Positions 1 to 64,000 of a stretch of DNA of 64,000 nt are shown one piece after another. The position numbers were made by a program, and so were the translations under genes. Below the pieces are notes generated by a model. That model was not told where the DNA came from and did not search any database. It worked only from the letters and a program-made list of their open reading frames with translations. Position 1 is the stretch's first letter; each line of letters starts with the position of its first letter. The stretch comes from Acidimicrobiia bacterium (GTDB taxonomy: Bacteria; Actinomycetota; Acidimicrobiia; IMCC26256; JBMOIW01), in contig JBMOIW010000001.1 of the NCBI GenBank assembly GCA_049317145.1, forward strand, positions 20,133 to 84,132, written 5' to 3'.

Positions 1-58
1 CCTCGCTCGATGACTTCGAGATTCTAGGGGGTGCGTTGTGGCCGGGAACGGGCGGCCG

Positions 59-1396
59 TTAGGTGAGCGCCGCCGCTACGGTGCGCGCGAGGAGCTCTGC
101 AGTGTCGTTTGCGGTTCGGGGGTCAAGGTGTTCGACCATGACCCGCACCACCGGTTCAGTGCCTGAGGCACGCACAAGCACTCGGCCCTCGTCGCCGAAC
201 GCGCCCCGCACAGACTCCACCGTTGACCACACATCCGACGCGCCGTCGAGTCGAGCAACGTCACCAACGCGCACCGCACGCAGCTCCTGAGGGACGCGCA
301 CGAAAGGTGCGGCCAGGTTGGCCAGCGATTTGCCGGTGCGCACCATGAGTTCGAGCGTCAGCAATGCGGTCAATAACCCGTCCCCAGTCGGCGCAATCTC
401 GGAGAACACGATGTGCCCGGATTGTTCGCCACCCAACGAAAGGCCACGGGTGGAAAGCGCATCGAGAATGGCTCGATCGCCAACCGGAGTCTCGACAAGT
501 TCGATACCGCGTTCGGCGAGGGCGCGACGAAGGCCCAGGTTCGACATCACGGTGCAGGCAATCGCGTTTTTCGCTAATTCGCCCCGATCCGCCAGTGCAA
601 AAGCATGCATACCGAGCAACATGTCGCCGTCAACGATGTTTCCGGCCGCATCGGCCGCAATCACGCGATCGCCGTCACCGTCGAACGCGAATCCCACATC
701 GGCACCCGCTGCGACCACTGCCGCCGCAACCACTTCGGGGTGCGTCGCCCCACAACCGTCATTGATGTTGCAGCCATCAGGCACACCAGAAATGACCTCG
801 ACGATTGCGCCGAGTTCTCGCAATACGCGCGGCGCTGCTCCATAGGTTGCACCATTCGCGCAATCAACAACGACCCGCTGCGATGCGAATTCGTTTTGCA
901 CCTGACTGAGGAGTTGCACGATGTACCGATCGGTCGCACCAGCAATGCGCTGCACCACGCCTACTGCCGCATTGGCCCTCGCCTCGGCAGTTGTTGTTCC
1001 TGCGACGACTGCCTGCAAACGCGATTCGATTGCGCACTGATCGGCGTCGTTGAGTTTGCTGCCCCCACGTGCAAACACCTTGATTCCGTTGTCGCCGAAC
1101 GGGTTGTGGCTCGCCGTCAACATGACTGCGGGACAATCGCGTTCTTCCGCTAACCACGCCAACGCCGGGGTAGGCAATTCCCCAGCTTCTTGAACATTCG
1201 CACCTTCTGCCGCCAGACCGGCAGCGAGCGCGGATTCAAGGAGTGGTCCGGAGCGCCGGGTATCACGGGCCATGAGATAGGGCCGCTCAATTCCGAAGTG
1301 CTGCGCGATGGCGCGCCCCAGCGCGAGCACCGCCTCCGGGGTGAGCTCGACATTCGCAAGGCCGCGTACGCCATCCGTTCCAAAGCGAAGAGTCAC
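59..1396 (-). CDS. glmM: Phosphoglucosamine mutase
   Basis: 445-aa ORF. It has the N-terminus MTLRFGTDGVRG and the phosphoserine loop TASHNP typical of GlmM/phosphohexomutases. It sits downstream of rplM-rpsI, as in many bacteria. Confidence 0.93.
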   Translation of the reverse strand: MTLRFGTDGVRGLANVELTPEAVLALGRAIAQHFGIERPYLMARDTRRSGPLLESALAAGLAAEGANVQEAGELPTPALAWLAEERDCPAVMLTASHNPFGDNGIKVFARGGSKLNDADQCAIESRLQAVVAGTTTAEARANAAVGVVQRIAGATDRYIVQLLSQVQNEFASQRVVVDCANGATYGAAPRVLRELGAIVEVISGVPDGCNINDGCGATHPEVVAAAVVAAGADVGFAFDGDGDRVIAADAAGNIVDGDMLLGMHAFALADRGELAKNAIACTVMSNLGLRRALAERGIELVETPVGDRAILDALSTRGLSLGGEQSGHIVFSEIAPTGDGLLTALLTLELMVRTGKSLANLAAPFVRVPQELRAVRVGDVARLDGASDVWSTVESVRGAFGDEGRVLVRASGTEPVVRVMVEHLDPRTANDTAELLARTVAAALT

Positions 1397-1426
1397 GGCA
1401 ACGATCGTACTGGCCGGAACGCGACT

Positions 1427-1450
1427 CGGCGCAGGGGTTCCCCTGCGCCG
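1427..1450 (-). terminator. GC-rich hairpin between rpsI and glmM (terminator-like, no U-tract)
   Basis: Perfect inverted repeat CGGCGCAGGGG/CCCCTGCGCCG read directly from the sequence. It lies 15 nt after the rpsI stop and 30 nt before the glmM GTG. No T-run follows, so function is uncertain. Confidence 0.4.
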
Positions 1451-1465
1451 AGCACAATTTCCGGG

Positions 1466-1858
1466 TTAGCGCTTCGAGTACTGCGGCGCCTTACGGGCTT
1501 TCTTGAGCCCGTACTTACGGCGCTCCTTCTCCCGTGCATCACGCGTGAGCAAGCCTGCTTTCTTGAGCGGCGGACGCGCGTCGGTATCGAGCGTGCTGAG
1601 CGCTCGAGCAATTCCCAGACGCAATGCTCCGGCTTGGCCGCTGATACCTCCACCATCAACCGTGGCGTCGACGTCGTAGACATCGGCGGTCTGGGTAATA
1701 CGCAATGCTTCCGTCGCCAGCACGCGATGCGTCAAGACGGGGAACGCTTCTTCAAACGCACGGCCGTTCACCACGATCTTGCCGGTACCGGGACGAATAC
1801 GGACCCGAGCGACTGCGGTTTTGCGACGACCAGTCGTCTGGATGAGGGGCTTAGGCAC
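1466..1858 (-). CDS. rpsI: 30S ribosomal protein S9
   Basis: C-terminus ...[12 protein letters not shown] and core [11 protein letters not shown] match S9. The track ORF extends to 1948 and overlaps rplM. An in-frame GTG at 1858 preceded by GAAAGGA gives a typical 130-aa S9. Confidence 0.92.
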
Positions 1859-1868
1859 AGCGTTCCTT

Positions 1869-2312
1869 TCAGGCGGGCTTGCGAGTAGCGATAACGCGCG
1901 GTGACGGCGACTGCGCGATGTGCGGGTGTGACGCGTCGGAATAGACACGCAGCTTCTTAATCATCTGACGACCGAGGCGCCCTTTTGGAAGCATGCCCTT
2001 GACCGCCAAGCGAATCAGACGCTCCGGGTTGTTGTTCAACATGTTGCCGAGCGTCATGGTGCGCAAGCCACCCGGGTAACCGGAGTGACGGTGGTATTCC
2101 TTCGTCGCACGCCGCGCGCTGACGTCCAGCTTCGACGCGTTAATCACGATGACATGATCGCCCGTGTCGACATGGGGAGCCCATGTCGGTTTGTGCTTGC
2201 CCCGCAGCAGGTGCGCGACTTCGGTGGCGAGGCGGCCCAGAACGAGTCCTTCCGCATCGATGACGTGCCATTGGCGCTCGATGGTGGCCGCCGAAGGCTG
2301 GTATGTACGCAT
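1869..2312 (-). CDS. rplM: 50S ribosomal protein L13
   Basis: 147-aa ORF with the typical L13 N-terminus [30 protein letters not shown]. It forms the conserved rplM-rpsI pair. Confidence 0.96.
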
Positions 2313-2504
2313 AGTGAACTTCCGTCGGTAAGAGACTTGGCCCCCAAATGGCAGGCCAAGATGCGACCCGTAAGGCTAGCGGCGGGCTGGCGAATTGGGC
2401 AATCCGACGCCCCGGCGGCACCCAAACCCGGCATTGGCAACCCGCTCCACCCTAGGGCCCGCCGGGGTCTAGGATCTGCGGCCAACACCCGTCAAGGAGT
2501 CCCT

Positions 2505-3155
2505 ATGCGTCGCCCGCTCGGCTTGCTCGCTCTTGGATTGCTCGCTATCGCCCTTGGTGCCTGCGGCGGTGGAGGGGGATCCAGCTCGAAGAACGACAAC
2601 GCCTACGCAAAGCTCGTCGAGAAGGGCAACAACGCAAAGGTCAAAATCACCTACCGCTACTCGGACGGCTCGACCTCGACGATCATCCAAGACCCGCCGA
2701 AACGGGCATTCCTCCTCGCCGGCGATACGGCGATCTACGAAGAAGATTCGAAGACATGGGTGGTTTGCAGCAATGTCGGCAATGCAGATGTTTCATGTTC
2801 GAAGGTCGACAGCTCCCCTTTTTTCAAGGGGTATGCCGGTGTAGGTGATGGCTGGCTCACCGAAATCCTCAAAACCAAAGATCTTCCTGGGGTGACGCTC
2901 ATCGGCGAAAAACAAATTGCCGGCCGAACTGCAACCTGTGCCACCTACAGCTTGCCCGACCTCGGCTCCGGAAAAGTCGAGAGCTGCGTAGACAAAGACA
3001 CCGGTGTTGTGCTCCTCTGGAAGGCGACCGACGATGGCAAGACCAACTTTGCGCTCGAAGCAACCGAGGTCTCAACTCCGAAGGCCAGTGACTTCACACC
3101 TCCGGCAACACCCAGCGACCTGAACTCGCTGTTCCCGACGACCACCACGAACTAG
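2505..3155 (+). CDS. Putative secreted lipoprotein, unknown function
   Basis: In-frame ATG at 2505 is preceded by AAGGAG. The N-terminus MRRPLGLLALGLLAIALGAC has a signal peptide plus a lipobox (LGAC), followed by a Gly/Ser linker. The longer track ORF (2085) is antisense to rplM and was discounted. Confidence 0.7.
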   Translation: MRRPLGLLALGLLAIALGACGGGGGSSSKNDNAYAKLVEKGNNAKVKITYRYSDGSTSTIIQDPPKRAFLLAGDTAIYEEDSKTWVVCSNVGNADVSCSKVDSSPFFKGYAGVGDGWLTEILKTKDLPGVTLIGEKQIAGRTATCATYSLPDLGSGKVESCVDKDTGVVLLWKATDDGKTNFALEATEVSTPKASDFTPPATPSDLNSLFPTTTTN

Positions 3156-3171
3156 CAAAGAAACAGCTCCG

Positions 3172-3933
3172 CTAGTCGTACGTCACCTCGTGGAGGCACA
3201 GCCCGTGCGGCGGGGCCGGATTACCGGCCGCCGCCCGTGAGCGGGCTCGCAGAATGCTGAGCATGTCGCCTGGGCGCTTCTTTCCAAGGCCCGTCTCGAC
3301 CAACGTGCCCACGAGTGAGCGCACCATCTGCCAACAAAACGCAGTGGCTTCAACCTCGTAGCGCAAGATACCGTTCCCAAGATCAGTCCAGTGAGATTCG
3401 CGCACCATGCGTTTGGTCGTTGAACCCGCGGGCCCCTTTCGACAAAACGATGCGAAGTCATGCTCGCCGATAACAACATCCGCCGCCAGCCGCATTACCG
3501 CTAGGTCGAGTGCGTCGGGAACATGCCACGCGTAGCGGGCCAGAAATGGATCTGCGCTTGGCGTGTTCAGCACGGTGTAGCGATAGCGACGTCCGGTCGC
3601 CGAGTGGCGAGCGTCAAAGCCGTCCGCCGCAATCCACGCATCACGCACAACAATCTCGGGTCCCAGCATCCCGTTCAGGGCGCGCACGATCCGAGTGAGA
3701 TCCGCGGAAGTTCTGGCCGCAAAACTTACGACCTGGCCCCACGCGTGCACGCCGGCATCCGTTCGACCCGCGCACGCGACTTCGACCTTGCGACGCGTCA
3801 CCTTGGAGAGCACGCGATTGAGCTCACCGGCAACGGTGCGCACATCGTCGCCTTGCGCGGCGAAGCCCCGAAAGTCGGTGCCGTCGTACGCTATGACGAG
3901 GGCAACGGTGGCCGGGGCTTCGTGGAAACTCAA
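3172..3933 (-). CDS. truA: tRNA pseudouridine(38-40) synthase
   Basis: 253-aa ORF with the catalytic motif GRTDAGVHA. It sits downstream of rplQ, as in many bacteria. Confidence 0.92.
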   Translation of the reverse strand: MSFHEAPATVALVIAYDGTDFRGFAAQGDDVRTVAGELNRVLSKVTRRKVEVACAGRTDAGVHAWGQVVSFAARTSADLTRIVRALNGMLGPEIVVRDAWIAADGFDARHSATGRRYRYTVLNTPSADPFLARYAWHVPDALDLAVMRLAADVVIGEHDFASFCRKGPAGSTTKRMVRESHWTDLGNGILRYEVEATAFCWQMVRSLVGTLVETGLGKKRPGDMLSILRARSRAAAGNPAPPHGLCLHEVTYD

Positions 3934-3963
3934 TGAACGACGACCTCCAGGGTCGCCTGCGGG

Positions 3964-4314
3964 TTAGACCAGCTCGATACGCGCCATCGGCGCGTTATCG
4001 CCCGGGCGCGGACCCAACTTGTAGATACGGGTATACCCACCATTCCGGTCGGCGTAACGCGGGGCAATATCATTGAACAGCATCGCGGCCGCGCTCTTAT
4101 CGTGGATGCGTCCAACGACGAGTCGCTGGCGGTGAACCCCACCTTGTTTTGCCTTCGTGATCAACTTCTCGGCGTAGGGGCGCAGCGCCTTCGCGCGCGT
4201 AAGCGTCGTGGTGATCGCACCCGCCTCAAAGAGGCTGGCTGCCATATTCGCCATCATGAGTTTTTGGTGACCGGCACTGCGGCCGAACCGCGGGCCTTTC
4301 TTCGGTGCAGGCAT
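3964..4314 (-). CDS. rplQ: 50S ribosomal protein L17
   Basis: 116 aa, starting [20 protein letters not shown]. It is in the alpha-operon position after rpoA. Confidence 0.96.
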
Positions 4315-4317
4315 GCG

Positions 4318-5253
4318 TTACTCCTTGACCCGCAGCGCAAGACCGCGCTCGTCGAGCTTTTGTACAACTTCGTCGAGCGATTTCGAACCGAAGTTCGTGA
4401 TCGCCAACAGTTCGTCTTCGGTCTTCATCACGAGCTGACCAATGGTGTCGACGCGGGCCCGCTTGAGACAGTTGCGCGGTCGCTCCGAGAGGTCGAGCTC
4501 TTCGATTGCGAGATCGAGGTCCGGCGAGGTGCTCGTCGTCGTCGACACTTCGCCAAGTTCAAGGCCCTTGGGCTCTGCCGAAAGATCCGCGACCAAGCTG
4601 ATCAAGCTACGCAGCGTGTCGCCCGCCGACGCAAGTGCCTCACGGGGCGAGATCGAACCGTCAGTCTCGATTTCGATGTTCAGCTTGTCGTAGTTGGTGG
4701 CCTGCTCCACCCGGGTGGGCTCCACCGAGAACGAGACGCGTCGCACCGGCGAGAAGATGGCGTCGACCGGAATAACTCCAATGGTCGTCGTGCGCTTGCC
4801 CCGATCCGACGAGAGGTAACCACGACCCTGTTCGATCGTGAGATCGAGGGAGAGACGCCCTTTGTCGTTGACCGTTGCGAGGTGCAGATCGCCGCTCAAG
4901 ATCTCTACATCCGACGTGGTCTGGATGTCTTTCGCCGTCACCTCGGCCGGGCCGCGCACGTCAAGGCGCAGACTGATCGGCTCGGTGGCTGTGCACGTCA
5001 TCACGATGTCTTTGATGTTCAAGATGAGATCGGTGACGTCCTCTTTTACGCCGGGAATCGTGTCGAACTCGTGGAGCGCTTCATCGAAACGCACCTGAGT
5101 AACTGCCGCCCCCGGAATCGAGGAGAGCAACGTGCGCCGGATGGCGTTACCGAGGGTGTGACCGAAGCCCGGCTCGAGCGGTGCGATCGAGAAGGACTGA
5201 ATGGTGCCTTCCGGTTCGCCGGCTTCAATCTCTGGACGCTGGATGATCAGCAT
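4318..5253 (-). CDS. rpoA: DNA-directed RNA polymerase subunit alpha
   Basis: 311 aa with an N-terminal domain (LEPGFGHTLGNAIRRTLLSSIPG) and a C-terminal domain (ELDLSERPRNCLKRA). Confidence 0.97.
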   Translation of the reverse strand: MLIIQRPEIEAGEPEGTIQSFSIAPLEPGFGHTLGNAIRRTLLSSIPGAAVTQVRFDEALHEFDTIPGVKEDVTDLILNIKDIVMTCTATEPISLRLDVRGPAEVTAKDIQTTSDVEILSGDLHLATVNDKGRLSLDLTIEQGRGYLSSDRGKRTTTIGVIPVDAIFSPVRRVSFSVEPTRVEQATNYDKLNIEIETDGSISPREALASAGDTLRSLISLVADLSAEPKGLELGEVSTTTSTSPDLDLAIEELDLSERPRNCLKRARVDTIGQLVMKTEDELLAITNFGSKSLDEVVQKLDERGLALRVKE

Positions 5254-5296
5254 GGACTGCTCACTTCACAGATGCGGGGCAATGCCCTAGTTCGGA

Positions 5297-5920
5297 CTAC
5301 TTGGAGTAGAGCTCGACGATGAGCTGCTCGCGCACGGGGATGTCGATCTGCTCGCGGAGCGGGAGATCACGAACCGTGGCGGTAAGTTCGGTGGACGCCA
5401 CCTCGAGCCACATCGGAACGGTGTGGTCCAAGGTGTCGAGGTTGTGTCGGATCACAATCCAGTTCTTCGACTTCTCGCGGAACGACACGCTGTCGCCCTT
5501 GCGGACTTCGTAGGACGGAACGGTGACGCGCTTGCCGTTCACGAGGATGTGCCCGTGACGAACAAACTGACGGGCCTGGTTGCGACTCGCCGCAAACCCC
5601 GCACGAAACACGACGTTGTCGAGCCGGAGTTCGAGCATACGCAGCAGGTTTTCACCCGTGATGCCCTTTTGGCGCGCCGCCTCGGCGTACACCGTGCGGA
5701 ACTGACGCTCCAACACACCGTAGATACGACGTGCCTTTTGCTTCTCGCGCAACTGCGTAAGGTATTCGCTGTCGCGCACACGACCACGGCCGTGCAGACC
5801 CGGCGGGTACGGACGCTTTTCGATCGGGCACTTCATCGTTTCGCACTTCGCGCCCTTCAAGAAGAGCTTCATGCGCTCACGCCGACAAAGGCGGCACACA
5901 GGACCGGTATAACGAGCCAT
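5297..5920 (-). CDS. rpsD: 30S ribosomal protein S4
   Basis: The internal ATG at 5920 gives 207 aa starting MARYTGPVCRLCRRERMKLFLKG. The longer track ORF (to 6184) overlaps rpsK out of frame. Confidence 0.95.
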   Translation of the reverse strand: MARYTGPVCRLCRRERMKLFLKGAKCETMKCPIEKRPYPPGLHGRGRVRDSEYLTQLREKQKARRIYGVLERQFRTVYAEAARQKGITGENLLRMLELRLDNVVFRAGFAASRNQARQFVRHGHILVNGKRVTVPSYEVRKGDSVSFREKSKNWIVIRHNLDTLDHTVPMWLEVASTELTATVRDLPLREQIDIPVREQLIVELYSK

Positions 5921-5922
5921 GA

Positions 5923-6321
5923 TCAGACCCTCCGCCGCTTGCGAGGACGGCATCCGTTGTGCGGCATCGGAGTGACGTCTTTGATTCCGACGACTTCGAT
6001 ACCGGCGTTTTGAATCGAGCGAATAGCGGTTTCGCGACCTGAGCCAGGACCTTTCACCACGACATCGACTTTGCGTATTCCGTGTTCCATGGCGCGTCGA
6101 GCCGCGGTCTCGGCGGCGAGCTGCGCAGCGAACGGGGTCGACTTGCGAGATCCCTTGAACCCGACGTTGCCGGACGATGCCCACGAAAGGACGTTGCCCT
6201 GCTGGTCGGAAATGCTGACGATGGTGTTGTTGAACGACGACTTGATGTGCACGATGCCGTACGGAACGTTCTTTCGTTCACGGCGGCGCGGCTTGCGGCC
6301 GGTCGTTGCGGGCTTTGCCAC
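5923..6321 (-). CDS. rpsK: 30S ribosomal protein S11
   Basis: 132 aa containing [18 protein letters not shown] and [13 protein letters not shown]. Confidence 0.97.
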
Positions 6322-6337
6322 GAATAACTCCCTTTAC

Positions 6338-6715
6338 CTACTTAGCGGCCTTTTTCTTCCCCGCCACGGTCTTGCGCGGTCCCTTGCGGGTACGCGCATT
6401 CGTGCGGGTGCGCTGGCCGCGTACCGGAAGGCCGCGGCGGTGCCGGATGCCTTCGTACGTGCCAATTTCCATCTTGCGCTTGATGTTCTGCGCAACTTCG
6501 CGACGCAGGTCACCTTCGACTTTGCAGTTCTGGTCGATGTACGAACGCAGCGCTGCAATTTCTTCGTCAGTGAGATCGCGTACGCGCGTATCCCGGTTGG
6601 TACCGGTGTTGTCACAGATCTCTTGAGCAGTTGTACGACCAATTCCGAAGATGTAGGTGAGCGAGATTTCGACTCGCTTTTCACGCGGAACGTCGACGCC
6701 GGCAATACGGGCCAT
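6338..6715 (-). CDS. rpsM: 30S ribosomal protein S13
   Basis: 125 aa starting [26 protein letters not shown]. Confidence 0.97.
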
Positions 6716-6730
6716 GGGTGTGTTCGCCTC

Positions 6731-6844
6731 CTAGCCCTGCCGCTGCTTGTGGCGGGGGTTCTCACAGATGACGCGCACCGCGCCGTGGCGGCGGATCACC
6801 TTGCACTTTTCACAAATCTTTTTGACCGAGGGTCGGACCTTCAT
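6731..6844 (-). CDS. rpmJ: 50S ribosomal protein L36 (zinc-binding form)
   Basis: Not in the ORF track because it is under 60 aa. Hand translation gives [37 protein letters not shown] (37 aa). It lies between infA and rpsM. Confidence 0.93.
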
Positions 6845-6868
6845 GTCGTTCCTTGCTCGCAGGTCGAG

Positions 6869-7105
6869 CTACTTGTACCGATACGTAATGCGACCACGGC
6901 TCAAGTCGTAGGGCGTGAGCTCTACTTGAACCTTGTCGCCCGGAAGGATGCGGATGTAATGCATACGCATCTTTCCGGAAATGTGGGCAAGCACCTTGTG
7001 CCCGTTTTCGAGCTCGACCCGAAACATTGCGTTCGGTAACGGTTCGACAACGGTGCCCTCGACGAGGATTGCGTCGTCCTTGGGCTTAGCCAGTGTGCAC
7101 ACCAC
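6869..7105 (-). CDS. infA: Translation initiation factor IF-1
   Basis: The core [48 protein letters not shown] is unmistakable IF-1. The start is ambiguous: GTG at 7105 or 7102, or CTG at 7093. Confidence 0.93.
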
Positions 7106-7162
7106 CTTCTGCGGGTCAGGTCGACCCAGAAATAATTTCCGATTTAGGGACGGCGGAGAAGA

Positions 7163-7954
7163 TTACACGGGTGCCGTCGGCGGGTCCAAAGGGCCCCACG
7201 GCAGGGTCAAGACCTCGGCGCCATCAGGCCCAATTGCGATGGTGTGCTCGAAGTGGGCGGCCCGGCCCCCGTCTTTGGTGACGACGGTCCAGCCGTCGGC
7301 GAGCACATCGGTCGTGGCGTCTCCCGTTACGACGATGGGCTCAATTGCAATGGTGTTGCCGAGCTCCAGACGAACCTTGCGGTCGGCGCCCCCGGCAAAG
7401 TTCGCTACCTCCGGAGGCTCATGCATGGCCCGCCCGATGCCGTGTCCGCTGTAGTCCTCCACCACCGCGAAACCCGCGGCTCCAACGGTCGTCTCGATCG
7501 CCGCCCCAATCGCTCCCAGGCGCACCCCTGGACGAGCGCATGCAATCGCCGCCGACAACGCCGCGCGTGTCGCATCGATCAGCCGGCGGGCCTCCTCGTC
7601 AACGTCGCCGACGGGGACGGTGATCGCCGCATCAGCGTGCCAACCATTGACGATGGCGCCGCAATCGATCGAGACGATGTCCCCATCGCGCAACACGTCA
7701 CCGTTCGGGATTCCGTGTACAACCGCAGTGTTTACCGACGCGCAAATTACTGCCGGAAATCCGTGGTACCCGAGGAAATTCGACGTTGCGTTGCGCAACT
7801 CCAAGACCTGCGACGCTGCGGCATTGAGTTCCGCCGTCGTTGCTCCAGGCTTTGCTGCGCGAGCGCATACTTCGTGCATCTCCGCAATCACCCGACCGGC
7901 AGCTCGCATCCAACGCAACGCTTCGGCGTCACGTGGAGTCATGCGCATACGCAT
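7163..7954 (-). CDS. map: Type I methionine aminopeptidase
   Basis: 263 aa with metal-site context (VHGIPN, IVSIDCGA, GWHADAA, GHGIGRAMHE). It is in the adk-map-infA order. Confidence 0.93.
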   Translation of the reverse strand: MRMRMTPRDAEALRWMRAAGRVIAEMHEVCARAAKPGATTAELNAAASQVLELRNATSNFLGYHGFPAVICASVNTAVVHGIPNGDVLRDGDIVSIDCGAIVNGWHADAAITVPVGDVDEEARRLIDATRAALSAAIACARPGVRLGAIGAAIETTVGAAGFAVVEDYSGHGIGRAMHEPPEVANFAGGADRKVRLELGNTIAIEPIVVTGDATTDVLADGWTVVTKDGGRAAHFEHTIAIGPDGAEVLTLPWGPLDPPTAPV

Positions 7955-7956
7955 CG

Positions 7957-8628
7957 TTAGCTAATGGCCGAGGTATGGCGAGCGTCGACCACCGCAACCA
8001 GTCGCGCAAATACATCGTCGGTTGCGCCGACGCCATCGACAGTGACGAGCAATCCCTGAGCTTCGTAGTACTCGAGCAAGGGCACAGTTTCGGCTCGGTA
8101 TAACTCCAACCGACGCGCGATCGCTGCTTCGGTGTCGTCGTCGCGTTGCACCACCGGCTCGCCACACAGATCACAACGCCAACCCTGCTGCGGCGGGTGA
8201 TTCACGTGATAAATCTGCCCACAACCGGTGCAGGTACGCCGGCCCGCCAAACGGTCCAGCACGATCGCATCGGATACCTCGAGGTGAATCACCACGTCGA
8301 GCGATTCGGTACCCATCAAGCCGTCGAGCGCTTCCGCTTGCGTTGCCGTGCGGGGAAAACCGTCGAGCACGTAGCCGGTCTCGGGCCCGATGTGCGCAGC
8401 GAAGTGCTCGCGCACCATGCCCACCACAACGTCATCTGGCACCAGGTTGCCGTCGTCTATGTAGGGCTGGGCCAACTGTCCGTAGGGAGTGCGCGCGCGA
8501 ATCGCAGCCCGGAATAAGTCTCCGGTCGAGAGATGCAGCACCCGGTAGTGGTCGGCAAGGCGTGCTGCCTGCGTTCCCTTACCAGCGCCCTGCTTCCCGA
8601 GGATCAGCAGCCGAGGTGCGCGCGTCAT
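7957..8628 (-). CDS. adk: Adenylate kinase (zinc-lid type)
   Basis: P-loop LILGKQGAGKGTQ. The lid carries CTGC...CDLC (four Cys). Confidence 0.94.
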   Translation of the reverse strand: MTRAPRLLILGKQGAGKGTQAARLADHYRVLHLSTGDLFRAAIRARTPYGQLAQPYIDDGNLVPDDVVVGMVREHFAAHIGPETGYVLDGFPRTATQAEALDGLMGTESLDVVIHLEVSDAIVLDRLAGRRTCTGCGQIYHVNHPPQQGWRCDLCGEPVVQRDDDTEAAIARRLELYRAETVPLLEYYEAQGLLVTVDGVGATDDVFARLVAVVDARHTSAIS

Positions 8629-9923
8629 GGCGTCGCCAGGAAACCCTCGTAGTTACGCAGCGTGAGTTGGCTGTCGATCTGTTTCATGGTTTCCAACGCC
8701 ACGCCCACAGTGATTAGCAACGACGTGCCACCGAACGGGAAGTTCTTGATATTCCAGATCGCGATGACCAACAACGGCACCAACGCAATGATCGCCAAGA
8801 AGATTGCTCCGGGCAGCGTGATCCGATTCAAGATTCGGGCGAGATAACGCTCCGTCGGGGGACCGGGACGAATCCCGGGAATGAACCCGCCTTGTTTCCG
8901 AATGATGTCGGCCTGCTGCTGCGGGTTGAACGCAATGGCGTTGTAGAAATACGTGAAGAAGATGATGAGCAACGTAAAGAGCGAGATGTAGATCCACCCC
9001 GTTCCCTGCACGAGGTGCGTGTCGACCCATTTCTGGAATCCGGTCCACGGAGTGATCTGAGCGATCACTGCCGGGAACTGCAGCAGGGTGCTCGCAAAGA
9101 TGACCGGAACCACACCCGCTTGGTTGACCTTGAGCGGGATGAACGTGCTCTGCCCGCCATACATTCGGCGGCCGACGACCCGCTTGGCGAACTGCACTGG
9201 TATTCGCCGCTGCCCCGACTCGACGAAGACGACACCCACAATCATGGCGAGACCCACACCGATGATCACGAAGAACTGCAGCTTGGTACCTTCCTGCCAC
9301 ACCCCGACCAATTGCGCAGGAAGCTGAGAAACCACCGAGGTGAAGATCAGCAACGACATACCGTTCCCGATACCGCGTTGGGTGATGAGCTCAGAGAACC
9401 ACATCACGAGCGCCGTACCCGCGACCAGCGAAACCACCACGAGCGCACCACGCCAGATGTTGAGCTGTCCCAAGAAAATGCTATTGAGCTGAGTCCCGAG
9501 GAAGTTGCCACCCCGGCTCCACGCAATGGTGAGCCCCACCGACTGGACGAGGGCCAACACGAGCGTGACGTAGCGCGTCCACTGGGTGATCTTCTTCTGG
9601 CCGGTCTGCCCTTCCTGCTGCCACTGTTCCAGCTTCGGAATAGCCACCGTCAGCAACTGCATGATGATCGATGCCGTGATGTAGGGCATGATCCCCAGCG
9701 CGAAGACTGCGCCGTGCAGTAACCCTCCACCAGAGAAGAGGTTCAACAGACCCACGACACCGTTTTGGGTGGCTTGATCTGAGATCTGCTTTACGGTCGA
9801 CAGATCGATGTAGGGCAGCGGCAGGTACGTCCCAAACCGGAACAGCGCAATGACGCAGATCGTGAAAAGGATCTTCTTGCGCAGGTCGGGAACCCGGAAC
9901 ATGTTCCGCAAGCGGGAAAACAC
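8625..9923 (-). CDS. secY: Preprotein translocase subunit SecY
   Basis: 432-aa polytopic membrane protein with SecY signatures (GIMPYITASIIMQLL, GGQSTFIPLKVN). Its stop overlaps the adk start by 4 nt. Confidence 0.96.
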   Translation of the reverse strand: MFSRLRNMFRVPDLRKKILFTICVIALFRFGTYLPLPYIDLSTVKQISDQATQNGVVGLLNLFSGGGLLHGAVFALGIMPYITASIIMQLLTVAIPKLEQWQQEGQTGQKKITQWTRYVTLVLALVQSVGLTIAWSRGGNFLGTQLNSIFLGQLNIWRGALVVVSLVAGTALVMWFSELITQRGIGNGMSLLIFTSVVSQLPAQLVGVWQEGTKLQFFVIIGVGLAMIVGVVFVESGQRRIPVQFAKRVVGRRMYGGQSTFIPLKVNQAGVVPVIFASTLLQFPAVIAQITPWTGFQKWVDTHLVQGTGWIYISLFTLLIIFFTYFYNAIAFNPQQQADIIRKQGGFIPGIRPGPPTERYLARILNRITLPGAIFLAIIALVPLLVIAIWNIKNFPFGGTSLLITVGVALETMKQIDSQLTLRNYEGFLATP

Positions 9924-9980
9924 GCTTGAAGCCTCCTGGAGAGAACCGGGTCTCCGGGGAAATCCCCGGAAGCGCCGAGC

Positions 9981-10466
9981 TTAACGGTTGGTGAGGGCGT
10001 TGCCCTGCGCCGGCGGACGACGATCGCCCCAGGGTGCAGGAATGATTTCGACTTGGCCACCGGCAGCAGTGATCGCAGCCCGGGCGGACGCCGAAAACGC
10101 ATGGGCCCGCACGGTGACCGCCTTGGTGAGCTCACCGCGTCCAAGCACTTTGACCAGGCCCTGCTTTGCGATAAGGCCACGACCGCGCAAGACACCCGGG
10201 TCGATCGTCGGAGCGTCGACTTCGGCGAGGACGTCCAAGTTCACCACGACGTATTCGACGCGGAACGGGTTACGGAAACCTTTTGCCTTCGGGCTACGCC
10301 GGTGCAGCGGCGTCTGACCACCCTCGAACCGTGCGGGGATGGTGCCGCGCGCGCCTTGACCTTTGGAGCCACGACCGGCGGTCTTACCCTTACCGCCGAT
10401 ACCGCGGCCTACGCGGGTGCGCTCTTTTTTTGCTCCCGGTGCCGGTGCGAGATCGTGGATCTTCAT
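9981..10466 (-). CDS. rplO: 50S ribosomal protein L15
   Basis: 161 aa starting [33 protein letters not shown]. Confidence 0.95.
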
Positions 10467-10646
10467 TTATGCCTCCTCGACCGCGACGAGGTGCGGTACC
10501 CGAGCAAGCATCCCGCGAATTTCGGGACGGTCGGGCAACTCGTTCGTACGGTTGATCTTGCCGAGGCCCAGCGCCCGCAATGTGCCGCGGTGCTTGGGCG
10601 TAATACCAATCATTGATTTGATCTGCGTGACGCGCAGGGTCGTCAT
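10467..10646 (-). CDS. rpmD: 50S ribosomal protein L30
   Basis: Not in the track (59 aa). Hand translation gives [59 protein letters not shown]. It has an ATGA overlap with the rpsE stop. Confidence 0.92.
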
Positions 10647-11191
10647 GAGGCCACCTCAGCAGTTGCCTTTTGCATCTTCGTTTCGCGGTAGGCGCGCAGC
10701 ATGCCCCCGGTGGAAACTTCCTCAGGTGACTTGCCGCGCGCACGCGCAACGTCGTCGGGGCGACGCAAGCTGCGCAGGCCTTCGATGGTTGCTCGCGAGA
10801 CGTTGATTGCGTTGGAGGATCCCAGCGACTTCGCCAACACGTCATGAATACCAGCGGCCTCGAGAATGACGCGTGCTGCGCCACCTGCGATAACCCCGGT
10901 ACCGGGCGCAGCCGGCTTCATCAGTACGCGAGCTGCGTCGTGTTCGCCCAACACCACGTGGGTAATAGTGGAACCCGCGCGCGGAACGGCAAAGACGTTC
11001 TTCTTTGCTTCTTCCATGCCCTTTTGGATCGCAGCCGGGACTTCTTTGGCTTTGCCGTATCCGAGTCCCACATTGCCCGCGCCATCGCCGACAACCACTA
11101 ATGCGGTGAACGAAAACCGCCGACCGCCCTTGACGACCTTGGCGACTCGATTGATCGTGATGACGCGCTCTTCAAATTGGCCTTCGGCCAT
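10643..11191 (-). CDS. rpsE: 30S ribosomal protein S5
   Basis: 182 aa containing [27 protein letters not shown]. Confidence 0.96.
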
Positions 11192-11206
11192 TTCGCAACC
11201 TCTTTG

Positions 11207-11560
11207 TTAGAACTTCAGTCCGGCTTCGCGGGCACCGTCAGCGACCGCAGCAACACGTCCGTGGTAGCGAAAGCCACCCCGGTCAAACACGGCAGTTGTC
11301 ACACCGGCGGCGCTGGCGCGCTCACCGATGAGGGTACCGATCTTTTTCGCAGCGTCGACGGTTGCAGTTGCGCCCGCGCGCAACGCAGCTTCCATGGTCG
11401 ACGCGGCCGCAAGCGTGACACCGCTGTCGTCGTCGATGAGCTGCGCATAGATGTGCTTGTTCGAGCGGAACACCGCGAGCCGCGGGCGTTCGGCTGTGCC
11501 ATGCACTTTCTTGCGCACCCGAACGTGACGGCGCGTGCGAGCTTCGTTTCTACTGTGCAT
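11207..11560 (-). CDS. rplR: 50S ribosomal protein L18
   Basis: 117 aa containing [20 protein letters not shown]...[12 protein letters not shown]. Confidence 0.96.
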
Positions 11561-11575
11561 TTCGATACTCCTCGG

Positions 11576-12115
11576 CTACTTCGCCGACTTACCGGCTTTG
11601 CGCAGGATCCGCTCGTTGGCGTAGCGGATCCCCTTGCCCTTGTAGGGCTCGGGCTTGCGCAACTTGCGAATGTCTGCAGCTACCTGGCCAACTTGTTGCT
11701 TGTCGTACCCGTGCACCGTGATCTTGGTGGGCGCAGGAACCTCGAAGGTGATGCCGTCGGGAGCATTGAACGTGATTGGGTGCGAGTACCCGAGTTGCAG
11801 CTCGATTTTGTTCGAGCCGGCGGCGGCGGCACGGTAACCGACACCGACGATTTCGAGATCACGCGCAAAGCCCGTCGAGACCCCGGTCACCATGTTGGCA
11901 ACCAACGAGCGCGTCAGGCCATGCAGCGCGCGACTCGCCCGCTCGTCGTTCGCGCGTTCGACGATCAGATCATCGCCCTCGCGAGCAACGTTGATGACCG
12001 GAGGCAGTTCGTGCTCCAGTGTGCCCTTGGGTCCTTTGACCGTGATGTGCGAACCCGAGACGGCGACGTCGACGCCCGACGGCACGGTGATGGGTTTTTT
12101 TCCAATGCGTGACAT
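11576..12115 (-). CDS. rplF: 50S ribosomal protein L6
   Basis: The internal ATG at 12115 gives 179 aa starting [17 protein letters not shown]. The track extension to 12229 overlaps rpsH. Confidence 0.95.
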
Positions 12116-12125
12116 GGTTGCTCCG

Positions 12126-12530
12126 TTACCAGACGTGGCAGAGCACTTCGCCACCAACGCGCATGGCCCGAGCCTGGCGGTCAGTGAGAAGCCCCTGGTT
12201 CGTCGAGAGGATCGCGATACCCATTCCACCGAGCACGCGCGGTACGCGGTCGGTCTTGGTGTACACGCGAAGGCCCGGCGTCGAGATGCGTCGGATACCC
12301 GAGATCGAACGCTTGCGATCAGCGGTGTACTTCAGCTTGATCGTCAATGTCCGTCCCGGACGGCCTTCCACCTCGGCGGCGCTCCAGCCGTCGATATAGC
12401 CCTCGCGCTCCAAGATGGTGGCGAGCGCCTCTTTCACCTTGGACGACGGCATGCGCACCTCGTCGTGAAACGCGGTGTTGCCGTTGCGGATGCGGGTGAG
12501 CATGTCAGCGATCGGATCAGTCATAGCCAT
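12126..12530 (-). CDS. rpsH: 30S ribosomal protein S8
   Basis: 134 aa starting [17 protein letters not shown]. Confidence 0.96.
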
Positions 12531-12540
12531 GGCTGCCTCC

Positions 12541-12726
12541 TCACCACGATGCTTTCGTCACGCCGGGCACTTCGCCAGCGTGAGCCATTTCCCGAAGACA
12601 AATACGGCAAAGGCCGAACTTGCGGAACACCGAACGCGGGCGTCCGCATCGGCGACAACGCGTGTACGCGCGTACGCCAAACTTCGGCTTGCGCTGCTGC
12701 TTATTAATGAGTGCTTTCTTAGCCAT
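12541..12726 (-). CDS. rpsN: 30S ribosomal protein S14, short zinc-binding (type Z) form
   Basis: 61 aa with CRRCGRP...CRIC (CxxC-x12-CxxC). It is in the spc-operon position. Confidence 0.95.
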
Positions 12727-12729
12727 CAG

Positions 12730-13290
12730 TTATCCCTGTCTCCGACGGAACGGGAAGCCCAGCGCGGTCAGGAGCGCACGGCCTTCTTCGTCCGTCTTCG
12801 CCGTTGTGACGATCGTGATGTCCATTCCCCGGGGTTGATCGATTTTGTCGAAGTCAATTTCCGGGAAGATGAGCTGTTCGTTGATACCGAAGGTGTAGTT
12901 CCCTCGGCCATCGAAAGATTTGGGGTTCAGTCCGCGGAAGTCACGAACGCGAGGAATCGCCAACGTGACGAGGCGGTCGTAGAACTCCCACATGCGCGCA
13001 CCGCGCAGTGTGACTTTGACGCCGATCGCTTGGTTCTCGCGCAATTTAAAGCCTGCGATGGCTTTGGTCGCCCGAGTCACCACGGGCTTTTGCCCGGAGA
13101 TCTGCGTGAGGTCGGCAACCGCGCCGTCGATGAGCGAGCTCTGCTGCGTCGCCCGGCCAACACCGCAGTTCAAGGCGATCTTTTCGAACGTCGGGACCTG
13201 CATGATGTTCTCGAGGCCCAGTTCGCGCTGCAGCTCCGAGCGGAGTTCTTTTTCGAAACGCGCCCGAAGACGCGGCAAGGTGGCGGTCAC
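12730..13290 (-). CDS. rplE: 50S ribosomal protein L5
   Basis: 186 aa containing [17 protein letters not shown] and [19 protein letters not shown]. Confidence 0.96.
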
Positions 13291-13619
13291 TTGGCCTTCT
13301 CCTTCTTCGTCGTCGGGAGCGGGCCGTCACACTTCGTGCACACGCGCACCTTGGTGCCGTCGTCAGCGATACGGAAACCAATACGGCTCCGTCCGCACTT
13401 CGAGCACAGGATTGCAATGTTGGACACCGGCAGCGGCATTTCTTTATCAATGATGCCGGCCTGCATCATCGCCCGCACCGGCTTTTGGTGCTTCTTGGCA
13501 ATGTTGACGCCATCCACGATGACCATTTCGCGCTCGGGCATGACCCGACTGATCGTGCCTTGCTTGCCGCGATCTTTGCCCGCGATAACGATCACGGTGT
13601 CTCCGTATACAAACTTCAT
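13287..13619 (-). CDS. rplX: 50S ribosomal protein L24 (with C-terminal CxxC...CxxC)
   Basis: 110 aa with the KOW motif [16 protein letters not shown]. The C-terminal half carries CSKC...CTKC. Confidence 0.95.
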
Positions 13620-13988
13620 TTAGAGCACCTCCGGTGCGAGCGACACGATGCGCATGAACTTGCGATCGCGAAGCTCACGGCCCACTGGGCCGAAAATGCG
13701 GGTCCCGCGAGGCTGCATCTGATCGTTGATGAGCACGGCTGCGTTCTCATCGAATCGGATGTAGCTCCCGTCAGGACGGCGCTTTTCTTTCTTGGTCCGC
13801 ACGAGCACACACTTGACGACATCACCCTTTTTCACGGCCGCGCCAGGGTTGGCGTCTTTGACCGTGGCAACGAATACGTCGCCGATGCTCGCATACCGAC
13901 GTCGAGTACCACCGAGGACCTTGATGCATAGGACCTCGCGTGCGCCCGAGTTATCGGCAACTTTGCAACGACTCTCTTGCTGAATCAT
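13620..13988 (-). CDS. rplN: 50S ribosomal protein L14
   Basis: 122 aa starting [27 protein letters not shown]. Confidence 0.97.
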
Positions 13989-13997
13989 CTGGGTTCC

Positions 13998-14270
13998 CTA
14001 CCGTGCGCGCTCGAGGACTTCGACAACCCGCCAGCGCTTCAGACGCGACATCGGTCGAGTCTCAGCGATGCGCACGCGGTCACCCTCGCGTGCATCGAAG
14101 CTGGCGTCGTGGGCGTAGAACTTCGTGGTGCGCTGCATAGTCTTCGAGTACCGGCTGTGCCGCACCCGATCGACGACGGCGACCACCACGGTCTTGTCCA
14201 TTTTCGAGGACACAACCGTTCCTTCCCGAACTTTGCGCTCGGCGCGCTCGGTCGGCTCAATCTCGCTCAT
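13998..14270 (-). CDS. rpsQ: 30S ribosomal protein S17
   Basis: 90 aa containing [29 protein letters not shown]. Confidence 0.95.
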
Positions 14271-14485
14271 GCGTTCTCCTTGACCGCTTCGGCCGCGGCA
14301 ATCTCGCGCTCACGGATCAGCGTTTCGATCCGTGCGACATCGCGTCGAAGCTCACTGAGCCGGGCGCTCTTGTCGGACTGTGCGGTCGCAATTTGAAACC
14401 GCAGGTTGAACAGTTCTTCGCGGGTCTCAACCAGTCGCTGCACGAGCGACGCGTCGTTGAGATCGCGCAATTCGGAGGACTTCAT
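14267..14485 (-). CDS. rpmC: 50S ribosomal protein L29
   Basis: The internal ATG at 14485 gives 72 aa starting [14 protein letters not shown] and abuts the rplP stop at 14487. The track ORF start (14512) lies inside rplP. Confidence 0.93.
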
Positions 14486-14486
14486 C

Positions 14487-14903
14487 TCACACCTCGTCCT
14501 GACGCACGACAAAGCGCGCCTTCATCGGAAGCTTGTGAATAGCCAACCGCATTGCTTCGCGGGCGATGTCTTCGGTGACACCAGAGAGCTCGAAGAGAAT
14601 GCGACCGGGCTTCACGACGGCTACCCACCGCTCCGGGTTTCCTTTACCAGAGCCCATGCGCGTTTCGGCCGGCTTTTGTGTGACCGGCTTGTCCGGAAAC
14701 ACGTTGATCCAAACTTTTCCGCCACGCTTGATGTACCGGGTCATCGCAATACGAGCCGCTTCGATCTGACGGTTCGTCAGCCACGCCGGTTCCAGCGCTT
14801 GGATACCGAAGTCGCCGAACACCAATGTGCTGCCACCCTTGGCAACACCGGTGGTGCGACCGCGCTGCTGTTTGCGGAAGCGAGTCTTTCGGGGCATCAA
14901 CAT
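14487..14903 (-). CDS. rplP: 50S ribosomal protein L16
   Basis: 138 aa starting [16 protein letters not shown]. Confidence 0.97.
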
Positions 14904-14906
14904 GAG

Positions 14907-15830
14907 TTAGTCCTCCGCCCGGAAGTGCGGCGCCTCGTGGGTCTGGCGCGTGCGACGCTCGATTTCTTCTTCTTCGGCCAGCAAGCGCTCCAACTCCGGA
15001 TCCGCCTCGCTGACGAGCGCGCGAGTTTCGGTCGGCAGTTCCTCGCCCTCGGCGATCGCCGATTCCGGAACCGGCTCGGCGACTGGACGACGCTTTCCGC
15101 CACCAGCGCTCACAACTCGACGGCCCGTGGCCTGGCCCGCAGTTTCGCCCACGGCCATAGCTGCTTCTTTGGCGATCTTGTCTTCGGCCGCACTCTTGTA
15201 CGGGAGGATGTCGCCCTTGTAGATCCATACCTTGACACCAACGCGCCCGGCTGACGTTGCGGCCGCCGCCAACCCAAAGTCGATGTCGGCGCGCAAGGTG
15301 TGCAGCGGCACACGGCCTTCGCGGTACCACTCACGCCGCGACATTTCGGCGCCACCAAGACGGCCGCTGCACTGCACGCGAATGCCGAGCGCACCCGCTT
15401 TCATTGCGGTTTGCACGGCGCGCTTCATGGCCCGACGGAAGGAGACACGGCCGGCAAGCTGATCGGCAACACCCTGCGCAATCAGCGCAGCGTCAAGCTC
15501 GGGCTCTTTGATCTCTTGAACGTTGAGCTGAGCCTTGGGGTTGTTTGTGATCTTGAGCAACGCGGCGCGCAAACGCTCGACCTCTGCGCCACGACGCCCG
15601 ATGACGATGCCCGGACGTGCGGTGTAAAGGTCAACGCGCAAACGGTCACGCGTGCGTTCGATCTCGACGCGACTCACGGCTGCATGACTGAGTTCGCGAC
15701 GCAAAAAGTCGCGAATCTTCCAGTCTTCGATCAGCGTGTCGGTGTATTCCTTCTTGTCGGCGATCCACCGCGACTTCCAGTCGGTGATAACGCCGAGTCG
15801 GAACCCGTACGGGTTGACTTTCTGGCCCAT
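14907..15830 (-). CDS. rpsC: 30S ribosomal protein S3 (with about 80-aa Ala/Glu-rich C-terminal tail)
   Basis: The N-terminus [22 protein letters not shown] and the KH domain are typical. At 307 aa it is longer than a minimal S3. Confidence 0.96.
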
Positions 15831-16498
15831 TATTCGCCCTGCTCTTCTGTGGATGCGTCCGTCGCCTCAGGTGTGGCGTCGGCTTCGGCTGCAGCCTTCT
15901 TAGACTTGCGCTGCGCCTTCGGTGCTGCTTCAGCCGCTTCGTGGCCGTTGTCGTTGTCGTTGTCGTGATCGTGGTCGTGGTCGTGGTCGTGATCGTGATC
16001 GTGATCGTGGTCGTGGTCGGCTGCGGCCGCAGCCGAGGCAGCCTCGACGCGACGACGACGCAGTTCGCGACGACGGGCCGCCGCACCACTCGATCCGCTG
16101 ACGGATGCATTCCCGCGCAATTCTTCATCGGTAAAGCGCGCCAACACGATCGTGATGTGTGACGTGCGTTTACGGATCTTGCCGGCGCGCCCACGGGCTC
16201 GCGGCGAGAAACGCTTCATTGTCGGGCCTTCGTCGGCGAACGCAACTGCGACGTAGCACTCATCCGCAAGCATCTGGTGGTTGTGCTCTGCATTCGCCGC
16301 AGCGGACTCCAACAGTGCCAGCACTTCGGTGGCGGCTTCGCGCTCGCAGAACTCGAGGATCTGGCGCGCTTCTTCGACGCTCTTGCCCCGAACCAGGTCG
16401 AGAACTTGGCGCACCTTGTAAGGCGAACGACGCAAGTAACGAACCGTGGCTCGCGCCTGGGGTCGTTGGCGAATTTCTTGAAGAGATGTCAGCGCCAT
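15830..16498 (-). CDS. rplV: 50S ribosomal protein L22 with about 100-aa C-terminal extension containing (Asp-His)9(Asp-Asn)3
   Basis: The L22 core covers aa 1-122 ([25 protein letters not shown]...HITIVLA). The ORF continues in frame to 222 aa. Confidence 0.95.
15947..16018 (-). repeat. Imperfect hexanucleotide repeat (GAC/GAT-CAC)x9 + (GAC-AAC)x3 inside rplV
   Basis: Read directly on the plus strand as gttgtc x3 followed by (gtgatc/gtggtc) x9. It is in frame and encodes [24 protein letters not shown]. Confidence 0.9.
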
Positions 16499-16500
16499 GG

Positions 16501-16779
16501 TTACTTCCGAACTGCTTTTTCTTGGCCGGCATGCACCTTGAACGTGCGCGTCGGTGCGAATTCGCCCAGCTTTTGGCCGACCATGGACTCGGTCACATAA
16601 ACGGGCACGTGCTTGCGACCGTCATGCACTGCGAGGGTGTGACCAACCATGTCCGGCGTCAGCGTGGAGCGACGCGACCAGGTCTTGATGACTTTCTTTT
16701 CTCCGGCTTCGTTCATCGCGTCCACCTTCTTGGCGAGGTGTTCGTCGACAAAGGGGCCTTTCTTCAAACTGCGCGGCAT
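16501..16779 (-). CDS. rpsS: 30S ribosomal protein S19
   Basis: 92 aa starting [15 protein letters not shown] and containing [11 protein letters not shown]. Confidence 0.97.
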
Positions 16780-16785
16780 GAGGAA

Positions 16786-17616
16786 CTACTTTCTGCGACC
16801 ACGACGACGACGGATGATGAGTGCGTCGGACGGTTTGCGACGCGCCCGGGTACGGCCTTCTGGCTTGCCCCACGGCGAGACCGGGTGACGTCCTCCCGAG
16901 CTCTTACCTTCACCACCACCAAGGGGGTGGTCCACGGGGTTCATCGCCACACCACGAACGTGCGGACGGCGGCCCTTCCAGCGCGAGCGACCGGCTTTTC
17001 CGACGCTGATCAACTGCGCTTCAGAGTTTCCGACTTCGCCAACCGTTGCCCGGCAGTCGATCGGAACACGACGCATTTCGGTGGACGGCAGACGCAACGT
17101 GGCGTACTTGCCTTCCTTCGCCACGAGTTGGATCGCACTGCCAGCGCCGCGGCCCATTTTGCCGCCACCGCCGGGCTTGAGTTCGACGTTGTGCACGGTA
17201 GTACCAACCGGGATGTACCGCAGCGGCATGGCATTGCCCACCCGGATGTCCGAACCTTGACCGCTTTGGAGCATATCGCCAACCTGCAAGTTTGCGGGGG
17301 CGATGATGTAACGCTTCTCACCGTCGAGGTAGTGCAACAGCGCGATGCGCGCGTTGCGGTTCGGGTCGTACTCGATACTTGCGACCTTTGCCGGCACACC
17401 ATCTTTGTCGCGACGGAAGTCGATGATGCGGTAGCGCTGCTTGTTGCCGCCGCCACGGAATCGCGACGTAATGCGTCCATGCGCGTTACGTCCACCCGTC
17501 TTGGGCTTTGGAATCGTGAGCGAGCGCTCCGGCGTGCTCTTGGTGATGTCCTTGTAGTCCGAAGCCGACTGAAAGCGACGCCCCGGACTCGTGGGCTTGC
17601 GTTTACGGATTGCCAT
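16786..17616 (-). CDS. rplB: 50S ribosomal protein L2
   Basis: 276 aa containing [19 protein letters not shown] and [16 protein letters not shown]. Confidence 0.97.
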
Positions 17617-17618
17617 AC

Positions 17619-17942
17619 CTACTCCCCAAGCACCCGAATGCGCTGACCAGGAGCGAGCGTCACCACAGCGCGCTTTTCGCTCGCTTGAGTTCCGAACGTT
17701 CCGGTGCGACGGTTGCGCTTGCGCTTTCCGCCACGGTTCATGGTGTTCACTTTGACGACCGTCACATCGAAAATGGACTCGACGGCGTTCCTAATTTCGA
17801 TTTTGTTTGCAGTGGGCGCAACGACGAACGTGTACACGCCTTCGTCGAACCCGCCGTAGGACTTCTCGGAAACCACCGGGTGCAACAACACCGTTCGGTG
17901 CTGCGCTTGGTTTCGGAGCTGCGCCATTTCACGCGTGCTCAT
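17619..17942 (-). CDS. rplW: 50S ribosomal protein L23
   Basis: 107 aa containing [11 protein letters not shown]...[19 protein letters not shown]. Confidence 0.94.
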
Positions 17943-18634
17943 TCGTCACCCCCGTCGAACGAAACTTCGATTTCGACTTCGTCGGTAGCGATGCCAGAGA
18001 GGCGACCTACCACCTTGTCGAGACTCGACTGGCTAAACACCAGCCAGTCGTTGTTGAGCACGTCGTAGGTGTTGAGTTCGCGCGGCAAGATGAGTTGCAC
18101 GTACGGACTCAGGTTACGGAACGACAACCACACCGACTCTTCGGTGTAGTCGACCACGATGAGCAAACGCGCGTCGCGCTCACCCTTCGTGCGCAGACCG
18201 AGCGCGGTAAGCACTTCGAGCGCGCGCTTGGTCTTTGCGGTTTCCATCGCCCAATCATCAACGACAACAATCTTGTTCTCGGCCGCACGGTCCGAGAGTG
18301 CCGAGTGCAACGCGAGGCGCACCATCTTCTTCGGTGTGCGCTGGTCGTACTTACGCGGCTTCGGGCCAAGTGCGACGCCACCACCGCGCCACAGGGGCGA
18401 ACGGCTCGAACCGGCACGGGCGCGACCAGTGCCCTTCTGCTTCCATGGCTTTGCGCCACCGCCAGATACTTCACCGCGAGTCTTCGTGCTTTGCGTTCCG
18501 GCGCGTGCTGCAGCGAGCTGCGCCGTAACCACTTGGTGCATCACCGGCACGTTCGGCGTAATGCCGAAATACGCGTCGGGAAGCTCGGTTTGGCCAACAA
18601 CGTTGCCGGCTGCGGACTTCACATCAATGTTCAT
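17939..18634 (-). CDS. rplD: 50S ribosomal protein L4
   Basis: The internal ATG at 18634 (ATGA overlap with the rplC stop) gives 231 aa starting [24 protein letters not shown]. The track ORF extension overlaps rplC. Confidence 0.95.
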
Positions 18635-19272
18635 CGCGTGCGCTCCTTCGCTGCACTGCGCACAAACACCAGCGAACCGGACGCGCCCGGAACTGCACCC
18701 TTGACGAGCAACAGTCCACGCTCCGCGTCGGCCTTGACGACTTGCAGATTGGATGTCGTGACGTTGGTGTTTCCGTACTGACCGGCCATGCGCAAACCCT
18801 TGAACACGCGACCAGGGGTCGCGCATGCGCCAATCGAGCCGGGTGCACGGTGGTGCTTGTGGTTACCGTGCGATGCGCCTTGACCACCGAAGTTGTGACG
18901 CTTCATTGCGCCCGCAAAGCCTTTTCCTTTGCTGATACCGCTCACGTCGACGCGCTCACCGTTCGAAAACACGTCGGCGCCGATGACTTGTCCGACTTCG
19001 AATGCGGCAAGATCGTCAACACGCAACTCCGCAAGATGGCGCAACGCCGGTGCATCTGCTTTTTTGAGATGGCCCAATTCGGGTTGCGACAAACGACTGG
19101 CTTTTGTTTCACCGAACGCGAGTTGCACTGCGGCATACCCGTCGCGCTCGGGAGTCTTGAGCTGCACAACGCGACAAGGCCCAGCCTCGATAACGGTCAC
19201 CGGAATCATCCGGTTCTCGTCATCGAAAATCTGGGTCATACCGAGCTTGCGCCCCAGAATGCCCTTGCTCAT
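18631..19272 (-). CDS. rplC: 50S ribosomal protein L3
   Basis: The internal ATG at 19272 gives 213 aa starting [18 protein letters not shown]. The upstream 121 codons of the track ORF are Arg/Pro-rich and not L3-like. Confidence 0.95.
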
Positions 19273-19481
19273 GTTCGTCCTTCGTTCACACGAACGCTCC
19301 GCCCGGCCAATTCCGGGAGGAGCGTCGTTATTGGGTTGCCGCACGGTTCCCGAAGGCGTATGCGGACGTCGAATCCATTGCCGTTTCCGGCGAAGGGGCG
19401 AAACACTACTGGTGCAACACCGGCGCCGTCCAAAGCGGGCGCCTCTGCACCGGCCCACCGAGCGCCAGCGGGCCGGCCGGT

Positions 19482-19847
19482 TCACCCGAGGTGGTCGACG
19501 ACGGGGGTGCCTTGATGAAACCGGATCCGCCACACCGTATCGGTCCGCACCCAGATGGAGCTTCGCAGGCACAGACGTTGATCTATCGCAACAACATAGG
19601 TAAGGAGCAGGAGGTCTTGGCCGAGCCGGACGCACCGAAGGTCACGGATCTCACCGATCTCGGAACGAGTTTCGGATGGGAGGCGCTTGAGTACATCTTG
19701 TCGATCCGCACACCGGGTCACGCCAATTTCGAAAAAGTCGGGATGAAGCAGCTCACGCAACGCGCCTGGGTCAGCCCGCACTTCCGGTCGCAACAGCGAT
19801 GCCTCGGCCTCAATCACCGCTCGCTCGTCTTCGTCCGCCCCAGGCAT
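19482..19847 (-). CDS. NTF2-like / DUF4440 (SnoaL-like) family protein
   Basis: 121 aa. The pattern [10 protein letters not shown]...TYVV...[23 protein letters not shown] matches the characteristic DUF4440 layout (F.E.G ... RSS.W ... FHQGT). Called from memory of the family, not from a search. Confidence 0.7.
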
Positions 19848-20008
19848 AGGCGAAGGATATGCCCTCGGTTTCTCGGAAACACCAGCTCAGGGATAACCCT
19901 TGCAGAAATGTTCAGGTCAGAGGGGTCGATCTGCGCGAAGGACTCCCAGCAGGTGCGCAATTGCGCAATGGTTCTGCCCAGGGCCCAAACTCCCTCTTCA
20001 ATGGCCAC
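19814..20008 (-). CDS. Small 64-aa ORF of doubtful status (possible gene remnant)
   Basis: GTG start with GAGG 8 nt upstream. It overlaps the next gene by 34 nt. It shares a VIPELVF...RGHI segment with the ORF upstream of it. No family was recognised. Confidence 0.2.
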   Translation of the reverse strand: MAIEEGVWALGRTIAQLRTCWESFAQIDPSDLNISARVIPELVFPRNRGHILRLCLGRTKTSER

Positions 20009-20026
20009 ATCCGGCCTCGATCAGGC

Positions 20027-20337
20027 TCAGGCCAAGGGTTCACGACACCTCCGGTAGGACCGCACCGCATGGAAGCCCAGCGGCTGATAGAGCGACCGGG
20101 CGCTGGCGGGGTAATGGATCGAGTTGCCCGTCGTCGATCTTGCCCACCTGGCCGCGGGCGATCCCGGCGACGATCCCGAATTGCTGAAAGAACATCTGGG
20201 CTTCGGTCACTCGTCGTGGAAAACCGCAGCTCAGAAATAGCACTCCCCGACTGCATATGACATGGCCCGACCTGCCAGCACAAAACACCAAGTCAGGGAT
20301 AACGCTCCCGACCAGGTGTTCCCGGCCCCGGATGCGA
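20027..20337 (-). pseudogene. Probable decayed/frameshifted ORF (acetyltransferase-like C-terminal fragment in a second frame)
   Basis: One frame reads ...VIPDLVFCAGRSGHV...GIVAGIARGQVGKIDDG. A different frame reads ...NSIHYPASARSLYQPLGFHAVRSY and ends at TGA 20027-20029, which resembles a GNAT C-terminus. No single frame gives a credible full-length protein. Confidence 0.25.
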
Positions 20338-20365
20338 AACACCCCCGGGCGGACCCGGGGGTGTT
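20338..20365 (-). terminator. Perfect 12-bp GC-rich hairpin 33 nt downstream of the rpsJ stop
   Basis: AACACCCCCGGG-(4 nt)-CCCGGGGGTGTT read directly from the sequence. On the minus strand it is followed by TCGCATCC with only a weak T-run. Hairpins lacking a U-tract are common terminators in high-GC Gram-positives. Confidence 0.5.
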
Positions 20366-20398
20366 CGTCAGTACCTGGTGCGGTTTGGATGAGAAGCA

Positions 20399-20716
20399 CT
20401 AACTCTTAATCTCGATATCAACGCCGGCAGGAAGGTCGAGGCGCTGAAGGCTCTCCACCGTCTTACCGGTCGGCTCGACGATGTCGATCAACCGCTTGTG
20501 GATCCGCATCTCAAAGTGCTCTCGGGAATCTTTGTCCCCGTGAGGAGCGCGCGTGACGCAGTACCGATGAATCTCGGTCGGCAGCGGCACAGGGCCGCGA
20601 ACCTTCGCCGACGTGCGAATGACGGTCTCCACGATTTTCTTCGCCGACTGGTCGATGATCTCGTGGTCGTACGCTTTGAGTCGGATCCGGATTTTTTGAC
20701 CCTGGGTTTCTGCCAT
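20399..20716 (-). CDS. rpsJ: 30S ribosomal protein S10
   Basis: 105 aa containing [26 protein letters not shown]...RLIDIVEP. Confidence 0.97.
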
Positions 20717-20735
20717 GACGAGTTATTTGCCTTAA

Positions 20736-21923
<1,188 letters not shown>

Positions 21924-21969
21924 GGGACGACCCCTGCTCCTTTGCTGCGATGATTACGGATTACGAAAC

Positions 21970-24060
21970 TTATTCGCCGCGCACGCGTGCGACGATTTCT
22001 TGTGCAACCGATTCGGGCACTTGTTGGTATGAGCCGAACTGCATTGAGTAGGTGGCTCGACCTTGAGTACGCGACCGGAGGTCTCCAACGTAGCCGAACA
22101 TCTCGGCCAGCGGCACCTGGGAACGGATTACTTGGGCGTTACCCCGCTGTTCCATGCCTTCGACCTGGCCTCGACGTGAGTTCAGGTCACCGATGACATC
22201 ACCCATGTAGTCATCAGGGGTGACGACTTCGACTTTCATGATTGGCTCCAGCAGCACCGGGGTTGCGAGCCGGGCAGCCTTCTTAACCGCCAGTGAACCG
22301 GCGATCTTGAACGCCATTTCGGAGGAGTCCACGTCGTGGTACGAACCGTAGGTCAGCGTGGCCCGCACGTCGACCATCGGGTACCCGGCGAGAACGCCGT
22401 TGGTCAGCGCTTCTTCGATACCTGCGCCAACCGCTGGGATGTATTCACGCGGGATGACACCACCAGTGATCTTGTCCACGAACTCGAACCCGCCACCAGG
22501 GCCGGTCGGTTCGAGGGTGATGACCACGTGGCCATACTGACCCTTACCACCCGACTGGCGCACGTAGCGCTCTTCGACCTTCTCGACAGTCTTCGTGACG
22601 GTCTCGCGGTATGCGACTTGCGGCTTACCAACATTTGCCTCAACGTTGAACTCGCGACGCATGCGGTCGACGAGCACCTCAAGGTGAAGCTCGCCCATAC
22701 CAGAGATGATCGTCTGGCCCGTCTCCTCGTCGGTGCGCACCTGGAACGTGGGGTCTTCGTCGGAGAGTGAGCTCAGCGCCTTCCCCAGCTTGTCCTGGTC
22801 GTTCTTGGTCTTGGGCTCCACCGCAACCGAGATCACCGGCTCGGGGAATTCCATGCGCTCCAGGATGATCGGCGAGCTCTTGTCACAGAGCGTGTCGCCG
22901 GTGGTGGTCTGCTTAAAGCCCAGGCCGGCAACAATGTCGCCCGTAAACGCAGTGTCAATGTCTTCGCGCTGATTGGCGTGCATCCGCAAGATGCGGCCGA
23001 TGCGCTCTTTCTTGTCTTTCGTCGAGTTGTAGATCTCGGCACCCTTTTCGAGCGTGCCGGAGTACACCCGGAAGTACGTGAGCTTGCCGTACGGATCGGC
23101 AACGATCTTGAACGCCAACGCAGCAAACGGCTCGGAGTCGCTCGCCTTGCGCTCGACTTCGGCGTCGCCGGACATGTTGGTTCCGCTCGCTGGAAGAATG
23201 TCGATCGGCGACGGCAAGAAGTCGACGATCGCGTTGAGCATGGGCTGGACGCCCTTGTTCTTGAACGCGGAACCGCACATCACCGGTACGAATTCGTTGG
23301 CGATAGTGCCCTTGCGGATCGCAGCCTTCAACTCTTCAACAGAGATGGGCTCGTCGGCGAGGTACTTCTCCATCACGGCGTCGTCGGCACCGGAAACTGT
23401 TTCGAGCAACTCGGCGCGCCACTGATCGGCGTCGGCCTGCATCTCGGCGGGGATTTCTTCGACCGAAAAGTCCTGGCCTTCGCTCGGGTCATCGATAGGC
23501 CACGTAATGGCCTTCATCTGCACCAAGTCGACAATGCCGCGGTATTCGCCTTCGGAGCCGATCGGCAACGCAATCACTGCAGTGTTCGCAGCCAAGCGGT
23601 CCTTCATCATTTCGACGCAGCGGTAGAAGTCCGCACCGATGCGGTCCATCTTGTTGACAAAGCACATGCGCGGTACGTGGTACTTGTCCCCTTGGCGCCA
23701 TACAGTTTCGGTCTGCGGTTCAACACCGGCAACCGCGTCGAACACAGCGACTGCGCCGTCGAGCACGCGCAAGCTGCGCTCCACTTCAACGGTGAAGTCC
23801 ACGTGACCCGGCGTGTCGATGATGTTGATCTGGTGATCGTTCCACTGACAGGTCGTTGCCGCCGACGTGATGGTGATGCCGCGCTCTTGCTCTTGGATCA
23901 TGTGGTCCATGACCGCCGCGCCTTCGTGCACCTCGCCGATTTTGTAGGTACGGCCGGTGTAGTACAGGATGCGCTCGGTCGTCGTCGTTTTGCCCGCGTC
24001 GATGTGGGCCATGATTCCGATGTTGCGAACCCGATCGAGTGGGTAGCGCTTGTCACTCAT
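21970..24060 (-). CDS. fusA: Elongation factor G
   Basis: 696 aa with [27 protein letters not shown] and NKMD. Confidence 0.98.
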
Positions 24061-24152
24061 CTCTCACTACTTCTTTTGTTCGGCCGGCACGAACCCGGGC
24101 GGGCGATCTGTCAAGAAAACAACGTTTAGCGATGCGAGTAATGCCGACGGCA

Positions 24153-24623
24153 TTACCAGCGGTAGTGCGCGAAGGCCTTGTTGGACTCAGCCATCTTCTG
24201 CAAATCTTCGCGACGCTTCATTGCCGCACCGATACCGTTGCTGGCATCGAGCAATTCGGCTGCCAAACGCAACGCCATGGTCTTTTCGCGGCGCTTGCGG
24301 GAGAAGTCCACGATCCAACGAATCGCAAGCGTTGTTGCGCGGCGCGGTCGCACTTCGACCGGAACCTGGTACGTCGCACCACCCACGCGGCGGCTACGCA
24401 CTTCGAGCGCCGGACGCACGTTCTCGACCGCGCGTTTGAGTGTTGCAACCGGATCGTTGCCCGATTTGCGCTCCATCTCGGCGAGCGCGTCATAGACGAT
24501 CTTCTCGGCGACGGAACGCTTGCCTTGGAGCAGCACTTTGTTGACGAGTTGCGTTACGACAACCGATCGATAAATCGGGTCCGGAACGAGTTCACGGCGG
24601 GGCGCGGGGCCTTTACGCGGCAT
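24153..24623 (-). CDS. rpsG: 30S ribosomal protein S7
   Basis: 156 aa starting [20 protein letters not shown] and ending ...NKAFAHYRW. Confidence 0.97.
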
Positions 24624-24625
24624 GA

Positions 24626-24994
24626 TTAGCCCTTCTTCGCGCCGTAACGGCTGCGAGCTTGCTTACGGTTCGCGACACCACCCGCGTCGAGGGCGCCACG
24701 AATGACTTTGTAACGCACACCCGGGAGGTCCTTCACACGACCACCACGCACGAGCACGATCGAGTGTTCCTGCAGGTTGTGGCCAATGCCCGGGATGTAC
24801 GCAGTGACTTCAACACCGCTCGAGAGCCGAACGCGGGCGACCTTACGCAACGCCGAGTTCGGCTTCTTGGGGGTACGGGTGTACACGCGCGTGCACACAC
24901 CGCGACGCTGCGGGGACCCCTTGAGGGCCGGTGTCTTGGACTTTTCCGGCTTGGTCGTCCGACCTTTGCGAACGAGCTGAGCGATGGTGGGCAC
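24626..24994 (-). CDS. rpsL: 30S ribosomal protein S12
   Basis: 122 aa with a GTG start. It begins [11 protein letters not shown] and contains [17 protein letters not shown]. Confidence 0.97.
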
Positions 24995-25040
24995 ACTTCT
25001 CCTAGAACAAAACGTGACCGGTAAACCGGTGCGGCGGACG

Positions 25041-25070
25041 AGGATAGAAACCCCGCCCGGATGTGGTCAA
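25041..25070 (-). promoter_or_regulatory. Candidate sigma-70-type promoter for rpsL-rpsG-fusA-tuf
   Basis: The minus strand reads TTGACC (25070-25065), an 18-nt spacer, then TATCCT (25046-25041). It lies about 45 nt upstream of the rpsL GTG, in the 94-nt rpoC-rpsL gap. Motif match only. Confidence 0.35.
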
Positions 25071-25088
25071 ACCCGCGAGGGCTGCCGG

Positions 25089-28000
25089 CTATTCGCCGGC
25101 AGCACGTTCGTCGGTTTCTTCGGTGGATTCGGGCTCGGGCGCCTCGACCATTTCGGGGGCTTGGTCCCAGTGCGTCGACTCGGCATCGGCCATGACCTCG
25201 GCGAACGAACTCGCCGACGGCTCGTTGGTCTGCCAGTCGGACCAGGCCTCCTGGCCTTCCATCGAGGCCCTGAGCCGATCAGCCAAGTCGAGATCGCTTT
25301 CGTAGTCCGAAGACCAGAACTCAAGCGGCTGGTAATCCGGCGCCACCGTACGGATGTCGCGGTAGCGGTTCATCCCGGTGCCCGCCGGGATGAGCTTGCC
25401 GATGATGACGTTTTCCTTGAGTCCTTCGAGCGAGTCGGAGCGACCCTCAATTGCCGCTTCGGTAAGCACTCGCGTGGTCTCTTGGAACGACGCCGCAGAC
25501 AACCACGAGTCGGTCGCCAACGACGCTTTGGTGATACCCATCAGCTCCGGTCGTCCTTCGGCGGGCTGTTTGCCTTCTTCAACCAAATGACGGTTCACAT
25601 CGGCGTAGAGACGGGAGTCGACCTTTTCCCCCGGCAAGAACTTCGAATCGCCGGGCTCGGAGACCGCAACGCGCCGCAGCATCTGACGCACGATCACTTC
25701 GACGTGCTTGTCGTGAATCGACACACCCTGCTCGCGGTACACCTTTTGGACTTCGTCGACGAGGTACACCTGTGTTTCGCGTGTTCCCTTGATGTCGAGG
25801 ATTTCCTTCGGGTCGAGCGGAGTCTTCTCGTCGCCGACGAGGCGCTGCCCCGCCTGGACTTCGGAACCTTCGTTCACGGCAAGCTGTGCGCGGCGGGACA
25901 CCACGTGGTCGTCCTCGGTACCGTCATCAGCAATGACAGTAATGATGCGCTCGCCCTTTTCGTTCTCGCCAACACGCACCACACCCGAAGTGCGGGCCAA
26001 GGTGGCTTTCCCCTTCGGGGTACGCGCTTCGAAGAGTTCGACGACGCGAGGCAAACCATGGGTGATGTCTTCACCAGCCACACCACCCGTGTGGAAGGTA
26101 CGCATTGTGAGCTGCGTACCTGGCTCACCAATCGATTGGGCGGCAATGATGCCGACGGCTTCGCCGAGGTCGGCGAGCTTGCCGGTGGCGAGCATCGTGC
26201 CGTAGCAGTGCGAGCACACTCCAACGAGCGATTCGCAGGTCAGCGCAGAACGAACGCGCACCCGCTCCACACTGGGATCGGCGATCAGCGTTGCGAGTTC
26301 ATCCTCGCCCACTTCGGTGTTGCGCGCCATGACGGTGCTGTCCGAGAGCGTGATGTCTTCGGCCAGGCAACGGTGCATCAACTTGGTCTCGAGATACCGC
26401 GCGAGTTCGTGTCCCTCGATGACATTGTCGATCCACACACCGCGGTTGGTGCCGCAGTCCTCTTCACGAATGATGAGTTCCTGTGACACGTCAACGAGAC
26501 GACGCGTGAGGTATCCAGAGTCCGCGGTACGAAGCGCCGTGTCGGCCAGACCCTTACGGGCACCGTGGGTCGAGATGAAGTACTCGAGCACGGAAAGGCC
26601 CTCACGGAAGTTCGACTTGATCGGGCGCTGAATGATTTCACCACGCGGGTTTGCCACCAGACCGCGCATACCGGCGATCTGACGAACCTGCATGATGTTT
26701 CCTCGAGCACCCGAGCCGATCATCATTTCGATCGGGTTGAAGGTGTTGGCTTCGAGTTCGCGCTGCATTGCTTCACGAACTTTGTCGGTCGCCTCGGTCC
26801 AGATTTCGATTTCCTTCTGGCGCCGTTCGTCGTCGGTGATCACACCACGCTCATACTGGCTCTCAACCTTCGCGGCTTCGGCCTCGAACTGGTTGAGCAG
26901 TTCACGCTTTTGATCCGGCGTCTTAACGTCAGCAACCGAAATCGTGAGACCCGAACGGGTTGCGAAGTCGAACCCGGTGTCCTTCATCTTGTCGAGGCAC
27001 TCTGCGACAACTGCACGGTCGTACTTGTCGACCAATGCGCTGACGATGTCTCCGACGTCCTTCTTCTTTACCCGACGGCTAACGAAGGGGAAGTCGTCCG
27101 GGAACGACTGATTGAAAATCAGGCGTCCATATGTGGATTCAACGAGCACCGTGCCGTCGCTGTAACGACGCAGCACCGGGCTTTGCGGATCGGTGTCCCG
27201 CGTTGCGAAGACCGCCGCAGGGAAGCGACGCCCAGGCATACGCACTTTGATCAATGCGTGCACCGAAAGCCCCTCGGCTTCGCCGTTCGCAGCATTGCGA
27301 GCGTCGTAGGCCAAGATCGCTTCGTCGAGCGACGCGAACGCGCGGCCTTCGCCGGCGGCACCTTCGACGATTTCGTTCATGTAGTACGAACCGATGATCA
27401 TGTCCTGCGTCGGCGTCGAGATCGGACGGCCGTTTGCGGGCGACAAGATGTTGTGCGCCGAAAGCATCAACAGACGCGCTTCGGCCTGTGCCTCCGTCGA
27501 AAGCGGAAGGTGCACGGCCATCTGGTCTCCGTCGAAGTCCGCGTTGAACGCAGTACAGACCAATGGATGAATCTGAATCGCTTTTCCTTCAACGAGCACT
27601 GGCTCGAACGCTTGGATACCCAAGCGGTGCAGCGTTGGCGCACGGTTCAAGAACACTGGGTGCTCTTTGATGACGTCTTCGAGTACGTCCCACACCTGCG
27701 AGCGAGCACGCTCCACCATCCGCTTTGCGGACTTGATGTTTTGCGCATACTCGAGGTCAACCAACCGCTTCATCACAAAGGGCTTGAACAATTCGAGCGC
27801 CATCTGCTTGGGCAGACCGCACTGGTGCAACTTGAGCTGCGGGCCCACCACGATGACGGAACGGCCCGAATAGTCCACGCGCTTGCCGAGCAAGTTCTGA
27901 CGGAAGCGACCCTGCTTGCCTTTGAGCATGTCGGAGAGCGACTTGAGCGCACGGTTTCCGGGCCCGGTCACCGGCCGGCCACGACGGCCGTTGTCGAAGA

Positions 28001-29168
28001 GCGCGTCGACTGCTTCTTGCAGCATGCGCTTTTCGTTGTTGATGATGATTTCGGGCGCACCGAGATCCAACAGCCGCTTGAGACGGTTGTTGCGGTTAAT
28101 CACCCGGCGGTACAAATCGTTGAGGTCAGAGGTAGCAAAACGGCCACCGTCGAGCTGCACCATCGGACGCAGGTCCGGCGGAATGACCGGCACTGCGTCC
28201 AGGATCATGCCCATTGGCGAGTTGATCGGATTGCCGTCCGCGTTCCTGCGATTGAACGCCGAAACCACCTTGAGACGCTTGATCGCCTTCGCCTTGCGCT
28301 GACCCTTCGAGGTTGCAATCGTCGACTTGAGTTCGACTTCTTCGGTCGCGAGATCGAGACGGCTCACCAAGTCCTTGACCGCTTCGGCACCCATACCACC
28401 TGCGTAGTACTCGGCAAACCGATCTTGCAGGTCACGCCATACACGTTCATCGTCGACGAGTTGCTTGGGCGACAAGCTGCGGAAGGTGTCCCACACCGTT
28501 TTGAGGTGTGCGAGTTCCGTTTGGTAACGCTCGCGCAATTCTTCGATTTCTTTTTCGGCGCCTTTGCGAAGCTTGTTGATCTCGGCTTCTTTCGCGTTAC
28601 GCTTCTCTGCTTCTTTGAGCTCGCCTTCGAGCTCTTGAAAGCGTGCTTCGATCCGAACATCGCGCTCGCGTTCGACGTCGTCGATTTCGGCGCGCATTTC
28701 TGCTTCGAGCTTGGCCAAATCGGTGTGCCGCTTTTCGTCATCAACCCACGTGACAAGGTGCGACGCGAAATAAATGACCTTCTCAAGGCTCTTGGGGGCA
28801 ATGTCGAGGAGGTATCCGAGACGACTCGGAACACCCTTGAAGTACCAAATATGGGTGACCGGAGCAGCGAGCTCGATGTGCCCCATGCGTTCACGCCGCA
28901 CCTTGGAGCGCGTGACCTCGACGCCACAGCGTTCACAGATGATGCCCTTGAAGCGGACGCGCTTGTACTTACCGCAGTAGCACTCCCAGTCCTTGGTCGG
29001 CCCAAAGATCTTCTCGCAGAACAAGCCGTCCTTTTCGGGCTTGAAGGTGCGGTAGTTAATCGTCTCGGGCTTCTTGACCTCTCCATTGCTCCAGTTGCGG
29101 ATTTGATCCGCAGTGGCAAGCGAAATGGACAGCTGATCCGATTCGTTGACGTCGAGCACGAAGCTCAT
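25089..29168 (-). CDS. rpoC: DNA-directed RNA polymerase subunit beta-prime
   Basis: 1359 aa with the zinc motif [23 protein letters not shown] and the catalytic [14 protein letters not shown]. Confidence 0.98.
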
Positions 29169-29219
29169 CTCCTCACGCTGAACATATGCCGGCGGGCGGT
29201 GCGCCCGCCGGCGGGGGAC

Positions 29220-32705
<3,486 letters not shown>

Positions 32706-32842
32706 TCCTCTATTGCTATTGCGTCAGGTACGTACAAAAAGACGCGCGAAAGCACCGGCGATGGGGTAAGCGGGTACACAAACAGGCGGACACGGCTCGG
32801 CGGAGCCTACCGGAGTCTCAGGCCCAGGTCCAAACGCAAGTA

Positions 32843-32860
32843 CCGTCGCCGGAGCGACGG
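32843..32860 (-). promoter_or_regulatory. Hairpin in the rplL-rpoB intergenic region
   Basis: CCGTCGC-cgga-GCGACGG (7-bp stem) read directly. Its location suits an rplL-rpoB attenuator, but function is not demonstrated. Confidence 0.25.
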
Positions 32861-32940
32861 TGTATTGCGGCGGAGGATAAGCCTGCCCCCCGGATTGGTC
32901 AAGCATTCGCGCGCGGCATTTGTGCCGTTACGCGAAGTTC

Positions 32941-32961
32941 TGGGGGAGTTGAGGTCCCCCA
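32941..32961 (-). terminator. Hairpin 16 nt downstream of the rplL stop (possible attenuator)
   Basis: TGGGGGA-(7 nt)-TCCCCCA read directly, with no U-tract. E. coli has a partial terminator at the equivalent rplL-rpoB junction. Confidence 0.3.
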
Positions 32962-32977
32962 GACCCGTTTCGCAGTA

Positions 32978-33370
32978 CTACTTGAGTTCGACGGATGCGC
33001 CGGCTTCTTCGAGCTTGGCCTTGGCCTTCTCGGCGTCTTCCTTCGAGACTTTTTCCATGACTGGCTTGGGTGCACCGTCGACGAGGTCCTTGGCTTCCTT
33101 CAACCCGAGGCTTGTCAGTTCGCGCACGACCTTGATGACCTGGATCTTGGCGTCACCAGCAGCCGTGAGGATGACATCGAATTCGTCCTGCTCTTCTGCT
33201 GCGGCTTCGCCTGCTCCACCGCCGGCTGCGGCTGCACCAACTGCAGCAACTGCAACCGGTGCTGCGGCCGTTACGCCGAACTCTTCTTCGAACGCCTTCA
33301 AGAACTCATTGAGTTCGAGGACGGTCATGTTTTTGAACACGTCCAGCAGGTCGGCAGTTGACATAGCCAT
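32978..33370 (-). CDS. rplL: 50S ribosomal protein L7/L12
   Basis: 130 aa with an Ala-rich hinge and the C-terminal domain [28 protein letters not shown]. Confidence 0.97.
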
Positions 33371-33438
33371 TGCATTGCTCCTTGTTGTTTCGAACGTTGT
33401 ATCGAATCAGGTTGAGATTGGTTTGAAAAACGAGTGCG

Positions 33439-33987
33439 TTACGACGCGTCTGCGGCCGCACGCTGGTCGGCGTAGGCCTTGAGGCCGTAAGCGAAGTTGC
33501 GAGGGAAAGCTTGGAAAAGACCAGCTGCCTTGGTGAGCGGTGCTTGGAAACCACCGGCCAAACGCGCCAGCAGCACTTCGCGCGGCGGAACTTCGGCAAG
33601 CGCCTCGACGTCCTTGACGCTCAATGTGCGAGTGCCAAGTACACCGCCTTTGATGACGAGGTTCTGGTTGCCTTTGGCGAAATCCTTCAGCGCTTTCGCG
33701 GCGGCGACCGCGTCACCACGCACAAACGCAATTGCCACCGGGCCTTCCAGGCTCGGGGCGAGGTCACCGAGACCCACCTCAGAGGCGGCTCGACGGGCCA
33801 AGGTGTTTTTGAAGACCTTGTAGTCGGTACCCGCCGGGCGCAGTGCGTTGCGCAGGTTGGCGATCTCGGGGACCGTCAGTCCGCGGTACTCGGTGAGCAC
33901 AGCGGCCTCGGATCCACGAAAACGCTCCGTGATATCTGCGACAACCGCTTCTTTTTTTTGCCGTTGTTCTTTGACCGGTGCAGTCAT
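33439..33987 (-). CDS. rplJ: 50S ribosomal protein L10
   Basis: The internal ATG at 33987 is preceded by GAAGGA and gives 182 aa (MTAPVKEQRQKKEAVVADITERF...). The track ORF adds 18 unsupported codons. Confidence 0.94.
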   Translation of the reverse strand: MTAPVKEQRQKKEAVVADITERFRGSEAAVLTEYRGLTVPEIANLRNALRPAGTDYKVFKNTLARRAASEVGLGDLAPSLEGPVAIAFVRGDAVAAAKALKDFAKGNQNLVIKGGVLGTRTLSVKDVEALAEVPPREVLLARLAGGFQAPLTKAAGLFQAFPRNFAYGLKAYADQRAAADAS

Positions 33988-34284
33988 GATTCCTTCAATG
34001 AAATCGAGGCGCCTCCGACCCACGCGAAACGCCCCGAGCACATTGCTTGGAATCGCCTCGTCCGGTGGGAACCCATTAACCCTTGCGGGGCCGGAGGTCT
34101 TTGGCAGGTATGAACTTGTGACCGCCAGAGGTTAGTCATCCCCTCTCGGAGGGCGCCAATGCGCCCGCGGTTCACGATCGGGCCGGCTGGCATACCTGGA
34201 GAATTTTCCCAGTCTTGTTGCGGTCGGATCGGTTGGGGTCGGTTCCTGCGTCAGGGATGCTCGAGGGCACGGCGGCCCTACGGA
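33988..34284 (-). promoter_or_regulatory. Long structured rplJ 5' region (possible L10 leader/autoregulatory element plus promoter)
   Basis: 297-nt non-coding gap upstream of rplJ. It contains several GC stems, such as GGGCGC-attg-GCGCCC and AGAGG...CCTCT. Ribosomal L10 leaders are known in Gram-positives. No covariance-model check was possible. Confidence 0.3.
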
Positions 34285-35628
34285 TTAGAGCTGATCCAAT
34301 ATGGCATCGATGTCGGCATGCGTGCAGTTGGGGTTCACGAACGCCATGCGCAACACCCTTTCGCGTTGATGCCGCGTCGGGAGCACGAAGCCTTCGCCGC
34401 GGCGAAGCAGGTCCTCGCTCCATGCCGTGTAGTCGTCGGGCCCCCAACCAATACGCCGGAACACCACTATCGAAAGTTCGCCGATCAACATTTCGAGCCG
34501 CGGATGTTCCTCGATGCAAGCGCGCGCGTATTGCGCGAGCTCCATTCCCGCATCGATCGCATCTTGGTAGGCCCGCGTACCGTTTGCAACAAGGGAGTAC
34601 CAGAACGGCAATCCGCGCGCGCGTCGCGTCAAGTGCACTGCAAGGTCCGACGGATTCATCTCCCCTTGCTGGGGCTCAAGGTACGCAGCGATTTGCGCGT
34701 GTGCACGCCGCGCCCACATTGCGTCGCGATACAACAACGCGCACGAGTCGAACGGTGTAAAGAGCCATTTGTGCGGGTCGACGATAAACGAATCACTCAA
34801 CTCGATTCCTGCCATCTGCACGCGGTGTGCATCGGAAGCAAGCACGGCTGCGCCGTACGCTCCATCGACATGGAACCACAGGTCGTGTGCCCGCGCGACC
34901 ATCGCGACCGCGGACAGGTCATCCACGATGCCCGTGTTGGTGTGTCCTGCAGTTGTGATGACCGCAAAGCATTTCTGGTCGGGCGAGAGCGTCGCGAGCG
35001 TGTCGGCGACGTCGTGCGCACGAAGGCGTGCAGTGTGCGGCTCGCCGGGACAGCGCACAACGTCGACATCCATCACACGTGCAACGTGCTCCACACTCGA
35101 GTGCGAACCGGCACCGGTCACGATCACCCAACGCTGGGACAATTCCTTGTCGAACAATTCGCGCGCGCGAAGTCGCGCCGCGACGAGTGCAGAGAGGTTT
35201 CCGAGCGTGCCACCGGGAACAAACGCGCCCTCCGCCGTGGAGGGATAACCGGCTCGTTCGGCCAGCCAACCCAACGCTTGATTCTCCGCCCAGACTGCTC
35301 CGGAACCTTCGAGCCATGAGCCGCCGTAGATTGACGACGCGCTAACCACGAGATCAAACATGGACGCGGCAGCGGTGGGTGCGTTCGGGATAAACGCTAG
35401 GTATCGCGGGTGATCGGTACTGATGCACCCGGTCGCAAGTTCTTTCTCGAAGATCTCGAGCGCGCGCTCACCACCGATGCCGTCGGGCGTGATGGTGTGC
35501 CCAAGAAGGTCGTCGTACTCGTGTTTAGGTCGGGGTCCGTCGAGCGGCATGTCTTGCGACAGCCGCCAACGGACATACCGAATGATTGCCTCGAGTTCGC
35601 CAGCCTGGCGGGACGTGAATTCGTGCAC
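34285..35628 (-). CDS. Pyridoxal-phosphate-dependent decarboxylase, group II (aromatic-L-amino-acid / glutamate / diaminobutyrate decarboxylase-like)
   Basis: 447 aa with the PLP-lysine context SFIVDPHKWLFTPFDSCALLYRD, and upstream blocks FVPGGTLGNLSALVAAR and HVDGAYGAA. Substrate cannot be assigned from the sequence. Confidence 0.85.
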   Translation of the reverse strand: MHEFTSRQAGELEAIIRYVRWRLSQDMPLDGPRPKHEYDDLLGHTITPDGIGGERALEIFEKELATGCISTDHPRYLAFIPNAPTAAASMFDLVVSASSIYGGSWLEGSGAVWAENQALGWLAERAGYPSTAEGAFVPGGTLGNLSALVAARLRARELFDKELSQRWVIVTGAGSHSSVEHVARVMDVDVVRCPGEPHTARLRAHDVADTLATLSPDQKCFAVITTAGHTNTGIVDDLSAVAMVARAHDLWFHVDGAYGAAVLASDAHRVQMAGIELSDSFIVDPHKWLFTPFDSCALLYRDAMWARRAHAQIAAYLEPQQGEMNPSDLAVHLTRRARGLPFWYSLVANGTRAYQDAIDAGMELAQYARACIEEHPRLEMLIGELSIVVFRRIGWGPDDYTAWSEDLLRRGEGFVLPTRHQRERVLRMAFVNPNCTHADIDAILDQL

Positions 35629-35657
35629 GCCCCATTATGGACCGCCAGTCGAGCCGA

Positions 35658-36362
35658 TCAGGCTTGTTCGTCGAGGCCCTTGTTCGGGTCGATCTTGACG
35701 CCCGGGCCCATGGTGGAAGACACCGAGATCGTCCTGACGTAACGACCCTTCGAAGCCGACGGCTTTGCGCGCATCACTTCGTCGAGAACTGCCCGATAGT
35801 TCTCCGCGAGTTGCTGAGCATCGAAGCTGGCCTTGCCGATCGGCACATGCACGTTGCCGAATTTATCGGCGCGGTACTCGACGCGACCGGCCTTGAACTC
35901 GGCGACTGCTTTGCCGACATCGGTGGTGACCGTTCCGGTCTTGGGGTTCGGCATCAAGCCACGCGGACCAAGCGCTCGACCTAGCTTTCCGACCTGACCC
36001 ATGAGGTCCGGCGTTGCGATCGCAATATCGAAGTCCATGAATCCCTTCGCAACCCGATCGACCAAATCCTCCGCGCCCACGACATCGGCGCCGGCTTCTT
36101 GCGCTTCGCGAGCAGCGTCACCCTGGGCGAATACCGCAATGCGCACCGCAGAACCGCGGCCGTGGGGCAACGCGACCGTGCCGCGAATCATTTGGTCGGC
36201 CTTGCGGGGGTCGATTCCGAGGCGGAACACGACGTCCACACCTTCGTTGAACTTCCGCTTGGCGGCGCCTTTCACCATCGACATCGCTTCGACCGGTGCA
36301 TATTGCGTCGTGCGGTCAATGGTTTTGACTGCGTCCTTGTAGATCTTTCCTTGCTTCGCCAT
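35658..36362 (-). CDS. rplA: 50S ribosomal protein L1
   Basis: The internal ATG at 36362 is preceded by GAGGGAG and gives 234 aa ([18 protein letters not shown]...). Confidence 0.95.
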
Positions 36363-36487
36363 GGTGGCTCCCTCAACGTGTAAGTCGGTACTCCCGACGA
36401 TGACCACCCAACTGCGAGGTTGTCAGCTGGGATCACGACACGCGAACGCGTGCCGTTGGAATGTTGCGCACGGCTACCCCGTTGGAA

Positions 36488-36916
36488 CTAGCCCTCGACG
36501 TCGATGCCCATCGAACGCGCCGTACCGGCAACCTGTGCCATGGCGCCTTCGAGATCAATCGCGTTGAGGTCCGGCATTTTGGTTTCGGCGATCTCACGCA
36601 CCTGCGCGCTCGACACCTTGCCCACCTTGTCCTTGCGCGGATTCGCCGAACCCTTCTCCAGCCCTGCGGCTTTCCGCAAGAGAACCGGGGTCGGCGGAGT
36701 CTTGGTGACGAAGTCGAAGGATCGGTCTTCGTACACCGAGATCTCAACCGGGATAATGGTTCCCTTCTGCGATTCGGTTGCAGCGTTGTACGCCTTGCAG
36801 AAGTCCATGATGTTGATGCCGTGCGGACCCAGCGCAGTTCCAACCGGCGGTGCCGGCGTAGCCGCGCCTGCTTGGATTTGGATCTTAACGACGGCAGCGA
36901 GCTTCTTTTTGCCCAC
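36488..36916 (-). CDS. rplK: 50S ribosomal protein L11
   Basis: 142 aa containing [36 protein letters not shown]. Confidence 0.97.
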
Positions 36917-36931
36917 GAATTACTCCTCGGT

Positions 36932-37705
36932 TTACAGCTTTGCGACTTGGCCGAACTCGAGTTCGACCGGAGTCTCGCGGCCAAAGATGTTGACAAGCAC
37001 CTTCAGCTTCGAACGATCGACGTCGATCTCGCTGATCGCGCCGTTGAATTCTGCGAACGGTCCGGTGACCACACGCACTTGCTCGCCCACCTCGAAATCG
37101 AGACGCGGGCGTACTTTCTTTTCGACCGGTGCAACTCCCTCGGGCATTTCGACGCCCAGGATGCCTTCGACTTCTTTACGCGACAGCGGGGTCGGTCGAG
37201 CACCACCGCCCACGAAACCAGTAACGCCTGGCGTGTTACGAACCACTGACCACGACGCGTCATCGAGTGCCATGCGCACGAGGATGTAGCCCGGAAAGAC
37301 TTTCTTTTTCACAACGGTCTTGCGACCGCCTTTGAATTCGATGACGTCTTCCATCGGAATGACGCATTCGAAAATAGTGTCTTCGGCGTTCATGGAACGA
37401 ACGCGGGTCTCAAGGTTCTGCTTGACCTTGTTTTCGTATCCGGCATACGAATGCACGACGTACCACCCACCGGGACGGTCATAGGGGCTCTCCGGCTGAG
37501 GAGCAACCGGCGCAACCTCTATGACATCGATGAGCTCGGCATCGGCGAGCGCTGTCTCAGTGAGCGCTTCTTCAGCAAGCGTTTCGACTTCGACCAGCTC
37601 GGCAACCGCGTCAATGGTTGCTTCGATGCCCGAAGCTTCGCTGTCGGCGATTTCGAGTTCGACCTCGGTGTCGCGTTCGTCGGAATTCAGTGTGTCGTCG
37701 GTCAT
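36932..37705 (-). CDS. nusG: Transcription termination/antitermination factor NusG (with about 85-aa acidic N-terminal extension)
   Basis: It has an NGN domain ([14 protein letters not shown]) and a KOW domain ([25 protein letters not shown]). It follows secE. Confidence 0.95.
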
Positions 37706-37718
37706 GGAGATCCTGGAT

Positions 37719-38006
37719 CTAACGGATGAGCAGATTCACTACACGCTCGGAAAGCCAGTCGAACCCAAAGATGAGCAGCGTCATGATGACCACCATGACC
37801 AACACAACGATGGAAGAGTTCGTAACTTCGGGGCGCTTGGGCCAATCCACCTTGCGTAACTCGCTGCGAACTTCGCTGAGATAACGCTTCGGTGAGGTGC
37901 GTTCCTGCGCTTCGGCAGGATTCGATCGCCGCGGCTCCGACGGGCGCGGCGAAGACGAGAGGCCCTGTTTGGCCATCGCTCGCTTTTGCTGTCGGTTGTA
38001 GTTCAC
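37719..38006 (-). CDS. secE: Preprotein translocase subunit SecE
   Basis: 95 aa with a GTG start. It has the motif [15 protein letters not shown] and a single C-terminal transmembrane helix. It is in the tRNA-Trp-secE-nusG arrangement. Confidence 0.9.
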
Positions 38007-38022
38007 GACGACCTCTTTGTTG

Positions 38023-38096
38023 CAGGGCAGGAGGGACTCGAACCCCCAACCGCCGGTTTTGGAGACCGGAGCTCTGCCAAATTGAGCTACTGCCCT
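38023..38096 (-). tRNA. tRNA-Trp (anticodon CCA)
   Basis: Hand-folded cloverleaf: acceptor AGGGCAG/CTGCCCT, anticodon loop CTCCAAA, T-loop TTCGAGT. No encoded CCA. Confidence 0.9.
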
Positions 38097-38159
38097 CCGG
38101 GCGGAGCTCGAAACGATAGCAGCGCCTTCGAAGTCGGCGCCGGGCCGGGTTCCGACCGT

Positions 38160-38549
38160 CTACGAGGCGTGGCCAACCGAGCGCCGGCGATGCCGAACCA
38201 CCAGAGCCGTTGCAGCGGCTGCTCCAGCAACTGCGGCCGCACCACCGATTGCGGAGGCATAGGCAATGCGCTTGCCCGTCAACATGCTGCGGACAACTCT
38301 GCGCTCCGACGCTTCTCCCAAGCCCGCGAGGGTCTGGGCCAGTAGGTCGGGGGCCGGCTCAAGGTATCGAGTTCTCAGCACTTGGAGCGCCCGTAACAGC
38401 CGGCGGTACTTGGCCATCTCGGCTTGGCACACCAAGCACGTCTCGACGTGGCGAATGACTGCGAGATCGGCCGGACCATCAGAGTCCAACAACCCGGGAA
38501 GCGCCGCACGCACCTCGAGACACAGTTCGAAATCAGGCCCCTTGCGCAC
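38160..38549 (-). CDS. Anti-sigma factor, zf-HC2 type, single-pass membrane
   Basis: It has the HVETCLVCQ (H-x3-C-x2-C) motif and a C-terminal hydrophobic segment IAYASAIGGAAAVAGAAAATALVV. It lies immediately downstream of, and overlaps, the ECF sigma gene. The start (GTG 38549) is inferred; the track ORF start (38807) is inside the sigma gene. Confidence 0.75.
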   Translation of the reverse strand: MRKGPDFELCLEVRAALPGLLDSDGPADLAVIRHVETCLVCQAEMAKYRRLLRALQVLRTRYLEPAPDLLAQTLAGLGEASERRVVRSMLTGKRIAYASAIGGAAAVAGAAAATALVVRHRRRSVGHAS

Positions 38550-39132
38550 GACGTCCCCGATCGTTTCGTCCGAACTCGATATCCAGATCGTCTCGCAACT
38601 TTCGTCGGGCACGATGCAACCGGACTTTGGTGGCCGCAACCGATATGCCCAACTCTTCGGCGATCTCTTCGTGGGAAAGCCCGTAGACATCTTTGAGCAC
38701 CACAATGGCCCGCAACTTGGGCGAGAGCCCTGCGAGCGCACCTTCGAGTCGGTGCAGTACGACGAGGGATTCTGCGGCACCTTCCGGATGCATTTCGGTG
38801 CGTACATCCACGACGTCGTGATGTTCTCCGTATGGCTCGGCCCGATGACGACGACGGCGATGCAGGTGGGTGGACGCGGTATTCGCAGTAATGCGATAGA
38901 GCCACGTCGAGAGGCGCGCGTCGCCGCGGAATTTGCCGATTCCTTTCCAAGCCCGGAGATACACCTCTTGGACCACGTCGCGCGCGTCTTCCTCGTTCGC
39001 CGTCAAGCGCAACGCCATGGAATAGGTACCCATGTAGGTGCGCTTCACGAGCTCGTCGAAGGCAGCGCGGTCACCGCGCTGGGCCGCAGCAACAAGTTGC
39101 TGCTCTTCGCCGAGATTGTCACCAGTTTCCAT
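38533..39132 (-). CDS. ECF-type RNA polymerase sigma factor (sigma-70 regions 2 and 4)
   Basis: 199 aa with region 2 (DVVQEVYLRAWKGIGKFRGDARLSTWLYRITAN) and region 4 (LKDVYGLSHEEIAEELGISVAATKVRLHRARRKL). Confidence 0.9.
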   Translation of the reverse strand: METGDNLGEEQQLVAAAQRGDRAAFDELVKRTYMGTYSMALRLTANEEDARDVVQEVYLRAWKGIGKFRGDARLSTWLYRITANTASTHLHRRRRHRAEPYGEHHDVVDVRTEMHPEGAAESLVVLHRLEGALAGLSPKLRAIVVLKDVYGLSHEEIAEELGISVAATKVRLHRARRKLRDDLDIEFGRNDRGRRAQGA

Positions 39133-39147
39133 CTTCGACCTGGGACA

Positions 39148-39180
39148 GAACCAAAAGGTTACGGAACCGAAAGGTTACGG
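39148..39180 (-). repeat. Tandem direct repeat (two 17-nt units sharing one base, 16/17 identical) just upstream of the ECF sigma gene
   Basis: The plus strand reads GAACCAAAAGGTTACGG then GAACCGAAAGGTTACGG. On the coding strand each unit contains GTAACC, which resembles the AAC-containing -35 element of ECF promoters. Confidence 0.8.
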
Positions 39181-39220
39181 GCAATCAGAACCACCGCGCC
39201 CCGGGGAGGGGCGACGAGGG

Positions 39221-39382
39221 CTAGCGCGTCTCGCGATGCAAGGTGTGCTGCCGATCGAACCGGCAGTACTTCTTCATCTCGATGCGCTCACGATCGTTGA
39301 TCTTGTTTTTCTTAGTGATGTAGTTGCGCCGCTTGCACTCGGTGCATTCGAGCGTCACCTTGATTCGCTTATCGCTTGCCAT
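39221..39382 (-). CDS. rpmG: 50S ribosomal protein L33
   Basis: The internal ATG at 39382 gives 53 aa: [53 protein letters not shown]. The track ORF extends into the tRNA-Met gene. Confidence 0.93.
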
Positions 39383-39421
39383 TGCTTCTCCCGTGCCGGC
39401 GTTACCGCCGTATGTTGTTGG

Positions 39422-39495
39422 TAGCGGGGGCGGGACTCGAACCCGCGACACCACGATTATGAGCCGTGTGCTCTGACCGCCTGAGCTACCCCGCC
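39422..39495 (-). tRNA. tRNA-Met (anticodon CAT, elongator-like)
   Basis: Hand-folded: acceptor GGCGGGG/CCCCGCT, anticodon loop CTCATAA, T-loop TTCGAGT. It lacks the three consecutive G-C pairs in the anticodon stem that mark initiator tRNAs. Confidence 0.88.
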
Positions 39496-39522
39496 GCGGA
39501 ACTGCTTCCGGCACCGCCGGAA

Positions 39523-39598
39523 TGGAGCCCCCTTAGGGAATCGAACCCTAGACCTTTTCCTTACCATGGAAATGCTCTGCCGACTGAGCTAAGGGGGC
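39523..39598 (-). tRNA. tRNA-Thr (anticodon GGT), CCA encoded
   Basis: Hand-folded: acceptor GCCCCCT/AGGGGGC, anticodon loop ATGGTAA, T-loop TTCGATT, 3' TCCA. Confidence 0.9.
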
Positions 39599-39611
39599 AA
39601 ACCGCGCCGAG

Positions 39612-39641
39612 ATGCTAGCCGAGGAGCCGCGCGTCTTGTCA
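39612..39641 (-). promoter_or_regulatory. Candidate promoter for the tRNA-Thr/tRNA-Met/rpmG unit
   Basis: The minus strand reads TGACAA (39641-39636), an 18-nt spacer, then TAGCAT (39617-39612). It ends 13 nt before the tRNA-Thr 5' end. Motif match only. Confidence 0.3.
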
Positions 39642-39666
39642 GGCCGACCTTCGCTAGCGTCAGGGC

Positions 39667-40155
39667 GTGCAGATTCGCCCGATCGAACGCCGCGACGCCG
39701 AGCCAACCCGGGCGATTTACAACGCAGCAGTCGAGAGCGATGCAGCGAACCTCGATCATCTGACCCGAACTATCGAAGGGCATCTTGAGTGGATCGACGC
39801 GCACTTCGGCAGTCATCCCGGCCTCGTTGCCGAGGGTGACGACGGCACCATCCTCGGGTTCACCTCCGTCAGTCCCTACCAAGTACGAACCGGCTATACG
39901 ACCACGGTCGAAAGCTCGATCTATGTGCGCGAAGACCAGCGAGGCATGGGCATCGGCCGGTCGCTGCTCGACGCGTTATGCCGGTTGGCGACCGACATGG
40001 GGTTTCACACGATCATCGCCCGGATCATGGCGGATAATGAGCAATCGCGAGCTCTGCATCGCGCCGCCGGGTTTGTGGAAGTGGGCACCGAACGCGAAGT
40101 CGGCCGCAAACGCGGCCGCTGGTTCGACGTGGTAATCATGCAGCGCATGCTCTAG
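39667..40155 (+). CDS. GNAT N-acetyltransferase, phosphinothricin / methionine-sulfoximine acetyltransferase (PAT/MddA)-like
   Basis: 162 aa with a GTG start. It contains IRPIERRDAEPTRAIYNAAV, the motif A sequence QRGMGIGRSLLDAL, and the C-terminus NEQSRALHRAAGFVEVGTEREVGRKRGRWFDVVIMQRML, which is typical of the PAT subfamily. Confidence 0.85.
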   Translation: MQIRPIERRDAEPTRAIYNAAVESDAANLDHLTRTIEGHLEWIDAHFGSHPGLVAEGDDGTILGFTSVSPYQVRTGYTTTVESSIYVREDQRGMGIGRSLLDALCRLATDMGFHTIIARIMADNEQSRALHRAAGFVEVGTEREVGRKRGRWFDVVIMQRML

Positions 40156-40167
40156 ATGCGCTTTGGG

Positions 40168-40248
40168 TGGGCCGGGTTGGATTCGAACCAACGTAGCTTG
40201 CGCAGCGGTTTTACAGACCGCCCCCTTTGGCCACTCGGGTACCGACCC
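40168..40248 (-). tRNA. tRNA-Tyr (anticodon GTA), long variable arm
   Basis: Hand-folded: acceptor GGGTCGG/CCGGCCC, D-region CCCGAGTGGCCAAAGGGG, anticodon loop CTGTAAA, T-loop TTCGAAT. The end positions are good to within 1-2 nt. Confidence 0.88.
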
Positions 40249-40305
40249 CTTGGGGGCGCGTAGGGTATCAGGAGTGGCGCAGTCGCCTCCGAGGAAAGGA
40301 TCCCA

Positions 40306-40791
40306 ATGCCCAGCTTCGACGTTGTTTCCGAAGTCGATATGCAAGAAGTCCGCAACGCGGTTGATCAAGCCAGCCGGGAGATCGGAAATCGCTTTGACTT
40401 TAAGGGCACCGAAAGCCGAATTGAGCTCAACGACAAGGGCCTCGAACTCGAAGCAGACACCGAGGCTCGCCTCAAGGCCCTCGTCCAGGTCCTCGAGGAA
40501 AAAATGGTCAAGCGGGGCGTGTCCCTCAAGGCGCTCGAATACGGAAAGGTCGAGGAGGCCAGCAAGGGGCGGGCCCGGCAAAAGGTCACCTTGGTTGCCG
40601 GGATCAACGATAAGAAGGCCAAGGAAATTGGCAAATTCTTGAAAGAATCGGGCCTCAAGATCTCCCATCAGATCCAAGGCGACCAGCTCCGGGTGACGGG
40701 CAAGAAGCGAGACGACCTCCAGGCCGCGATCGCAGCCATGAAAGAGCGGGACTTCGGCATCCCGCTGCAGTTCGATAACTTCCGGGACTAA
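40306..40791 (+). CDS. yajQ: YajQ-family nucleotide-binding protein (UPF0234)
   Basis: 161 aa starting MPSFDVVSEVDMQEVRNAVDQASREIGNRFDFKGT, the hallmark YajQ N-terminus. It is preceded by GAGGAAAGGA. Confidence 0.9.
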   Translation: MPSFDVVSEVDMQEVRNAVDQASREIGNRFDFKGTESRIELNDKGLELEADTEARLKALVQVLEEKMVKRGVSLKALEYGKVEEASKGRARQKVTLVAGINDKKAKEIGKFLKESGLKISHQIQGDQLRVTGKKRDDLQAAIAAMKERDFGIPLQFDNFRD

Positions 40792-40814
40792 CGCATATAG
40801 GAGCGTTGACCGTG

Positions 40815-40843
40815 TTGTCCGTTAAGGTCATTTTGCCTACTAT
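40815..40843 (+). promoter_or_regulatory. Candidate promoter giving a leaderless transcript for the orphan cassette
   Basis: TTGTCC (40815-40820), a 17-nt spacer, TACTAT (40838-40843), then 6 nt to the ATG at 40850. No Shine-Dalgarno sequence lies between. An inverted repeat TGACC-N14-GGTCA (40807-40830) overlaps the -35 element. Confidence 0.4.
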
Positions 40844-40849
40844 TTCGGA

Positions 40850-41764
40850 ATGTCTAAATCTTCGTCGGTGAAAAACGAAATCGTCGTCAGCGATCCCCAC
40901 GCCCGATCGCTCATCACAGACCTAGCCGCCATGACGACCACGTTGGGCCCGCTCGCCGATCAGGCGGTCGCCTCCGGGACGCTCGTCAATGCACTCGCTA
41001 ACGGATTCCCGATTCCTGTCGAAAAGCGGCTGATTCTCCTGGCACCTGACAAGGACGTCGTCGGCGCAATCAAACAAGTCCTCGACACCACGGGCATTGG
41101 CGTGAACGACCGAGCGCCGCTCATTCTCAACGCCGGGGCACAACCGACCGACCGCGATAACCGTCGCACTCGCCTCGCCTGCCAGATCGCGTACGAAACG
41201 TCGTATGTGACCACGATTGCGACCCAGGGCCTGCGGCACGGCAACAACGTCATGACACCGCCGATACGGATCGTCAATGATCTCGCCGCAATTGGAATCG
41301 AGCTTGCCCGCGTTGCTGACTTGCGAAGCGACGCTTCCCGTCTCTATCGCAATGGCATGTCGGACTCCCGACGCGTGACCAGCATGCGCAGCTCGTTCCG
41401 CAACGCAGTGAGCTTGCTGACGGCGCTTTCTCCAAGCGTGGTCGAGCAGCAAATCTCTCAGTTCAGCAAGCGCTCGGCCCACATGCTCGGTGCGTTACTT
41501 GAGAATCAACTCAACGGTTCGCAGGGTCGGGTCAACATTCGCGTGAGCTACCGAGCACGAACCGACCAAGCGGGGGCGCAACTTGCGGTGGCGCACGCAC
41601 GACAGCTCCTCGCCGCAATCCACGACAAATTCCCGATGACGGACCTCGAGAAATTGGTGACGCCGAAGAATGTCCGGCCTTGGTTGGAGGGCGAAACCCC
41701 GACCCCCATCCCGACTCGCACGGCGTACTCCTTCATCCCCGGGATGGGATCGCTTCCGCGATGA
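40850..41764 (+). CDS. Hypothetical protein A (304 aa), no family recognised
   Basis: Long ORF with balanced amino-acid composition and GC-biased third positions. Its stop overlaps the start of the next ORF (ATGA). I could assign no catalytic or DNA-binding motif. Confidence 0.75.
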   Translation: MSKSSSVKNEIVVSDPHARSLITDLAAMTTTLGPLADQAVASGTLVNALANGFPIPVEKRLILLAPDKDVVGAIKQVLDTTGIGVNDRAPLILNAGAQPTDRDNRRTRLACQIAYETSYVTTIATQGLRHGNNVMTPPIRIVNDLAAIGIELARVADLRSDASRLYRNGMSDSRRVTSMRSSFRNAVSLLTALSPSVVEQQISQFSKRSAHMLGALLENQLNGSQGRVNIRVSYRARTDQAGAQLAVAHARQLLAAIHDKFPMTDLEKLVTPKNVRPWLEGETPTPIPTRTAYSFIPGMGSLPR

Positions 41765-42570
41765 ACACCCCGCCAGCGAGAATTTACGTCGAGACGGAGA
41801 ATCTCGAAACGGCCAATGGTCTGGTAGCCGTTGCTCGCTATCTCAATACGTTTGTTTCAGAAAAGGACGGCTGGGCACTCACCGGCGTTGGCGCTGCGTC
41901 GCTGGCCGTAACCGAGAAGATTCCGTCGGATCCGCTCGAGATCATCGCCTCCGGGACCGAACTTATCGACGCATCTCGTCGATGCCAGATGTCCACTTCC
42001 CCACGCCCGGACGCCGCACTCTCCGCCGCGCAACATGGAACTCGAGTCGCGAAGATCTCCTTTGACGGAACCTGGGTACGTGACCGAGTCATTCCTGATC
42101 GACCCAAGGTCGCGCGTGCCTATCGATTTGCACTTGCGCACGCTCGTCCGCTGCAAATTGTGTTTGATGCACATGCCAACGTGCCGCCCGTTGAGCTCCG
42201 GGCAAACCAGCCGTTTGACGCCTATATCGTTGCGCTCGGCCAATACATGGAAACACGCCGAGGAACTCCGCAACGCGCTGCCGCCGCTGATCACGCGCAC
42301 GCGCTCTACCAAGCGGTTGGAGCTGCGCATATTGCGGAGCAGCTCCGCACACTGTCATCTGTCTGCGCCGACGTACCGATTCTCGGTGAAGTCGACGGGG
42401 TGCGCCGCAGTGACCATGAGACATTTGCTTTGTGGCATGAACAGTTCTTGCGGGAGCGCAGCGCACGTCCGATCCCCTCCATGACAAAACGCACCCGTAG
42501 CGCTCTGGTACGCGCTGGCAATTGGTTCTCGGGCCGCGACTTCGATCAACCCGATTCGGTCGGTCGGTAG
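41761..42570 (+). CDS. Hypothetical protein B (269 aa), weak nucleotidyltransferase-like N-terminal pattern
   Basis: The ATG at 41761 overlaps the stop of protein A. The N-terminal segment WALTGVGAASLAVTEKIPSDPLEII loosely resembles the minimal NTase signature hG[GS]-x9-13-Dh[DE]h, but the second acidic residue is displaced. The track ORF start (41680) lies inside protein A. Confidence 0.7.
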   Translation: MNTPPARIYVETENLETANGLVAVARYLNTFVSEKDGWALTGVGAASLAVTEKIPSDPLEIIASGTELIDASRRCQMSTSPRPDAALSAAQHGTRVAKISFDGTWVRDRVIPDRPKVARAYRFALAHARPLQIVFDAHANVPPVELRANQPFDAYIVALGQYMETRRGTPQRAAAADHAHALYQAVGAAHIAEQLRTLSSVCADVPILGEVDGVRRSDHETFALWHEQFLRERSARPIPSMTKRTRSALVRAGNWFSGRDFDQPDSVGR

Positions 42571-42585
42571 GTCATGGCGCTCGGG

Positions 42586-43074
42586 CTAGTCGTAATAGCC
42601 CGAATGAAAATAGATGCACGGAATCCCGTTCGCGCGTAGCATCTCGACGTTCCGGCGATCATCTTCGATCCCGAGCACGAGTTCAAATCCGTACGCTCGC
42701 AGTTCTTCGATCGCGTGCTCTTTGTAGTCGCGCGCCATCGCTACTTCTGCATGCGGTCGCATCACCAGAAGATCCCAGCGAATTTCGTAACGCCGCAACC
42801 ATGCCTCGGTAAGTGCATGCACGCGAGAGGGTCGGGCGGTTAACAAGATCACTCGGAGGATGGGATCAAGGAGCGACAACATCACATGCATCTCTTCGAT
42901 CACCGGGTCATCGCCGCACGCGTCGAAGAACGCACGCCAGTTACCTCGGGGCGCTTCGAGATAGTGCTGTCGCGATGCAGCATCCGAAAGCACTCCGTCG
43001 ATGTCCACCACCACGGCACGCTGCGGGTCGAGGGGTGCCGTACGCCACGACCAATGCTTGGTCACGGTACTCAC
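42586..43074 (-). CDS. HAD-superfamily phosphatase, polynucleotide-kinase-3'-phosphatase-like
   Basis: 162 aa with motif I VVVDIDGVLSD, motif II LLTAR, and motif III/IV K...GIEDD. Confidence 0.75.
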   Translation of the reverse strand: MSTVTKHWSWRTAPLDPQRAVVVDIDGVLSDAASRQHYLEAPRGNWRAFFDACGDDPVIEEMHVMLSLLDPILRVILLTARPSRVHALTEAWLRRYEIRWDLLVMRPHAEVAMARDYKEHAIEELRAYGFELVLGIEDDRRNVEMLRANGIPCIYFHSGYYD

Positions 43075-43098
43075 CGAAGCCTCCTCACCGCGGGCGAA

Positions 43099-45060
43099 CT
43101 ACTCATCGTGTGCCGGTGCCGCCGAGTCGAGATATTTCGCTTTGATTCCCGCAACCACGTTGGGGTCCGCAAGCGTGGTCGTATCACCAAGGGCTTTGTC
43201 TTCGGCAACATCGCGCAAGAGCCGACGCATAATCTTGCCCGAACGGGTCTTGGGAAGTTCATCAGTGAACAAGATGGACTTGGGTTTCGCAATAGGCCCA
43301 ATACTCTGCGCGACATGGCTACGAAGTTCCTCGACCAGCGCGTCACTTGCCGTGGTTCCGGCGCGCAAGATAACGAACGCAGCGATGGCCTGACCGGTCA
43401 TTGCATCGGCCTTCCCGACAACTGCAGCTTCGGCAACCGCAGGATGCTCGACCAGTGCGGACTCGACTTCGGTCGTCGAGATGTTGTGCCCCGACACCAA
43501 CATGATGTCGTCGACGCGGCCCAGCAACCAGAAATATCCGTCGGCATCGCGCTTCGCACCGTCACCGGCAAAGTACTGCCCCGAAAAGCGCGACCAATAG
43601 GTATCGCGATAACGCTGCGGATCACCCCACACGCCGCGCAGCATGGAAGGCCACGGTTCGGTGAGCGTGAGGAATCCACCCCCCGGTACGCCAACGGGCG
43701 CACCAGCGTCATCAACCACGTTGGCGGAAACTCCGGGAAGGGGGAATGTTGCACTGCCCGGTTTGCATACGGTGGACCCCGGGAGCGGGCTGATCATGAT
43801 CGATCCCGTTTCGGTTTGCCACCACGTATCAACGACTGGGCAACGATTTCCGCCGATGTGTTCGGCGTACCAAATCCACGCCTCAGGGTTGATGGGTTCG
43901 CCCACGCTCCCGAGCAGCCGTAACGACGAAAGATCGTGACGCTCGGGATACTCGGCACCCCACTTCATGAAGGTACGAATGGCGGTCGGCGCGGTGTAGA
44001 GCGTGGTCACTCCGTACTTCTCGATGACTGCCCAGAATCGATCCTTGTCGGGATAGTCCGGTGTGCCCTCGTACAACACGACGGTGGCGCGGTTCGCTAA
44101 CGGTCCATACACCACGTACGAATGACCGGTGACCCAACCGCAGTCGGCGGTGCACCAATACACGTCGGTTTCGGGCCGATGATTGAACACGGCGCGAAAG
44201 GAAAAGGCGACCTGGGTCAGGTAACCGCCGGTGGTGTGCATGATGCCCTTGGGCTTCCCGGTGGTTCCGCTGGTGTACAGGATGTACAGCAAGTCCTCGG
44301 CGTCGCAGTCAACGGCCGGACGTTCGCTCGCCTGTGGTGGCACAAGGTCGTGCCACCACACGTCGCGGCCAACTTCCATCGCAACGTCGTTGTTCGTGCG
44401 CGCGACCACCAGTACGCGTTCAATCGACGTGGTCCCAGTGAGTGCGTCGTCGGCGATCGCTTTGAGCGGAACCACACTGCCGCGCCGCCACGCGCCGTCA
44501 CAGGTCACTAAAACTTTGGCGCCTGCGTCGTGAATCCGATCGCGCAACGCATCAGCCGAGAATCCACCAAACACCACGGAGTGCGCTGCGCCAAGGCGCG
44601 CGCAGGCAAGCATCGTGATCGGCAGCTCGGGCACCATACCCATGTAGATAGCGACGCGATCGCCGCGTTGTACTCCAAGTTCTGCGAGCGCATTCGCTGC
44701 GCGCGATACCTCCGCAAGAAGTTCCGCGTAGGTGATCCGACGCTCGTCGCCGGGCTCCCCTTCCCACAAGAACGCCACCTGTTCTCCGTGACCGGCCAGC
44801 ACATGGCGATCAAGACAGTTGTACGAAGCGTTCAGCCGCCCACCAGCGAACCACTGTGCAAACGGCGGTTCCCATCGCAACACCTCATCCCACGCGCGAC
44901 TCCAGTGCAACCCATGCGCTTGGTCTTCCCAGAATCGCAATCGATCGGCACCAGCATCACTGAACCACTGCGCGTCGCGCGTCGCGGCATCGGGATCAAA
45001 TCCCGTCGGTGGAGCAAACGTACGATCTTCGGCGAGTAACCCTTCGATGGTTTCCGACAT
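43099..45060 (-). CDS. acs: Acetyl-coenzyme A synthetase (AMP-forming)
   Basis: 653 aa with YTSGTTGKPKG, the GWVTGHSY context, and the C-terminal SGKIMRR. Confidence 0.95.
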   Translation of the reverse strand: MSETIEGLLAEDRTFAPPTGFDPDAATRDAQWFSDAGADRLRFWEDQAHGLHWSRAWDEVLRWEPPFAQWFAGGRLNASYNCLDRHVLAGHGEQVAFLWEGEPGDERRITYAELLAEVSRAANALAELGVQRGDRVAIYMGMVPELPITMLACARLGAAHSVVFGGFSADALRDRIHDAGAKVLVTCDGAWRRGSVVPLKAIADDALTGTTSIERVLVVARTNNDVAMEVGRDVWWHDLVPPQASERPAVDCDAEDLLYILYTSGTTGKPKGIMHTTGGYLTQVAFSFRAVFNHRPETDVYWCTADCGWVTGHSYVVYGPLANRATVVLYEGTPDYPDKDRFWAVIEKYGVTTLYTAPTAIRTFMKWGAEYPERHDLSSLRLLGSVGEPINPEAWIWYAEHIGGNRCPVVDTWWQTETGSIMISPLPGSTVCKPGSATFPLPGVSANVVDDAGAPVGVPGGGFLTLTEPWPSMLRGVWGDPQRYRDTYWSRFSGQYFAGDGAKRDADGYFWLLGRVDDIMLVSGHNISTTEVESALVEHPAVAEAAVVGKADAMTGQAIAAFVILRAGTTASDALVEELRSHVAQSIGPIAKPKSILFTDELPKTRSGKIMRRLLRDVAEDKALGDTTTLADPNVVAGIKAKYLDSAAPAHDE

Positions 45061-45121
45061 CTACGACCCCTCACTCGATGCGCCGTTGCACCCTACCCGG
45101 CACATCGCCGTACGTGAGCAG

Positions 45122-46318
45122 CTAGGCGCCGATGCCCGAAAAGGAAACATCGGGCGTGTGCGCCAGCAGCACCCGATAGGCCCCAAGGCCAGTTGGATCT
45201 GTGAGGGCGGCGGCTTCGTGGACTCGGCTGCGCGCCGCAATCGCGGCCAAGTCGCCGACAGATGCGTTCGCACGCCAATACTCCGCCGCTGCGTCAGCCA
45301 GTGTCTCGATTCCCAAGGCGCGCAACCACTCTGCTTGTCGGGGCGCTCCGGCGCTGCGCCACCCGTGTGCTTCTACCGCCGAGTTCCACGCTTCGAGCGG
45401 GACGTCAATCGTGATGTCCTGCGCGCCTGGTGTCTCCAACGGACCGGTGCCTTGGCAATGCGCGCGAAACGTTCGCAACCAAGCGTCCCCTCGATCGAGC
45501 AACGTTTTCGTGGACTCGGCGTAGTCAATGCACGCCACGATGCCGGAGCGAAGACACGCGTGGAGTTCCGACCACAGCGGACGCAACGCGGTGAGGACCG
45601 GAAGGCGCGCGCCGTCGGGGACCGACTGCGGATCGGGGAGCGCGTGGAACGCCGCATCCACCGACGACCAGTCAAGCGGCGTCGGCATCTCGATAAATCC
45701 AGCCCGGGCATCGAACCCGACTCGAATCTCGTTCCAGACACCATCACGCGTCGTTGCAATCCGGAATGGCAAGTTGTCGAGCAACTCATTCGCCAGCACA
45801 ACACCGCGGGCGTGGAGCGCCGGAATGGTATCGACGGCAGTCACGAGCGGCCCGCTCCTCGGAACACTCATGACGGAATGATCCTCATCGAGATCATCAC
45901 GCATCCCCGGGCCGAGTACGAGTTCGGGATCTTCGAGCGACAGCAGTTGCCGTTGCGCTTCGCGAAGGTGGGCGGAGCGCTCGACGAGTACGTAGCGCAA
46001 CGCCGTTGTGCACTGCGGGTTCGCTCGCAACACGCTGCGCGCCAGCACACCGCGCCCCGCACCGATTTCAACAACGAGATACGGATCAGGTTCACCCAGA
46101 ACGCGCCACCACGTATCGAGCGCCCGGGCAATACACGCCCCAAAACACTCGCCGGTCTCGGGGCTCGTCAGAAAGTCGCGACCCGCGCGACCTGCACCGC
46201 CACCACGGGCAAAGAATCCACTGTCCTGGTCGTACAGCGCAGCGGCGACGTACGCGTCGAACGGAATCGGGCCTTCGCGATGAATGCGGTCGCGCAGACG
46301 CGCCGCGAGGTCGCTCAC
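45122..46318 (-). CDS. SAM-dependent methyltransferase, MidA / NDUFAF7 family (COG1565, DUF185)
   Basis: It contains GGAGRAGRDFLTSPETGECFGACIARALDTWW and VVEIGAGRGVLARSVL (SAM motif I). The GTG at 46318 overlaps the nuoN stop (GTGA) and gives 398 aa. The track ORF extension to 46723 lies inside nuoN. Confidence 0.8.
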   Translation of the reverse strand: MSDLAARLRDRIHREGPIPFDAYVAAALYDQDSGFFARGGGAGRAGRDFLTSPETGECFGACIARALDTWWRVLGEPDPYLVVEIGAGRGVLARSVLRANPQCTTALRYVLVERSAHLREAQRQLLSLEDPELVLGPGMRDDLDEDHSVMSVPRSGPLVTAVDTIPALHARGVVLANELLDNLPFRIATTRDGVWNEIRVGFDARAGFIEMPTPLDWSSVDAAFHALPDPQSVPDGARLPVLTALRPLWSELHACLRSGIVACIDYAESTKTLLDRGDAWLRTFRAHCQGTGPLETPGAQDITIDVPLEAWNSAVEAHGWRSAGAPRQAEWLRALGIETLADAAAEYWRANASVGDLAAIAARSRVHEAAALTDPTGLGAYRVLLAHTPDVSFSGIGA

Positions 46319-47841
46319 AGCACGCGAGTGACGACTTGCGCAGCCATATCGCCCAGCTTGGCAACCGCTTGGGGATACACGCCGAAGACCACAGTTGCAA
46401 TCGCGCACACGCCGATGACGGCGGCGAGGGCAGGTGGGGTGTTGGTCCGCAAGGTTGGCCGCGTTTTCACCGCAACGCCACCGTTTCCGTCCGCTGTTTC
46501 GGCGGCCGCTGGCGCTTCGTCGAACCACATGCGGCGAGCAACTGCGGAGTAGTACACGAACGCGATAACGGTGTTGATGACCACGACCACACCCAGTACG
46601 TATGCCCACGGGGTGTCCGCCTCGACCACCGCGCGCAGGACCACAAACTTGGCAAACCATCCGGCCAACGGAGGAATCCCGGCAAGCGAGAACAAGAACA
46701 GCGACATCGCGATGGCCAGCCACGATCCGGTCTTCCCGAGTCCAGCGTAACTCGAGATCTCGCCCGAGCCGGTACGGCGCGCGACCGCCATAACCACCGC
46801 AAATGCTCCAAGGTTCATCACGGCATAGATCAGCAAGTACGTCACGACCGCACCGAACGCCGATCGCGAAGCGTTACCTTCTGCGGCAATTGCCAACGGC
46901 GCCAAGATGAATCCGCCCTGGGCAACCGACGAGTACGCCAGCATGCGCACGACGTTGGTTTGCCGAAGCGCCGTTAGGTTGCCAACGAACATCGAAGCCG
47001 CTGCCAGGAACCAAACCACCGGCTGCCACACTTCGCTCGCCGGAAAGAACCCGAAGTAGATTATGGTGAGCAGCGCTACGAACCCGCCCGCCTTTGAGGC
47101 AACCGACAGGAAGGCCGTGACGGGGGTGGGCGCACCTTCGTAGGTGTCGGGTGCCCAGAAGTGGAACGGCACCGCGCTCACCTTGAATGCAAAACCCACC
47201 AAGGTGAGGAACACTGCGACCAACGCCAACGGGGAAAGCGGCGTGCGCATCATCCACTCGGCGATCGACGAGAGCATTGTCGTTCCCGATAGACCGAAGA
47301 TGTACGACATACCGAACAGCATCACTGCCGAGGACATAACGCCGATGAGGTAGTACTTCATTGCGGCTTCGTTGCTCTTGGGATCGTGCTTTCGCCAGCC
47401 GGCAAGCACAAACGTCGGCAACGAGATCAACTCAAGGGCCACGAAGACCGAGATGAGATCACGGGCCGACGCCATGACCACCAGGCCCAGCACCGCAGCA
47501 ACCAGCAAGAACCAGTACTCGCCCTGGTAATAGTCGCCTTCGGTGATGTAGTCCGCCGACATCAATAACGCGAGATACGCAACGACAATAAAGAACCCTT
47601 TGAAGACCAGGGCATAGTTGTCGATAACGAAGGCGCCGTCGAAGAGCACTCGGGTCGGTTGATCCGAGAGCGCCAGCGAGAGCACCGGCACGAGCGCAGC
47701 AAGAACTACGAACGGCGCGAGACGCGCGGTCTGCCACCGTTGCCGTTCGGGCGCGAGCAGGTCGGCGACCAGCAGCACCACGAGACCGACCGTCAGAACG
47801 ATCTCGGGTGCAAGCGCGTGCAGGTCGACGGAAGGGTTCAT
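46315..47841 (-). CDS. nuoN: NADH-quinone oxidoreductase subunit N (11-gene operon)
   Basis: About 508-aa polytopic antiporter-like subunit. The ATG at 47841 overlaps the nuoM stop (ATGA). It is last in the nuo gene order. Confidence 0.9.
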   Translation of the reverse strand: MNPSVDLHALAPEIVLTVGLVVLLVADLLAPERQRWQTARLAPFVVLAALVPVLSLALSDQPTRVLFDGAFVIDNYALVFKGFFIVVAYLALLMSADYITEGDYYQGEYWFLLVAAVLGLVVMASARDLISVFVALELISLPTFVLAGWRKHDPKSNEAAMKYYLIGVMSSAVMLFGMSYIFGLSGTTMLSSIAEWMMRTPLSPLALVAVFLTLVGFAFKVSAVPFHFWAPDTYEGAPTPVTAFLSVASKAGGFVALLTIIYFGFFPASEVWQPVVWFLAAASMFVGNLTALRQTNVVRMLAYSSVAQGGFILAPLAIAAEGNASRSAFGAVVTYLLIYAVMNLGAFAVVMAVARRTGSGEISSYAGLGKTGSWLAIAMSLFLFSLAGIPPLAGWFAKFVVLRAVVEADTPWAYVLGVVVVINTVIAFVYYSAVARRMWFDEAPAAAETADGNGGVAVKTRPTLRTNTPPALAAVIGVCAIATVVFGVYPQAVAKLGDMAAQVVTRVL

Positions 47842-49418
47842 CGTGCCGATGCCTCCTGCGCACCACTCGGGCACTGCGGGACTGCGTCCGCCGGAACTTC
47901 AATGGCCTTCGCGATGCCTGCGGTCGACGAGCACACAGCCGGATTCGAAATATTGAACAACAGACTTGGAAACACACCGAAGACCACGATCAGCGCGAGG
48001 AGCGGAACCCACGCAATCCATTCCGGTCCGTGTACGTCGTGGATGTGCGCGTGCTCGAACTCGGCCTTCGGGTTTCCGAACGCAACACGCTGCAGCATCC
48101 AGAGTAGATACCCGGCGGCCAGCACTGTTCCGACCGCAGCAACGACCATGAATGTTCGGAATGCAGTTTGCGAAATGCCGGCCATGGGGTCGTAGGCCGC
48201 AAGAATCGCAGGGAACTCTCCCCAGAACCCGGCGAGTCCGGGCAACCCGAGCGAGGCCATCGCACAGAACCCGAGGATCCACCCAAGGTGCGGCGCTTGC
48301 TTCATGACGCCGCCGAGGCGACCCATGTCACGAGTTTCGTACCGCTCCGCGATCGATCCGGCGAGGAAAAAGAGCATGCCGGTGATGAGACCGTGAGCAA
48401 CCATTCCAAAAATTGCGGCGTTGATTCCGATCACCGTGAGCGTCGCGATGCCCAGCATGACAAAGCCCATGTGCGCAACTGACGAGAACGCGATGAGTCG
48501 CTTCATATCTTTTTGTGCAAGGCAACAGAGCGCTCCGTAGATGATGCCAATCACTGCAAGGAGCGCTATCCACGGTGCGTAGGCCTTGGCTGCATTGGGC
48601 AAGATCGGCAACGCGATTCGAATAAAGCCGAAAGTTCCGAGCTTCAGCAAGACCGCTGCCAGGATGACGGAGCCTACGGTCGGTGCTTCCGTGTGGGCGT
48701 CGGGCAACCAGGTGTGGAACGGGAACATCGGCACCTTGATTGCGAACCCAAGCGCCAAACCACCGAAGATCAACAACTCCGCCATGTGCGAGAGGCCGAC
48801 GCCGTGCTTTGCGACCAACGTCGGAATGTCGAACGTATTGAACTGCCAGTAGAGCGCCAAGAAACCGATGAGCATGAGCGCCGAACCGAACAGCGTGAAC
48901 AAGAAGAACTTGATCGACGCGTATTTGCGGTTGGGTCCACCCCAGACGCCGATCATGAAGAACATCGGCAACAACACGATCTCGAAGAAGATGAAGAACA
49001 AGATGAGGTCTTGGGCTACGAAGGTCCCGTTCATCCCGACCTCGAGCAACAAGATCAGCCCAAGAAATGCTTTCGGATTGTGCGGCTCGGGGAAGTGGTT
49101 CCACGAGTAGATGATCGCCAAAATCGTGATGAACATCGAGAGGATGAGCAACGGCAGCGCGATCCCATCGACACCGAGGTGGAATCGGCTGTTGATGACC
49201 GGGATCCACTCTTTGTCGACGTGGAACTGCAATGCGCTCGACGAGTAGTTGAACCGGAACAGCAGCGCGATCCCAACACCGAACGTGATGAGCGTGCTGA
49301 TCAGCGCGACTGCCTTGGTACCCGTCTCGTCCGCTTTCGGCCACAGCATGACCGCGACAAAACCGAGCAACGGCAAGAACACCGCCAGCGGAAGTGCCCA
49401 GTGATCGAACCAGTTCAT
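47838..49418 (-). CDS. nuoM: NADH-quinone oxidoreductase subunit M (11-gene operon)
   Basis: 526 aa with the antiporter-like motif PMFPFHTWLPDAHTEAPT. Confidence 0.92.
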   Translation of the reverse strand: MNWFDHWALPLAVFLPLLGFVAVMLWPKADETGTKAVALISTLITFGVGIALLFRFNYSSSALQFHVDKEWIPVINSRFHLGVDGIALPLLILSMFITILAIIYSWNHFPEPHNPKAFLGLILLLEVGMNGTFVAQDLILFFIFFEIVLLPMFFMIGVWGGPNRKYASIKFFLFTLFGSALMLIGFLALYWQFNTFDIPTLVAKHGVGLSHMAELLIFGGLALGFAIKVPMFPFHTWLPDAHTEAPTVGSVILAAVLLKLGTFGFIRIALPILPNAAKAYAPWIALLAVIGIIYGALCCLAQKDMKRLIAFSSVAHMGFVMLGIATLTVIGINAAIFGMVAHGLITGMLFFLAGSIAERYETRDMGRLGGVMKQAPHLGWILGFCAMASLGLPGLAGFWGEFPAILAAYDPMAGISQTAFRTFMVVAAVGTVLAAGYLLWMLQRVAFGNPKAEFEHAHIHDVHGPEWIAWVPLLALIVVFGVFPSLLFNISNPAVCSSTAGIAKAIEVPADAVPQCPSGAQEASAR

Positions 49419-49433
49419 TCGGAGATCCCCTCG

Positions 49434-51473
49434 CTATCCGTACAGCGCCACTGCCAAGCTGATGAGCCCGACAGCAAAGAACAACATGAGTGCGTACCAC
49501 TGCACTCGTCCGGTTTGCAGGCGGCGCAGCACGCCACCAAATCCACCCGCCCCCGTGGCCAGGCCATTCACCACACCATCCACGCCTTCTTGATCCACCA
49601 CGTCGTACGCGAACCGACCGAGGGCAACGGAAGCCTTGCCCACACCGTTTGGTACTGCATCGATGACGTTTTGGTTGATCCAGTACGACAACCGAGCGAT
49701 CGGGCCCTTGATCCCGCCCACAATGACTCCGGTGTACAGCGCATCGAGGTAGTACTTGTTCTCGAGGAATGTGTACCCGGCTCGAGCGACCGCATTGCGC
49801 TGCGTGAGCCCATGCGGACCCAAGTTGCGCCAGTAGTAGAGGTACATCAGCCCGATCGCCGTTGCGCCTACGACCAATGCCACTGCGGGCAGCCAGAGCT
49901 CGAAGTGCGGGTGCACTAATTCGGGGAACGCTGCGACCATTTTGCCGTTAAGGTCGACTTCGCTTAAGGGCTCGATCCAGTCACCGAACTTCTCGAAGTG
50001 AATGAAGGTCGCCTGCAACCAACCAGCAAAGACCGAGAAGAACGCAAGGATCCAAAGCGGGATCGTTATGGCCTTCTCCGACTCGTGCGGGTGGTGGTGT
50101 CCACGGTATTCACCGAAGAACGTGAGATACACACACCGCGTCATGTAGGCCGCAGTGAGAAATGCGCCGACGAGACCCACGATCATGAACATCTCGTAGC
50201 CACCTTGTCCCGCGGTGGCCAGGATTTCGTCTTTGGAAAAGAACCCGGCGAACGGGAAGATCCCGATCAACGCTGCAGTACCGATCATGAATGTCCAGAA
50301 CGTCTGCGGCATGTATTTGCGCAACCCGCCCATATCTTTTTTCATGTCGAAACTGTGATGCGAACCGGAGTGGCTCACCGACCCAGCGCCAAGGAACAGC
50401 AAGGCCTTAAAGAACGCGTGGGTGAAGAGATGGAACAGTGCCGGCAACCACGCGCCCACACCCATCGCGAGCACCATGTAGCCGAGCTGACTGATAGTGC
50501 TGTAGGCCAACACCTTTTTGATGTCGGACTGCACGAACGCAAGGAGCGCACCAATCACGATGGTGATGGCACCGATGATCGCGATGGCGTTCATCCCGCC
50601 GTTTTCGATGTTGAAACCTGACCAAAACACGCCATAGATCCGAGCGAGCAAGTACACACCAGCAACCACCATGGTGGCGGCATGAATTAGCGCGGAAACC
50701 GGAGTCGGACCGGCCATGGCGTCCGGCAACCAGGTGTGCAGCGGGAACTGACCACTCTTGCCAATCACGCCGATAAACAATGCGGACGCGCACACCAGCA
50801 CGAGGGTATGACTTGCTTCCGGGGACAGTGCAGCCGCGTTGACCTGTTGAATCCCGAAGGAGAACGTGCCGGTGACCGCTTGCACCAAGAAGCCAGTCAG
50901 AATAACCCCGATCAACAGCCCGATGTCCCCGGTGCGCGTCGTGAAAAACGCCTTGAGCGCTGCGTTCGTGTTGGGCTGTTCTTCCCACCAGTGTCCGATC
51001 AGCATGAACGAGCACAACCCGACGAGTTCCCAGCCGACCATGAGCATCAAGGTGTTGTCGGCCACCACCAGCAACAGCATCGAGGCAGTGAACAAACTCA
51101 ATGCTGCGTAGTAGTGCGTGTAGCGGACATCACCTTTCATGTACGCCGTGGAGTAGACGTGCACCAGCAACGAGATCAGGGTGACGACAAAGAGCATCAT
51201 CACGGCCAGACCGTCGATCTGAATGCCGACGCTGAGCTTGATGATTCCGGAGGTGAACCACGTCGTGGAGTGGACAATCGCCGACGGGTGCGCCTCCGAG
51301 GACTCCACCCGTTGGATCCACGCGACAGCGGTCCAACACGCCAGGACAAAGGAGCTACCGACAGCAAGAATGCCGAGCTCGCTGCCCTTCTTGGGCATGC
51401 GCTTTCCGAAGAACAAGATAAGCGCGTACGAAACGGCCGGGATGACGGGAATGACCCACGCGTAGTCGAGCAT
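49434..51473 (-). CDS. nuoL: NADH-quinone oxidoreductase subunit L (11-gene operon)
   Basis: 679 aa containing GQFPLHTWLPDAMAGPTPVSALIHAATMV, plus a long C-terminal extension typical of NuoL. Confidence 0.93.
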   Translation of the reverse strand: MLDYAWVIPVIPAVSYALILFFGKRMPKKGSELGILAVGSSFVLACWTAVAWIQRVESSEAHPSAIVHSTTWFTSGIIKLSVGIQIDGLAVMMLFVVTLISLLVHVYSTAYMKGDVRYTHYYAALSLFTASMLLLVVADNTLMLMVGWELVGLCSFMLIGHWWEEQPNTNAALKAFFTTRTGDIGLLIGVILTGFLVQAVTGTFSFGIQQVNAAALSPEASHTLVLVCASALFIGVIGKSGQFPLHTWLPDAMAGPTPVSALIHAATMVVAGVYLLARIYGVFWSGFNIENGGMNAIAIIGAITIVIGALLAFVQSDIKKVLAYSTISQLGYMVLAMGVGAWLPALFHLFTHAFFKALLFLGAGSVSHSGSHHSFDMKKDMGGLRKYMPQTFWTFMIGTAALIGIFPFAGFFSKDEILATAGQGGYEMFMIVGLVGAFLTAAYMTRCVYLTFFGEYRGHHHPHESEKAITIPLWILAFFSVFAGWLQATFIHFEKFGDWIEPLSEVDLNGKMVAAFPELVHPHFELWLPAVALVVGATAIGLMYLYYWRNLGPHGLTQRNAVARAGYTFLENKYYLDALYTGVIVGGIKGPIARLSYWINQNVIDAVPNGVGKASVALGRFAYDVVDQEGVDGVVNGLATGAGGFGGVLRRLQTGRVQWYALMLFFAVGLISLAVALYG

Positions 51474-51476
51474 GCG

Positions 51477-51776
51477 TCAGCCCTTCAGTTGGTCGGCCCG
51501 ACCAAGGTCGGGGGTACGGAGGTTGCGGTACAGCAGCAACACGATGGCAAGACCAACCCCGACTTCGGCAGCCGCGATCGTGATGACAAAGAGCGCGAAG
51601 ACCTGTCCGGCTACCGCGTTGTTGTATGCCGAGAATGCGATCAAGTTGAGGTTGACCGCGTTCAGCATCAGCTCGATGCTGATGAGCACAAGCACACCAT
51701 TACGGCGGGCAAGCACGCCATAGATGCCACAGCAGAACAAAAACGCCGCCAGGATCAGGAGGTAATTGAGATACAT
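51477..51776 (-). CDS. nuoK: NADH-quinone oxidoreductase subunit K (11-gene operon)
   Basis: 99 aa with three transmembrane helices, containing [17 protein letters not shown]. Confidence 0.93.
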
Positions 51777-52279
51777 CAGTCTCTCCGGGCCAGCACGACG
51801 GCTCCTACCAACGCAGCGAGGAGAAGGATCGAAACTACTTCGAACGGCAGTACGTAGCTGCGAAAGACACTGCCGCCCACGGTGGCGGCGTTACCGACGT
51901 TGAGCAACGAATCGTTGAGTGCAATCTTCTTGGCTCCAAACGCATGAATCGTGAGCGCAGAAAAGATTGCGAACACGAAGACGCCCGCCAAGAAGGCCGG
52001 CCAGCGCCGCGGGTAGTCGACGTCCCCCGCAGCCCGCATCGGTGCACGCGTGAGCATGATTCCGAACAAAAAGAGCACCACGACCGCGCCGATATAGACA
52101 ATGACCTGCACCCAAGCGACGAACTCAGCGGCAAGCAGCAAAAACTGGGCCGCTGAACCGGCAAGCACCGCCACGAGGTACAGCGCGGCGTGCACAACGT
52201 TCTGCGAGCGCACCACACCAATGGCAGCGCCGGCCATGGCGACGGCAATGATCCAGAAGGCGACCTGTTGCGCGATCAC
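51776..52279 (-). CDS. nuoJ: NADH-quinone oxidoreductase subunit J (11-gene operon)
   Basis: 167-aa membrane protein containing [40 protein letters not shown]. Confidence 0.9.
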
Positions 52280-52759
52280 CTACTTTTTTCCTTTCACTTC
52301 GGCCCCCACTTCGAGGGGTTCCGGTACCGGGACGGTTTCCATCCACTCGCCTAAACGATCCATGTTGTGGAGCAGGTCCGCGATACGTGGCTCGGAATAC
52401 TCGTATTCGGGGCTCCAGAACAGCGCATCGAATGGGCAGACCTCGACACAGATACCGCAATACATGCACAGGGCGTAGTCGATGTCGAAACGATCGAGAA
52501 TGCTGACCGTGCGCTCCCGTCCACCTTCGCGACGGGGCGGACGCTTTTCTTTGTGCCCCTCGATGTAGATGCACCAGTCGGGACAACTACGTGAACACAA
52601 CATGCACGCCGTACAGTTTTCTTCTTTGAGCGCGATAACGCCGCGCGCACGCGTCGGCGGCGCTTCTTTCTCGTGCGGATATTGCACGGTGACTGCGCCT
52701 TTCAGCATCGTTTTAAACGTGACGCCGAGGCCACCGATGAGTCCGGGAAGCTTTGCCAT
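52280..52759 (-). CDS. nuoI: NADH-quinone oxidoreductase subunit I (11-gene operon)
   Basis: The internal ATG at 52759 gives 159 aa with two 4Fe-4S motifs ([12 protein letters not shown] and [12 protein letters not shown]). The track extension overlaps nuoH. Confidence 0.92.
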
Positions 52760-53784
52760 CAGACGAGCACCTTGAACAAGCCGGTCACCAAGATATTGAT
52801 GAGCGCGAGCGGGATAAGCACTTTCCAGGCCAACGCTTGGAGTTGGTCTTCCCGAAGCCGTGGATAGGTGAAGCGCACCCAGAAGATCAGGAACGCCACC
52901 AACATCAACTTCGCAAACAACACAATCGGTCCGAGCCAGTTGGCCAAGTCGCCGTGCACCCACGGTACAGACCAACCGCCCAGGTAGAGGGTCGCCGCAA
53001 TAGCAGCAAACGCGAACGCGGTTCCGAATTCGCCGATGAAGAAGAACAGGAATCGAAAACCGGTGTACTCCACCATGTAGCCGGCGACGAGCTCGCTTTC
53101 GGCGACTGGCATGTCGAACGGAGTCTGCGTGAGTTCGGCCTGGGCCGCGATCAAAAAGATCAAGAAGCCAAGGATCTGCGTGAGGATGAACGGGTTACCG
53201 ATCCCGCCCCAACCGAAAATGCTTCCGTTTTGCTGCGCCAGCACGATCTGTTGCAAGTTCAGCGAACCCGCCTGGATCGCGACAGCGACGACCGCCAGCA
53301 GGAGCGGAAGTTCGTAGGCAATGAGCTGCGCCGCGGCGCGGATCGAGCCGAGGAGCGCGAACTTGTTGGCACTTGCCCAGCCCGCCATCAAGACGCCGAT
53401 GACGGAGAGGCTCGACACGGCCAACGCATAGAAAATGCCAACGTCAAGATTCGCGACAACGAGGTCCGGGCCCACCGGAATGACGACAAAGATCAGGAAC
53501 GTCGAAATCACCACGACGGCCGGTGCAAGCGCAAACACGCGCCGATCTGCCTTGGCCGGGATGATGTCTTCTTTTTGGACGAACTTCAGTCCGTCGCCAA
53601 TGAGCTGGTACCAACCGTGGAATCCACCCGGGTCCATCGGACCGAGTCGGCTCTGCATGTGGCTCATCATCTTGAGCAAAAAGACGTAGCCGAGGATGAG
53701 CGCGCCGGCCGGAATGATCGCCAGGATCACGACCGTCTTAATACCGAGCAGCGCGCCCCACGGAAGACTGGTTGCCAAGATCAT
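52759..53784 (-). CDS. nuoH: NADH-quinone oxidoreductase subunit H (11-gene operon)
   Basis: 341 aa containing [24 protein letters not shown] and [23 protein letters not shown]. Confidence 0.93.
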
Positions 53785-54956
53785 CGGTCAATGTCTCCGA
53801 GGATGAAGTACAGCGAACCGAGGATCGTAATGACGTCGGGCACGTACGCACCGCGCAACAACCACGGCAGAATTGACACGTTGCTAAAGGATGCCGAGCG
53901 GATCTTGACGCGGAACGGACCAGTGCCGCCCTTGGAGATCACGTAGTACCCCATTTGGCCGAGCGGGTTTTCGGTCTCGACCCAAACCTCGCCTTCGGGG
54001 ACTTTGATGATGCGCGGCACCTTTGCCATCACCGGGCCAGCCGGCAACTTATCGAGCAGTTGCAGCACCATCTTGGCCGACTCGCGCGTTTCTTCGAGAC
54101 GAACGATATAGCGCGCAAACGAGTCGCCGTCCGTGTGCGTGTGCACCTTGAAGTCAAGATCGCGATAGGCGAGGTACGGCTTGCCGTCACGACGGAGATC
54201 CCAATCGACACCCGACGCACGCAAGTTCGAGCCGGACACGCCGTACTCGGCGCCCAAGTCGCCCGGGATGATTCCGATGGACTTGGTGCGCGTCGCAAAG
54301 ATCTCGTTGCCAACGACCAATTTCTCGAAGGTGTCGCAGGATTCGAACACCACCTTCATCGCTTCGCGCGTCTCGGCAATCCAGCCCCACGGCAGGTCTT
54401 CCTTGAGTCCACCGATTCGGTTGAAGTTGGGGTGGAACCGACCACCGGTGGCAGCCTCGATGAGGTTCAAGACGTATTCGCGGTCGCGGAACCCGTAGAA
54501 GGCTGGTGTAATTGCGCCGATCTGGAGTCCCATTTCGCCGAGGAACAACAAGAACGTGGCAATGCGCGAGAGCTCCGTGAGAATCGTGCGGATGTACACC
54601 GCACGATCCGGCGCTTCGATCCCCATGAGTTGTTCGGCAGCATCGATAAACGGGACTTCGTTGGCGAAACTCGACAGCCAGTCGATGCGATTGATCAACG
54701 TCGTGACTTGCGGGTACGTGCGGAACTCGGTGAGTTTCTCGTAGCCGCGGTGCATGTACCCGATGACTGGATCGGCAGAAATGACGCGCTCACCGTCGAG
54801 GCGCACTACCAGGCGCAACGTTCCGTGCGTCGCCGGGTGTTGTGGCCCAAGGTTCAGAATCATGTCGCCGGTGTCGAGCTCGACGTTGATTTGTGCGTCG
54901 GCCAAGTGACGCAGTGCCCCTGCAGGGATTTCGAACTGTTCGCCAGTCGTCGTCAC
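53781..54956 (-). CDS. nuoD: NADH-quinone oxidoreductase subunit D (11-gene operon)
   Basis: 391 aa containing LNLGPQHPATHGTLRLVVRLDGE and GYMHRGYEKL. Its stop overlaps the nuoH start by 4 nt, so no nuoE/F/G lies between. Confidence 0.94.
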   Translation of the reverse strand: MTTTGEQFEIPAGALRHLADAQINVELDTGDMILNLGPQHPATHGTLRLVVRLDGERVISADPVIGYMHRGYEKLTEFRTYPQVTTLINRIDWLSSFANEVPFIDAAEQLMGIEAPDRAVYIRTILTELSRIATFLLFLGEMGLQIGAITPAFYGFRDREYVLNLIEAATGGRFHPNFNRIGGLKEDLPWGWIAETREAMKVVFESCDTFEKLVVGNEIFATRTKSIGIIPGDLGAEYGVSGSNLRASGVDWDLRRDGKPYLAYRDLDFKVHTHTDGDSFARYIVRLEETRESAKMVLQLLDKLPAGPVMAKVPRIIKVPEGEVWVETENPLGQMGYYVISKGGTGPFRVKIRSASFSNVSILPWLLRGAYVPDVITILGSLYFILGDIDR

Positions 54957-55645
54957 TCGTCACCACCTGCTTCGCCGGGCATCGGCTCCACGTCAACCAG
55001 TCCCGGCCAGGGCTTGACCACGCGAGCGAGCAACGGGAAGTCCTTACGCAACGGATGTCCTTCGAATTCGCCGGGCAGGTACAGATGCCGCAACGCCGGG
55101 TGCCCAGAAAACACGATTCCGTACATCTCCCAGGTTTCGCGCTCGTGCCAATCGGCGCCGGGGTACACGCTCACCCACGATGCAATCGTGGGTTGGGTCT
55201 CGCTCACGTCGGCTTTGAGCGTGACGCCCCAATGCTCCGAAGTGGACTCAACGTGGGCGAATACTTGAAAGCGCCCGGCAGAACCCGCAGCACCAAAGGT
55301 CATCTCGGTTGGCTGCGCGGGCGTCGAGGTGTCGCCTTCGTCGTCTGACTCTTTGGGCGCCGGCATCCAGTCAATGCCGCTCACAAAACTCAAGTAGTCG
55401 CATTCGAGCGCGTGACGCGCGACGTTGGCGACATCCGCCCATCGGTCCGCGGCAACGCGCACACATAAGGTGCCGAATACGTCGGCATGTTCGAGGATTG
55501 CGTCGGCGCCGAGCTCGGCTTCGAGACGCGCCAAGAGGATCGCCTCGGTATCGTCGAGTGCAACGCCCACCGGTGCGTTTTCGGTTGCGGGAGTCACCTC
55601 ATCATCAGCCAACGACGATCGGCTCCCCGCGCCAACGACGAGCAA
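54953..55645 (-). CDS. nuoC: NADH-quinone oxidoreductase subunit C (11-gene operon)
   Basis: It contains NuoC blocks ([35 protein letters not shown]). The start is uncertain: the track TTG at 55645 overlaps nuoB by 41 nt. Confidence 0.88.
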
Positions 55646-56132
55646 GCCCGTCGTTACCGATACCTTCGTTTTGGATGCGCTCCTGCAACAGCGTCACGCC
55701 TTGGATCAAGGCTTCAGGACGCGGCGGACATCCGGGGATGTACACATCAACGGGCAAGATCTGATCGATACCTTTGGTGACCGAGTACGAGTCCCAGTAC
55801 GGGCCGCCGCAGTTCGCGCAGCTCCCCATACTGATGACGTACTTCGGGTCCGGCATCTGCTCGTACAACCGCAGAATTGCCGGCGCCATTTTGTCGGTCA
55901 CGGTGCCCGAAACCACCATCAGGTCGGCTTGGCGCGGGCTGGCCGGGAACGGGATGACTCCGATCCGCATCATGTCGTATCGCGGGCTGGCCAACGCTGC
56001 GCCCATTTCGATTGCGCAACATGCCAATCCCCACTGGAACATCCACAGCGAGTACTTGCGGCTGTAGTTGAGGAGCCACGTCACCGGCTTGACCGGCTTT
56101 TTGGAGAGGAGACCTTTTTCGACTAGGCCCAT
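55605..56132 (-). CDS. nuoB: NADH-quinone oxidoreductase subunit B (11-gene operon)
   Basis: The internal ATG at 56132 gives 175 aa with the N2-cluster cysteines ([27 protein letters not shown]). Confidence 0.93.
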
Positions 56133-56554
56133 CGCAGCACACCTTTCCGCCACGCGTACACCAAGCCCAGCGCCAGCAGCGCAACAAAGACTGTCATGCT
56201 GACGAGACCGTACGTACCGAGAGCCGGAACCCCATAAGCGTTTGTGCCAAGGATGATGGCCCACGGCAAGATGAACACGGCTTCAACGTCAAAGATCACA
56301 AAGAGCAGTGCGTAGACGTAGTACCGAACGTTCGACTGCCCGAAACTCCCGACCGGGTCAGAGCCCGACTCGTACGCAATGTACTTCTGTGCTTCGGGGT
56401 GGTTCGGACGCAACAAGCTACCGACGCCCAACATAATGACGACGAGCGCAATCGCCGCAGCCATAAAGACTGCTACCGCGACGTAGTTGCGGTAGTACTC
56501 AGTAAGCGCCGACGTTGCGAGTGCAGTCGGGGCCGTCCAATCGTTGAGGGTCAC
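56123..56554 (-). CDS. nuoA: NADH-quinone oxidoreductase subunit A (11-gene operon)
   Basis: 143 aa with a GTG start preceded by GGGAGAG. It contains YESGSDPVG and [15 protein letters not shown]. Confidence 0.9.
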
Positions 56555-56584
56555 GAACGCTCTCCCTGCGTTACAAGCGGGCGC

Positions 56585-56590
56585 AGTATA
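56585..56590 (-). promoter_or_regulatory. -10-like hexamer TATACT in the 79-nt gap between the two nuo gene sets
   Basis: The minus strand reads TATACT 30 nt upstream of the nuoA GTG. No convincing -35 element and no terminator hairpin were seen in the gap. Confidence 0.2.
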
Positions 56591-56633
56591 GGTCTGCCCT
56601 CGATCGCCGCCTCAGGATTGTTCCTTTGTGCGC

Positions 56634-58166
56634 TCATGAGAACTTCGCGATCGCGTCGGCAGCGAGATGCACCAGCCACTGCGGGAAAACCCCCACGGCA
56701 AGGACCAGGCCTGCGCAGACAACCATAACTGCGCCGGTCGTCCAACGCACGAGCACGGGAGGCTCTTCCAGGGTGACGTCGTGCTCGTCTTCGGACATGT
56801 ACATCTGCACCACGATGCGCAGGTAATAAAAAGCGGCGACGGCTGCGGCCAACATCCCGACGATTGCAAGCCAATAGATCTGCGTGTTCACTGCCGCAGC
56901 AAATACCCCGAACTTGGCGATAAAGCCGGCCGTGAAGGGGACACCGGCTTGCGCCAGCACGAAGAACGCCAAGAAGCCGGCAACGATTGGATGACGGCGT
57001 GCCAGCCCGCGGTACTGGTCGAGTCCACTGCGCTCATCGGTGCCGCTGACCCAAGAAATTGTGGCGAACGCGCCAATGATCATCACGGTATAAATCGCCA
57101 GATAGACCAGCGCCGCTTGGAGCCCTTGGCTGGTCCCGGTCGACACCCCGATCAAGATGTATCCCGCGTTCGCAATCGAGGAGTACGCCAGGATCCGCTT
57201 GACATCGGATTGCACCAGCGCCGCGATAGATCCGACCGCCAAGGACAACACCGCAAGCACCCACACCACGGGTTGCCACACCGGAGTCGAGGTCTGGAAC
57301 GCAATGGCAAGGAGACGGATCAACGCTGCAAACCCAGCGACCTTGGTGGCCGACGCCATAAATGCTGTGACCGGAGTCGGCGCGCCTTGGTACACGTCCG
57401 GTGTCCACATGTGGAACGGTGCCGCCGCCACCTTGAACGCAAAACCCACCACGATCAGCAACGCACCGATCAAGAACAGCGTCGGCGCGTGTCCGAGGGG
57501 GTTCGCAAAGTACGTCGCGATGGAAGGACCCTCTGAAGTGACGATCCGCGTCGTGCCGGTTGTGCCGTAGACGAGCGCCGCACCGTAGAGAAACACCGCC
57601 GATGCAAACGCACCCAAAACGAAATACTTCAGGCCTGCCTCTTGTGATTCGCGCCGGCGGCGATCGAATGCTGCCAGCACGTACAGCGGAATCGAAAGCA
57701 ATTCGAGCGCCACGAACACGACGAGCAGATCGTTGGCGGTCGTCATGGCAATCATGCCTGCACCCGACAGCAACATCAGCGCGAGGTACTCGCTCGTGGC
57801 GACACCGGGCCGCAACAAGAACGCCGTAGAAAGCAACAACACCAACAGCAGCGCAACGCATACGAGCACGCCGAGATACACCGCAAACCGATCGACGACA
57901 ACAGTGCCGGAAAATGCGATGTAGCTGCCGCCTTTGTTCGGCGACGTTTCTTGCCACTGCACAACGAGACCGCCAGCCGCGCCGAACACCGATGCGATTG
58001 CGATCCACATTGCAACCGGGTTGGCCCATGATTCACCGTGCGACATCGATCGCAACAGCACGATGACCGTAGCGCCGAGCACCAGCATGACCACCGGAAG
58101 AATTGCCGGCAGATAGTGCAGCGAACCGGTGGCGATCGGGTCTTGAATCGCGAGCAGCATCGTCAT
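56634..58166 (-). CDS. nuoN: NADH-quinone oxidoreductase subunit N (upstream operon)
   Basis: 510-aa antiporter-like subunit containing AAPFHMWTPDVYQGAPTPVTAF. It is last in the H-I-J-K-L-M-N order. Confidence 0.9.
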   Translation of the reverse strand: MTMLLAIQDPIATGSLHYLPAILPVVMLVLGATVIVLLRSMSHGESWANPVAMWIAIASVFGAAGGLVVQWQETSPNKGGSYIAFSGTVVVDRFAVYLGVLVCVALLLVLLLSTAFLLRPGVATSEYLALMLLSGAGMIAMTTANDLLVVFVALELLSIPLYVLAAFDRRRRESQEAGLKYFVLGAFASAVFLYGAALVYGTTGTTRIVTSEGPSIATYFANPLGHAPTLFLIGALLIVVGFAFKVAAAPFHMWTPDVYQGAPTPVTAFMASATKVAGFAALIRLLAIAFQTSTPVWQPVVWVLAVLSLAVGSIAALVQSDVKRILAYSSIANAGYILIGVSTGTSQGLQAALVYLAIYTVMIIGAFATISWVSGTDERSGLDQYRGLARRHPIVAGFLAFFVLAQAGVPFTAGFIAKFGVFAAAVNTQIYWLAIVGMLAAAVAAFYYLRIVVQMYMSEDEHDVTLEEPPVLVRWTTGAVMVVCAGLVLAVGVFPQWLVHLAADAIAKFS

Positions 58167-59722
58167 CGCGTTCCCTTACTCAGCGGGCAATCGTCCGGGG
58201 TCTCGGCACCCGCGCGTTCGGGTTGGACGTAGTCCGAATTCGCTTCCACGTGGGCAACAACACAAGCCGCACTGGGTTCGATGCGCGACAACATCGGCTT
58301 CGGATACACCCCGAGAAAGAAGCTCAACGCAAGCAACGGCACAACACACGCCAGCTCGCGCCAATTGATTTCGGGCATCGCTGCGGTTGCTTCGTCGGGC
58401 ACCCCGGTAAATGAGCGTTGAAAGGCCCACAACAAATACAGCGCCGCAAGAATCACGCCGACCGACGAAACGATGGCGTACGGGCGATGCACCAGGAAGG
58501 TTCCGAGCAACGCGAGGAACTCGCCCACGAATCCCGAGAAGCCCGGCAAACCGATGGACGCAAATACGGCGATCAAGAACAGGCCACCGAGCAGCGGTGT
58601 TGCTTTCCATATTCCGCGAAACGCGGAAATCAAGCGAGTGTGGCGACGGTCGTAGAGCATGCCGACCAATAAGAACAGTGCTCCGGTGGTGAGGCCGTGA
58701 CTGACCATTGTGAACACGCCACCTTCGATACCGATGACGGTGATGGCGAAGATGCCCAGGACCACGAAACCCAGGTGGGCAATCGAGGAGTACGCAATCA
58801 AACGCTTGAGGTCCGGTTGCATTGTCGCAACTACGGCGCCGTAGATGATGCCAATCGTTGCAAGCACGAGGAACACCCAAGCGAACCGCGCCGATGCGCC
58901 CGGGAACAACCCCAACGAGAAGCGCAAGAATCCGTACGTTCCCATCTTCAGCAGCACGCCGGCCAGGATGACCGAGCCGGCGGTCGGTGCTTCGGTGTGC
59001 GCATCCGGAAGCCACGTGTGTAGCGGGAACAGCGGGACTTTGACAGCGAACGCCACCCCGAACGCGAAGAACAACCATGCCGCAGTTGCAGTCGCTAACC
59101 CATTCGGTGCCCACTTCGCAAGCGCCACGTAATCAAAGGTCAGCGTGCCGGTCGCCGATTGATGCAAGAACGCAACCGCCAGGATTCCGACGAACAAGAA
59201 CGCCGATCCCGCCATCGTGAAGACAAAGAACTTCAGCGCCGCGTAGACCCGTCGACCATGGCCCCATTTGCCGATGATGAAATACATCGGGACCAACACG
59301 ATCTCGAAGAACAAGAAGAACACAATGAGATCAAGCCCAAGGAACACGCCCATGACGGCGCTTTCCAAGATCAGCATCCACACGATGAACGCTTTGGGGG
59401 ATTCAATCTTGTGGGAAGCGAGCAGCCCGATGGGAAAGAGCAATCCGGTAAGTACCACCATGAACAAGCTCAGGCCATCCACCCCAAGCTGCCAGCGAAT
59501 CCCCAGTGCGGGAATCCAGGATGCCGACTCGGTGAACTGGAACGCGCCGGAGTGCGGATTGAATTGCCACAACAGTGCGAACGACAAGCCGGCCGCCGCG
59601 ACAGTGAACGCGTACCCCAACGCCCGAACTACATCGGGTCGACGGTTCGGCATGCACAGCGCGAGCACTGCGCCGGCTGCGGGCGTGAGGATGAGTGCCG
59701 TGAGAATCGGGAAGCCGTTCAT
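58163..59722 (-). CDS. nuoM: NADH-quinone oxidoreductase subunit M (upstream operon)
   Basis: The internal ATG at 59722 (ATGA overlap with the nuoL stop) gives 519 aa containing PLFPLHTWLPDAHTEAPTAGSV. Confidence 0.92.
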   Translation of the reverse strand: MNGFPILTALILTPAAGAVLALCMPNRRPDVVRALGYAFTVAAAGLSFALLWQFNPHSGAFQFTESASWIPALGIRWQLGVDGLSLFMVVLTGLLFPIGLLASHKIESPKAFIVWMLILESAVMGVFLGLDLIVFFLFFEIVLVPMYFIIGKWGHGRRVYAALKFFVFTMAGSAFLFVGILAVAFLHQSATGTLTFDYVALAKWAPNGLATATAAWLFFAFGVAFAVKVPLFPLHTWLPDAHTEAPTAGSVILAGVLLKMGTYGFLRFSLGLFPGASARFAWVFLVLATIGIIYGAVVATMQPDLKRLIAYSSIAHLGFVVLGIFAITVIGIEGGVFTMVSHGLTTGALFLLVGMLYDRRHTRLISAFRGIWKATPLLGGLFLIAVFASIGLPGFSGFVGEFLALLGTFLVHRPYAIVSSVGVILAALYLLWAFQRSFTGVPDEATAAMPEINWRELACVVPLLALSFFLGVYPKPMLSRIEPSAACVVAHVEANSDYVQPERAGAETPDDCPLSKGTR

Positions 59723-61770
59723 TGTCCGAACCGCTCCGAAAGATCGCCGAAGCGCACCACGAGATAGCTGACGATCACCACGACCCCGATCATGATCCAC
59801 AGCGCGTACTGACGAAGACGACCGGTCTGTACGCGGCGAAGTCCTTCGCCGCCGGTACGGAATAACCAACCGACGCCGTTCACGGCGCCGTCGATGATGC
59901 GCTGATCGAATACGTCAGCGGTCCACGTTGCAACTGCGCGCAACGGTCCGCCGACGACGCGCGCAACGGCGTCATCGATGTACCACGCGTGTGCGAGGAA
60001 TCGCGTGGGCCCATGACCGAGCGCTTTCGGGAGCGGATCGCCGTCCGGTGTCACCAGGCCCTTGCGATACAACTTGGTGGCCATTGCGATGCCGGTTGCG
60101 GCGATCACCACTGCGACCACGGCCAGACCGATGAGCACCGCCGGAGCTTCGTGCGGAATCTCCGGTGCGCCCGGGTAGGCAAAGACCGGTTCAAGCCACT
60201 CGGTCAAGAACTCCAGACCATGGAACGGCAATGCCAACACTCCGCCGATGATCGCAAGGACACCGAGGACCAACACGGGAATCCACATCGTGGGTGGTGT
60301 CTCGTGCGGATCGTGCGCCAGCGCCGGCGGGTGCGGCGGATCGTCGGGACCAACCGTAAATGTTGCGGTCGGATCATGCGGGTGCGGGTGCGCGTCCGCT
60401 GGCGCACGGAACCGCTCGTTTCCGAAGAACACCAACAATGTTTCGCGCGACATGTAGAACGCAGTGAGCAGCGCGGCGAGCAGCCCCACCCCCCAAACGA
60501 GGTACCCCTCCCAGCCGCCAACGGCAAAGGCTTTGCCGAGGATTTCGTCTTTCGACCAAAACCCCGAGAACGGGGGGACGCCGGCGATGGCGAGCCACGC
60601 CACGATGAATGCAAACGATGTGATGGGCAGGTACTTGCGCATCCCACCCATCGTGCGGATGTCCTGGTTTTCGGCACTCTCGTGAATTACCGAACCCGAA
60701 CCAAGGAACAACGTCGCCTTGAAGAACGCGTGCGTAATGACATGGAAGATCGCAGCGGCGAATGCACCAACACCCAACGCGAGGAACATGAACCCAAGCT
60801 GGCTTACGGTGGAATACGCAAGGACGCGCTTGATGTCGTTTTGCACCAACGCTGCGGTTGCGGCGTACAACGCAGTACCAGCACCGACGAGCGCAATGAC
60901 CGTCCCGGCAGTACCACCACTTTGCGACACGATGGGCGCCGCCCGTGCGATGAGATACACGCCTGCGGTCACCATCGTGGCGGCGTGAATCAGTGCCGAC
61001 ACCGGGGTCGGACCTTCCATGGCGTCCGGCAACCAGATGTGCATTGGGAACTGTGCGCTCTTTCCGGCCGCACCCAAGAACAGCAACAACGCAATTGCCG
61101 TTGCAGTACCGGCAGCAAGCGTGCCTGCAGCTTGGTTGACCTGCACGTAATCAAGGCTGCCGATTGTTCCGAAGATCAGGAACATCGCCAACATGACGCC
61201 GAAGTCACCAACGCGGTTGGTCACAAACGCTTTCTTGCCTCCAACTGCGGCTGCTGTGCGTTCAAACCAAAACGAAATGAGGAGGTACGAGCACAAGCCC
61301 ACACCTTCCCAGCCGAGGAACGTAGTGAGGTAGCTCGAGCCGAGCACGAGCACCAGCATCGACGCGGCGAACAAGTTGAGATACGCGAAGAATCGGCTGA
61401 AGCGGGGATCGCCGTGCATGTACCCGATGGAGTACAGGTGGATGAGGGTGGCAATCCCGCTGATGAACAACACAAACGCCATTGAGAGCGGGTCAACGAG
61501 CGTCCCGAACGACACCTCAAAGCGTCCCGCCGCGATCCAAGTGAAGAGCGTGTGGACATTACCCAGTCGTTCTTCGGCCGGCAGGCTCCGCAGCGAAAAG
61601 AACATTGCAACGGCGTATACGAACGACAGCCCCATCATCAGGGTTGCGAGAACGCCGGCCCACGGTTCACGCATACGCTTGCCGATCAAGAGCAGGATCA
61701 CTGCGCCCGCGAACGGAAGCGCCGGAACAATCCACGCGCCATTGAGCACGTCATGCGCGCTCATACCCAT
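59719..61770 (-). CDS. nuoL: NADH-quinone oxidoreductase subunit L (upstream operon)
   Basis: 683 aa containing AQFPMHIWLPDAMEGPTPVSALIHAATMV. Confidence 0.93.
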   Translation of the reverse strand: MGMSAHDVLNGAWIVPALPFAGAVILLLIGKRMREPWAGVLATLMMGLSFVYAVAMFFSLRSLPAEERLGNVHTLFTWIAAGRFEVSFGTLVDPLSMAFVLFISGIATLIHLYSIGYMHGDPRFSRFFAYLNLFAASMLVLVLGSSYLTTFLGWEGVGLCSYLLISFWFERTAAAVGGKKAFVTNRVGDFGVMLAMFLIFGTIGSLDYVQVNQAAGTLAAGTATAIALLLFLGAAGKSAQFPMHIWLPDAMEGPTPVSALIHAATMVTAGVYLIARAAPIVSQSGGTAGTVIALVGAGTALYAATAALVQNDIKRVLAYSTVSQLGFMFLALGVGAFAAAIFHVITHAFFKATLFLGSGSVIHESAENQDIRTMGGMRKYLPITSFAFIVAWLAIAGVPPFSGFWSKDEILGKAFAVGGWEGYLVWGVGLLAALLTAFYMSRETLLVFFGNERFRAPADAHPHPHDPTATFTVGPDDPPHPPALAHDPHETPPTMWIPVLVLGVLAIIGGVLALPFHGLEFLTEWLEPVFAYPGAPEIPHEAPAVLIGLAVVAVVIAATGIAMATKLYRKGLVTPDGDPLPKALGHGPTRFLAHAWYIDDAVARVVGGPLRAVATWTADVFDQRIIDGAVNGVGWLFRTGGEGLRRVQTGRLRQYALWIMIGVVVIVSYLVVRFGDLSERFGQ

Positions 61771-61795
61771 CCCCCCGTGGAATTCACTGTGTTCC

Positions 61796-62101
61796 CTAGC
61801 CCTTCAGCAGATCTACATCGTCGGCGGTAACGCCGCGGCGACGACGGAAAATCGAAACGATAATTGCGAGCCCGACGGCGACTTCGGCCGCCGCAACAAC
61901 CAATACGAAGAACACCGCAGTCTGGCCGGTGACATCGTTGAGCACATTCGAGTACGTGACGAATGTGAGGTTCGCGGCGTTGAGCATGAGCTCTACGCAC
62001 ATGAACATGACAATGGTGTTGCGACGCACGAGCAGTCCGACTGCGCCGATCGTGAATATCAACAGGGCGACGACGAGGTAGTAATTCGCCGTAATGGTCA
62101 T
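61796..62101 (-). CDS. nuoK: NADH-quinone oxidoreductase subunit K (upstream operon)
   Basis: 101 aa containing [15 protein letters not shown]. Confidence 0.93.
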
Positions 62102-62694
62102 GAGTTCACCTCTGTTGGCGGGTTCGGATCGACGACCACCATGTGCTCGGCTTCGAGCGCGAGCTCGTCATCCACCGGCGTACGCCGGGCCAGAACAACC
62201 GCACCGACGACCGCGATCACCAGCAATGCGGCAACGAGTTCGAAGGGCCACACGTAACTCGTAAAGATGCTCTGCGCAACGACTTCGATGTTGCCGTACT
62301 GCGGCGACGACAATGAGCAGGCGGTGCCGGCGGCACACGCCGGGCCATGGGTCCACGCAACGCCAGAGACCGCAATGATCTCCACGATCAGCAACAACCC
62401 AAGACCAATCGCCAGCGGACGTTGGAACTCCAACGGTTCCCGCATCGTCTCGCGCTTGTCGACACCCAACAACGTGATAACGAAGAGAAACAACACTACG
62501 ACGGCGGACGCATACACGATGATCTGCACTGCCGCGACGAGCTGCGCGTCCTGCATCACAAAAAACACCGCCATGCCGACGAGCGCTTGCACCAAGAACA
62601 GCGCCGAGTGCACGGGGTTTCGGGCGAGGATGACGCCGAGCGCACCGACCAGAACAATCGCTGCGGTAACGAAGAACAGAATGACCGTGATCAA
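62098..62694 (-). CDS. nuoJ: NADH-quinone oxidoreductase subunit J (upstream operon)
   Basis: 198-aa membrane protein containing [40 protein letters not shown]. Confidence 0.9.
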
Positions 62695-63383
62695 TGGACA
62701 TCCTCTGGGTTGTGTGCACCGGGGGTGTGGACGTAGCCGGGTCGACCTCCCGGAATCGTTGTTTCGATGAACTCCTCGGACGCACCTTCGTCGGCGGACA
62801 AGGTCTGACCGCCTTCGGGGGCGCGCACGCCGAATCCCAGTTCACCGGACCAGCCGATGCGCCCTTCGTACGCCGCATTACCGGCCGGCGCCGTGGCGCG
62901 CATCCACGCACTGGTGTGATCGTCTTCGCCGCCGAGCCAGAGTTCCCACGGCTGACGGCGAGCCCGTCCCTCGTCGTCCACGACAAGCTCGGATTTGGTG
63001 TAGATGGCGTCTTCGCGATTGGTGAACGAGAACTCGAAGAGTTTCGTCTCGGTAATTGCTTCGGTGGGACACGCCTCGACGCACATATCGCAGTGGATGC
63101 ACCGCAAGTAGTTGATCTCGTACACGAAGCCGTACCGCTCACCGGGAGACACCGGCGCGTCGGTCGGGTTGTCTGCGCCGCGCACATAGATGCACTTTGC
63201 GGGGCATACGCCAGCGCACAGCTCGCATCCAATGCACTTTTCCATGCCGTCCTCGTAGCGATTGAGGACGTGACGACCGTGAAAGCGTTCGGGCTTGGGC
63301 CGCTTGACCTCGGGATACGAGGTCGTGACACGCCGACGGAACATCTGCGCGAACGTGATTTTGAAGCCGGTGAAACGACCCAT
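62691..63383 (-). CDS. nuoI: NADH-quinone oxidoreductase subunit I (upstream operon, with about 70-aa C-terminal extension)
   Basis: 230 aa with two 4Fe-4S motifs ([12 protein letters not shown] and [12 protein letters not shown]). Confidence 0.92.
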
Positions 63384-64000
63384 TACTGCTCACCTCGCGG
63401 TGCGAGGTCACGCGCAACGCCCACGGGATCAAAGTCCCCGACATCCGCGCTCGGCATGCACACCCACAGAATCAGGTACACGAGTCCGGCGCCGGCGGCC
63501 GCCATCGCCGCAACAACAATCGACGTAAACGCCGTGCTACCACCAACGAAGTCCCAGTTCGCTTCCTGCGAGAAGCGGATAACCGCCGACACCATGACCC
63601 ACAAGAACGCGATTTCGATGAGGTATTTCCAACCGAAGTTCATGAGGCGGTCGTAACGCAAGCGCGGCAGCGCCGCGCGCAGCCACACCGTGCAGAACAG
63701 CAACACCAGCAACTTGGCAGTGAAATACACCACCGGCATGATCCAAGCGTTGACAACACCTTGTGCAGCAAGTCCCGGGATCGCCGGGCCAGACGGGCCG
63801 CCCAAGAACAATGTGACGGCGATCGCCGACATCGTGATGACGTTCATGAACTCGGCCAGAAAGAAGATGGCGAAGCGAATGCCGGTGTACTCGGTGTGGA
63901 AGCCACCGACGAGTTCCTGCTCGGCTTCGACCAAATCGAAGGGCGGGTGATTGGTCTCGGCGACCGCAGCGATAAGGAACAACACAAACGCCACCAGCGC
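63383..64000 (-). CDS. nuoH: NADH-quinone oxidoreductase subunit H (upstream operon), 5'-truncated by the window edge
   Basis: The C-terminal approximately 205 aa contain [27 protein letters not shown]. The ORF runs off the window. Confidence 0.9.

Follow-up and report, generated by a model that had tools for sequence, protein, structure and literature searches.

A gene for a MidA/NDUFAF7-family methyltransferase that closes a bacterial nuo operon raises the question of whether the enzyme serves the complex I encoded by that operon and, if so, on which residue it acts. The gene in question lies in a 64,000-nucleotide stretch of Acidimicrobiia DNA (here called the window). In human cells, NDUFAF7 is the enzyme that dimethylates Arg85 of NDUFS2 (PMC3829151). 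Arg85 of the bovine 49-kDa subunit carries a symmetric dimethylation, as does Arg65 of Paracoccus denitrificans Nqo4; Arg249 of Escherichia coli NuoCD is unmodified, and Thermus thermophilus has Thr at that position (PMC3750175). MidA has been proposed to be of proteobacterial descent (Shahul Hameed 2018, as cited in PMC9006661), and the complex I phylogenomics of Spero et al. (2015) does not mention methyltransferases. An 11-subunit nuo operon together with NDUFAF7 (K18164/PF02636) was described for "Candidatus Actinomarinales" in a preprint by Bulzu et al. (bioRxiv 10.1101/2021.02.01.429150), in a passage missing from the published mSphere version (PMC8612252). JGI annotation already names such proteins NDUFAF7. 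A preliminary description of the present locus, which treated the tie between a bacterial family member and complex I as new, overstated its novelty, since the Paracoccus Nqo4 Arg65 modification, the bacterial origin of MidA and the operon layout had all been published. Its interpretation of the gene is nevertheless supported as far as computation reaches. With moderate confidence, the methyltransferase is read here as an arginine methyltransferase or assembly factor specific to NuoD2, the NuoD paralog encoded in the same operon.

The methyltransferase and its place in the operon

The product of the gene matched Pfam PF02636 (Methyltransf_28) with an E value of 7.2e-35 and a score of 121.1 bits (gathering cutoff, 23.3), and residues 62 to 324 cover profile positions 1 to 247 of 249; none of the NCBIfam models matched it. 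A phmmer search of all PDB sequences returned only 1zkd, 4f3n/4g67 and MidA (5ztz). An AF2 model built from 22 clade members (pLDDT, 86.5; pTM, 0.87) was compared with the PDB using Foldseek, and the first match was Dictyostelium MidA (5zu0; E value, 9e-25; TM, 0.76). Further strong matches were 4g67/4f3n (TM, 0.72 to 0.76) and 1zkd (TM, 0.73 to 0.81), after which the scores fell sharply to generic class I methyltransferases with a TM of ∼0.3. The model has the MidA-type fold, in which a class I Rossmann core is joined by a family-specific extra domain. Membership of the PF02636/MidA-NDUFAF7 family, proposed in the preliminary description from the letters alone, was upheld by the HMM, PDB sequence and fold searches and is established.

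Conserved motifs were identified along the 398 residues: GR..DF.T.PE (43 to 54), G.G.G (86 to 90), VE (112 to 113), ANE..D.L (176 to 183), DY (265 to 266) and PG..D.T (297 to 303). In this protein the letters read DFLTSPE (48 to 54), VEIGAGRG (83 to 90), VE (112 to 113) and ANELLDNL (176 to 183). Two peptide blocks that had been cited in favor of the family call, DFLTSPETGECFG and VVEIGAGRGVLARSVL, are both present in the translation, as residues 48 to 60 and 82 to 97, respectively. The family motifs are invariant in the alignment of Acidimicrobiia with alphaproteobacterial homologs, and SAM-binding motif I, the acidic VE, DFLTSPE and ANELLDNL are also invariant within the Acidimicrobiia clade. 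This pattern bears on whether the protein is a methylation-independent chaperone or assembly factor of the Q-module whose catalysis is vestigial. Such a purely structural assembly role would fit the operon position equally well, but proteins only 41 to 54% identical to one another, like the alphaproteobacterial members, retain all of the SAM-binding and family-invariant motifs, which argues for selection on catalysis and makes a vestigial enzyme very unlikely. The methyltransferase is predicted to be catalytically active. Its identity is 31 to 32% to Rhodopseudomonas/Bradyrhizobium-type homologs and ∼22% to MidA, and the Acidimicrobiia clade carries an insertion of ∼25 to 40 residues (∼residues 127 to 170) absent from alphaproteobacterial homologs. 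Given this distance from the characterized or structurally solved relatives and the clade insertion, substrate specificity could differ.

Upstream of the methyltransferase gene, Pfam matches on the same strand gave the order nuoA2-B2-C2-D2-H2-I2-J2-K2-L2-M2-N2 (Table 1; the suffix 2 marks this 11-gene operon and the suffix 1 the 14-gene operon that precedes it). In the window, the genes nuoD2 and nuoH2 share 4 bp and there is no nuoE, nuoF or nuoG between them, in agreement with the earlier statement that the gene ends an EFG-less nuo operon. The start of nuoI2 was placed at an ATG two codons within a 161-aa frame, and the orthologue at relative locus L081 is 161 aa long. The tandem-cysteine N2-cluster motif of NuoB2 is intact (CCAIEM, SCANCGG and GCPP), so that the N2 cluster, the neighbor of the methylated arginine in mitochondria, should be present.

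Table 1. Positions of the methyltransferase gene, the 11-gene nuo operon and flanking genes in the window
Feature	Position	Strand	Basis and remarks
Tail of 14-gene nuo operon (nuoH1 partial, I1, J1, K1, L1, M1, N1)	56634..64000	(-)	Pfam matches
nuoA2, first gene of the operon	56123..56554	(-)	143-aa ORF; L081 orthologue matches PF00507
nuoB2, 175 aa	55605..56132	(-)	PF01058; 175-aa orthologues
nuoC2	54953..55597	(-)	PF00329; start uncertain, GTG candidate; longest ORF to 55645
nuoD2, proposed substrate	53781..54956	(-)	PF00346
nuoH2	52759..53784	(-)	PF00146, 334 bits
nuoI2	52280..52759	(-)	Fer4 families; putative start; longest ORF to 52975
nuoJ2	51776..52279	(-)	PF00499
nuoK2	51477..51776	(-)	99-aa ORF; L081 orthologue matches PF00420
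nuoL2	49434..51473	(-)	PF00361, PF00662, PF01010
nuoM2	47838..49418	(-)	PF00361 and PF01059
nuoN2	46315..47874	(-)	PF00361, 238 bits
GTGA start/stop overlap, nuoN2/methyltransferase	46315..46318	(-)	Read from sequence
MidA/NDUFAF7-family (PF02636, COG1565) SAM-dependent methyltransferase gene	45122..46318	(-)	398 aa and stop, GTG start; translation
acs (acetate-CoA ligase)	43099..45060	(-)	NCBIfam NF001208, 985 bits

At the junction (...GTGCT GTGA GCGAC), the GTG start of the methyltransferase gene (46318 to 46316) overlaps the TGA stop of nuoN2 (46317 to 46315). Both the open reading frame of 398 codons and this overlap had been reported before and are seen in the sequence; the strand, which had been left unstated, is the minus strand. 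The NCBI annotation of the source MAG, in which the contig is 94 kb long, lists a product identical to the 398-aa translation (P0001; identity and coverage both 100%). No Shine-Dalgarno-like purine run was identified in the 20 nt upstream of the GTG. Between positions 42800 and 57000, no promoter-like sites were identified, and no terminator-like sites were found at or near the nuoN2/methyltransferase junction or in the gap between the methyltransferase gene and acs; the 20 terminator-like sites in this range compare with 15.2 expected by shuffling, which is chance level. The scan revealed no obvious signal and is otherwise uninformative. From its position, the methyltransferase gene would form the final, twelfth cistron of a nuoABCDHIJKLMN transcript, and in this genome its translation is probably started by termination and reinitiation at the GTGA.

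Conservation of the link to nuoN2 and the flanking genes

To assess how widely this arrangement is kept, one genome per species (GTDB) was scanned, and the best 80 loci of 574 relatives were used. All 80 appear to be from Acidimicrobiia-type MAGs, with methyltransferase identities of 41 to 54%. Window proteins were aligned to the loci by tblastn, and linkage was scored when the end of nuoN2 lay on the same strand at most 400 bp upstream, among loci with at least 1.5 kb of upstream DNA (n = 71). Within these best 80 loci, nuoN2 was found directly upstream of the methyltransferase gene in 68 of the 71 species-level loci, with a median distance between the tblastn matches of 62 bp. Where 10 kb of upstream DNA was available, C2, D2, H2, K2, L2, M2 and N2 were all present in 47 of 48 loci. 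In 49 loci, nuoD2 and nuoH2 are separated by 27 bp at the median and by 341 bp at most, which leaves no room for E, F and G in any of them. The linkage, which could have been peculiar to a single genome, is thus not unique, and its breadth, across ∼70 species-level genomes and methyltransferases diverged down to 41% identity, is new. Translational coupling, as put forward in the preliminary description, is probable at the GTGA overlap seen here but is not a conserved trait: the estimated distance from the nuoN2 stop to the methyltransferase start in relatives runs from -4 to ∼150 bp, so it is adjacency that is conserved rather than the overlap.

Some of the MAGs are labeled "Burkholderiales," "Sphingomonadales," "Bifidobacteriaceae," "Rubrobacter" or "Acidobacteria." The labels are not taken to indicate a spread of the arrangement beyond Acidimicrobiia: gene order is unchanged at these loci and the identities are similar, so that misbinning is the more likely origin of the labels.

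The 11-gene operon has a second nuo operon upstream and acs downstream. Only the tail of the 14-gene operon falls within the window, with 79 bp between the end of nuoN1 and nuoA2, and the position of nuoD1 is beyond base 64000. In relatives the upstream operon is complete from A to N, E, F and G included, and the tandem of a 14-gene followed by an 11-gene nuo operon was found again in five further contigs. On the other side, acs starts 61 bp downstream of the methyltransferase gene.

The constancy of acs raises the alternative that the methyltransferase is tied to acs, or is a passenger whose place after nuoN2 is synteny inherited within one class. Of 64 loci, 61 have acs downstream of the methyltransferase gene in the same orientation, all of the loci belong to a single class-level lineage, which means that the synteny may be inherited, and the gap between the two genes is free of terminator-like sites. 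The spacing to acs is loose, however, being at most 400 bp in only 34 of the 64 loci and reaching 4.6 kb with inserted genes, whereas that to nuoN2 is tight (68/71). The methyltransferase gene is therefore linked more closely with nuoN2 than with acs. In addition, the linkage to nuoN2 persists down to 41% methyltransferase identity, and "Ca. Actinomarinales" keeps the order of nuo then NDUFAF7 with other genes (htpX and pspE) downstream. Together these points make a link to acs, or passenger status, highly improbable.

Three loci depart from the common order. The methyltransferase gene follows genes for an FKBP isomerase and ilvC in L076, is without nuoN2 upstream in L050 and is separated from nuoN2 by a 1.1-kb gap in L002. 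These breaks, and the standing of acs as a second conserved neighbor, are among the observations that run counter to assigning the methyltransferase to the 11-subunit complex.

The NuoD2 arginine and the proposed role of the methyltransferase

If the methyltransferase acts as NDUFAF7 does, its partner should offer the corresponding arginine. [quoted passage not shown] The sequence GYMHRGYEK, with Arg70 followed by Gly71, was kept in all 49 readable NuoD2 orthologues. NuoD1 of the 14-gene operon was read in three relatives reached via NuoL1 homologs (L082, L084 and L085, two of the three from one sample), and each has GYLHTGMEK, with Thr in place of the arginine. The alignment of NuoD proposed in the preliminary description as a check on its idea thus proved informative. 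Because the arginine is found in 49 of 49 NuoD2 sequences and Thr in NuoD1 of the three relatives, it appears that only the NuoD paralog encoded alongside the methyltransferase offers the target residue. To judge from these alignments, this Arg/Thr split between paralogs is a new observation. The presence of an arginine at this position does not in itself imply methylation, since that of E. coli is unmodified (PMC3750175).

A second difference concerns the quinone site. The Tyr that binds the quinone headgroup (RMDY in T. thermophilus and RLDY in mitochondria) is replaced by Trp in every NuoD2 read (NRIDW), as Trp93 in this genome (54680 to 54678), and the Tyr is kept in NuoD1 of relatives. 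The substitution, likewise read from alignments, is also new.

Based on these features, the methyltransferase would most likely act on the Q-module of the 11-subunit complex by binding nascent NuoD2. It would then methylate Arg70, in the loop ...GYMH-R-GYEK... beside the N2 cluster of NuoB2, during assembly of the Q-module. [quoted passage not shown] As NuoD1 has Thr at this position, the methyltransferase would serve the maturation of the second, 11-subunit enzyme only.

It is also conceivable that the methyltransferase serves the 11-subunit complex through a substrate other than NuoD2 Arg70, be it a different residue, a different subunit or some small molecule that the complex uses, for example a quinone or cofactor. 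The distance of the protein from MidA and bacterial homologs (only 22 to 32% identity) and its clade-specific insertion are compatible with this, as is the unusual quinone pocket of NuoD2, in which Trp93 replaces Tyr and which may give the complex special requirements; furthermore, a proven substrate for a bacterial PF02636 member was not found in the literature. Against this, the sole characterized activity of the family is protein arginine methylation of a NuoD orthologue (PMC3829151), the arginine never varies among the NuoD2 sequences and is lacking in NuoD1 of the three relatives, and the fold matches full-length MidA rather than a small-molecule methyltransferase. A different substrate is thus considered unlikely.

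Methylation of the NuoD2 arginine by the methyltransferase of its own operon is accordingly a plausible extension of known biology. It extends a published hypothesis, concerns a gene already labeled by automated annotation and implies no new mechanism. Were Arg70 methylated by this enzyme, Gram-positive bacteria would join the range of the sole known protein-arginine methylation of complex I, as would an enzyme without an NADH-oxidizing module, which would support an ancient functional link between PF02636 proteins and the NuoD/N2 region. The cell would also provide a natural internal control, holding two complex I paralogs of which one has the target arginine and the other does not, and this pair could help to separate a role of the methylated arginine in tuning N2 from a role in assembly. 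The compact 12-gene unit could be moved into E. coli, and since this host leaves its own NuoCD arginine unmodified (PMC3750175), a gain-of-modification test is possible.

A broader reading can be offered only tentatively. Dimethylation of the NuoD-loop arginine beside N2 may occur beyond the mitochondrial/alphaproteobacterial lineage, and in Acidimicrobiia may be a dedicated, operon-encoded step in the maturation of an 11-subunit enzyme that lacks the N-module and has a Trp-substituted quinone site. The co-resident 14-subunit complex I, being of the Thr type, could not be modified there, and the methyltransferase could act as a paralog-specific mark or an assembly checkpoint by which two coexpressed Q-modules are kept apart. 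On this doubtful though possible account, complex I and the methyltransferase family would have been linked before both the NADH module and mitochondria, or independently of them.

Comparison with known methyltransferases and nuo operons

A gene for a SAM-methyltransferase-like protein within a bacterial nuo operon is also known from Rhodobacter capsulatus, where urf7 was described in silico only (PMC9036352). It was weighed as a precedent for the present arrangement and rejected, as its 257-aa product belongs to PF13578 (Methyltransf_24) and not to PF02636.

The bacterial COG1565/DUF185 members of solved structure, 1zkd from Rhodopseudomonas palustris and 4f3n/4g67 from Burkholderia thailandensis, resemble the Acidimicrobiia protein in fold (TM, 0.72 to 0.81). 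In Rhodopseudomonas, however, the homolog is flanked by lgt and a Cu-oxidase_4 (PgeF-type) gene (lgt-MT-pgeF), away from nuo, so the operon position is not a trait of the family; embedding of the PF02636 gene in the operon appears to be lineage specific. The alpha- and betaproteobacterial hosts of COG1565 proteins also differ in having a single 14-subunit complex I, and the stretch at ∼127 to 170 is extra in the Acidimicrobiia protein.

With MidA/NDUFAF7 (PDB 5ztz, 5zu0 and 5zzw), the methyltransferase shares PF02636, the overall fold and the SAM-binding, DFxTxPE and ANExxDxL motifs, and its presumed partner NuoD2 bears the aligned arginine in an HRGxEK loop. It differs in being bacterial and only ∼22% identical, and in being encoded within the operon of its putative substrate. 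The presumed substrate complex differs as well, in that it is without NuoEFG and has Trp for the quinone-site Tyr.

The unit reported from "Ca. Actinomarinales" has the same order, nuoABCDHIJKLMN and then the PF02636 gene, with a 14-subunit operon reported close by. The surroundings are different: heliorhodopsin and afuABC genes lie upstream and htpX, pspE and an adenosine kinase gene downstream in "Ca. Actinomarinales," whereas here the 14-gene nuo operon immediately precedes the unit and acs follows it. The target arginine and the difference between the NuoD paralogs are not discussed in the preprint, and it is these that the Acidimicrobiia sequences add to the shared 12-gene arrangement.

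Tandem nuo operons

The canonical 14-gene nuo operon and the 11-gene operon lacking nuoEFG lie on the same strand, with 79 bp separating the canonical end from nuoA2, and given this spacing a single transcription unit of up to 26 genes could extend across both. The tandem layout was found again in five further contigs (L081 to L085). In L082 and L084 the two operons are interrupted by an oppositely oriented patatin gene. In L082, a single 1,043-amino-acid call also spans nuoM1 and nuoN1, which are separate genes elsewhere; either a gene fusion or an artifact (misassembly or frameshift) could account for it.

Coordinates of features within and outside the window
Feature	Location	Strand	Detail
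345-aa ORF	window 42886-43923	plus	convergent with acs
acs (acetate-CoA ligase)	window 43099-45060	minus	61 bp downstream of methyltransferase
NuoD2 Trp93	window 54680-54678	minus	NRIDWLS
Gap, canonical nuo operon end to nuoA2	window 56555-56633		79 bp
Canonical nuo operon	window 56634-64000	minus	nuoH1 to nuoN1 visible
nuoM1/nuoN1 call	L082:12016-15147		
PF02636 gene away from nuo	L076:8896-11176		
Rhodopseudomonas PF02636 unit	L086:7141-9910		

Surroundings of the methyltransferase gene

Of 64 related loci, 61 have acs downstream of the methyltransferase gene in the same orientation, although the interval often holds inserted DNA (up to 4.6 kb); no terminator-like site was seen between the two genes in the window. 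The ORF convergent with acs had no Pfam match, but many related loci give short, weak tblastn matches to it (33 to 52% identity over ∼60 amino acids) at the corresponding position.

In a few Acidimicrobiia-type genomes the PF02636 gene lies away from nuo, as in L076 (preceded by FKBP isomerase and ilvC genes) and L050 (no nuoN2 upstream), or is set ∼1.1 kb from nuoN2, as in L002. Relocation or paralogy could explain these copies. The Rhodopseudomonas homologue of PF02636 overlaps both its neighbors, lgt on the upstream side and a Cu-oxidase_4 (PgeF/YfiH-type) gene on the downstream side; the three genes seem to form a conserved unit of their own with no relation to nuo.

Quinone site of NuoD2

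Tryptophan occupied the quinone-site position in all 49 NuoD2 orthologues read, and tyrosine was retained there in NuoD1 of relatives. This substitution suggests that the quinone or acceptor site of the 11-subunit enzyme is altered, as the residue replaced is the quinone-headgroup-binding tyrosine of canonical complex I, present in the counterpart motifs of both Thermus thermophilus (RMDYLH) and mitochondria (RLDYVS).
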